From assembly GCA_019359435.1 (NCBI GenBank), contig JAHHHI010000097.1, positions 1-32,000 of the forward strand: a DNA stretch of 32,000 bases, in the 5' to 3' direction. Source of the DNA: Kaiparowitsia implicata GSE-PSE-MK54-09C (lineage in GTDB: Bacteria; Cyanobacteriota; Cyanobacteriia; Elainellales; Elainellaceae). Position 1 is the stretch's first letter, and the number at the start of each line of letters is the position of its first letter. This document shows, piece by piece, positions 1 to 32,000 of this stretch. The position numbers were made by a program, and so were the translations under genes. Below the pieces are notes generated by a model that worked only from the letters and a program-made list of their open reading frames with translations, searched no databases and was not told the origin of the DNA.

Positions 1-119
1 CGGTCAAACGGCTGTGGATAAAACTGCATCGCTTCTGGATCAGAGAGGACTTCAAGTAAATCATCCACGTCATTGGGAGTCAATTCTCGCAAAATTAACC
101 GTTTAGTTTCCAACAACAT
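1..119 (-). CDS. GNAT-family N-acetyltransferase, N-terminal fragment (gene runs off the left edge)
   Basis: The reverse complement from ATG at 119-117 reads MLLETKRLILRELTPNDVDDLLEVLSDPEAMQFYPQPFD. This matches the usual RimJ/RimL-type GNAT N-terminus (xxRLxLRxLxxxDxxxLxxxxxDPEVxxY). Only 39 codons are visible. Confidence 0.5.
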   Translation of the reverse strand, partial: MLLETKRLILRELTPNDVDDLLEVLSDPEAMQFYPQPFD

Positions 120-231
120 ATTGCGATCGCCTCGCCAATAGCTCCAAAACGCCGCCTGCACGACAGCTCTACACCACCTTAACTTCAAGCACCAACAAGT
201 AAGCTTTCGGCTGCGCCCTCACCAACTAATC

Positions 232-326
232 AGCGGCATAACGTTCCCAATCACCCGCCGCAAGTAACCTTGAATTCTCACAGATCATTTGTAAACGGTC
301 GGGTGCATTGGGGTTGTTATGCCGCT
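232..326. repeat. attC-like imperfect palindrome between the GNAT fragment and brnA
   Basis: AGCGGCATAAC (232-242) is the exact reverse complement of GTTATGCCGCT (316-326). Inside these arms is a 3-nt G.T/T.T/T.G spacer (243-245 against 313-315). Next, 246-251 pairs with 307-312, C306 is bulged, and 252-257 pairs with 300-305. The loop is about 42 nt. The outer cores are one mismatch from the attC consensus RYYYAAC / GTTRRRY. Confidence 0.45.
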
Positions 327-363
327 TCAATCTTCGTTCTCATAGGCAATCTCAACCTGTCTG

Positions 364-639
364 TTATTGATGTGCCTCCATATACGCTCGTAGCAATTGA
401 TTGATCTGTGTCTGATAGCCTCGCCCTTGAGACTTGAACCACTCCAATACATCGCTATCAATGCGGAGTGTAACTTGAGCCTTGGCTTTTGTGGTAGGTA
501 AACCTCGTCGCACTACTGCTTTAGCAAACATTTCTGGTGTAATCTCTGGACAGTCTGACAAATCAATATCCTCATCACTCATTGCGTCTAATCGTTGCCA
601 ATCAGTTTGAGAGTTGCTCGAAGTAGGTTCGTTGTTCAT
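364..639 (-). CDS. brnA: BrnA-family antitoxin (RHH/CopG-like)
   Basis: I place the start at the internal ATG at 639 (MNNEPTSSNSQTDWQRLDAMSDEDIDLSDCPEITPEMF...VTLRIDSDVLEWFKSQGRGYQTQINQLLRAYMEAHQ). The DWxRLDAMxDEDID motif and the C-terminal LRID..vLeWFK..G.GYQt.IN..LR motif are typical of BrnA. The gene lies directly downstream of brnT and overlaps it. Confidence 0.85.
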   Translation of the reverse strand: MNNEPTSSNSQTDWQRLDAMSDEDIDLSDCPEITPEMFAKAVVRRGLPTTKAKAQVTLRIDSDVLEWFKSQGRGYQTQINQLLRAYMEAHQ

Positions 640-877
640 ATTTCGTCGCTTTTCTTGCAGAAAGAATACGAGTGCAATCCTCACGTTCTGTATGGACAAC
701 GGCAATCACTCGCCCTTGCAACAAACCGAATGTGACAAAACGCTGCTCTCCATAACTGTAACGATTGTCCTCAACCGTTAAGATATCGCCGTCAAATACG
801 GCTAGAACATCAACAAAATCGATGCCGTGTTTACGAAGATTAGCAAGACGTTTTGCTTCATCCCATTCATATTCCAT
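602..877 (-). CDS. brnT: BrnT-family toxin (DUF497 ribonuclease)
   Basis: 91 aa: MEYEWDEAKRLANLRKHGIDFVDVLAVFDGD...EQRFVTFGLLQGRVIAVVHTEREDCTRILSARKATKYE. This is the canonical DUF497/BrnT pattern (F/YEWDxxKxxxNxxKHGIxF ... ISARKAT). ATG at 877. Confidence 0.9.
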   Translation of the reverse strand: MEYEWDEAKRLANLRKHGIDFVDVLAVFDGDILTVEDNRYSYGEQRFVTFGLLQGRVIAVVHTEREDCTRILSARKATKYEQRTYFEQLSN

Positions 878-890
878 AACTGAACGACAG

Positions 891-909
891 CTACAATATC
901 TAATTGTAG
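891..909. promoter_or_regulatory. Palindrome CTACAAT-N5-ATTGTAG upstream of brnT, a candidate operator/-10 region
   Basis: A perfect 7-bp inverted repeat lies 14 nt upstream of the brnT ATG. A second arm pair flanks it: ACGACA at 884-889 and TGTCGT at 918-923. On the minus strand the palindrome contains TACAAT, which resembles a -10 box. No convincing -35 was found. Confidence 0.35.
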
Positions 910-1000
910 TTACAAATTGTCGTTACAACTACTATTCCAAGTAATTTTGATTGTGATTGTCCCACAAGTCACTTTAAGCTACTGTCTCAACCGAGGGCTT

Positions 1001-1025
1001 GCGGCATAACAACTTATTATGCCGC
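1001..1025. repeat. Short hairpin with the same GCGGCATAA/TTATGCCGC core as the attC-like element
   Basis: GCGGCATAA (1001-1009) pairs with TTATGCCGC (1017-1025) across a 7-nt loop. The core decamer is the one at 233-242 / 317-326, so the brnTA module is bracketed by this motif. Confidence 0.4.
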
Positions 1026-1028
1026 CAC

Positions 1029-1106
1029 TTTCCATATAACTACCCTATAAGGGGCAGTTATACCGACGGTTTCCGTATAATTCACCCTCTGTAGGCAGTT
1101 ATACGG
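1029..1106. repeat. Two tandem 37-nt imperfect-palindrome units (TTTCCRTATAAY...GGCAGTTATACSG), with a third half-site at 1153-1163
   Basis: The units at 1029-1065 and 1070-1106 share conserved ends. Each end pair is self-complementary: TATAAC/GTTATA in unit 1 and CCGTATAA/TTATACGG in unit 2. TTCCRTATAAY starts at 1030, 1071 and 1153, giving spacings of 41 and 82 bp. The block lies between brnT and the integrase fragment. Confidence 0.5.
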
Positions 1107-1232
1107 ATATTGGCTGCATACTATTTTTGCTGGGGGTAATTAACTAGAAATCTTCCGTATAACTTCAATAAAGCCAGAGGAACGCAAGCATGTACCATTG
1201 ATCACAATGCTGTTCTCCGTACAAACGTTGCC

Positions 1233-1418
1233 ATGGCATCTACCCCTAAGCTTTTGGACCAAGTTCGCCAGGTGCTTCGGGTCAGGCATTACTCTTATGA
1301 AACCGAGAAAACTTATGTCAACTGGATCAAACGATTTATAGCGTTTCATCAGATGAGGCTACCCAGGGAAATGGGTGCGATCGCAATCGTGAAGACTAGG
1401 GCAAACAGTAACAGGTAG
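1233..1418 (+). pseudogene. Truncated tyrosine recombinase: integron-integrase-like N-terminal SAM-like domain only
   Basis: MASTPKLLDQVRQVLRVRHYSYETEKTYVNWIKRFIAFHQMRLPREMG closely parallels the IntI N-terminus as I recall it for IntI1 ([42 protein letters not shown]). After about residue 50 the similarity ends, and a stop follows at codon 62. No catalytic domain is present in any frame downstream. Confidence 0.65.
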
Positions 1419-1678
1419 GTCTTGCGTTTTAAGATCAGATGTTTTATGCTTCCAGCTACCGGAATTTGATTCCGGTGACAAGTAAAACGCGCGCTTGGGG
1501 TTTTGGGCGCTGATTAGGAGTGTTGGACGCACTCACTAACCAGCTGACCTGACTCCTGGCCAAGGCAGGAGCCAGGCTTTGATGATTATCAAGCGCCTCG
1601 CGAATGCTGACAAGTGGTTGGGTCAACCACGCCCTGAGCGCGTTTCTTCGATACATCTCATTAGCGAGGCAAAAACCC

Positions 1679-1888
1679 ATGAGTTCAGAGATTAAGGCGC
1701 TGGTGCGATCGCACCAGGGCGAGAGCAATGCGCAAATTTGGATCATCGGCACGAGAGACCAGGTGATCCATTTAATGAATGAGCTGTATGTGAAAAAGGT
1801 GGCGACGGATCGAGCGCAGTTTACGCCGATTATCCCCGCGCCGTTTATGGATGGGCAGTATATGACGGTGTTGGTGCGATCGCACTAG
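1679..1888 (+). CDS. Hypothetical small protein (69 aa)
   Basis: I chose the internal ATG at 1679 (MSSEIKALVRSHQGESNAQIWIIGTRDQVIHLMNELYVKKVATDRAQFTPIIPAPFMDGQYMTVLVRSH). The composition is host-like with HIP1 sites, and a strong hairpin follows. No family was recognised. Confidence 0.45.
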   Translation: MSSEIKALVRSHQGESNAQIWIIGTRDQVIHLMNELYVKKVATDRAQFTPIIPAPFMDGQYMTVLVRSH

Positions 1889-1931
1889 CGAATTCTAGCG
1901 ACAGCGTTGCCCACAAAGAGAGGGAGTAGGG

Positions 1932-1963
1932 AGAGGGAGTAGGGCGATCGCCCTACTCCCTCT
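1932..1963 (+). terminator. HIP1-centred perfect hairpin downstream of the 69-aa ORF
   Basis: AGAGGGAGTAGGG-CGATCG-CCCTACTCCCTCT has a 13-bp perfect stem and lies 44 nt after the stop at 1888. There is no clear U-tract. Confidence 0.45.
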
Positions 1964-2199
1964 GCATTTGCGTTGATGCAGATGACGTGTGACGCGTTCT
2001 GGGCAAGGTTAGGTCAGCGCGGTTGCCCCCTAGATCTATCCCTCAGTTGATGCATCCGAGACCAAAGCTGCGTTGCCGATGTGAGTATACTTGTACGTGG
2101 ATTGCGAAGCGCGTTGGCGTTGCCGTTTCAGAGAACGGTGCTCCCTTGCCTTTGGCATCCTAAATTGCTGCAATCAACTGTTGGGTTTCTTCCTCGATC

Positions 2200-4470
2200 A
2201 TGACTGCTCAGTTCACTTCGTCTAACCCTGTTCAGGCTTCGCTTCCTGATGCGCTCAAGCACTACTTTGGCTATGACCGCTTTCGGCTGGGGCAGCAGTC
2301 AATTATTGAGGCGGCGTTAGCCGATCAAGACGTGCTGGTGATTATGCCCACCGGGGGCGGCAAGTCCATGTGTTTTCAGCTTCCGGCGCTGCTACGCAAA
2401 GGCGTGACGATGGTGGTGTCGCCGCTGATTGCGCTGATGCAGGATCAGGTGCAGGCGCTGGTCGACAATGGCATTGGGGCTACCTTTCTCAATAGCAGCA
2501 TTACTGGGCTTGAGGCGCAGCAACGGGAATCGAGCATTCTCAATGGTGATATCAAGCTGCTGTATGTGGCGCCTGAGCGGCTGTTGAGCGATCGCTTCAC
2601 TCCTTTTCTGAATCGGCTAAAGGCGACCGTGGGGCTGGCGGGGTTTGCCATCGACGAAGCCCATTGCGTCTCGGAATGGGGCCATGATTTTCGCCCAGAA
2701 TATCGACAACTGCGGAATTTGCGGCAGCGGTTTCCCGATACGCCGGTGATGGCGCTAACGGCCACCGCCACTGAGCGGGTGCGGCAGGATATTGTGCAGC
2801 AGTTGGCGCTGCGATCGCCCGTCGTTCACGTGGCGAGCTTCAATCGCCAAAACCTCTACTACGAGGTGCGGCCCAAATCGCGCAACTCCTATAGCGAACT
2901 GCTCGACCTCATGCGCCAAACGGATGGGTCGGGCATTGTCTACTGCCTGAGCCGCAAAAAAGTAGATGAGCTGGCAGCGCGGCTGCAACAGGATGGGGTG
3001 GCGGCGCTTCCCTATCATGCGGGGTTGAGCGATCGCGCCCGCAGTGAAAACCAAACCCGCTTCATCCGCGACGATGTGCGGGTTATGGTGGCGACCATTG
3101 CCTTTGGCATGGGCATCAACAAGCCCGATGTGCGGTTTGTGGCGCATTATGACTTGCCGCGATCGCTCGAAAACTATTACCAAGAAGCAGGACGTGCCGG
3201 ACGCGACAGCGAACCCGCCCGCTGCACGCTGTTCTATGGCTATGGCGATAGCAAAACCATTGAGTTCTTGATTGCTCAAAAGGTTGATCCGGCCACGGGG
3301 GAGCCGCTAGAAGAAGAGCAGCGAATTGCGCGGCAGCAGCTGCGGCAAGTGTTGGACTATGCCGAATCGCCGCACTGTCGGCGCACGATTCAGCTAAGCT
3401 ATTTTGGCGAGCGGTTTGACGGCAACTGCGGCAACTGCGACAACTGCATCAATCCCAAACCGGTGGAAGATTGGACGGTCGAAGCGCAGAAGTTTCTCTC
3501 CTGCGTGGCGCGGTGTGAGCAGCGGTTTGGCATGAAGCACATCATCGACGTGCTGCGCGGCTCGAAGGATCGCAAGGTCTTGCAGCGGGGGCATGATCGG
3601 CTCTCGACCTATGGCATTGGCAAAGACCGCACGGCGGATGCGTGGCGCACCCTGGGGCGATCGCTCCTGCATCAGGGCCTGCTGGAGGAAACCACCGATG
3701 GCTATCCGGTGCTGCGGCTCAATGCCCAAAGCTGGGCCGTGATGAAGGGACAGCAGGCGGTGCAGGTGGCCGTTGTGCCGCAGCAGCAAGATGCGCCTGA
3801 TCTGATGAGCGATCGCGCCAAAGCCGATGTGCAGATGCTGCTTGATCTGCTGCGATCGCTCCGCAAAACCCTGGCCGATGCCGAGTCGGTGCCGCCCTAC
3901 GTGATCTTTGCCGACTCTAGCCTGCAGCTCATGGCACGGCAGCAGCCGCAGACCCTTCGAGAGTTCTCGCGCATTTCGGGGGTGGGCACCTATAAGCGCA
4001 CGAAGTACGGGCCTCGGTTTGTAGACACGATTCGCGCCTTTTGCGAAGAGCAGGGGATTCCGCTGCAAGACGATGGGGACGAAGCCGTTGAGACGAGCAG
4101 CCCCACCCCACCCTCGGGAAAAGAATCGGGCGATCGCTCTGCCCTATCCCGCTCCTATTACGCCACGCTAGAACTGCATCAGCAAGCGCTCTCCCCCGAA
4201 GAGATTGCGGCGCAGCGCGGCCTCAGCAGCCGCACCATTTATGATCACCTCGAAAAGCTGATCGAAGCTGGAGAGGCGATCGCGCTCGATCAGCTGGTTC
4301 CTCCCGAAGACCAAACCGCAATTTGGCAAGCCATTGACGCTGTGGGGGATGGGTCGCTGCGCGTGATTCGCGATCATGTGAAAGAGGCCTATGAGTATGA
4401 GCCGATCCGGCTGGTGCGCGCCGCTTGGCGCAACGAGTCGAAAATAGACAAGACCACTGATCCGTTCTAA
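2200..4470 (+). CDS. recQ: ATP-dependent DNA helicase RecQ
   Basis: 756 aa. Motif I is PTGGGKSMCFQLPA and motif II is FAIDEAHCVSEWGHDFRPEY. ALTATAT is present. The Zn-binding cluster is CRR...CGNCDNC. An HRDC-like region is present (PPYVIFADSSLQLMARQQPQTLREFSRISGVG), followed by a C-terminal HTH-like extension. Confidence 0.97.
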   Translation: MTAQFTSSNPVQASLPDALKHYFGYDRFRLGQQSIIEAALADQDVLVIMPTGGGKSMCFQLPALLRKGVTMVVSPLIALMQDQVQALVDNGIGATFLNSSITGLEAQQRESSILNGDIKLLYVAPERLLSDRFTPFLNRLKATVGLAGFAIDEAHCVSEWGHDFRPEYRQLRNLRQRFPDTPVMALTATATERVRQDIVQQLALRSPVVHVASFNRQNLYYEVRPKSRNSYSELLDLMRQTDGSGIVYCLSRKKVDELAARLQQDGVAALPYHAGLSDRARSENQTRFIRDDVRVMVATIAFGMGINKPDVRFVAHYDLPRSLENYYQEAGRAGRDSEPARCTLFYGYGDSKTIEFLIAQKVDPATGEPLEEEQRIARQQLRQVLDYAESPHCRRTIQLSYFGERFDGNCGNCDNCINPKPVEDWTVEAQKFLSCVARCEQRFGMKHIIDVLRGSKDRKVLQRGHDRLSTYGIGKDRTADAWRTLGRSLLHQGLLEETTDGYPVLRLNAQSWAVMKGQQAVQVAVVPQQQDAPDLMSDRAKADVQMLLDLLRSLRKTLADAESVPPYVIFADSSLQLMARQQPQTLREFSRISGVGTYKRTKYGPRFVDTIRAFCEEQGIPLQDDGDEAVETSSPTPPSGKESGDRSALSRSYYATLELHQQALSPEEIAAQRGLSSRTIYDHLEKLIEAGEAIALDQLVPPEDQTAIWQAIDAVGDGSLRVIRDHVKEAYEYEPIRLVRAAWRNESKIDKTTDPF

Positions 4471-4899
4471 ATTTCTACAGCAACTTGCCTACAGCAACCG
4501 CTCCACTAAAGATTGGCAGATCTGGAAGGTTGGGGATAATGAGGGCAATTCATATCTACATTCCGCAACGCCCCGTTGCTTAGCCGCGAGGAGCAATCAC
4601 CCAGTCGTTCTCGATTTCCGCTATTTGATAAATGCTGGCTCTGATCTGCAAATCTTTCTCTGCAAATCGTTTATCAGGCTAATCCTTGCCACCTCGATAA
4701 TCTAAAAAATATCGTCTGGTGTAGGGTGGTGGTCGACATGCTGAAACTCTGGCAGTTGCACGATGAAGTTGTAGGGCGGTAGATAATCTTGAACTCAACA
4801 CCAAGCTCGTTCGCACCGACGCATTGTTTGGCTGTTTGGCAATCACTTACTTTGCATCAGGAAGCGTTTGGGTTTGTCAGCGGACTAGATTTGTGGATT

Positions 4900-6675
4900 T
4901 TAAGTTGTCAAGCAAGAACCTTCAAATGTCTCAGTTGGAATCCCCTGAATAGCCCTCCAGCAGGACTCCTTCTTGCACCATTCTGTAACATTACGACCAT
5001 CAGGTGGATTTGTGATTACTTGGTGGACTTCTCTCGAAATCATTTGAATTGCTTGTTGAAGCGACGGTGTAAGGCTTTGCTGCTTCCAGATCTTATCTAG
5101 ATCTACGTCTTGCTGAGTTTTATAGCTCAAGTATGCCAAGGTATAGGTCACAATATTTGCACGATAACCGCCAAACTTCTCACTCTGGACAATCTTCTCT
5201 GCACTTTTGAACAAAATAGCTTTGGCGATGAGGCGAGTAAAGTAGGTTTCGTCTGGCTCAGGGCGGCTCTTCTCTGTCAAGCCAACTGTGAACTTGGCAA
5301 AGTTTTTTTGGGCACCTAAACTGACGATATGAGGAAGCTGATCCCAAGTGTGTTCAAATTTTGCAAGATCGGTTTTGGTAAATTTTTGAGCATTCGGATG
5401 GGTAAGCGTGAAAGCTTTTTGCTTAGCAGGGGTGGATTCACGATTCTTGGCATCAGCGTACTGTCCCCGTGCCCGTTCATAAAACCACCGAGTTTGACGC
5501 TGAGTGCCATCAACGGCAGGTGCCCAAATAGTACGCGAGAGTTCTTCAACGCGAATGTGAAATGGGTCGTTGGCGGAGAAATCAGCTTCATTGACCTTAT
5601 TTTGGTTGTTGGCGTAGCGGGAAATCAGGGGCACGATTTCATCCATACGATCGCGATCCACTACAGTCAACTTGGTTTGGACGTAAATCCCAGAAATATC
5701 TGCTTTGTCTTTGCGAACGGCTTGATAGAGAGAAGCTGTAGTCTGACCACCATTCACAATCTGGAAATCACGAATTTCGGCAATCCCTTGTCCACCGTTG
5801 GGTAAATCGACAAGTTTCACTGTCTCAGCAGTTGCAGAAATGCCATTGTTGTAGGCAAGGAAACGGTGGGGTTCTTTCAAAATCGTTTGACGAATGCCTT
5901 TATTGACATTGCCTTTTGCTTGTAGAAAGGAGCGGACGTTGCGTTCCAGTAGTCTTGAGCCATATTCAGCGTAGATTTTGCAGAGAATTTCACCGGGAAT
6001 GATGGCAACATAAGCACGGTAATCTGCTTGGGATTCTGGCATGGCAAGGCAGGGAATAACAGAATCGTACTGGGCTTGAAAATTAATTTCGATCGCCTCT
6101 CGTTTTTGTCCTGATGTGACACAGCGATAAGTTCGGCGAAGATCCCAGATGTTATAGGAATAGTTGACTCCGTTTACGTCTTGACTTTTCTTGGTTTGTA
6201 GTGTGGTTAGTCCGTCGGTGAAGAGGAATAGACGTACATGGCTAAATTGGCTGCGCTGGCTGTGAATTAACTGTGCCATATCAAAGGTCGGAGAGGCTTC
6301 TTCGATCGATTGGTGATAGCCTTTGTGGACTTTGCTCAGAAAATTAATCAGTTGCTTAAAAGCACTTTCAACCGCATCCTTACGAACAGTAGTAGGACTA
6401 AGATTCTGATTATAAATGGAGATGAATAAATCGAGCCGCCCCTCTTCTTCTTGGAGATTGTAGCCGTTGACTTTAATACCACGGGCACTGTGATAGCAAA
6501 CGTGTCCATCTTCAAGTTCACCTGCTTCGGTCAAATACTCGATCATGAGGTGGGTAAAAGCTTCCTCTCGAAAGGAACCGCCCTCTTCCTCAGTCTGATT
6601 ACCCTCCGCATCGAAGATGACTTCCTGATGAAGATTTTCGACAAATCGGCCGAGTTCCAGATCATCATTGCTCAT
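4900..6675 (-). CDS. AIPR-family protein (abortive-infection phage-resistance family)
   Basis: I take the start at ATG 6675 (MSNDDLELGRF...), which overlaps the upstream stop as ATGA. The recognised family motifs are RFLAYNNGISATAETV and DFQIVNGGQTTASL. It is the last gene of the operon. Confidence 0.85.
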   Translation of the reverse strand: MSNDDLELGRFVENLHQEVIFDAEGNQTEEEGGSFREEAFTHLMIEYLTEAGELEDGHVCYHSARGIKVNGYNLQEEEGRLDLFISIYNQNLSPTTVRKDAVESAFKQLINFLSKVHKGYHQSIEEASPTFDMAQLIHSQRSQFSHVRLFLFTDGLTTLQTKKSQDVNGVNYSYNIWDLRRTYRCVTSGQKREAIEINFQAQYDSVIPCLAMPESQADYRAYVAIIPGEILCKIYAEYGSRLLERNVRSFLQAKGNVNKGIRQTILKEPHRFLAYNNGISATAETVKLVDLPNGGQGIAEIRDFQIVNGGQTTASLYQAVRKDKADISGIYVQTKLTVVDRDRMDEIVPLISRYANNQNKVNEADFSANDPFHIRVEELSRTIWAPAVDGTQRQTRWFYERARGQYADAKNRESTPAKQKAFTLTHPNAQKFTKTDLAKFEHTWDQLPHIVSLGAQKNFAKFTVGLTEKSRPEPDETYFTRLIAKAILFKSAEKIVQSEKFGGYRANIVTYTLAYLSYKTQQDVDLDKIWKQQSLTPSLQQAIQMISREVHQVITNPPDGRNVTEWCKKESCWRAIQGIPTETFEGSCLTT

Positions 6676-7679
6676 GGCTGATCTCCTATCAGCGCAATAG
6701 CTTCTGATTCTGGAATAGAGAAGCGTTTGCACTCAGCAACGCTGATGGTATAACGCACATCTCCTACGCCGTTGCGGAGATCAGATTCAATAATTTTGGG
6801 GAAGTCTGCTCCAACTTTGAAATAGTTATGCTCTCGAATGGTGTGGCCGATATTTTCATAGCGAGTCGCATGAATATCTAGATACCCGACTTCAAATAAA
6901 AGATTTTCTAATTCGTCTCTAGCGATCGCGTTACCCGAAACAAGCGATCGCACACTCGCAACTATCTCCGGTAGAGTCTCACCTTGGACTTGTCGCACAT
7001 CTAGCGATATATGGAGCAGCACAATCACCCCTGCGCCAGTATCATCCAGTTGTCGTTCGCTGGCGATTGCTAATTTCTGATGTTGCTTTGCACTGGTCGT
7101 TTTGACCTCAACCGCACATCGAGAAAACTGAAAATCCTGCTGAGTTCCTTTTGGACCAGTCCAACATCGGAGTCCATTGAACAAACCCAGATGTGGCAAA
7201 ATCACCTGCCTCAAAAACCACAGTTCTCCGTAAAGTCCCTGTTGAGCAATCTCACTTAGCCCTTCTGGTTGATTTGCCTTCAGAAATGCTTGCCATCGCC
7301 GTAGGCGCACGACAAATTCTTCTAGTCCAGTTTCCTCGGTTGGTTTTTCAGCAACGCCTGTGATCACGTCATCAACTAGCGCAGTAAAAATGTCAGAGTA
7401 ACGGCTCTGAGTTAAAGCAAGTTGGAGGGTCACATAATCCTGGCCATCGTCCGACAATTGTACTAACTGTATTTGAAAACCTTCAGATTTCGGGTATTCC
7501 CGAATAAATTCGGTAACTGTACGTCTTACTCTCAGTAGCAATGCTCGCGTCCCTTGCGGTTCTATTACAGCAATACGCAAATCGCACAGGGAGTTTGGTC
7601 TAACTCTTCGAGTTACATAGCCAGATCTATTTTGTTGAATAGTACGCTCAAGCTCACTCCAAAGTTCAGAAATGTTCAT
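6672..7679 (-). CDS. PD-(D/E)xK-motif protein (putative nuclease)
   Basis: 335 aa. The candidate catalytic core is ...GTQQDFQFSRCAVEVKTTSAK (D...E-V-K). The gene is coupled on both sides by ATGA overlaps (7676-7679 and 6672-6675). The fold assignment rests on the motif only. Confidence 0.7.
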   Translation of the reverse strand: MNISELWSELERTIQQNRSGYVTRRVRPNSLCDLRIAVIEPQGTRALLLRVRRTVTEFIREYPKSEGFQIQLVQLSDDGQDYVTLQLALTQSRYSDIFTALVDDVITGVAEKPTEETGLEEFVVRLRRWQAFLKANQPEGLSEIAQQGLYGELWFLRQVILPHLGLFNGLRCWTGPKGTQQDFQFSRCAVEVKTTSAKQHQKLAIASERQLDDTGAGVIVLLHISLDVRQVQGETLPEIVASVRSLVSGNAIARDELENLLFEVGYLDIHATRYENIGHTIREHNYFKVGADFPKIIESDLRNGVGDVRYTISVAECKRFSIPESEAIALIGDQP

Positions 7680-10429
7680 TCTTCATCTTCATCCCCAAAT
7701 TCTTCTGAGTAGTAAACGTTATTTACCCGATACTCCACGCTGCTCGCATTTGTGCTGCTGGGAAAGCTAATTGCAAATCCTAAAATCGGTGGTTCCAGCG
7801 ACCATCCAGCATCTTCTGGATCAAGAGGATAAATGAGGAGAAGTCCTCTATCAGAAGATCGCTCTCGTCTAAAAGGATTACTTGGCTCACCATCTACAAC
7901 CTGATTTCGTGATGTACTGTCTTGTCTCGTTTCTTCTCGTATTCGCCGTCTGACCTCTTCTGGTAGATCAATACTTTCATCTGCTGGACTAACTAACCTT
8001 TTAATCGAATATCGGTCAGCACTGCTAGCTGTTGATTTAGTGCGCTTATATAAACCGACTCTACACCCATTAATATGTACATATTTTGGGGTTTCATCTG
8101 ACTTGAAGATTCTTTTAGACTTCAGTACAACTGTCCAACTTCTTAACTCACTTTTCGCAAGTTGAGCACTAATATATTCTGCCAAAAGTCTACTATTAGC
8201 TCTTAAAGAGTCGCGATGAGTTTCTATACTTCTTAAAAGTCTTACAATGTCGCTACCAGGTATATCTCTCCAGACATATGCATCCCCCGAAGTTACAGTC
8301 GGAGCAACAGCAGGTTCACCACATTCTGTGAAAAATTGTGCAAATTTTTCCAAATTTTTCTGGTTTCTTGTAGGGTCTTTATAAAAGGCAACAGTCTCAC
8401 TGATTGAGCCAGAATAGGATACTTGTAATGTTTTCCCATCTCTGATCTTGCCCACACTAGAAATAGCAAGTCCTGCAGGATGTGTCCTAACTTTCAATCC
8501 AAATTCAGCAGGAGTTTTATCCAACATTGCCATATAGTCAAATTCTTGTCGTAACTCCTCGCTGGCGATAGTAATATGCTCGTACCACTCCACCAATTCA
8601 CTTGTTGTGTACAATCGGCAAAGATCGAGGTACTTTGGTCGATATCCGAACCATCGTCCCATTTGCATCAGCGTGTCATACATCTTGGAAGCTCGAAGAT
8701 AATAGCTAACAGTCAAGCCGTTAAGAGTTAGTCCACGAGATAATTTGTTGCCACCAATTGCAATAACATTAAGACCATCAGGATTGTCTATATAATCTAA
8801 AAGTTCTTTAGCTTTACCATTGATAACTCTAACCTGAATTTTTTGAGCGGCTGCCTCTAAATAAGCTCTAATTTCCTGCCAATTAACTTTCGGAGTATCA
8901 GGGTCGTCAATAGCTTCAGAAGTTGGCACAAAATCATCATTCCAAAGCCTTTCAAATTCCGATAAAAGTTTATCAGAAGCTTCACCATCGCCATAGCGTA
9001 GCCGACGTTGTAAGTGCTGCACTTCGCGATTAATCTGCGTTTTAACTTTGTTCTGTACTTCCGTGAAGCGAGTAACATGAATCAACATTGAGTTATGTTC
9101 TCGCCCCTGTCCTCTCGCCATTCTTGTGGCACAGGAAATGATAAAAGAGTTAAGGGCTTTTTTTAGAGAAATTGGTAGTGATCCAGGCACGTAGTCCGTC
9201 TTATGTTTATCAGCTACCCAATCTTCATAATCTTCGATATAGCGGATTACAGGCAAACTGTCTTGCGCTTCCAGCCCAGCTTCAGGGTCAGCAGCCAGAC
9301 CAAAAAAGCGTACTGGACCAACATAGTTGTCTGGAGCAGGAAGATTTACAATGAAGTCCCGTGGAAAAAGCTCATCACCATGTTGATCTGTTCTGGTATT
9401 TAGATTGATAAAAATATTGGCAAAAGGTGTCGCTGTATAGCCAACGTAAGAACTTTGAGCAAAGCTGTGTAGTAGCTCTCGAATTCTTGCATTGATGGTC
9501 GTTGGGTTTGCATCTTCATCTCTTGTGTTGATGGAAGCGTTATCGCATTCATCATCAATTAATAACAAGGGAACATCGTGAATAATTATACGTCCATTTT
9601 GTGAATCTCTTTCTCCATATCTTCCAGTTAGCCAACGGTTAAGATTGCTGAGAATTGATCCGTTCTTCTTGACGACCAACAGTAATGGAACAGAACTCAA
9701 GTCAATACTAGAGTGTTTTGCGATCGTAAGCTTGAAATCCCCTTTCTCCTCACTATGGGTGAGTGACTGAACAGGATGCAGCTTTTCTCCTTTGAGAGCA
9801 CCTACTCCAACTCGAAGATTACTCTGATCAAATGTCATCCGATGCCGTGTATTGTAGCCAAGAAAACCTTCATCTAGCCGAATTTGGGTTTGGCTCCGCA
9901 AGTCATTGTGCATTCCTGCTAAAACAACGATTAACCGATAGCCTGCATCTGCTGCTTTGCAAATTAAACCAGTATAGTTTGCCGTTTTTCCTGACTGAAC
10001 TTGACCAGCTACCATACCACGCCGATCCCAACTGCCATTGCGAGTTGGGTTTTCAAGTCTCTCAAGAACTTTATCCGTGAGTTCGTCAACTCGCCGAATA
10101 ATCCGAGGTGACCAATTTTCTTCTTCAAGTAGATAGCGCTCATATCGTTTCCAGAAGCGCCACTCAATATTGTCACGGCGTTCCGGCAACCAATCTCTAC
10201 GATCCTTACTTTCCAGGATAGTACCTGTTCCAATCCTGACATTAAATCGGCTTTGGAGATCCCAGACAAGCCCTGCGACATCGATATTTTCAGGATCACC
10301 CTGAAGCGCCACCATCTTGATCGCAAGCTCAACTGTTGACCGAATCAGATCGTCGGTAACGTCATCATTGCGCTTCAGCATTGACAGCGCAAAATCAAGT
10401 GCCTGCTCGTATTCGTGCGAGTTGCTCAT
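7676..10429 (-). CDS. Z1-domain P-loop NTPase (helicase-like)
   Basis: I take the start at ATG 10429 (MSNSHEYEQALDF...), which overlaps the upstream stop as ATGA. Walker A is GQVQSGKTANYTG and Walker B is LLLIDDECDNAS. GYTATPFAN is present. The Z1 signatures are IAIGGNKLSRGLTLNGL and MQMGRWFGYRP. Confidence 0.85.
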   Translation of the reverse strand: MSNSHEYEQALDFALSMLKRNDDVTDDLIRSTVELAIKMVALQGDPENIDVAGLVWDLQSRFNVRIGTGTILESKDRRDWLPERRDNIEWRFWKRYERYLLEEENWSPRIIRRVDELTDKVLERLENPTRNGSWDRRGMVAGQVQSGKTANYTGLICKAADAGYRLIVVLAGMHNDLRSQTQIRLDEGFLGYNTRHRMTFDQSNLRVGVGALKGEKLHPVQSLTHSEEKGDFKLTIAKHSSIDLSSVPLLLVVKKNGSILSNLNRWLTGRYGERDSQNGRIIIHDVPLLLIDDECDNASINTRDEDANPTTINARIRELLHSFAQSSYVGYTATPFANIFINLNTRTDQHGDELFPRDFIVNLPAPDNYVGPVRFFGLAADPEAGLEAQDSLPVIRYIEDYEDWVADKHKTDYVPGSLPISLKKALNSFIISCATRMARGQGREHNSMLIHVTRFTEVQNKVKTQINREVQHLQRRLRYGDGEASDKLLSEFERLWNDDFVPTSEAIDDPDTPKVNWQEIRAYLEAAAQKIQVRVINGKAKELLDYIDNPDGLNVIAIGGNKLSRGLTLNGLTVSYYLRASKMYDTLMQMGRWFGYRPKYLDLCRLYTTSELVEWYEHITIASEELRQEFDYMAMLDKTPAEFGLKVRTHPAGLAISSVGKIRDGKTLQVSYSGSISETVAFYKDPTRNQKNLEKFAQFFTECGEPAVAPTVTSGDAYVWRDIPGSDIVRLLRSIETHRDSLRANSRLLAEYISAQLAKSELRSWTVVLKSKRIFKSDETPKYVHINGCRVGLYKRTKSTASSADRYSIKRLVSPADESIDLPEEVRRRIREETRQDSTSRNQVVDGEPSNPFRRERSSDRGLLLIYPLDPEDAGWSLEPPILGFAISFPSSTNASSVEYRVNNVYYSEEFGDEDEE

Positions 10430-12012
10430 CTGTCCTCCTGCTTTTGGTATTGCTCCAGTACAACAGCAATCAAATCTTGATGATTTTGGAAGGGTTCCAT
10501 GCTTGACAGACGACTCCTTGCATCTTTGAAGTCCCACCCATTCTTGAGTAAAGTGTCAAGAACCTGAGTAATAACTTTTAATAACTCTTCAGTATTGACT
10601 CCTTCAAACGGTTGAGCTTGGGCATAAGGGTGCTCTGAGTTATCCACTATGATTAGCGGCACTGGAACCGTTTCTTCAATTATGCTTAAGAGAGCCTTAA
10701 GTGTTGGAGCGAGATCTGCTGATTGACTCAAAACAGCCTCTAACATTGGATGTTTTTGATTAAGACTGTAGAAGGTTTTTCCGTGCTTTACCTTCTGCTC
10801 CCAAAGATATGAGTAGTTGGTAGGGGTTTGCCTTGCAACCACCTTTCCTCGGTGTCTATATATTTCTGTAGCTCTCTTACGAGTCAAACCTGCTATGCGT
10901 TTCAGATCAGCCTTTAACAATGCGGGTGGACGCGCCCTTGACTTTTTGATATCGATATTCCAATCACTATCCATTGAATTCGGCAGATCTACTTGAATTC
11001 GTGCCAGTTTACAGTGTTCATCCTTGCGATATCCCCCCAAGCCCAACCAATCACCAGCAACCAGCAGGCGTTCATTGCGATACACATAAAAACCCTGTTG
11101 AGCATTCCAACCATTTAATCCTGCTGCTTTGTTGTAGGTGTCAGGGTCAATTTTGGAATGGTGCGGTAAGACATAAGGCTGAACCCGAACCGTTTCACCC
11201 TTAAAAGTAAGGGGTTCCAGAGGCAAAATCTGAGTCGCTTGAGCATCAAGTAGAAATGGATTCCAGGGTTCAATACGGTGATGATTGATCCAGAGTTTGA
11301 GGCGATCGCGCTTTTCTAAAAAACGATGAAATACCATTGCCAGGTGGTTTTCTACAACTTCAACCGTTTCAAGAAAATCATCTTGAGCTTTCTGGTCGTC
11401 TGTTTTTGCTGTACCTACAATCCGATCCAAGCATTCCCACAGTACAATCGTGCCATAAGGCATAATTTCCAAGTCATTCAATTTCTGGGCTGAACCTTCC
11501 GCAGGAGTATGAAGCAGCCTCCACTCGTCAACCTGGTTGACGTAATCTAGATCCCATCGCCTGATAGCAACCGCATGATCTTTTGAGCGCGAGGCGACTG
11601 TCAACCGTCGACATTGAGAGAAAGAGGCTGTCTTCAGTCCCAAGCCGAATCGCCCCAAGTCGTCTGGGTCTCTTTCCTCCAAAGGATGCTGGCTACCTGG
11701 ACGCATTGCACTGATCAGTTGCGCTTCCGTCATGCCATGTCCATCATCCCGAATAGAAATATAGGAGTTAGCACCATCCCAACAAAAGCTCAGCCAGATA
11801 TTGCGTGCTTTAGCCGTAATACTGTTATCTATAAGATCTGCGATAGCAGTCTGAACATTGTAGCCAAAAGCACGTAGAGACTCTATCATCGCCGAAGCAC
11901 GAGGTTCAGCAATGTCGTACATAGATTTAGGTATATCGTTGGTGTTTAGACCCATGATTGAAGGCTGGGCTGGCGTTGACCAAATTGTAACTTCACTCTC
12001 TACAGAGAGCAT
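10426..12012 (-). CDS. GHKL/Bergerat-fold ATPase (HATPase_c_3, MutL/MORC-like)
   Basis: The N-box is ADLIDNSITA, the G1 box is IRDDGHGMT and the G2 box is GRFGLGLKTAS. The start is uncertain. The track start at 12036 is a TTG. I chose ATG 12012 (MLSVESEV...), which is preceded by AAGAG. The ATG giving MGLNTND... is also possible. Confidence 0.85.
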   Translation of the reverse strand: MLSVESEVTIWSTPAQPSIMGLNTNDIPKSMYDIAEPRASAMIESLRAFGYNVQTAIADLIDNSITAKARNIWLSFCWDGANSYISIRDDGHGMTEAQLISAMRPGSQHPLEERDPDDLGRFGLGLKTASFSQCRRLTVASRSKDHAVAIRRWDLDYVNQVDEWRLLHTPAEGSAQKLNDLEIMPYGTIVLWECLDRIVGTAKTDDQKAQDDFLETVEVVENHLAMVFHRFLEKRDRLKLWINHHRIEPWNPFLLDAQATQILPLEPLTFKGETVRVQPYVLPHHSKIDPDTYNKAAGLNGWNAQQGFYVYRNERLLVAGDWLGLGGYRKDEHCKLARIQVDLPNSMDSDWNIDIKKSRARPPALLKADLKRIAGLTRKRATEIYRHRGKVVARQTPTNYSYLWEQKVKHGKTFYSLNQKHPMLEAVLSQSADLAPTLKALLSIIEETVPVPLIIVDNSEHPYAQAQPFEGVNTEELLKVITQVLDTLLKNGWDFKDARSRLSSMEPFQNHQDLIAVVLEQYQKQEDR

Positions 12013-12047
12013 AGCTCTTAATTTAGGTTGCCCCAAAACGAGTGAAA

Positions 12048-13259
12048 TCAGCAGATTTTCTGCTCCTTTCGGTAGGATTGGATCAACTGGACTAGAGGCT
12101 TAGCAACTGCCTCTGCAAGAAGAGGTGGTACAGAGTTGCCCACCAATTCAAACATCCGGGTCATCGGAGCATAAAAAACAAAATCGTCAGGAAAGCTTTG
12201 AAGCCTAGCAGCTTCACGAACAGAGATACTGCGATTTTGTAGAGGATGAATGTATGCCAGACCGTCTTTTCTCATGTGAGCAGTCAAAGTCCAAGCTGGC
12301 TCATTCCAAATTAAACGCTTATATTTGTCATCAAAAATATCAACTCGATACCGCATCATCTCTTTAGGTATGTCCCTATATTTTCCACCTTGATCTAACA
12401 TTTCAAAAATCATAATGTCCTTGTCATTATGAGAACGGCAAAGATGATTCCATACCCCTTCACCTTCCTTCTTACGCTTCCTCATTTTTTTTTGATAAGG
12501 CGACTGAGGTGGACATTTGTAAGGGCACTCCGCATCTTTCTGTTTTGGCCCAGAAGATTTGGTCTTGAGGGGCATAACGAAAGGCTGTAGATCAGGAAGA
12601 TCACAGATCGCCTCACCAACTGATATGGGACTTTGTACTCGCTGGCTAGGAAAAGGCGGATCAATTTCCAGATCAGAACGAATCCCCACTATAAAAAGCC
12701 TCATTCTTTTTTGAGGCACACCAAACTTGGAAGAATCTAATACTCGATAATCAACTTTATATCCAGGATAATTCTCTTGCTTGTTACGGCTGAAATCTTG
12801 GCAAATTCTCAACAGCTTTTTTTGTCTGTTGGCCAAAAAATCAACATTTTCCATTACAAAGCACAGAGGCTGATAATGAGAAACAAATCTTACAAACTGC
12901 TCATACAAAAAATTTCTATGGTCGGATTCTATATCTCTACCAAGCTTTCGCATTTTGCCAATGCCAACCCGTGAGAAAACTTGACAGGGTGGTCCACCCA
13001 CTAAAATATCTACTTCGCCAGGATTCAATCCCAGCTGATCAAGATTACAAAGACTACAGATATCTTGAGAGGGTAGCTTCAGCTTGGCAGTGGGAAAATT
13101 TTGATGATGAGTAGCGATTGCATAATGATTTTGATCAATTCCACCTAATATCTGACACCCAGCATTCTCGAATCCTAAGCTCATCCCCCCTGCCCCGCAA
13201 AAAATATCGAGTACAGTAGGTTTAATTTTTCGGCTGGCTCTTTCCTCGGTCGTCTGCAT
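12048..13259 (-). CDS. DNA (cytosine-5)-methyltransferase
   Basis: All diagnostic C5-MTase motifs are present. Motif I is DIFCGAGGMSLGF, IV is GGPPCQVFS, VI is FVMENV, VIII is QKRMRLFIVG, IX is SVREAARLQSFPDDF and X is GNSVPP. A long lysine-rich variable region lies between VIII and IX. It is the first gene of the operon. Confidence 0.95.
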   Translation of the reverse strand: MQTTEERASRKIKPTVLDIFCGAGGMSLGFENAGCQILGGIDQNHYAIATHHQNFPTAKLKLPSQDICSLCNLDQLGLNPGEVDILVGGPPCQVFSRVGIGKMRKLGRDIESDHRNFLYEQFVRFVSHYQPLCFVMENVDFLANRQKKLLRICQDFSRNKQENYPGYKVDYRVLDSSKFGVPQKRMRLFIVGIRSDLEIDPPFPSQRVQSPISVGEAICDLPDLQPFVMPLKTKSSGPKQKDAECPYKCPPQSPYQKKMRKRKKEGEGVWNHLCRSHNDKDIMIFEMLDQGGKYRDIPKEMMRYRVDIFDDKYKRLIWNEPAWTLTAHMRKDGLAYIHPLQNRSISVREAARLQSFPDDFVFYAPMTRMFELVGNSVPPLLAEAVAKPLVQLIQSYRKEQKIC

Positions 13260-13781
13260 TCGTTTAATTCACCTTGCGGTTTCTTTTGAATGATACACGA
13301 GAACTCCCAGGCTTCAGCCTCTGTAGTGGCTTTGCCGAGCAAGGCAGCATACTTGCTACACTAGCCAGATTCCCGGAATGGTATCTAAATTACGACTGTG
13401 AAAGAGATAAGTGTTGCCTTAGTTCATTAGTCTTAAAACTACTTTCCTAACAGATAACCCATAGAAGCCTAACAATGGCCATATCCGGTTCTGAATCTGC
13501 CAGCGTGATAGGGCTGTTGAAACGCACATCTGCGTTCCCTACCAGCATCGCTTCAAGATACTTTGTGCCGCGTTTTGCCGTGGGTTAGTGAGTCGGGGCT
13601 TCTGGAATTAGGTTTGACAATGCAGCCCGCTAGCGATTTCACCGAGCGATTTCATCGAGCGATCGCCCAACACATCGGCTTCTCCCATTCGGTGATAGTC
13701 TTCAACAGACCCTGTCGTCACTGTTTTCCTGGCCGCATTGCTTCGTTCTCAAGAGTATTCTCAAGAATCTGACTGAATTCT

Positions 13782-15962
13782 ATGCCAGTTTCACAACCCG
13801 CTTGGTGTGCGCTGCTGCGGCGCATGGTGCTCTTGCTCTCGCTGTTGACCAGTGTGCTGGTGCTGGCGAAACCGGCCTGGTGTGCGATCGCCCCACCCGA
13901 GCGCACCCCCCTCACCCTAGCGCTGCTGCAACAGCGACTCGAAGCGCCGGTGCAACTTGACGGCAAGCTTACCCTTGATCTGCGCCACCTTGTCATTGAC
14001 CTGCGTTCAGAGGAGACAGAGTTTGGCGATCAGTTTTATCAGCAGGTGCGAACCCGGCTGCAACGTTCCGACACGCCCTTGGGCATTGACCTCAGCTTTT
14101 CGCAGATTCAGGGCACGTTTGAAGCCAGTCGGCTGGGGTTGCGGGTGCCCCTCTATGGCGAGGCCCTGTCGTCTACCTTTACCGAGGCGGAGCAAGATCA
14201 ACTGCGGCGCGATCGCCGCCGTCTGGCTCAGCTTAGCCAGCTCTCGCGATCGCTGCTGTTGCAACGCCAATCGCTCAACCTCACCATCACGGTGCTGCGG
14301 GGGCCACTGCGGCTCGATCAAGCGCGGTTTGAGGGGGTCGCCAACTTCACCAATAGTTTCTTTTTGGATGCGCTCAATGCACAGGGCACTTGCTTTGCCA
14401 AAACTGCCGACTTTTCTGACACGCGCATGAGTCAGTCCGCTACCTTTACCGGAGCAGAGTTTCGGGAAGAGGCGCGGTTTCGCAGCACTATTTTTTTCAA
14501 GCGGGCGAGCTTTAGTCAGGTGAGTTTTCGCGATGATGTGACGTTTCAGGGCAGCACGCTGAAGGCCACCGCCAATATGAGCAAGGCCACGTTCGCGGCG
14601 ATCGCCAACTTTACCCGCATTGCCTGGGAGGGCAACGCTGACTTTGCCCAAACCGAATGGCAAGGACTGGCTAAGTTTGATCGCAGCCGCTTTCAGCAGG
14701 GGCTATTTTTTACCGATGCGGTGTTTGCCGAGCCTGTCACCATGCGACAGGTGCAGTTTTCTCAACCGGTCAACCTGCGGGGTGCGGCCATTCTGAGTGA
14801 GGCGGATTTTGGCGATGCGGTATTTGATTCGGGTGCCTACCTCAATGTGGTCGGGCTCCAGTTCAACCCCGACAATGCCAAACTGCTGGGCTCGCCCGGG
14901 GAAATCGGACGCGCCGTTTCGGTGCCGACGCTGCAAGGGAATGAAACGCTGCTCCGCAATTTGATTCGCAACTTTCGCCTGCTGGAGCAAATTGCCGATG
15001 CCAATCAAGTTGACTATCTGCGGCAAAGGTTGCGATTGCGGGAACTGGGGCGATCGCTCACTGGGCTTAACTTAAACACGGCTAGTCCGGCTCAGCTGCA
15101 GCGGCTGGGGCTATCGTCCCCGCAGATCGATGCTCTGGTGGCGGCTCGTGTGGAACAGCCGTTGCGCAATCCGGGCGATCTGCTCAAAATCGACACATTT
15201 GATCTAGCCACTTATATTGATGTGCGCGATCGCACTGTTGCTATTGACTCCCGCCGTCCCTTTGATCGGTTCGGCACTGCCGCCCTCTGGTTGCAAACCG
15301 CCGTGCTGCTGCTGCTCACTCGGTCGGGCACCAGCACCGGCCTTATTTTTGGGGTAGGTTTAGTGGCGATCGCCTTCTACTCCATTCTCTTTTGGCTGCT
15401 CGACCGCTACCGCCGCCGCCATCCAGAGCCCATCCTGCCCACTCTCGAAGAAGCGCTATGGATCAGTGGCGCTGCTGCCGCCTTTGTCGTGGTGGGGCTA
15501 TCCATCATTCTGCGTACTAGTGACTACCCCGGCTTTACGCTGCTGTGTTTGGTTATTGTCGCCGTGCCGCTGCCGCTAGGGTGCACGCTGTGGCTCTATC
15601 GGCAGGGCCGCTACCACGACTTGATGGAGACCAGCTATTTTGTGGAAGATGGCAGCACCCGTCAACTGCGGATTTTGATTAATAAACTGCCCACAATTCC
15701 GCGTTATCCTCTATTTCGCGAGCGCTATAACCCGCTTTTATGGGATCGCCGCTGGAACTGGCTAAATTATATCGACGTTAGCCTCAACAATATCTTGCGG
15801 TTTGGCTTTAATGATTTGCGTCTGCGTGATCAAGCGGTGCCTGCTCTGATCACCCTAATTGTTTGGTATCAGTGGGTGCTGGGGCTGCTCTATGTGGGCC
15901 TGTTGCTGTGGACGCTGTCGCGCACTATTCCCGGCCTCAATTTGTTGATTTATTTCAAGTAA
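13782..15962 (+). CDS. Pentapeptide-repeat protein with N-terminal signal peptide, ComEA-like helix-hairpin-helix and C-terminal multi-pass membrane region
   Basis: The signal-like N-terminus is MVLLLSLLTSVLVLAKPAWCA. A long pentapeptide-repeat run begins ARFEGVANFTNSFF...ADFSDTRMSQSATFTGAEFREEARFRST.... The HhH motif is LNLNTASPAQLQRLGLSSPQIDALVAAR. The last ~230 aa contain several hydrophobic helices. Confidence 0.85.
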   Translation: MPVSQPAWCALLRRMVLLLSLLTSVLVLAKPAWCAIAPPERTPLTLALLQQRLEAPVQLDGKLTLDLRHLVIDLRSEETEFGDQFYQQVRTRLQRSDTPLGIDLSFSQIQGTFEASRLGLRVPLYGEALSSTFTEAEQDQLRRDRRRLAQLSQLSRSLLLQRQSLNLTITVLRGPLRLDQARFEGVANFTNSFFLDALNAQGTCFAKTADFSDTRMSQSATFTGAEFREEARFRSTIFFKRASFSQVSFRDDVTFQGSTLKATANMSKATFAAIANFTRIAWEGNADFAQTEWQGLAKFDRSRFQQGLFFTDAVFAEPVTMRQVQFSQPVNLRGAAILSEADFGDAVFDSGAYLNVVGLQFNPDNAKLLGSPGEIGRAVSVPTLQGNETLLRNLIRNFRLLEQIADANQVDYLRQRLRLRELGRSLTGLNLNTASPAQLQRLGLSSPQIDALVAARVEQPLRNPGDLLKIDTFDLATYIDVRDRTVAIDSRRPFDRFGTAALWLQTAVLLLLTRSGTSTGLIFGVGLVAIAFYSILFWLLDRYRRRHPEPILPTLEEALWISGAAAAFVVVGLSIILRTSDYPGFTLLCLVIVAVPLPLGCTLWLYRQGRYHDLMETSYFVEDGSTRQLRILINKLPTIPRYPLFRERYNPLLWDRRWNWLNYIDVSLNNILRFGFNDLRLRDQAVPALITLIVWYQWVLGLLYVGLLLWTLSRTIPGLNLLIYFK

Positions 15963-16182
15963 CGCGAGGTCACTACCATGTAGGGATCATGTGGGGTCTG
16001 AAGGAAAAGGCTGATCCTATGGTCAAGCCTCTTAGTTTAGGCAGAGGTCATCTTGTAAAAGCACTCCGTCTTTGCGCTGCATGGGGAGCCGCCAAGCAGG
16101 ACAATCAGGATGGGTATAGGGTGAGATGGCTGGTGCGGGGCTTGGTCTGATGAATAGAACAACGAACGGCAGAACCAAACCT

Positions 16183-16250
16183 CGGGGGGGCGTCCCCCCG
16201 AACCCCCGCTAGGGGACGAAGCCCGTCCCCTAGAACCCCTCTGCAAGGGG
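16183..16250. repeat. Three consecutive G/C-rich hairpins
   Basis: Hairpin 1 is CGGGGGG-gcgt-CCCCCCG (16183-16200). Hairpin 2 is CTAGGGGACG-aagcc-CGTCCCCTAG (16209-16233). Hairpin 3 is CCCCT-ctgca-AGGGG (16236-16250). They lie in the convergent gap between the pentapeptide and vanX-like genes. Confidence 0.5.
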
Positions 16251-16464
16251 TTTGGGTGTGGAGGGCGTCAGACTGGGCGCTGGCAAGACCGCTCGGCTCG
16301 GAGCAGATGGGAGACCGGATCGATTTCTGGGATAAGGGCGTACTCAGAAAAACTGGATTTGGGTTGAGGGGTGACCTGTGAGGGTCTACTGTCTTTGATG
16401 GCTCTGCGCATTCAGAGTGAGAGCGTATGCCGAAGTTAGGTTCAAATTAGGTAGAACTCACGCA

Positions 16465-16509
16465 GTTGGCTGACGTTGGGAGAGCTAAGCTTCCCGAACG
16501 TCAGCCAAC
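16465..16509. terminator. Long stem-loop downstream of the vanX-like gene
   Basis: GTTGGCTGACGTT (16465-16477) pairs perfectly with AACGTCAGCCAAC (16497-16509). The stem extends by GGGA/TCCC with one bulge. It lies 63 nt after the minus-strand stop at 16572. There is no strong U-tract. Confidence 0.45.
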
Positions 16510-16571
16510 ATTGTTAGGATGCGACACCAAGTGCGTTAGTCCTGTTCAGGGCGTCATCTCTGTGCTCACGG

Positions 16572-17303
16572 TTAATCCAGCACGGCACCATATCGGGCCA
16601 CTACCATGGTGTCCATGGTGTCTTTGGTTTTGAGCCAGGCCCACAGTTGGTCACCATAGGAGAAATGCCACCACTCGTGGGGGTGGCGGCAGAAGTCGGC
16701 GGTGGTCATGGCCCAGTGCAGCAGGGTGCGGTGGCGGTGATAGGTGGCGGCGGTGTGGCAGTAGCGGGGGCTTTTGGGGTTGATGCGATCGCCATAATAG
16801 TTAGGGTGCGATCGCTCTGAGAGTTCATCAATATCACCGCCCATTGCCACGGGCTGGCCGCTGGCGTCCACTAAGGTGACATCTACGGCGGCCCCAGTGC
16901 TGTGGGGCGGCGGGGTGGTGGGGTCGGGGTTGGGCACGGCCCAAAATTGATAGACTTCGTTCAGCAGCGTTTGATGTTGATGCTGATCTAGTCGGTGCAC
17001 ATCGAGCCCCCTTGCCAGCGCCAGCTCCCTTAGGGTGTAATTCACCATGAAATGCTGCACCGCAACGGGACGATAGCCGTCAAAAATTTGGATCTTCCAC
17101 CCGGGTTGACGGGCCTGCAATCGGTTTTGGGCGAGCCGCAGCCGCTGCACGACATCTTTTCGCAGCAGGTAGGGCGAGGCGTTGCCGTAGGGTGCCCCAA
17201 GGCTGGCATAGGGATGAGCTAGCGGCACTGCGAACTGCTCAAGGGGGATTGAGCATAACGGCTCATTGCACTCAAGGATTGGAACCTGGTGATACGGTTT
17301 CAT
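16572..17303 (-). CDS. D-alanyl-D-alanine dipeptidase (VanX/DdpX-like, M15 family)
   Basis: 243 aa with FDGYRPVAVQ, the Zn-ligand motif HSTGAAVDVTL and EWWHFSY. These match the VanX-type pattern. Confidence 0.85.
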   Translation of the reverse strand: MKPYHQVPILECNEPLCSIPLEQFAVPLAHPYASLGAPYGNASPYLLRKDVVQRLRLAQNRLQARQPGWKIQIFDGYRPVAVQHFMVNYTLRELALARGLDVHRLDQHQHQTLLNEVYQFWAVPNPDPTTPPPHSTGAAVDVTLVDASGQPVAMGGDIDELSERSHPNYYGDRINPKSPRYCHTAATYHRHRTLLHWAMTTADFCRHPHEWWHFSYGDQLWAWLKTKDTMDTMVVARYGAVLD

Positions 17304-17609
17304 AGGAGTTTACGGAAATGACGAGTTCAGGAATAGCGGTCGAGCATTCTCATTGAGATGGCAAAGCCAAACGCTCTAGCCTCTGACTCGGGATCTCGTC
17401 GTAGGCCCATCAGATCTGAATGACAGAACTTGTTGCTTGAGTGAGCTAGGGTGCTCCCATTAAGCATCGGATTCAAGCGATTAAAAATTGCTGTCGATAC
17501 TGATTAGATTCCTGTCGGATTCCTGTCAGACACTAGCGCGTCGCGCGACCGTTTTTGATCATTCAGCGATCGCTCCGTGTCATCAGGATAATTTCGTAGA
17601 GCGATCGCC

Positions 17610-18539
17610 CTATCGCAAATCACTCGGCGAGACCCCATAGGCGCGCTGGGCTGCATCAATGGCCTGCTGCACCAGCGGCGACATCACCCCATCCAGCGGG
17701 CCAGTATAAAAGCCCATGCTGCGAAGCTGCTGTTGCAATTGCAAGACATCGCCTTGCTCCGTGGCAGGGAACTGCGAGCTAGGCTGCGCCGTGGGATAGG
17801 ACTCGAGGGTGGGCAAGCCCTGCGCCTCGATCGACGGGGAGACCGGCGGCGGCACCGAGACAGTGGGCGCGGGGAAGCCCGTTTCTACTGGGGCGGGTGC
17901 AAATGGGGCTGTTTGCACGGTGGCGGCCTGAGCCGAGCTTGAGGGCGCAGCCGTGCTGGGATTGCGGAGTGCTGCCAGGGTGGATGCTCCCGCTAGTCCA
18001 TCGGGGGCAAGCCCTTGCGCCGCCTGAAACGCAATCACCGCCGCTTCGGTTTGCGGGCCAAATACGCCGTCTGGAGCGCCAGCGTCATAGCCCAGGGCAT
18101 TGAGCTGGGTTTGCAGCGTTGCCACGGTATCCCCCACGTCGCCCTGTTGCCAGTAGCCGCGCTGCTCGGGCGATAGAGTCTCGTCAGCGCCAGACGGCTG
18201 CAATGCAACCCAAGTTTGACCACCCACAATGCCATCGGCCAAGAGTCCTTGGTCTTGCTGAAAGCGCACCACGGCGTCTTCTGTCAGCGTGCCAAAGTAA
18301 CCCGTCACAGGGCCGTCGAAATAGCCTAAGTCTGCTAACCGCGTTTGCACGTCGGTGACGGCATCGCCGCTATCTTCGAGTTGCAGGGTGGGGGCGTCAA
18401 CGCGCTGACTGAGCAGCAGCGGCGGCTCGGTGAAGCGGGAAGCCAGAACAGGCGCAGAAACACTGAAGAAGGTCGTGGCGGCGATCGCACCCGTGGCGAT
18501 CGCCAACCGCACGTCACGTGAGTTAAAAGGTCTAGCCAT
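17610..18539 (-). CDS. Secreted protein with three peptidoglycan-binding (PG_binding_1) repeats
   Basis: I chose the start at ATG 18539 (MARPFNSRDVRLAIATGAIAATTFFSVSAPVLA, signal-like). There are three repeats of the G-D-x-V-x-x-LQ-x-x-L-x-x-LGY...DG-x-FG-x-x-T-x-x-AV-x-x-FQ type. A Pro/Ala-rich linker separates repeats 2 and 3. Confidence 0.8.
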   Translation of the reverse strand: MARPFNSRDVRLAIATGAIAATTFFSVSAPVLASRFTEPPLLLSQRVDAPTLQLEDSGDAVTDVQTRLADLGYFDGPVTGYFGTLTEDAVVRFQQDQGLLADGIVGGQTWVALQPSGADETLSPEQRGYWQQGDVGDTVATLQTQLNALGYDAGAPDGVFGPQTEAAVIAFQAAQGLAPDGLAGASTLAALRNPSTAAPSSSAQAATVQTAPFAPAPVETGFPAPTVSVPPPVSPSIEAQGLPTLESYPTAQPSSQFPATEQGDVLQLQQQLRSMGFYTGPLDGVMSPLVQQAIDAAQRAYGVSPSDLR

Positions 18540-18890
18540 AATAATTGCCGGGTAACTGCTGAAGGAGTGGCTGCCAAGACCAGCAGCACAACGCGGAACC
18601 GTAATGGCTTGACATTTTAGAAGATCTTTTGCCAGAGGTATCACTTATTTTGCTGCTCGGCACAAGATGGGGGGGGATCACCCCCACCCGCCACGCTAGC
18701 CGTGGCGCTCTGTCGGCAAGCCTCAACCGCTCTGCGGTAACGGAGTCGGGATCGATAAGCTGAGCCAATTAGTAGAATTGCTTATCGAAACTTTACAAAC
18801 CCCCCGTAGTGCAGGCGATAATAGAGGAGATGTGAACCCCCTCACACTCAAACGATTCAAATCCTGTATGAATGACACGGAGGTGCGGCC

Positions 18891-20609
18891 ATGGTCGTAG
18901 CAGCAGAACGTAAACAAGCTCGACTCACGTTACAAACGTTAGAGGTTGCAGCAGAGACCACCGCCATCCGATCGCTCGATTGGGATCGGGATCGCTTTGA
19001 CATTGAGTTTCCGCTCGAAAACGGGACGACCTACAACTCATTTTTGATTCGCGGCGAGAAGGTAGCGCTGGTTGATACCGCTCACGAAAAGTTTCGCCAC
19101 CTCTATCTGGATTGCCTGACTGGGTTGATTGATCCCCAGTCGATCGATTATTTAGTAATCAGCCATACTGAGCCTGACCACAGCGGTTTAGTTAAGGATG
19201 TGCTGGAGCTAAATCCTGATATCACGGTTGTGGGCGCAAAGATTGCGCTGCAATTCTTAGACGAATTAGTGCATCGCCCTTATTCGCGCCGGGTGGTGAA
19301 GCAGGGCGATCGCCTCGACTTGGGCAAGGGGCACGAGTTAGAGTTTATCTCTGCGCCCAACCTGCACTGGCCCGACACCATCTTTACCTACGACCACGGC
19401 ACTCAGGTGCTCTACACCTGCGATGCCTTTGGGATGCACTTTTGCGACAACCACAGCTACGACCTGGATCTGCCCGTCATTGAAGCAGACTATCGGATCT
19501 ACTACGACTGCCTGATGGGGCCTAACGCCCGCTCGGTGCTATCAGCGCTGAAGCGACTGTCGAACCTGCCGCAGATTGATCTAGTTGCCACGGGCCATGG
19601 GCCGCTGCTGCGCCACAATATCGAGGAGTTGATGGGGCGCTACCGCGATTGGAGCACCGCCAAGGCCAAAGCAGAAACCCTAGTAGCGCTGTTTTATGCG
19701 GCTGACTATGGCAACAGCACGGCGCTGGCGGAGGCGATCGCCCGAGGCATTGCCAAAACCGGAGTGGCGGTGGAAATGGTTGACCTGCTCATTGCCGATC
19801 CCCAAGAGGTTCGGGTGCTCGTGGATATTGCAGCGGGCTTGGTCATTGGGATGCCGCCGCAATTCTCTAAAGAAATTCAGGCATTGCTCAGCACCATTCT
19901 GGCAACCAGCCATGCCAAGCAGGCGGTGGGCCTGTTCGAGAGCGGAGGTGAGGATGACGAATCGGTCTATCCCCTGCGCAACAAGTTTCAAGAAATCGGT
20001 GCGACGGAATCGTTTGCTCCCATTTTGCTGAAGGAAGCGCCCACGGATGCGCTGTACCAACTGTGTGAAGAAGCGGGTACTGACTTGGGCCAATGGCTGA
20101 CGCGCGATCGCACCGTCAAGCACATGAAGTCCCTGAATACGGATTTGGACAAAGCGCTGGGGCGGCTGAGCGGTGGGCTTTACATTATCACAGCGAAAAA
20201 AGGCGATGTGGCTAGCGCCATGTTGGCCTCTTGGGTGTCGCAGGCCAGCATGGAGCCCTTGGGCATTAGCATTGCCGTCGCCAAGGACCGCGCCATTGAG
20301 TCGCTGATGCATGTGGGCGATCGCTTCGTTCTCAATGTGTTGGAGGAAGGCAACTATCAAAGCCTGATGCGGCACTTCCTCAAGCGCTTTCCTCCTGGGG
20401 CAGACCGCTTTGCGGGCATCAAAACCTACCCCGCCACCCACGGGTCGCCGATTCTGGCCGATGCCCTCGCATATTTGGAATGTGAAGTGGTGAGCCGCAT
20501 GGAGTGCTCGGATCACTATGTGGTCTATAGCACGGTGGATACGGGGCGCGTCTCTAAGCCCGACTCGCTCACGGCTGTTCACCATCGCAAAGTGGGGAAC
20601 CATTACTAA
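18891..20609 (+). CDS. Class-C flavodiiron protein with canonical di-iron ligands (Flv3/Flv4 type)
   Basis: 572 aa. The metallo-beta-lactamase-like domain has ISHTEPDHSG (H-x-E-x-D-H), NLHWPD, CDAFG and TGHGP. A flavodoxin-like domain and a C-terminal flavin-reductase domain (LSGGLYIITAKKGD...) follow. GGAGGTG lies upstream of the ATG. Confidence 0.92.
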   Translation: MVVAAERKQARLTLQTLEVAAETTAIRSLDWDRDRFDIEFPLENGTTYNSFLIRGEKVALVDTAHEKFRHLYLDCLTGLIDPQSIDYLVISHTEPDHSGLVKDVLELNPDITVVGAKIALQFLDELVHRPYSRRVVKQGDRLDLGKGHELEFISAPNLHWPDTIFTYDHGTQVLYTCDAFGMHFCDNHSYDLDLPVIEADYRIYYDCLMGPNARSVLSALKRLSNLPQIDLVATGHGPLLRHNIEELMGRYRDWSTAKAKAETLVALFYAADYGNSTALAEAIARGIAKTGVAVEMVDLLIADPQEVRVLVDIAAGLVIGMPPQFSKEIQALLSTILATSHAKQAVGLFESGGEDDESVYPLRNKFQEIGATESFAPILLKEAPTDALYQLCEEAGTDLGQWLTRDRTVKHMKSLNTDLDKALGRLSGGLYIITAKKGDVASAMLASWVSQASMEPLGISIAVAKDRAIESLMHVGDRFVLNVLEEGNYQSLMRHFLKRFPPGADRFAGIKTYPATHGSPILADALAYLECEVVSRMECSDHYVVYSTVDTGRVSKPDSLTAVHHRKVGNHY

Positions 20610-20813
20610 CCCTTACTGATCGGTGGGGCGATCGCCCCGCTCGACCCGAACTCCGATACACTCCGATCAGAGATAGCGGAGATTCCTCAATACTTGGATC
20701 ATCAGCATAGCGGGATTATGGATAGAGTTGATGGTGGGCTGTGGCTAGGGCCTGGTTCCGGGGTCGGCTACAGTCTTGCTTAGGGGTTGGCGCATGTTCT
20801 AGAGGTTTTCCTG

Positions 20814-21398
20814 ATGACGGTTCTCACCCTCAATCTTGGCAAAGCGCTGAACCTGACCGACGAGCAGTTTGCTCAGTTGGCCGCTGCCAACCCAGAAGTG
20901 CGACTAGAACGCGCTGCAAATGGAGCACTCGTATTCATGCCCCCGACCGGTGGCACCAGCGGTCAACGCAATTTAGACCTAGAAGGCCAAATCTGGAGCT
21001 GGAACCGCACAGTCCAGCTGGGTGTAGCCTTTGATTCGTCTACCGGATTCAAACTGCCCAACGGCGCAACCCGCTCGCCCGATGTGGCGTGGGTGCGTCT
21101 CGATCGGTGGGAGTCGCTCACCCGCGACCAGCGGCGGCGGTTTCCGCCCCTTTGCCCCGACTTTGTGGTAGAACTATGCTCTGAAACGGATGATCTAGAC
21201 GACCTGCGCCTTAAGATGCAGGAATATGTCGCCAATGGCGTGCAATTAGGTTGGTTGATCGAGCCCAAAACCCAGCTAATTGAGGTTTACTGGGCAAACG
21301 GAACTGTAGACGCGGTGCGATCGCCCACCCAGCTTTCGGCTGACCCAGTGCTGCCCGGCTTCGAGCTAGACTTGCAGGTGATTTTTGCGCCCGACTAA
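20814..21398 (+). CDS. Uma2-family (DUF820) endonuclease
   Basis: I chose the start at ATG 20814 (MTVLTLNLGKALNLTDEQFAQLAAANPEVRLERAANGALVFMPPTG...). RSPDVAWV and PDFVVELCSETD form a PD-(D/E)xK-like core, and the protein ends ...LPGFELDLQVIF. This is typical of the cyanobacterial Uma2 family. Confidence 0.85.
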   Translation: MTVLTLNLGKALNLTDEQFAQLAAANPEVRLERAANGALVFMPPTGGTSGQRNLDLEGQIWSWNRTVQLGVAFDSSTGFKLPNGATRSPDVAWVRLDRWESLTRDQRRRFPPLCPDFVVELCSETDDLDDLRLKMQEYVANGVQLGWLIEPKTQLIEVYWANGTVDAVRSPTQLSADPVLPGFELDLQVIFAPD

Positions 21399-21448
21399 AT
21401 GACGCCGCTGTCGCGCCGTTGCCTTCTGCCCTTCATAGGTGTTTGGTT

Positions 21449-23182
21449 ATGACTCAGACTCACGCTCGCGATGTTCAGGTCGCTGAGATTGGCCCCGATT
21501 CTCTGGTGCTGCGATCGCGCACGTTTGATCGGCTCAAGTTTGAGGTAGAGTATGGCAAGCAAAAGGGCACCACGGCCAACGCTTACCTGATTCAGGCAGA
21601 CGACACGGCGCTGATCGATCCGCCGGGTGAGTCGTTTACCGAATTTTTTATTGAAGAATTGGCCACTCACGTCTATCTGCAAACGATTGACTACGTGATT
21701 TTGGGGCATATCAACCCCAATCGCTGCGCCACCCTCAAAGCGCTGCTGAATCCTGAAATCGCCTCACAAATTACCTTTGTCTGCACCCGCGCTGCCGAAG
21801 TGGTGCTCACCACGGCCTTTCCCAACTACCCCCTGCGCATTTTGGTGGTGAATGCAGAGGACACGCTGGCTCTGGGGCAGGGCCACACCCTGCAATTTGT
21901 GCCCACCCCCACTCCGCGCCACCCCGACGCGCTGTGCACCTATGACCCAGCTAGCCAGATCCTTTACACCGATAAGCTGTTTGGGGCACATATTTGCGAC
22001 GCGCCAGTGTTTGACGAGCAGTGGCGCGACTTGCAGGGCGATCGCCGCTATTATTTTGATTGCCTGCACGCCGCCCAGGCCAAACAGGTTGAGGCTGCCC
22101 TTGATCGCCTCCAGCCGGTGGCCGAGCAGATGCGGATTTTAGCGCCCACCCACGGCCCGCTGGCTCGCTACAGCGCGAGTCGTCTGATGTTTGACTATCG
22201 CTGCTGGTGTGAAGAGCAACGCTCCCAAAGCTTTAGCACGACGCTGCTGTTTGCCTCGGCCTATGGCAACACCGCCGCGATGGCAGGGGCGATCGCCCGA
22301 GGGCTAACCCAAGCCGGGGTTTCAGTCGCCTCGATCAACTGCGAGTTCACCGACCCCGCAGATATCACCGCTGCCGTGGAAAAGAGTGACGGATTTATCA
22401 TCGGCTCTCCGACGCTGGCGGGTCATGCGCCCACGCAAATTCAGACGGCGCTGGGGCTGGTGCTCTCTACCGCGCCCAAAACTCAGCTGGCGGGGGTGTT
22501 TGGCTCCTACGGCTGGAGTGGCGAAGCGGTGGATATGCTGGAGCGCAAGCTGCAAGACGCAGGCTATACCTTTGGCTTTGACCCGCTGCGGGTGAAGTTT
22601 AAGCCCACGGACGAGGTGCTGCATGAGTGCGAGGCAGCCGGAGCCAGCTTTGCCCAAGCGCTCAAAAAAGTCAGCAAAACTCGCACCGCTCGGCAACCTG
22701 TGCTCAGTGCCCAAACCGACCGCACTGAGCAGGCCGTCGCGCGCATCTCAGGCTCGCTCTGCATCCTCACCGCCAAAATCGACGGAATGGATATTGGCAT
22801 CCTCACCTCTTGGGTATCGCAGGCTACCTTCAATCCCCCTGGTCTAACCCTTGCCTTAGCGGCCGACCAAGCCGAGTCGCTCTTGCCGCAAAACGGCGAT
22901 CGCTTCGTCCTGAATGTGCTCAAAGAAGGGCAAGGTCTGCGCCGCCACTTTCTTAAGCCCATGCAGCCGGGAGAGGATCGCTTTGTGGGCTTGGCGACTC
23001 ATCCTGCCTCCAACGGGTGCGCTGTGTTGGATGAGGCGCTAGCCGCGTTGGAGTGTCGCATTGAGAACCGCATGAAATGCCACGATCACTGGCTGATCTA
23101 TGCCACCGTCGATACCGGCAAAGTGTTGCAATCGGTCGGGGTGACTGCGGTGCAACATCGCAAATCCAGCAGCTACTTCTAG
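21449..23182 (+). CDS. Class-C flavodiiron protein with substituted di-iron ligands (Flv1/Flv2 type)
   Basis: I chose the start at ATG 21449 (MTQTHARDVQV...). It has the same three-domain layout as the upstream flv gene. The H-x-E-x-D-H motif is replaced by LGHINPNRCA, and CDAFG is replaced by TDKLFG. The PRHPD and THGP histidines are retained. Confidence 0.9.
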   Translation: MTQTHARDVQVAEIGPDSLVLRSRTFDRLKFEVEYGKQKGTTANAYLIQADDTALIDPPGESFTEFFIEELATHVYLQTIDYVILGHINPNRCATLKALLNPEIASQITFVCTRAAEVVLTTAFPNYPLRILVVNAEDTLALGQGHTLQFVPTPTPRHPDALCTYDPASQILYTDKLFGAHICDAPVFDEQWRDLQGDRRYYFDCLHAAQAKQVEAALDRLQPVAEQMRILAPTHGPLARYSASRLMFDYRCWCEEQRSQSFSTTLLFASAYGNTAAMAGAIARGLTQAGVSVASINCEFTDPADITAAVEKSDGFIIGSPTLAGHAPTQIQTALGLVLSTAPKTQLAGVFGSYGWSGEAVDMLERKLQDAGYTFGFDPLRVKFKPTDEVLHECEAAGASFAQALKKVSKTRTARQPVLSAQTDRTEQAVARISGSLCILTAKIDGMDIGILTSWVSQATFNPPGLTLALAADQAESLLPQNGDRFVLNVLKEGQGLRRHFLKPMQPGEDRFVGLATHPASNGCAVLDEALAALECRIENRMKCHDHWLIYATVDTGKVLQSVGVTAVQHRKSSSYF

Positions 23183-23321
23183 CGCTGATTCTCACAAGAG
23201 CGGACGAGGTCTGGGTCGTGTTGTAGACATGTGGATGATAATTCTGAATGCCCTAAGCCTTAAGCAGTTTAGCAACCCTGACCACAGGTCTAGAACATCA
23301 CCCGAGGTCTGCTTGCCGGTG

Positions 23322-23897
23322 CTAGTTTTTCCAAACTGCAAACACATAGCCAAAATAAAGCGTGTAGGTCACTCCGACCAAGCCGATCATGGCTCGCCCC
23401 GCCCACGACTGATACCCCTGAAATAGCACCCAGCAGCTTGCCACTACAGCCAGAATTTCAATCACAGAAAAAATATTGCCGTAGTGGTTTGAGTCCCAGT
23501 AAGACACAGGGCTCTCGAACCGCCAGTTCGAGAAGGGGAAAAAATGACGATGTCCATCGTCATGATGAACGGGCAAGTCACCTGCGATATGGAGCACCAT
23601 GCTTAGGCAGAGCAGAATGCCGAACTGAGACCGCTGCCAGTAGGCGATCGCCAACGCTAGCCCAATTAGCGGCAGTGAGTTAAATACATCAATAAAATTT
23701 TGCCAGTGCGGCTGATAATAGCCCACGCGCCAGATCCAGGCTTCGGGCATGTTGCGAATGACTTTCTCGTAAAAGTAAAAGATAAATATCGGTGCATCTG
23801 GCAAAATTGCCCCGATCACCACAGGCGACAGCACCACCGCCGTATCCTGTCGTCCAAGGCCAAGCAGATTAATCACAACATGGGCCGGGGTGTTCAT
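23322..23897 (-). CDS. Hypothetical integral membrane protein with a His-rich motif
   Basis: 191 aa with about 5 hydrophobic segments and the motif HIAGDLPVHHDDGHRHFFPF. It may belong to the membrane-bound metal-dependent hydrolase type, but I cannot confirm the family. Confidence 0.6.
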   Translation of the reverse strand: MNTPAHVVINLLGLGRQDTAVVLSPVVIGAILPDAPIFIFYFYEKVIRNMPEAWIWRVGYYQPHWQNFIDVFNSLPLIGLALAIAYWQRSQFGILLCLSMVLHIAGDLPVHHDDGHRHFFPFSNWRFESPVSYWDSNHYGNIFSVIEILAVVASCWVLFQGYQSWAGRAMIGLVGVTYTLYFGYVFAVWKN

Positions 23898-24032
23898 AGC
23901 AGGAACTCAAGGGAACCGGTAGGGCGATCGCTCTTCATCATACGCCAAGTCAATAGGCCAGGTCGCCGCAGCCTGAAGCGTCTGCGGGTTGCTTGAGGTA
24001 ATCGCAATTAGCGGTTGCAGTCATCACCTTGC

Positions 24033-26054
24033 TTAGCGAACTCGCAGCCCAAGGACAAAATTGACGACGCGGTCGGCGTAGATATCAACTGTGTAGTGCC
24101 CGTTGCGGTTGGCCTCTACTTGAGAATTATCAATGACACGACCATCCGGTGCCCGCAGCATCATAAACGCATCGCCCTGGATGAGATCGGCAGAGAGCGT
24201 TTCACCTTGTCGCAGCCTGACGCGGTAGCGCCGCACCGTAGTAGGGTTCACCTGGTCGCTGACTTCAATCCGCTCTCCCGACCTCACACGCACGTTCTCT
24301 TCTCTAAGCGTCAGGTCGTCATCCGAATTTCCTTCAGAATCATCACCAGAATCATCCTCAGAACCATTACCAGAATTCTCGGGACTGGGTTCGGGGATTG
24401 GCTCTGGCTCGGGGCTAGGTTCTGGCTCGGGGCGATCGCGCCGGAGTTGCAACGTGTAGTTCACCTGCCCAAACTCATCCAGCGGCCTAACCTGCACCGT
24501 ATAGGTGCCCGACTGCCGCACCTGACCCTGCCAATCCAACGCGGTATCCGCCAAGCTATCGACCGGACGCTGGTCTGGCCCCAGCACCGACATCACAATG
24601 CCATCGCCCTCCAACCGGGCGTTGAGGGTATCGTCGCCATCTAAGGCAAAGCTGTAGTTAATCCACTGATTGCCTTGCAGGTTGCCCCGCAGGTCGGTGG
24701 TTGCACCTGCTGCAAGCCCAATGGATTGGTCAAAGATGACGGGTTCACTGGGGGTAGGGGTAGGTGTGGGGCTGGGCGTGGGTGTAGGCGTGGGCGTGGG
24801 TGTTACTGTTTCAGTCGGAATTGGGCTGGGCTGAGCTCCAATGTCGGATGATCCTTCATTCATCAGCGCAGTGACCACAGCCCACGAGGCCACACCGGTA
24901 ATCACCGCAAGCCCCAAGCCCATGCCAATCACCGCCCAGGGGTTCTCCCAGGCGCCCGAGCGAGTGGGAGAGGGAGCCACCACAGGTGTTGTATGGCGGG
25001 GACGGTTCTGCGGCTGAGCCGACGATGCCGCCATACCGGTTGGGTTCGTAATCGGACGCCGCCCCACGGCCACCGTTCGCATTTGAGACAGGTTGGTGCC
25101 AGGCTGCACAGGTGTGGCCCCTAAGGGCAGCGGTGGCGCAGGCGGCACTCCACTGCCCTTAGGGGAAGCAGTCGGGACGACGGGTGAAGTCGGTGGTGGG
25201 GGTAGCGCATTGGTGCCGCCAAACAGCGGTTGTAGCGCTTGCGCCACCTCACTCACGGATTGATAGCGATCGCTCGGGCGATAGCTCAGCAGTTTGTTGA
25301 TCACCGCCGCTAGGGTCGGATGCACGGTGACATAGCGCTGCCAGAACCAGGTGGTGGTCACGTCGTCATAGAGCTCCTGCGGTTCTCGCCCAGTGAGCAG
25401 CACAATAGAGGTGACCGCCAAGGCGTAAAGGTCGCTGTTGGGGTAGGCCCGCCCGGTCTGCATTTGCTCAGGCGGGGCAAAGCCCAGTTTGCCTACGGTA
25501 GTAGAGCCGTAGCCCGTTTGCAGTTGCACTTGGGTGGCGATCGCCTTGACCACGCCAAAGTCAATCAGCACCGGGGTTTGATCAGCCTGGCGCAAAATGA
25601 TGTTATCGGGCGCAATGTCACGGTGAATCAGCCCCTTGGCATGAATATGGGCCAGCACGGGCAGCAGTTGTCGAATCAGCCGCTGCACATCTGGTTCTGA
25701 GAACGCCATGCCCGTATGCTTGCGTTCGGTGAGCAGGTCACGGTAGGTTTTGCCTTCCACGTAGTCCTGCACAATAAACAGTCGCTGGCCCTCTTCAAAC
25801 GTGGCGCGAAACTGCGGAATCTGAGGATGGTTGATTTGGTATAGCGTTTGCGCCTCGCGCTGAAAGAGTTCCCGCGATTTGCCCAGGGCATTGTCGCCCA
25901 CCTGACTGGGGATAAATTCCTTGACCGCGCAGCGCTCGTTAAAGCGCCCCACGTCTTCGCCTAGGTAGGTGCACCCGAATCCGCCCTGCCCCAAGATGCT
26001 AAGCAGACGATAGCGGTTTTGTAAGATCGTTCCCGGTAAAAAAGGTGGTTGCAT
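24033..26054 (-). CDS. Transmembrane Ser/Thr protein kinase with a duplicated extracytoplasmic beta-rich domain
   Basis: The Hanks kinase motifs are GQGGFGCTY, CAVKEF, HRDIAPDNIIL, DFGVVK and APPEQ. One TM helix is present (VIGMGLGLAVITGVASWAVVTAL). There is a (TP)n linker and a PEPEPSPEPEPIPEPSPE linker. Two related C-terminal modules of about 95 aa follow. Confidence 0.93.
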   Translation of the reverse strand: MQPPFLPGTILQNRYRLLSILGQGGFGCTYLGEDVGRFNERCAVKEFIPSQVGDNALGKSRELFQREAQTLYQINHPQIPQFRATFEEGQRLFIVQDYVEGKTYRDLLTERKHTGMAFSEPDVQRLIRQLLPVLAHIHAKGLIHRDIAPDNIILRQADQTPVLIDFGVVKAIATQVQLQTGYGSTTVGKLGFAPPEQMQTGRAYPNSDLYALAVTSIVLLTGREPQELYDDVTTTWFWQRYVTVHPTLAAVINKLLSYRPSDRYQSVSEVAQALQPLFGGTNALPPPPTSPVVPTASPKGSGVPPAPPLPLGATPVQPGTNLSQMRTVAVGRRPITNPTGMAASSAQPQNRPRHTTPVVAPSPTRSGAWENPWAVIGMGLGLAVITGVASWAVVTALMNEGSSDIGAQPSPIPTETVTPTPTPTPTPSPTPTPTPSEPVIFDQSIGLAAGATTDLRGNLQGNQWINYSFALDGDDTLNARLEGDGIVMSVLGPDQRPVDSLADTALDWQGQVRQSGTYTVQVRPLDEFGQVNYTLQLRRDRPEPEPSPEPEPIPEPSPENSGNGSEDDSGDDSEGNSDDDLTLREENVRVRSGERIEVSDQVNPTTVRRYRVRLRQGETLSADLIQGDAFMMLRAPDGRVIDNSQVEANRNGHYTVDIYADRVVNFVLGLRVR

Positions 26055-26722
26055 AGCCCCGTTAAATCATCCTCAGCACAGCACGATGACCCATCTGCGC
26101 ATAGTCTGCATAATGCACAAACCGCACAACGCACAATAGTACGACTACATCGAGTCGCCTGTCGATTACGGACAGTTGATGAAGTGGGCTAAAACTGGCT
26201 GGATTCTGTCGGGTTTTGGTGAAACTAGGAGGCGATCGCCTGTTCCCAAAAAGCTATACCCAAGCCCATACCCAACGCCCACATCTCTATTAAGCTCTAT
26301 CCAACGATAGCGCGACCCCATCCGCCTATTCATCACAATCTGTATTGCGTTTGTAAGGCTCCAGAGTCCGTCCACCGCAGGGCCGTCAGCCTGAGTCAAT
26401 CCCCAAAAGGGGTTGCCCAGCATTCTTCTAGATGCCAGTTGGGTGAAGATGTGTCTTACGCAATTGGACAATTTTTGGGAAGCTCAGCCTTCCCAAAATC
26501 CTCTTTAGCGTTAAGTTTTGGTGTTTTGAGACGCGTTTCCGTTGCACGGGCTTGGCTCACGCCACGGCATGGCGACTGCTGATTTGCGAATAGTGGGACG
26601 GAGTTTTGGGCATGGCGCGGCGTTCTGCTCAAATTTGTGCAGCAAATCAGCCCTGTCTTGTGGATTATCCAGAACCCACGATGGATAATCAAACAGGACT
26701 CAACGTGTGGGAGGGTGGTGTG

Positions 26723-27760
26723 ATGCAGTTTCGCCAAGTGGTGCAGGCACTAGGGCAGGTAGAACACAGCAGTTTAGCGATAGAAGCCAATCTTGACCCG
26801 CAGTTGCTCGGCATGGCCGCTGTCAACGAAGCCCAGGCCGGCCAACTGGCCTATATCGGAGGGGATAAACACGCCAGCCAAATCACCACAACCCAGGCTA
26901 GTGCGTTGATTTTGCCGTTTGATCAGGCGTTGCAAGCCGCCGCGACGGAGCGCGGCATCGCCTGGGTGGCGGTGCCGCATCCCCGTTTGGCTTTCGCCAG
27001 GGCGATCGCTCTGTTTTATCAACCGTTTCGGCTGGCTCCGGGCATTCATCCCACTGCAGTGATTGACCCGTCGGTGCAGTTGGGCGAGGGCGTCGCCATT
27101 GGGCCGCATGTGGTGATTCAGCCGGGGTGCACAATTGGCGACCACGTCTGCATTCACCCCAATGTAGTGATTTATCCCAAGGTAACGGTGGGCGATCGCA
27201 CCCTGCTGCATGCCAACTGCGTGCTGCACGAGCGCTGCCAGCTTGGGGCTGATTGTGTGATCCATGCTGGAGCAGTGATTGGCTCTGAAGGCTTTGGCTT
27301 TGTGCCCACCGCCGAGGGCTGGCTCAAGATGGAGCAGTCAGGCATCACCGTGCTGGAGGATGGGGTAGAAGTCGGCTGCAATTCCACCATTGACCGTCCT
27401 GCAGTAGGCGAAACGCGCATTGGTCGCCAGACCAAGCTCGACAACCTGGTTCACATTGGCCATGGCAGCACGATTGGCGAAGCCTGCGCGCTGGCGGCCC
27501 AAACGGGGTTGGCCGGTGGGGTACGGGTGGGCAATCGGGTCATGATGGGTGGGCAAGTGGGGATAGCGAATCAAGTTCATGTGGGCGATCGAGCACAAGT
27601 GGGCGCTCAAAGCGGATTGCATCACGATATTCCGGCTGGCGAAGTGGTTTCGGGCACGCCCGCCATCAGCAGCCGTCTCCATTTCAGAATCGCGACTCTG
27701 TGGAAACGTCTACCAGAGATGCATCAAACGCTGAAACAGCTTCAGCGCGAAAAATCCTAA
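26723..27760 (+). CDS. lpxD: UDP-3-O-acylglucosamine N-acyltransferase
   Basis: I chose the start at ATG 26723 (MQFRQVVQALG...), giving 345 aa, the usual LpxD length. The N-terminal uridine-binding region is followed by a long left-handed beta-helix of hexapeptide repeats (IHPTAVIDPSVQLGEGVAIGPHVVIQPGCTIGDHVCIHPNVVIY...). Confidence 0.92.
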   Translation: MQFRQVVQALGQVEHSSLAIEANLDPQLLGMAAVNEAQAGQLAYIGGDKHASQITTTQASALILPFDQALQAAATERGIAWVAVPHPRLAFARAIALFYQPFRLAPGIHPTAVIDPSVQLGEGVAIGPHVVIQPGCTIGDHVCIHPNVVIYPKVTVGDRTLLHANCVLHERCQLGADCVIHAGAVIGSEGFGFVPTAEGWLKMEQSGITVLEDGVEVGCNSTIDRPAVGETRIGRQTKLDNLVHIGHGSTIGEACALAAQTGLAGGVRVGNRVMMGGQVGIANQVHVGDRAQVGAQSGLHHDIPAGEVVSGTPAISSRLHFRIATLWKRLPEMHQTLKQLQREKS

Positions 27761-28012
27761 GCGGGGTCGGAAGGGGGGGATAGATCAGGTGCGAACTGAT
27801 GCAGGCGTTGCTGAGGGGCGATCGCCCTCTGAATCCATCTCCTCTGCTCCCGTTTTGGGAGACGCTAGGACTTCCTCCAAAGGCTGCAAAACAGCGTTCA
27901 AAGCGCGCATTGAGACGTTGAGGGTTGTGGAATCTACGTGCAGCGCGCAGGTTTTATAACCCAGGTTCATTAACAGACCTACTCTAACCCTCACGCCGAA
28001 AGAGCAGCATAG

Positions 28013-29305
28013 CTAGCGAATGAGCGATAGATCTACCGAGCCAAAGTGCGCGCTCAGCGCCACATTCATATTTTCTAGCGCAATGACTAACCACTCCACC
28101 GTATCCCGCGTGTAGCCTTCATAATGACTAAACAAGACAGAAAAGCGCCGCTCTAGCGCAGGCTTGACCTTGCGGCAGAGCAGAATAATTTTTAGCAAAA
28201 TGCCCGTGGTGAGCACAGGCCCCAAGTTTGTGATCAGATCGACAAAGACATAGTGATTGGGGCGGCTGGGGCTTTCTACCACCAAGAAATTGAGGATCTG
28301 GCTACACATCCGCACCAACAAAAAATCATCTAAACGCTGAGAGTTGCTTTCAGGCGACAAGTTTTGCAAATAGTCGTAGAACTGGTTGTTGAACTGGCGC
28401 TTGCCATACTCTGGGTCAACTGACGCCGTGATGTATTCGTACAGATCATCCTTAAAGCCCTGAAGCGTTTGACCACAGCTATTGTGGATGAGGAAATTGT
28501 GGGCCAAATCTTTGTAGGAGCGGTAGCCGTCAATTCGCCCGGCATAGTGGCTAAGCGCTTGATTTACCTCTTCATCACTGAGCAATGTGGGGTTGCAGAC
28601 GGGCTGAATCAGCCGGGGGACGGGCCGAACACCAGACTGCACATCGGCTGTGGATTGCGATCGCCGCGCTTGATACGTCACATATTGAGACAGATCTAGC
28701 TCAAATTTACGCTGCACGTCGAGCTGAATATGGCGCACTGTTTGCTGCTGCTCATCGGTGCTGTCTTCACTCAGCAAGCAAAATTCATAGAGGTAGGGAT
28801 ATCGACGAATCAGCGTCCCCAAGGGGCGGTTGCCAGCTTGGCCATTGGCTTCGGCTGACTGGCTGACCACCTGAGCCAGCCGATTCAAGGTCAAATATTG
28901 TTCTGTTTCTATAAAACGGCGCACCAACTCCCGCTGCCGCCGCAGCGTGCGTGATCGATTCAGATAGCCTGGCGCTGTCGGCGACACCTGCCTAAACATC
29001 TCGATCAGTTCTAGAACCGCGGCCTGGTTTACTTTTCTAGACTGCCAGCGGTTGATCAGAATGTGGCAACACCGATTCAGCACAAAGCGAAACTCGGCTA
29101 GCGCGACACGCGAATTAACCACATGGTCGAGCGCATGGAGAATTTGCGCATCTGGGTATTGAGTTCCATCAATGAATAGGTCATGGAACCGCTGCAGCAT
29201 CTCGTCTGGAGAGTCTACCTCAATCCAAAACAGCAGATGGTCGTAAATCATCTGCTCGTGTGGGGTGATGGTTCGGCTAAAAGGGTTAGATGCTGCGATG
29301 ACCAC
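28013..29305 (-). CDS. Conserved-looking hypothetical protein (430 aa)
   Basis: A long ORF with host-like composition. It has a GTG start at 29305 preceded by GAGGAG 7 nt upstream. No family or motif was recognised. Confidence 0.7.
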   Translation of the reverse strand: MVIAASNPFSRTITPHEQMIYDHLLFWIEVDSPDEMLQRFHDLFIDGTQYPDAQILHALDHVVNSRVALAEFRFVLNRCCHILINRWQSRKVNQAAVLELIEMFRQVSPTAPGYLNRSRTLRRQRELVRRFIETEQYLTLNRLAQVVSQSAEANGQAGNRPLGTLIRRYPYLYEFCLLSEDSTDEQQQTVRHIQLDVQRKFELDLSQYVTYQARRSQSTADVQSGVRPVPRLIQPVCNPTLLSDEEVNQALSHYAGRIDGYRSYKDLAHNFLIHNSCGQTLQGFKDDLYEYITASVDPEYGKRQFNNQFYDYLQNLSPESNSQRLDDFLLVRMCSQILNFLVVESPSRPNHYVFVDLITNLGPVLTTGILLKIILLCRKVKPALERRFSVLFSHYEGYTRDTVEWLVIALENMNVALSAHFGSVDLSLIR

Positions 29306-30349
29306 GTCAGCGCTCCTCAGGTAGGCTCAGGGGATGTTGATAGATGTTGATAACAGATGGTGACGATAGACAGGACGGGATCAGGATTAGGGGGAAGACA
29401 GAGGCTGGATGAAACCTAAAATTGCAAAACTCAGACTACAAAACCTGACTTACTGTACCGCTTGAACTCACTTGTTTAAAGCTGTGAGCGCACGATGCCC
29501 AAAAGTGAGGGGCCTAATGGGGCGTTATTTAACTGTCGGGAACGGCCTTGGCGTTTATGCCAAGGGTGCTGCTGCTCATCGCTAAAGCAATGCAATTTGA
29601 GTGAAGCGGTTTGGGAAAGGGGGGAGGGTGGGGCGCCTTCCATATCAAGTAACGCATGAGTCTCTCTCTGCTGCATCACTGTTTTTCGCGTCTATCCCGA
29701 CTTGACGCTGGCTTGACCCGCCTAAACGCGCTCGAGCATTCAGCGCTTGCCTGACTTAGCATCTCTCTAAACAGGCTCTAAACAAACCATCGGAAGAGTC
29801 AGGGGGCTGGGTGCTAAGCGGCTAGACGAGCTGAGAGATGAGAAAAGTTCCACAACCGGATGCGCAATTGGAGCGCGGCAATCAGCCTGTTTTGGGCCAT
29901 CAGAAACCCTGCCGCCAGAGCCTTGCTTGAGGCACCAGAACCCGAGAGAACACTACCCGAGAGAACACTGATCTCTCAATCTTTGTACTTTATATTACAG
30001 GGCGCCATGCGCGCAGGGTTGTGATTGGAGTCACAGCTACTTAAAGATTTGGTAAATTTACTGAGATTGCCGTCAAATCTTGATGAAGTTTGATTGGACA
30101 GCGTTGGGGCTGGTAAAACAAGCGATCGCCCTTTAATGCGCCAATTTGGGCAGACGACAGCAGCTATCTGTGTGCTAACCCGTCTCTGTAAAAACACGGA
30201 GAGGTGGCGCAACTGCTTAGTCCTTTCGATATTTCGCTGTAGAGCCTCTATCGCTTCTCTAGGTTCCTCTGTTGTTTCTCTGAGTCAATGCGCGCAGCGA
30301 GCGTAGCGCGAAGGGGTATGATGACTGCTGACGCATCGGCGTAACGAAT

Positions 30350-31765
30350 ATGGGGTTTGGCATCGAATTGACAACGCTGGCAGAGGTGATTGCCGCAACG
30401 GCGGTCATAGGCACGGCACCGCCTCAGCTGCAGGTGCGCCAGATTGTGACGGATACGCGGTTGCTGCAGCCAGGGCAAGTGTTTTTGGCGCTGGTGGGCG
30501 ATCGCTTTGACGGGCATAAGTTTTTGACTGTGGCGAGGGAGCGAGGGGCGATCGCCGCTATCGTGTCTCGTGTGCCAGAGTCCCGTGTGCCAGAGTCTCT
30601 AGTATCAGAAGATGCTGGGGATCTGCCGCTGCTTCTCGTGTCAGATACGCTAGCGGCCTATCAGGCGATCGCCCGCTGGTGGCGGCAGCAGTTTCCGCAT
30701 CCTGTTGTGGCGGTGACGGGGTCGGTGGGCAAAACCACAACCAAGGAGCTGATTGCGGCAGTGCTGGGCACACAGGGCGCCGTGCTGAAAACCCAGGCCA
30801 ACTTTAATAACGAAATTGGCGTGCCCAAAACCCTGCTAGAGCTAGACCCCGATCGGCACCAATTTGCTGTGATCGAGATGGGTATGCGGGCCGCAGGTGA
30901 GATTGCGCTGTTAACCCAAATCGCGCAGCCGACCATCGGCGTAATCACGAATGTGGGCACGGCGCATATTGGGCGGTTGGGGTCTGAGCAGGCGATCGCC
31001 CAAGCCAAATGTGAGCTGCTTCAGGCCATGCCATCGGGAGGAACCGCCATCCTCAATTACGACAACGCGCGGCTGATGGCAACGGCTGCCCAGGTCTGGG
31101 AGGGAGAGACGCTAGTCTATGGGCTCACGGGGGGTGATGTGCAGGGCACATTGCTAGATGCCACAACCCTAGTGGTAGACGAGATGTCGTTTGCGCTGCC
31201 GTTGCCTGGAGCCCACAACGCGCTGAACTTTTTGGCGGCCCTGGCCGTGGCTCGCGCCGCCGGGGTGGACTGGGGGGCGATCGCCCAGCAGTCGGTGTCT
31301 GTGCAGCTTCCTCAGGGGCGGGCGCAGCGCCTCGATCTGCCGGGCGATGTGGTGATTTTAGATGAAACCTACAATGCGGGGCTAGAGTCAATGCTGGCGG
31401 CGCTGCGGCTGCTGGCAGACACCCCCGCAACCCGTCGCATTGCGGTGCTGGGCACAATGAAGGAATTGGGCGATCGCGCCCCTGATTTCCACCATCAGGT
31501 GGGTGTGTCCGTGCGGCAGATGGGGATCGATCATCTGCTGGTGTTAGCAGACCCCGCAGAGCGCGACGCCTTATTAGCGGGTGCGGCCCCTCTGTCCGCC
31601 ACCGCCTTTGTCGATCAGGCGAGTCTGGTCGAGCGGCTGCTGGTGCTCGTGCAACCGGGCGATCGCCTCCTGTTTAAGGCGTCGCGGTCAGTTGAGCTGG
31701 ATCAGGCCGTGCAGCAGTTTAGCCAGCGCTTTAGCCAGCGCTATGGCACGGTGCCTCAGGTATGA
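30350..31765 (+). CDS. murF: UDP-N-acetylmuramoyl-tripeptide--D-alanyl-D-alanine ligase
   Basis: 471 aa. The Mur-ligase P-loop is VAVTGSVGKTTTKE. NFNNEIGVPKTLL, EMGMRAAGEI and ITNVGTAHIGRLGS are present. The N-terminal motif is DTRLLQPGQVFLALVGDRFDGHKF. Confidence 0.93.
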   Translation: MGFGIELTTLAEVIAATAVIGTAPPQLQVRQIVTDTRLLQPGQVFLALVGDRFDGHKFLTVARERGAIAAIVSRVPESRVPESLVSEDAGDLPLLLVSDTLAAYQAIARWWRQQFPHPVVAVTGSVGKTTTKELIAAVLGTQGAVLKTQANFNNEIGVPKTLLELDPDRHQFAVIEMGMRAAGEIALLTQIAQPTIGVITNVGTAHIGRLGSEQAIAQAKCELLQAMPSGGTAILNYDNARLMATAAQVWEGETLVYGLTGGDVQGTLLDATTLVVDEMSFALPLPGAHNALNFLAALAVARAAGVDWGAIAQQSVSVQLPQGRAQRLDLPGDVVILDETYNAGLESMLAALRLLADTPATRRIAVLGTMKELGDRAPDFHHQVGVSVRQMGIDHLLVLADPAERDALLAGAAPLSATAFVDQASLVERLLVLVQPGDRLLFKASRSVELDQAVQQFSQRFSQRYGTVPQV

Positions 31766-31863
31766 GGTCGCCACCAAAGATGGGGAACAGTGCTGCCCTA
31801 GTTTTTTTGGGGCCACCAGTGGAATGGGATCGTGATTGATTTTAACGAGGACACCCCCGCCGA

Positions 31864-32000
31864 ATGAAGCTTCTCTGCATCAGCAATGGTCATGGAGAAG
31901 ATGCGATCGCCCTGCGCATTCTCCAGCAATTGCGGGCGCTGCCCCATGCGCCCGAGCTAGCCGCGATGTCGCTCGTGGGCGAGGGCAGTGCCTACACCCA
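31864..32000 (+). CDS. Lipid-A-disaccharide-synthase-related protein, N-terminal fragment (runs off the right edge)
   Basis: ATG at 31864 gives MKLLCISNGHGEDAIALRILQQLRALPHAPELAAMSLVGEGSAYT. The MKLLxISNGHGED opening matches my memory of the cyanobacterial LpxB-related family. Only 45 codons are visible. Confidence 0.45.
   Translation, partial: MKLLCISNGHGEDAIALRILQQLRALPHAPELAAMSLVGEGSAYT

Follow-up and report, generated by a model that had tools for sequence, protein, structure and literature searches.

The left end of the window, by which we mean the whole stretch of 32,000 nucleotides analysed here, is very probably what is left of a chromosomal integron at its platform end, the integrase gene having been destroyed. 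The remaining stump keeps the insertion site and a captured toxin-antitoxin cassette, and intI was deleted after codon 48. A decayed chromosomal integron had been proposed for this DNA in an earlier note made from the letters alone, and this proposal is now supported by an attC structural model, by the IntI-type relatives of the integrase fragment and by the location of a shared motif at the cassette boundaries. We count the identity of every part, the exact boundaries of the cassette, the structure of the attC site and the truncation of intI as established.

The open reading frame at 1233-1418 (plus strand, 61 aa) had been read as the N-terminal SAM-like domain of an IntI-type gene that then ends. 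This reading holds, as the product matches Pfam Phage_int_SAM_4 (E 1.2e-13) and its two best NCBIfam models are both integron integrase, the best being TIGR02249 ('integron integrase') over profile positions 1-46 of 315 (E 4.6e-11). The likeness to relatives stops at base 1378 and the final 13 codons are an unrelated read-through to 1418; the remnant proper (1233-1378) comprises codons 1-48 plus 2 nt. It is 90-93% identical at the nucleotide level to four Nodosilinea-group genomes (L001-L004). The dN/dS values on the 48 retained codons, 0.04-0.63 over few sites, would fit a selection that was mostly purifying until recently, the sites being too few for a stronger statement. A tblastn search of the whole 32-kb window with eight full-length IntI proteins identified no IntI piece besides 1233-1378.

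The full-length relatives of the fragment, which are more distant, are genuine integron integrases, with TIGR02249 scores of 459-473 bits (cutoff 265). In addition, the IntI-specific patch is still encoded by L004, the closest of the broken copies (87% DNA identity); it falls at TIGR02249 positions 197-235, a region outside the coverage of the XerC/D models. The best match to TIGR02249 and the 87-89% DNA identity to pseudogenes that keep this patch place the fragment in the IntI family and not among Xer or phage integrases. The platform has 13 close relatives, all with a broken intI. A small open reading frame at 1604-1888 was considered as a homologue of the 92-aa reading frame found downstream of intI in Nodosilinea and was rejected, as it showed neither BLASTP similarity to it nor a Pfam match.

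The window leaves all relatives after GGGTGC (alignment A2), and a HIP1 octamer, GCGATCGC, lies at this deletion junction (1377-1384), where the rest of intI was lost. The 61-aa protein of Kaiparowitsia implicata (P0001) carries the same tail beyond the junction; the same deletion in this organism implies that the arrangement has been stable for some time. A HIP1-free stretch between 130 and 1370 had also been pointed out. The absence is real, HIP1 being missing between the copies at 123-130 and 1377-1384, and the G+C content of the stretch is 0.44, against 0.53 in the window and about 0.57 in its HIP1-rich parts. The gap of 1254 bp is not statistically unusual, since it ranks only sixth among the 59 gaps between the 60 HIP1 copies of the window (mean spacing 533 bp), and it is therefore not distinctive on its own.

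To the left of intI the platform is conserved up to a sharp border. Positions 999-1378 show 87-89% DNA identity to the intI/attI platform of L001-L004, and blastn homology to the platform relatives begins at 999-1007; the left limit of this block is the cassette junction (G1010|T1009, minus strand) and its right limit is the deletion. Identity to L001-L004 is 86% over 1011-1232 and falls to 17-45% to the left of the junction, where the cassette gene, lying between intI and a conserved ABC-transporter gene, differs from one of these genomes to the next. Alignment A2 shows six genomes that agree from ...TAAC|AACTTATT rightwards and are unrelated on its left. This recombination point, at the border of conserved platform and variable cassettes and adjoining intI, identifies 1001-1025 as the attI simple site, in which an R-box half derived from the cassette (GTTATGCCGC, minus strand, 1010 to 1001, crossover between G1010 and T1009) faces the conserved attI L box (ATTATGCCGC, 1016-1025) across a spacer of 5 nt (1011-1015). 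The earlier note had described the recurrence of the attC core at 1001-1025, and the core is indeed present there (GCGGCATAAC at 1001), as part of attI and not of a second attC.

The region between the junction and intI (1010-1232) is rich in repeats. The motif TTCCRTATAAY occurs at 1030-1040, 1071-1081 and 1153-1163 (three matches against 0.12 expected) and inverted copies, AGTTATACSGA, lie at 1056-1066 and 1097-1107; the first two direct/inverted pairs form two 41-bp tandem units. These five GTTATACGG-like motifs presumably act as accessory IntI-binding sites. The block immediately ahead of the intI start (1185-1232) is also conserved. A LexA-box reading of this block was dropped, as visual comparison showed no agreement with the cyanobacterial consensus, RGTACNNNDGTWCB. 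A crude consensus scan of the minus strand from 1000 to 1400 revealed no sigma-70-like cassette promoter Pc, although cyanobacterial promoters may differ from that consensus. Promoter and terminator scans gave nothing useful, and a search of the window for tRNA genes found none.

Leftwards of attI, on the strand opposite to intI, the earlier note had placed a brnT-brnA pair followed by a GNAT gene, and Pfam supports all three genes on the minus strand. The toxin gene brnT (602-877, 91 aa) matches BrnT_toxin PF04365 (E 6.6e-27, 94.1 bits) and the antitoxin gene brnA (364-639, 91 aa) matches BrnA_antitoxin PF14384 (E 5e-20, 72.1 bits), both above cutoff. The two genes are adjacent, with brnA overlapping the 3' end of brnT by 38 nt, as expected for a BrnTA type II toxin-antitoxin system. 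Just upstream of brnT, a repeat search found a tandem 13-nt repeat, AATTGTAGTTACA / AATTGTCGTTACA (902-927), which is kept in a related locus (L169) and is likely to be an autoregulatory operator carried inside the cassette. The pair may be expressed from a promoter of its own and may help to retain the array.

The limits of this cassette were drawn by comparison with related brnTA cassettes in other cyanobacterial arrays, which show 82-87% DNA identity over the whole cassette. Two of them (L115 and L130) match the window at 249-1010 and nothing further, their flanks changing at GTTATGC and at GTTA, and L169-L171 match 299-1010; in L130, L115 and L169 the homology ends within or beside the R' box. 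The relatives' homology to the window therefore stops at both predicted crossover points, at 1010 on one side and at 249-299 on the other, which marks a discrete mobile unit bounded at G|TT, so that cassette 1 runs on the minus strand from 1009 to 242 (junction alignments A4 and A5). Its 768 nt comprise the promoter/operator region, brnT, brnA and an attC site. A BrnA protein 100% identical to that of the window is encoded in L169-L171, within an array of 11 attC sites, and brnT homologues are also found among the cassettes of four unrelated integrons (L018, L076, L009 and L046) and in L138, a locus with an intact intI in which six or seven attC sites are counted according to the model and threshold used.

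The palindrome at 232-326, previously noted as attC-like, is a true attC (minus strand). It spans 95 nt, with outer arms of 20 nt, and folds as DNA at -27.8 kcal/mol, compared with -11.3 +/- 2.3 over 200 shuffles (z = -7.24). Its recombinogenic bottom strand corresponds to the plus strand and its top strand to the minus strand, on which R'' (GCATAAC, 322 to 316) and R' (GTTATGC, 242 to 236) flank the site, the crossover falling between G242 and T241. Between them lie an unpaired central bubble of 2-3 nt (244-245 / 313-314), an L stem (246-260 / 296-312) and a variable terminal structure (VTS, 261-295). Two extrahelical bases, T299 and C306 on the plus strand, lie on the correct arm (R''-L''), the 3' arm of the bottom strand, at a distance of 6 bp. 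A G follows AAC, as in most attC sites (PMC2727003). The R boxes deviate at one position from the strict RYYYAAC / GTTRRRY consensus, and the R-proximal extrahelical base is C, where a conserved G has been described (PMC2727003). This departure is characteristic of the attC family to which the site belongs, as 51 of its 53 sites have C there, with the T in the usual place 6 bp away.

A covariance model trained on five cyanobacterial sites, the window's own site being held out, recovered 230-328 on the plus strand only, at 51.2 bits (E about 1e-11) against 7.1 bits on the opposite strand, which answers the attC-model check that the earlier note had called for. The next best match in the window, 4760-4827 at 17.4 bits, lacks TAAC/GTTA cores and was put down to chance. 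Outside the training set, 21 of the 22 model matches with E < 0.01 lay upstream of intI on the expected strand (the exception being L059), including those in arrays of Acidobacteria and Gammaproteobacteria; in the loci anchored on brnT the expected strand was found for 45 of 46. The stems of the family vary by compensatory change, seen in 11 of 22 pairs, rather than conserving their sequence. These covariance models took over from a first attC scan, based on AAC...GTT plus fold energy, that was too permissive: it called GC-rich coding hairpins and gave a weak enrichment, 68 upstream against 39 downstream. An Rfam scan of 1-2200 gave no attC match, only chance sub-threshold miRNA/sRNA matches.

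Beyond the attC crossover a second, partial cassette begins with TTATGCCGCT (241 to 232, minus strand) and occupies 1-241. Its reading frame is the 5' part of a probable GNAT acetyltransferase gene (1-119, start codon at 119-117) that crosses the left edge of the window; the 39 N-terminal residues match Acetyltransf_3 over profile positions 1-32 (29.5 bits, cutoff 25.4, E 1.4e-6).

These features can be arranged into a very probable history. The integrase gene would originally have been read rightwards from 1233, with its promoter and attI in the 220 bp to its left. IntI would have inserted circular cassettes by recombining the double-stranded attI with the folded bottom strand of attC (here the plus strand), with the crossover in the GTTATGC box, between its G and TT. 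The window shows two insertions of this kind, cassette 1 (1009 to 242, brnT-brnA) and cassette 2 (from 241 past the left edge, GNAT). A later deletion ending in the HIP1 octamer at 1377-1384 then took intI from codon 49 on. With this loss the array can no longer be rearranged in cis and would be frozen, unless another IntI acts in trans; we infer that none does.

The main alternative to a frozen array is a functional, CALIN-like satellite array whose cassettes are still shuffled in trans by an intact IntI encoded elsewhere in the genome. The structurally intact attC, the full retention of the attI repeats, the intact IntI genes of related cyanobacteria (L024, L028, L058, L064, L074 and L138) and the frequent co-occurrence of CALIN with complete integrons (PMC4889954) are all in its favor. 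We nevertheless consider it unlikely, as the 32-kb window holds no second intI, the gene is broken in every one of the 13 close platform relatives, and Kaiparowitsia implicata shares the deletion.

Two further alternatives deny that the locus is an integron at all. The palindrome and GCGGCATAAC could be a generic dispersed cyanobacterial repeat of the MITE/REP type lying by coincidence beside a toxin-antitoxin pair; short palindromic repeats such as HIP1 are abundant in cyanobacterial genomes, and this window is no exception. We give this reading hardly any credence. GCGGCATAAC is exact at 233, 316 (reverse complement) and 1001, and has one mismatch at 1016 (reverse complement); exact copies in the 32 kb are thus confined to the two cassette boundaries, and the remaining three one-mismatch matches are scattered. 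Other arrays that carry the same brnTA cassette confirm that the motif marks both boundaries, which settles the dispersed-repeat check asked for earlier. The structural model yields no other convincing match within the window and, across about 1.1 Mb of related loci, its matches are confined to one strand, on the cassette side of intI; the compensatory changes in the stems also speak against a repeat conserved in sequence. It is just as improbable that the 61-codon frame is left over from an ordinary integrase of the phage or XerC/D type, or encodes a small stand-alone protein with a SAM-like domain, in either case unrelated to its neighbors. Pfam gives it only the generic 'phage integrase N-terminal SAM-like' domain and its first 28 database homologues are all short (38-107 aa), which would favor such a reading. 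These short homologues, however, are pseudogene pieces truncated in different ways, from loci that keep the catalytic half and the IntI patch; both leading NCBIfam models point to integron integrase, and past codon 48 the sequence is unrelated to any relative.

Taking the locus as the end of a decayed chromosomal integron, a wider proposal can be made, one that we find possible though somewhat doubtful: a distinct integron lineage of filamentous cyanobacteria, with a near-invariant C in place of the canonical G as the strand-selecting, R-proximal extrahelical base, a platform that moved between distant genera and an integrase inactivated independently in all 13 close relatives. By the flavodiiron protein the closest named relative of the host is Leptolyngbya sp. 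AN02str (86%), and no named Nodosilinea is found among the best 120 matches (73% identity or more), in contrast to the 87-89% DNA identity of the platform to Nodosilinea-group loci. The independent inactivations would suggest a recurrent selection against an active integrase after its arrival.

As for the class of the element, a complete integron has an intI with both the IntI-specific additional domain and the catalytic domain; here only codons 1-48 are present and no other IntI piece lies in the 32 kb, and the locus is therefore not a complete integron. CALIN are defined by two or more attC sites lying away from any integron integrase, and the window holds one attC, with cassette 2 crossing its left edge. 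The remark in the earlier note that complete integrons are uncommon in cyanobacteria needs correction, as integrons, intI pseudogenes and attC models have already been documented for this phylum (PMC4889954, PMC2426708, PMC8352920). The element is real but ordinary in kind, and leaves the knowledge of integrons unchanged; it is one more example of intI loss, already known to be frequent. It shows that a reading of bare sequence can correctly recognize a decayed integron which would probably escape standard pipelines, because its integrase has no C-terminal signature and a lone attC is discarded, single sites being set aside as possible false positives (PMC4889954). Moreover, the cyanobacterial brnTA cassette (768 nt), whose ends are exactly defined, and the attI with its mapped repeats could serve in recombination tests with cyanobacterial IntI.

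Among known systems, the locus most resembles the sedentary chromosomal integrons with decayed intI, such as those of Xanthomonas (PMC2426708), in which intI and the array are divergent with attI between them, an attC follows each compact gene, the attC sites of one lineage are homogeneous, and closely related genomes bear independent integrase lesions, the pattern that Nemergut et al. reported for about one third of intI genes (PMC2426708). It differs from them in its host, a filamentous cyanobacterium, in the mere 48 intI codons left, and in an attC family with C instead of G as R-proximal extrahelical base. With CALIN, described in 2016, it shares attC cassettes with no functional integrase alongside, and intI loss is explicitly listed as one route to them (PMC4889954); unlike 95% of CALINs, it retains a recognizable intI remnant and a complete attI. 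The 48-codon stump should go unrecognized by a search for intI that relies on the C-terminal IntI-specific domain, as in PMC4889954. As in other BrnT/BrnA type II systems (PF04365 / PF14384), both domains are full and the toxin gene precedes the antitoxin gene, which it overlaps; the predicted pair differs in being packaged as an integron cassette with its attC. The attI1 site of class 1 integrons consists of a simple site plus the direct repeats DR1 and DR2, and the attI described here shares with it an inverted L/R core, a crossover in GTT and further direct R-box-like copies preceding it. In contrast to attI1, its accessory copies number three in direct and two in inverted orientation, forming two tandem units of 41 bp and one single copy, and its motif is GTTATACGG-like, to which IntI would be expected to bind.

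Our results support the reading of the first 1418 nt of the window as a decayed chromosomal integron, and its brnTA cassette could be delimited precisely. Three genes lie on the minus strand: the first 39 codons of a GNAT gene that begins at 119 and continues beyond the window (Pfam Acetyltransf_3, E 1.4e-6), brnA (639->364; Pfam BrnA_antitoxin, E 5e-20) and brnT (877->602; Pfam BrnT_toxin, E 6.6e-27). An imperfect palindrome of 95 nt (232-326) separates the first two, and about 120 nt of sequence upstream of brnT contains a tandem 13-mer (902-927). They are followed by a motif pair, GCGGCATAAC facing ATTATGCCGC (1001-1025), a 140-nt stretch with TTCCGTATAAC-like repeats and, on the plus strand, an ORF of 61 codons (1233-1418; Pfam Phage_int_SAM_4, E 1.2e-13).

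Folded as single-stranded DNA, the palindrome at 232-326 reached -27.8 kcal/mol against a mean of -11.3 for 200 shuffles (z = -7.24). From the outside inwards, the structure comprises an outer stem of 12 bp containing the GCATAAC/GTTATGC boxes, a bubble of 2 nt in the minimum-free-energy fold and 3 nt in the centroid structure, 6 bp followed by a bulged C306, 6 bp followed by a bulged T299, and 3 bp followed by a 35-nt terminal structure. According to the rules of Bouvier et al. (PMC2727003), the R''-L'' arm of an attC bears the extrahelical bases, the first of which has a T at a distance of 6-8 nt, and the next base after the AAC of R' is a G. On the plus strand, both bulges fell in the 3' arm and a G directly followed AAC; these two characters imply that the plus strand is the bottom strand and that the cassettes are therefore read on the minus strand, in agreement with the direction of brnTA and of the GNAT gene.

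Six similar sites (87-93 nt core to core), of which that of locus L005 came from blastn, adjoin cassettes in cyanobacterial loci, and their alignment with the window's site revealed compensatory changes in 11 of the 22 pairs. When a covariance model was built from all seven sites, the window's included, 21 of its 22 non-training matches at E < 0.01 lay upstream of intI on the plus strand; the matches include arrays of an acidobacterium (L016) and of a gammaproteobacterium (L040). A second model, constructed from five sites and leaving out the window's site and one picked by similarity to it, assigned 51.2 bits (E about 1e-11) to window 230-328, 7.1 bits to the opposite strand and 17.4 bits to the next best place in the 32 kb. 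The palindrome that the earlier note had described as attC-like was thus recognized by a model from which it had been held out. A cyanobacterial attC covariance model has already been published (PMC8352920).

The bulged base beside the R box (C306 in the window) was a C in 51 of the 53 family sites aligned (alignment A7), a count biased towards C since these sites were gathered by a model built from C-type sites. The column neighbouring the bulged base paired with the 5' arm in 45 of the 53 sites and covaried (34 C-G, 9 G-C); this pairing and covariation of columns 27 and 135 confirmed C as the bulged base. The T located 6 bp from it is canonical and was present in 47 of the 53 sites (window T299; the two bases occupy columns 127 and 136). 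The corresponding base is reported as a conserved G, whose change to C costs only 2.7-fold (PMC2727003).

Comparison of brnTA copies from other arrays defined both ends of the cassette. Every copy starts with GTTATGCCGCAAGTCCTCGG, preceded by attI in the window, by a related attI in L090 and L094, and by the attC of the previous cassette in L130, L100 and L113. At the 3' end, the attC is common to the copies as far as GTTA and diverges after it. As homology ends at both junctions, the brnTA cassette corresponds to window 1009->242 (768 nt), with crossovers between G1010 and T1009 and between G242 and T241. L130 and L115 match the window at 249-1010 and nowhere else, and L169 harbors a BrnA that is 100% identical in protein, in an array of 11 attC sites. 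A second cassette, starting with the GNAT gene, continues past the left edge of the window. Among 80 intI-anchored loci, BrnT homologues were present in the arrays of four unrelated integrons; in the 80 loci with BrnT obtained from a metagenome scan, 45 of the 46 attC model matches were on the expected strand. In L138, a full-length intI is accompanied by six or seven attC sites (the number varies with model and threshold), after which brnT stands at the contig end.

Two of these arrays had further features. L130, a metagenomic array, showed seven attC matches within 2 kb (1-2032), some only about 260 nt apart, its cassettes being very short or empty, brnTA excepted. The large cyanobacterial attC array of L169 contains a tandem duplication (816-2950 and 3762-5896) of a block of some 2.9 kb, which comprises a GIY-YIG gene and ORFs of 357, 68 and 111 aa along with their attC sites.

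The platform, comprising attI and the intI region (999-1378), was 87-89% identical in blastn to four loci of the Nodosilinea group (L001-L004) and 72% identical to L007; the rest of the window had no other matching part in these five loci. The left end of this homology is sharp: six sequences all read TAAC followed by AACTTATTATGCCGAC and bear no relation to each other further left, identity falling from 86% over 1011-1232 to 17-45% in the 40 nt past the junction. The flanks of L001-L004 are syntenic (86-90% identity), and between the junction and a conserved ABC-transporter gene there is a single gene, different in each genome: a 242-aa ORF in L001, DUF6714 in L002, an astacin in L003 and a 532-aa repeat protein in L004. 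An insert that is exchanged on a constant platform is what one expects of an integron.

Within the platform, the motif TTCCRTATAAY occurs at 1030, 1071 and 1153 (three matches versus 0.12 expected by chance), and the inverted motif AGTTATACSGA at 1056 and 1097, in a conserved non-coding stretch. The L-box-like ATTATGCCGC at 1016-1025 faces the junction. On the minus strand, the L/R core, whose R box is GTTATGC, is preceded by three GTTATACGG-like copies in direct orientation; these repeats are putative IntI-binding sites. The motif pair at 1001-1025, previously taken for a second attC, is instead the attI core, half of which is contributed by the cassette. Direct repeats next to an L/R core follow a logic resembling that of attI1, with DR1 and DR2.

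Regarding the integrase, two NCBIfam models matched the 61-aa ORF, both named "integron integrase", TIGR02249 at positions 1-46 of 315, as anticipated for an IntI-type N-terminal fragment; no surviving piece of intI beyond residue 49 was found in the whole 32 kb. A database search with this ORF retrieved short proteins only (38-107 aa), mostly from Leptolyngbya-like cyanobacteria, which are pieces of broken genes judging from their sequences and loci. The rest of intI, with its catalytic HxxR...Y region and IntI-specific patch, comes after the fragment in other frames in Nodosilinea sp. FACHB-13 (L002). Nodosilinea sp. FACHB-131 (L004) has two halves, which scored 223 and 203 bits on TIGR02249; the latter half matches positions 197-235, a region outside Xer models. 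A scan of one genome per species gave 571 relatives; most of the best 80 were full-length genes (314-330 aa), and three cyanobacterial and one deltaproteobacterial full-length relatives scored 459-473 bits on TIGR02249 (cutoff 265), which identifies them as integron integrases.

In an alignment with five relatives, the window ceases to resemble any of them beyond GGGTGC at 1378, within a HIP1 octamer, GCGATCGC (1377-1384). The 61-aa protein P0001 of Kaiparowitsia implicata has the same tail after the break, implying that the deletion is common to that species and therefore not brand new. Each of the platform's 13 close cyanobacterial relatives has an intI broken by a different lesion, whether frameshift, in-frame stop, internal deletion or truncation (among them loci L001-L007, L042, L051, L059, L084, L085), intact genes being confined to more distant cyanobacterial loci (L024, L028, L052, L058, L064, L074, L138). 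Pseudogenes represent about a third of known intI genes (PMC2426708).

The HIP1-free stretch pointed out in the earlier note is real (1254 bp, with a G+C of 0.44, lower than elsewhere), but it is not evidence alone, being the sixth largest of 59 gaps in a window where HIP1 has a mean spacing of 533 bp. The best named relative of the flavodiiron protein (18891-20606) was that of Leptolyngbya sp. AN02str (86%), and a named Nodosilinea protein was absent among its best 120 matches, all at 73% or more, in a comparison where only some database entries carry names. Set against the 87-89% identity of the platform to the Nodosilinea group, this indirectly suggests that the platform has moved horizontally; L007, labelled Nodosilinea too, has a platform only 72% identical to the window's.

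Elsewhere in the window, a minus-strand block of low G+C (0.39-0.47) with few HIP1 sites (4900-13259) contains five co-oriented genes, encoding AIPR (4900-6732), a DUF4420 PD-(D/E)XK protein (6672-7679), a 953-aa Z1-domain protein (7676-10537), HATPase_c_3 (10426-12036) and a C5 cytosine DNA methylase (12048-13259). The block resembles a defence island with a linked methylase, gained by horizontal transfer. Just past an unannotated 94-codon ORF (1604-1888), a perfect hairpin around a HIP1 site (1918-1963; GAGAGGGAGTAGG twice, followed by GCGATCGC and CCTACTCCCTCT) could represent either a terminator or a repeat element.

With intI gone, neither excision nor reordering of the two visible cassettes would be expected in cis; attC and attI, both intact, could still be used by an integrase from another locus. 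The upstream region of brnTA bears a tandem 13-nt repeat (AATTGTAGTTACA / AATTGTCGTTACA) 25 nt from the brnT start, conserved in the L169 copy and probably serving as the BrnA operator; with such a region of its own, brnTA probably expresses and regulates itself and, as an addiction module, may help to retain the array. The earlier note considered complete integrons uncommon in cyanobacteria; integrons are documented in this phylum (PMC4889954, PMC2426708). The decayed integron with brnTA described here is another example of a well-known kind of element.

What the first reader, a model, noticed from the sequence alone, without database searches (positions are those of the whole stretch)
4900..13259. 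Five-gene operon: C5-methyltransferase, GHKL ATPase, Z1 NTPase, PD-(D/E)xK and AIPR, a multi-enzyme defence module with no known mechanism
Seen: five co-directional minus-strand genes with no gap large enough for an internal promoter. The first has every C5-MTase motif. The second has the Bergerat ATPase boxes (DLIDNSITA, DDGHGM, GRFGLGLKT). The third has Walker A/B motifs plus the Z1 signatures (LSRGLTLNGL, MGRWFGYR). The fourth has a D...EVK nuclease-like core. The fifth has the AIPR motifs (NNGISATA, VNGGQTT). There is no classical single-polypeptide restriction enzyme, Vsr, specificity subunit or other helicase. Established: Z1 and AIPR were originally defined as families that neighbour C5-methylases and restriction-modification operons. 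As far as I recall, a MutL-like/Z1/AIPR gene set was named Mza in a 2020 systematic defence screen and protected E. coli from phage. So this architecture is probably not unseen. To my knowledge the enzymology, DNA target, self/non-self rule and the role of each of the four non-methylase proteins are all undescribed, and it has not been studied in a cyanobacterium. Inference: the methylase marks self DNA. The GHKL ATPase and Z1 NTPase form an ATP-driven sensor or translocase for unmodified DNA. PD-(D/E)xK cleaves. AIPR acts as an abortive or backup effector.
Basis: partly seen in the sequence, partly recalled or inferred. Interest (0 to 1): 0.8.

Follow-up and report, generated by a model that had tools for sequence, protein, structure and literature searches.

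The report
Methylase-linked Mza-type phage defence operon

Summary

The operon is a foreign island in a cyanobacterial chromosome, with low GC and few HIP1 sites. It also moves as a bare five-gene unit.

My survey adds three points:
- 52 of 53 complete related loci carry a C5-methylase, usually adjacent, including those with MzaA.
- Near-identical B-E cores pair with unrelated methylases.
- A discrete "motor cassette" (MzaB C-terminus + MzaC + MzaD N-terminus) is exchanged between lineages.

Best reading: an ATP-dependent, R-M-like restriction complex with 5mC as the self mark. An abortive-infection role for AIPR is unsupported.

The parts
12048..13259 (-). C5-cytosine DNA methyltransferase (Dcm), 403 aa, first gene of the operon. 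It occupies the position that MzaA holds in canonical Mza.
   Evidence: Pfam DNA_methylase 9.4e-60, full length. TIGR00675 dcm 193.7 bits against a cut-off of 100.65. PADLOC MTase_II 3e-95. Motifs I (FCGAGG), IV (PPCQ), VI (ENV), VIII (QKRMR), IX and X (GNSVPP) are visible in the translation.
10426..12012 (-). MzaB-like prokaryotic MORC ATPase (GHKL + S5), 528 aa. The C-terminal ~130 aa belong to the exchangeable motor cassette.
   Evidence: HATPase_c_3 2e-31. PADLOC MzaB 3.9e-133. NCBIfam MzaB 510 bits, below the 850 cut-off. The MORC-specific S5 motif GhXhhpXXRhl is present as GFYVYRNERLL and is conserved in 85/85 relatives.
7676..10429 (-). [not shown]
6672..7679 (-). MzaD-like PD-(D/E)xK nuclease (DUF4420), 335 aa. 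The N-terminal ~125 aa belong to the motor cassette, and the nuclease core is aa ~126-335.
   Evidence: DUF4420 2e-87. PADLOC MzaD 2e-27. E152, D182, E191-V-K193 and P294 are invariant in 40 homologues. E. coli MzaD has nuclease activity that is weakened by D187A and P297A.
4900..6675 (-). MzaE-like AIPR protein, 591 aa (AIPR_N + AIPR core). It is the most conserved component.
   Evidence: AIPR 2e-111 and AIPR_N 2e-46. PADLOC MzaE 1.9e-108. It is 94% identical to the Chloroploca and Phormidesmis proteins. The AF2 model has pLDDT 82 and pTM 0.70 and no significant PDB match.
7299..10840 (.). Exchanged 'motor cassette': MzaD N-terminus + all of MzaC + MzaB C-terminus.
   Evidence: Against Chloroploca L006 and Phormidesmis L005, DNA homology of 84-89% covers 4898-7298 and 10841-13371, but the middle is replaced. 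By protein region, B_C is 37-40%, C 52-53% and D_N 35-40% identical. The backbone is far closer: B_N 89-92%, D_C 85-86%, E 94%, Dcm 83%. MzaD N-termini among metagenome homologues fall into two discrete classes.
4824..13371 (.). Horizontally acquired island (outer limits of homology to relatives). It carries only the five genes and lies between host recQ and a pentapeptide-repeat gene.
   Evidence: GC is 0.39-0.47 inside against 0.55-0.60 outside. Only 3 of 60 HIP1 sites fall inside. There is a collinear 85.6% DNA match over 4929-13297 to an Aphanocapsa MAG with different flanking genes. There are no flanking repeats and no tRNA.

Best explanation

Proposed steps, marked as shown or inferred:
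1. Dcm methylates host cytosines. An intact enzyme is shown; its activity and target motif are inferred.
2. MzaB, MzaC and MzaD, and probably MzaE, form one complex. This is inferred from translational coupling, the invariant gene order, and the co-exchange of MzaB's C-terminus and MzaD's N-terminus together with MzaC.
4. The MORC ATPase MzaB acts like MutL, as an ATP-driven clamp or switch that couples the motor to the nuclease. This is an analogy first proposed by Iyer et al. 2008.
5. MzaD cuts DNA that lacks the 5mC mark. Nuclease activity is shown for the E. coli homologue; methyl-sensitivity is inferred.
6. AIPR is a conserved DNA- or modification-sensing subunit rather than a suicide effector. 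This is the weakest step. The only evidence is a set of sub-threshold ParB/DndB/DUF262-like structural hints.
For: Family assignments are strong.

Order and coupling:
- B-C-D-E occur in this order in 75 of 83 related loci.
- The window has 4-nt overlaps at three junctions.

Methylase linkage:
- 52 of 53 complete loci with flanks have a C5-MTase, at a median distance of 426 bp.
- 38 of the 53 also have Vsr, whose known role is repair of 5mC deamination.
- The same holds in 30 IMG/VR loci.
- The same pipeline found no Dcm in about 446 kb of control loci.

Mobility: the five genes, including Dcm, move as one unit. The match to Aphanocapsa is 85.6% collinear and ends 38 bp upstream of the Dcm start codon.

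Published work:
- E. coli Mza restricts T4(C) and T4(hmC) 10^3-10^4-fold without growth arrest, and MzaD cuts DNA.
Against: - No experiment exists on this subtype, and the methylase motif is unknown.
- E. coli canonical Mza works and is tolerated without any linked methylase.
- Near-identical B-E cores are paired with unrelated methylases. L031 and L032 share 92-95% identical cores but Dcm is only 50% identical, with TRD blocks at 26-42%. L061 and L073 have Dcm at 34%. A classical sequence-matched enzyme/methylase pair is therefore unlikely.
- No subunit with a recognisable sequence-specific or 5mC-binding domain was found.
- Purified E. coli MzaD cut modified and unmodified T4 DNA alike.
- No promoter or terminator signal rose above background.
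- No Vsr lies in the window.
Confidence: 0.55

Rival explanations
1. The B-E genes form a methylation-independent, Mza-type defence that senses infection by some other cue. The adjacent Dcm (with or without Vsr) is a co-travelling or regulatory module, not the self mark.
For: The E. coli and Enterobacter Mza loci have no linked Dcm yet protect. Dcm is freely exchanged, changes side and changes orientation relative to conserved cores. Defence genes generally cluster together.
Against: Adjacency in 52 of 53 loci, at a median of 426 bp and across many phyla and layouts, is far tighter than island co-occurrence. In the window Dcm is inside the operon and inside the transferred unit. Enterobacteria have a chromosomal Dcm that could substitute; this last point is from my own knowledge and was not tested.
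Confidence: 0.25
2. The locus is an abortive-infection system. AIPR is a toxic effector that kills or arrests the infected cell once the ATPases sense phage.
For: The AIPR family name supports this. There is also a PADLOC AbiU hit at 4e-23.
Against: E. coli Mza showed no growth arrest at MOI 0.05-5. AIPR has no recognisable toxin or nuclease fold. It always travels with a nuclease, a motor and a methylase.
Confidence: 0.07
3. The locus is a selfish addiction or DNA-repair module. In this reading it is a MutL/MutH/UvrD-like, Vsr-linked system acting on 5mC-derived mismatches, with no real anti-phage role.
For: The parts parallel mismatch repair: GHKL to MutL, the RE-fold protein to MutH, and the helicase to UvrD. 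Vsr is frequent in related loci. Iyer et al. noted possible recruitment of such systems to repair.
Against: The locus is mobile, patchily distributed and foreign in composition. Relatives occur on prophage-like contigs and plasmids. Homologous Mza and the Serratia SDIC2 system protect by 1000-fold or more.
Confidence: 0.08
4. The locus is a Type IV-like, modification-dependent restriction system that attacks foreign modified DNA. The Dcm would serve an unrelated function.
For: AIPR gives weak structural hints to the DUF262/GmrSD/DndB-like ParB superfamily.
Against: E. coli Mza restricts unmodified T4(C) best and glucosyl-hmC T4 worst. A 5mC-dependent nuclease next to an active Dcm would be suicidal.
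Confidence: 0.05

Closest known systems
[not shown]
   Same: It has the same five protein families. The MORC S5 motif, the helicase motif DThhQXuRhFG, the E-D-ExK nuclease residues, the cytosine methylase and AIPR are all present, and it was predicted to be an R-M/defence system.
   Different: The window has no Vsr and no regulator gene. It is a cyanobacterial instance on a bare five-gene mobile unit. Neither paper gives experiments.
mzaABCDE (Gao_Mza; Gao et al. 2020; E. coli/Salmonella)
   Same: MzaB, C, D and E are full-length homologues in the same order (PADLOC E-values 1e-27 to 1e-214). The anti-phage function of the enterobacterial system has been validated.
   Different: MzaA (sigma-70-like) is absent and a Dcm takes its place. 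Identity is 25-46%. All four proteins score below the NCBIfam equivalog cut-offs. E. coli loci lack an adjacent methylase.
CglI / NgoAVII ATP-dependent Type II restriction enzymes (R2H2)
   Same: [quoted passage not shown] They are also linked to a C5-methylase.
   Different: The window has no PLD-B3 R-subunit. Its nuclease is a PD-(D/E)xK protein, and there are additional MORC ATPase and AIPR subunits. MzaC has extra terminal domains.
MutL-MutH-UvrD methyl-directed mismatch repair
   Same: A GHKL+S5 ATPase, an RE-fold nuclease and a helicase act with a DNA methylation mark. This is a mechanistic analogy.
   Different: No MutS-like sensor is present. The mark is 5mC rather than Dam 6mA. The locus is mobile and lies in a defence context. 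The analogy has not been tested.

Membership tests
Mza (mzaABCDE, Gao 2020 / PADLOC / NCBIfam) | MzaA, a ~680-aa sigma-70-like protein, encoded upstream of mzaB | tested here: not met
   The first gene is a C5-MTase. A phmmer search with a verified MzaA (PADLOC 1e-72) finds nothing in the window.
Mza (mzaABCDE, Gao 2020 / PADLOC / NCBIfam) | MzaB, MzaC, MzaD and MzaE homologues in that order | tested here: met
   PADLOC E-values are 3.9e-133, 6.5e-214, 2.1e-27 and 1.9e-108, all near full length. The order is confirmed.
Mza (mzaABCDE, Gao 2020 / PADLOC / NCBIfam) | Scores reach the NCBIfam equivalog cut-offs | tested here: not met
   Scores against cut-offs are 510/850, 807/1500, 164/420 and 465/1050 bits.
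Mza (mzaABCDE, Gao 2020 / PADLOC / NCBIfam) | Protects against phage | not testable with these tools
   Only literature on E. coli/Salmonella Mza and Serratia SDIC2 is available.
[not shown]
   GFYVYRNERLL is present in the window protein. The motif occurs in 85/85 relatives.
[not shown]
   [not shown]
[not shown]
   E152, D182 and E191-x-K193 are invariant. DUF4420 scores 2e-87.
[not shown]
   Dcm and AIPR are in the operon. Vsr is absent from the window but present in 38 of 53 relatives, so it is optional.
[not shown]
   PADLOC Helicase_II scores 8.5e-40 over aa 282-663. The motor motifs are intact.
CglI/NgoAVII-type ATP-dependent Type II restriction enzyme | R-subunit with a PLD nuclease and a B3-like DNA-binding domain | tested here: not met
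   No such gene exists in the operon. The nuclease is a PD-(D/E)xK DUF4420 protein.
Classical Type II R-M | Methylase plus a cognate single-polypeptide restriction endonuclease of matching specificity | tested here: not met
   No such ORF exists. Related cores pair with unrelated methylases.
Abortive infection (AIPR/AbiU) | Infection-triggered cell death or growth arrest | not testable with these tools
   The AIPR domain is present. The only data, from E. coli Mza, show no arrest.

The most novel reading that the evidence does not exclude

Several observations would then fit together:
- B-E cores swap methylases freely.
- Enterobacterial Mza needs no linked methylase, because it could use the host's orphan Dcm.
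- The motor, together with its docking domains on MzaB and MzaD, is exchanged as a cassette independently of the methylase.

AIPR, with its ParB/DndB/DUF262-like hints, would be the modification sensor.
Probability: 0.25. Interest if true: 0.65.

Novelty: new member of a known kind. Interest (0 to 1): 0.35.

Why it matters
As filed, the finding adds a cyanobacterial member to an operon type already predicted in 2008 and 2022 and related to a validated defence system. That is useful for annotation but not surprising.

Value could come from the comparative results. The near-universal Dcm linkage, the interchangeability of the methylase, and the discrete motor cassette give concrete, cheap experiments on how this widespread family tells self from non-self. 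The family is large: at least 570 species-level genomes carry a relative, and the nuclease alone has about 5,660 clusters at 50% identity.

These results also bear on two wider questions. One is whether enterobacterial Mza exploits the long-enigmatic orphan Dcm. The other is what prokaryotic MORC ATPases, the ancestors of eukaryotic MORCs linked to DNA methylation, actually do.

Tried and rejected
- PDB sequence searches (single-sequence and profile) for MzaB, C, D and E found nothing.
- The AIPR AF2 model is good (pLDDT 82), but Foldseek against the PDB gave no significant hit. The best was a pNOB8 ParB-N domain at probability 0.41.
- BFVD gave a phage AIPR at 3e-9 and only sub-threshold DndB, DdrB-ParB and GmrSD hits. 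I treat the ParB-like idea as a lead, not a result.
- The MzaD AF2 model has low confidence in the catalytic loops, and its Foldseek hits (kinase N-lobes) are noise.
- Pfam at E<=10 gave no extra domains.
- Promoter and terminator scans were at background level.
- No terminal repeats, tRNA or Rfam hits mark the island ends.
- The empty-site test failed. The nearest relatives of the flanking pentapeptide gene are at most 61% identical, and none has recQ nearby.
- The Gao 2020 paper itself is not held, so what it reports is taken second-hand.
- The methylase target motif could not be inferred. PDB matches cover only the catalytic core.
- I considered a classical Type II pair, a CglI-type enzyme and canonical Mza membership. 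I rejected each because a defining part is missing.
Full report

Yes. Five long minus-strand ORFs fill 4900-13259. An identical public contig (Logan SRR13242888) carries these gene calls:
- Dcm, 403 aa, 12048-13259.
- GHKL ATPase, 528 aa, 10426-12012.
- DUF4420 protein, 335 aa, 6672-7679.
- AIPR protein, 591 aa, 4900-6675.

There is a 35-nt gap after the methylase, followed by three 4-nt start/stop overlaps.

**2. Context**

The host is a cyanobacterium. The HIP1 octamer GCGATCGC occurs 60 times against 0.9 expected. Two class-C flavodiiron genes lie nearby.

The operon is a foreign island:
- GC is 0.39-0.47 inside and 0.55-0.60 outside.
- Only 3 of the 60 HIP1 sites fall inside it.
- It sits between a bona fide recQ and a pentapeptide-repeat gene.
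- An Aphanocapsa MAG has the same five genes at 85.6% DNA identity, collinear over window 4929-13297, but between different neighbours.

The five genes, methylase included, therefore move as a bare unit. No integrase, repeats or tRNA mark the ends.

**3. What family is it?**

PADLOC recognises genes 2-5 as MzaB (4e-133), MzaC (6.5e-214), MzaD (2e-27) and MzaE (2e-108). NCBIfam matches the same four at full length, but all fall below the equivalog cut-offs.

MzaA is a sigma-70-like protein, not a methylase. I verified this on a Thalassospira plasmid (PADLOC MzaA 1e-72) and in E. coli, where PGAP names all five genes. The window lacks MzaA.

The literature shows the architecture is not new:
- Iyer, Abhiman & Aravind 2008 described a 'third type' of MORC operon and predicted it to be an R-M system. 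It has an SFII helicase carrying a C-terminal domain with the motif DThhQXuRhFG (window: DTLMQMGRWFG). It also has an RE-fold protein with E-D-ExK, together with DCM, VSR and AIPR.
- The window's ATPase carries their MORC-specific S5 motif (GFYVYRNERLL), which is present in 85/85 relatives.
- Puigbo et al. 2017 noted a similar island in C. diphtheriae.
- Mza comes from Gao et al. 2020. That paper is not held.

**4. Comparative survey**

- B-C-D-E occur in that order in 75 of 83 loci.
- Of 53 loci with a complete operon and adequate flanks, 52 have a C5-methylase gene. The median gap is 426 bp, and 39 lie within 1 kb.
- 38 of the 53 have Vsr.
- 22 of the 53 have MzaA, and 21 of those also have a Dcm.
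- Layouts vary: Dcm upstream and co-directional as in the window, divergent, downstream, or convergent with Vsr.
- Thirty IMG/VR contigs repeat the pattern.
- About 446 kb of unrelated control loci run through the same pipeline contained no Dcm.

The one exception is an Enterobacter locus. E. coli mzaABCDE, found in 55 of 5,426 complete genomes, likewise has no adjacent methylase.

The DUF4420 family is large. It has 5,660 clusters at 50% identity with E<=1e-3 among 1.84 billion representatives.

**5. Two observations not seen in the papers read here**

(a) Motor cassette. I compared the window with Chloroploca (L006) and Phormidesmis (L005).

| Region | Identity to window |
|---|---|
| Dcm | 83% (TRD 88%) |
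| MzaB aa 40-395 | 89-92% |
| MzaD aa 126-335 | 85-86% |
| MzaE | 94% |
| MzaB aa 400-528 | 37-40% |
| MzaC | 52-53% |
| MzaD aa 1-125 | 35-40% |

The last three regions are as distant as homologues from other phyla. The replaced DNA is contiguous, at window 7299-10840.

Among MzaD homologues whose nuclease core is 80-89% identical to the window's, the N-terminus is either 84-91% or 34-42% identical. Nothing falls between. The same kind of swap recurs in proteobacterial MzaA-type loci, for example L023 and L078.

I infer that MzaC is the hub of the complex, and that MzaB's C-terminal domain and MzaD's N-terminal domain dock on it. The cassette also varies independently of the methylase.

(b) Interchangeable methylase. 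Cores that are nearly identical carry unrelated methylases:
- L031 and L032 have B 92, C 95, D 93 and E 93% identity, but Dcm is 50% identical (TRD blocks 26-42%) and lies on the opposite side.
- L064 and L073 have Dcm at 46%.
- L061 and L073 share the same layout, but Dcm is 34% identical.

The B-E core therefore does not look matched to one methylation sequence.

**6. Mechanism**

Shown directly or by close homology:
- The window has an intact C5-methylase.
- It has a MORC-type GHKL+S5 ATPase.
- It has a PD-(D/E)xK protein. Its E. coli homologue cuts DNA in vitro and is weakened by D187A and P297A, which correspond to the invariant D182 and P294 here.

In vivo, E. coli Mza has a narrow spectrum on 111 phages. 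It restricts T4(C) and T4(hmC) 10^3-10^4-fold and glucosylated T4 about 10-fold. It causes no growth arrest.

Inferred: Dcm-made 5mC marks self. The B-C-D(-E) complex loads on DNA, translocates, and cuts DNA that lacks the mark. MzaB plays a MutL-like coupling role. I give this 0.55.

The main rival (0.25) is a methylation-independent Mza mechanism with Dcm/Vsr as a passenger. Abortive infection via AIPR, a repair or addiction role, and Type IV-like restriction are each unlikely, for the reasons given under the rivals.

**7. AIPR**

AIPR is the best-conserved subunit, and it has no solved relative by sequence or profile. The AF2 model is confident (pLDDT 82, pTM 0.70).

Foldseek finds nothing significant in the PDB. 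The sub-threshold hits repeatedly belong to the ParB superfamily: pNOB8 ParB-N, DndB-like, DdrB-like ParB and GmrSD. The invariant strand-to-helix motif IVNGGQTT also resembles the DGQHR/DGQQR motif of DUF262 and DndB; that comparison rests on my own knowledge. This is a lead only.

**8. Novelty and score**

The finding is a new, cyanobacterial member of a known and already predicted operon type. It is related to a validated system but is not a member of it. Its claim that the mechanism is unknown is partly right. Its AIPR role is unsupported, and its interest score is too high.

I score interest at 0.35. The score is raised slightly by the motor cassette and the methylase-agnostic pattern, which make the self/non-self question directly testable.

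Noticed in passing
window 7299-10840; L005, L006, L085; also L023/L078: A discrete, recurrent recombination cassette (MzaB C-terminus + MzaC + MzaD N-terminus) is exchanged on an otherwise 83-94% identical backbone. MzaD N-termini fall into two classes (84-91% or 34-42% identical to the window) with no intermediates.
   Followed up: yes
L031/L032, L061/L073, L064/L073: B-E cores that are 76-95% identical are paired with C5-methylases only 34-50% identical. The methylases are sometimes on opposite sides of the operon, so the methylase looks interchangeable.
   Followed up: partly
L087 (E. coli DX6), L072 (Enterobacter): Canonical enterobacterial mzaABCDE has no adjacent methylase, unlike 21 of 22 MzaA-type loci elsewhere. 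It occurs in 55 of 5,426 complete E. coli genomes. In strain DX6 it lies next to IS elements, a truncated restriction gene and a DUF2787 (pipolin-type) gene.
   Followed up: partly
window 4900-6675 versus L006: The AIPR protein is 94% identical between this cyanobacterium and a Chloroflexota genome (Ca. Chloroploca). This indicates recent inter-phylum transfer.
   Followed up: partly
window 364-877 (-): A BrnT/BrnA type II toxin-antitoxin pair is present (Pfam 6.6e-27 and 8.4e-20), in a lower-GC stretch at the window start.
   Followed up: partly
window 1233-1418 (+): A 61-aa fragment matches only the N-terminal SAM-like domain of a phage/integron-type integrase (Phage_int_SAM_4, 1.2e-13). It is probably a truncated integrase remnant, about 3.5 kb from the island on the far side of recQ.
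   Followed up: no
window 20787-21398 (+): A Uma2-family putative restriction endonuclease gene (9e-44) is inserted between two tandem flavodiiron protein genes (18891-20609 and 21419-23182).
   Followed up: no
window 24033-26054 (-): A 673-aa Ser/Thr protein kinase has partial similarity to the defence-associated kinases MAD6 and PglW. It scores below their cut-offs and is probably an ordinary cyanobacterial kinase.
   Followed up: no
L085 12813-13067, L086 8739-8993: The Aphanocapsa copy of the cassette has an extra 84-aa ORF just after the AIPR gene. The window has no counterpart, because homology ends about 27 nt before the AIPR stop codon.
   Followed up: no
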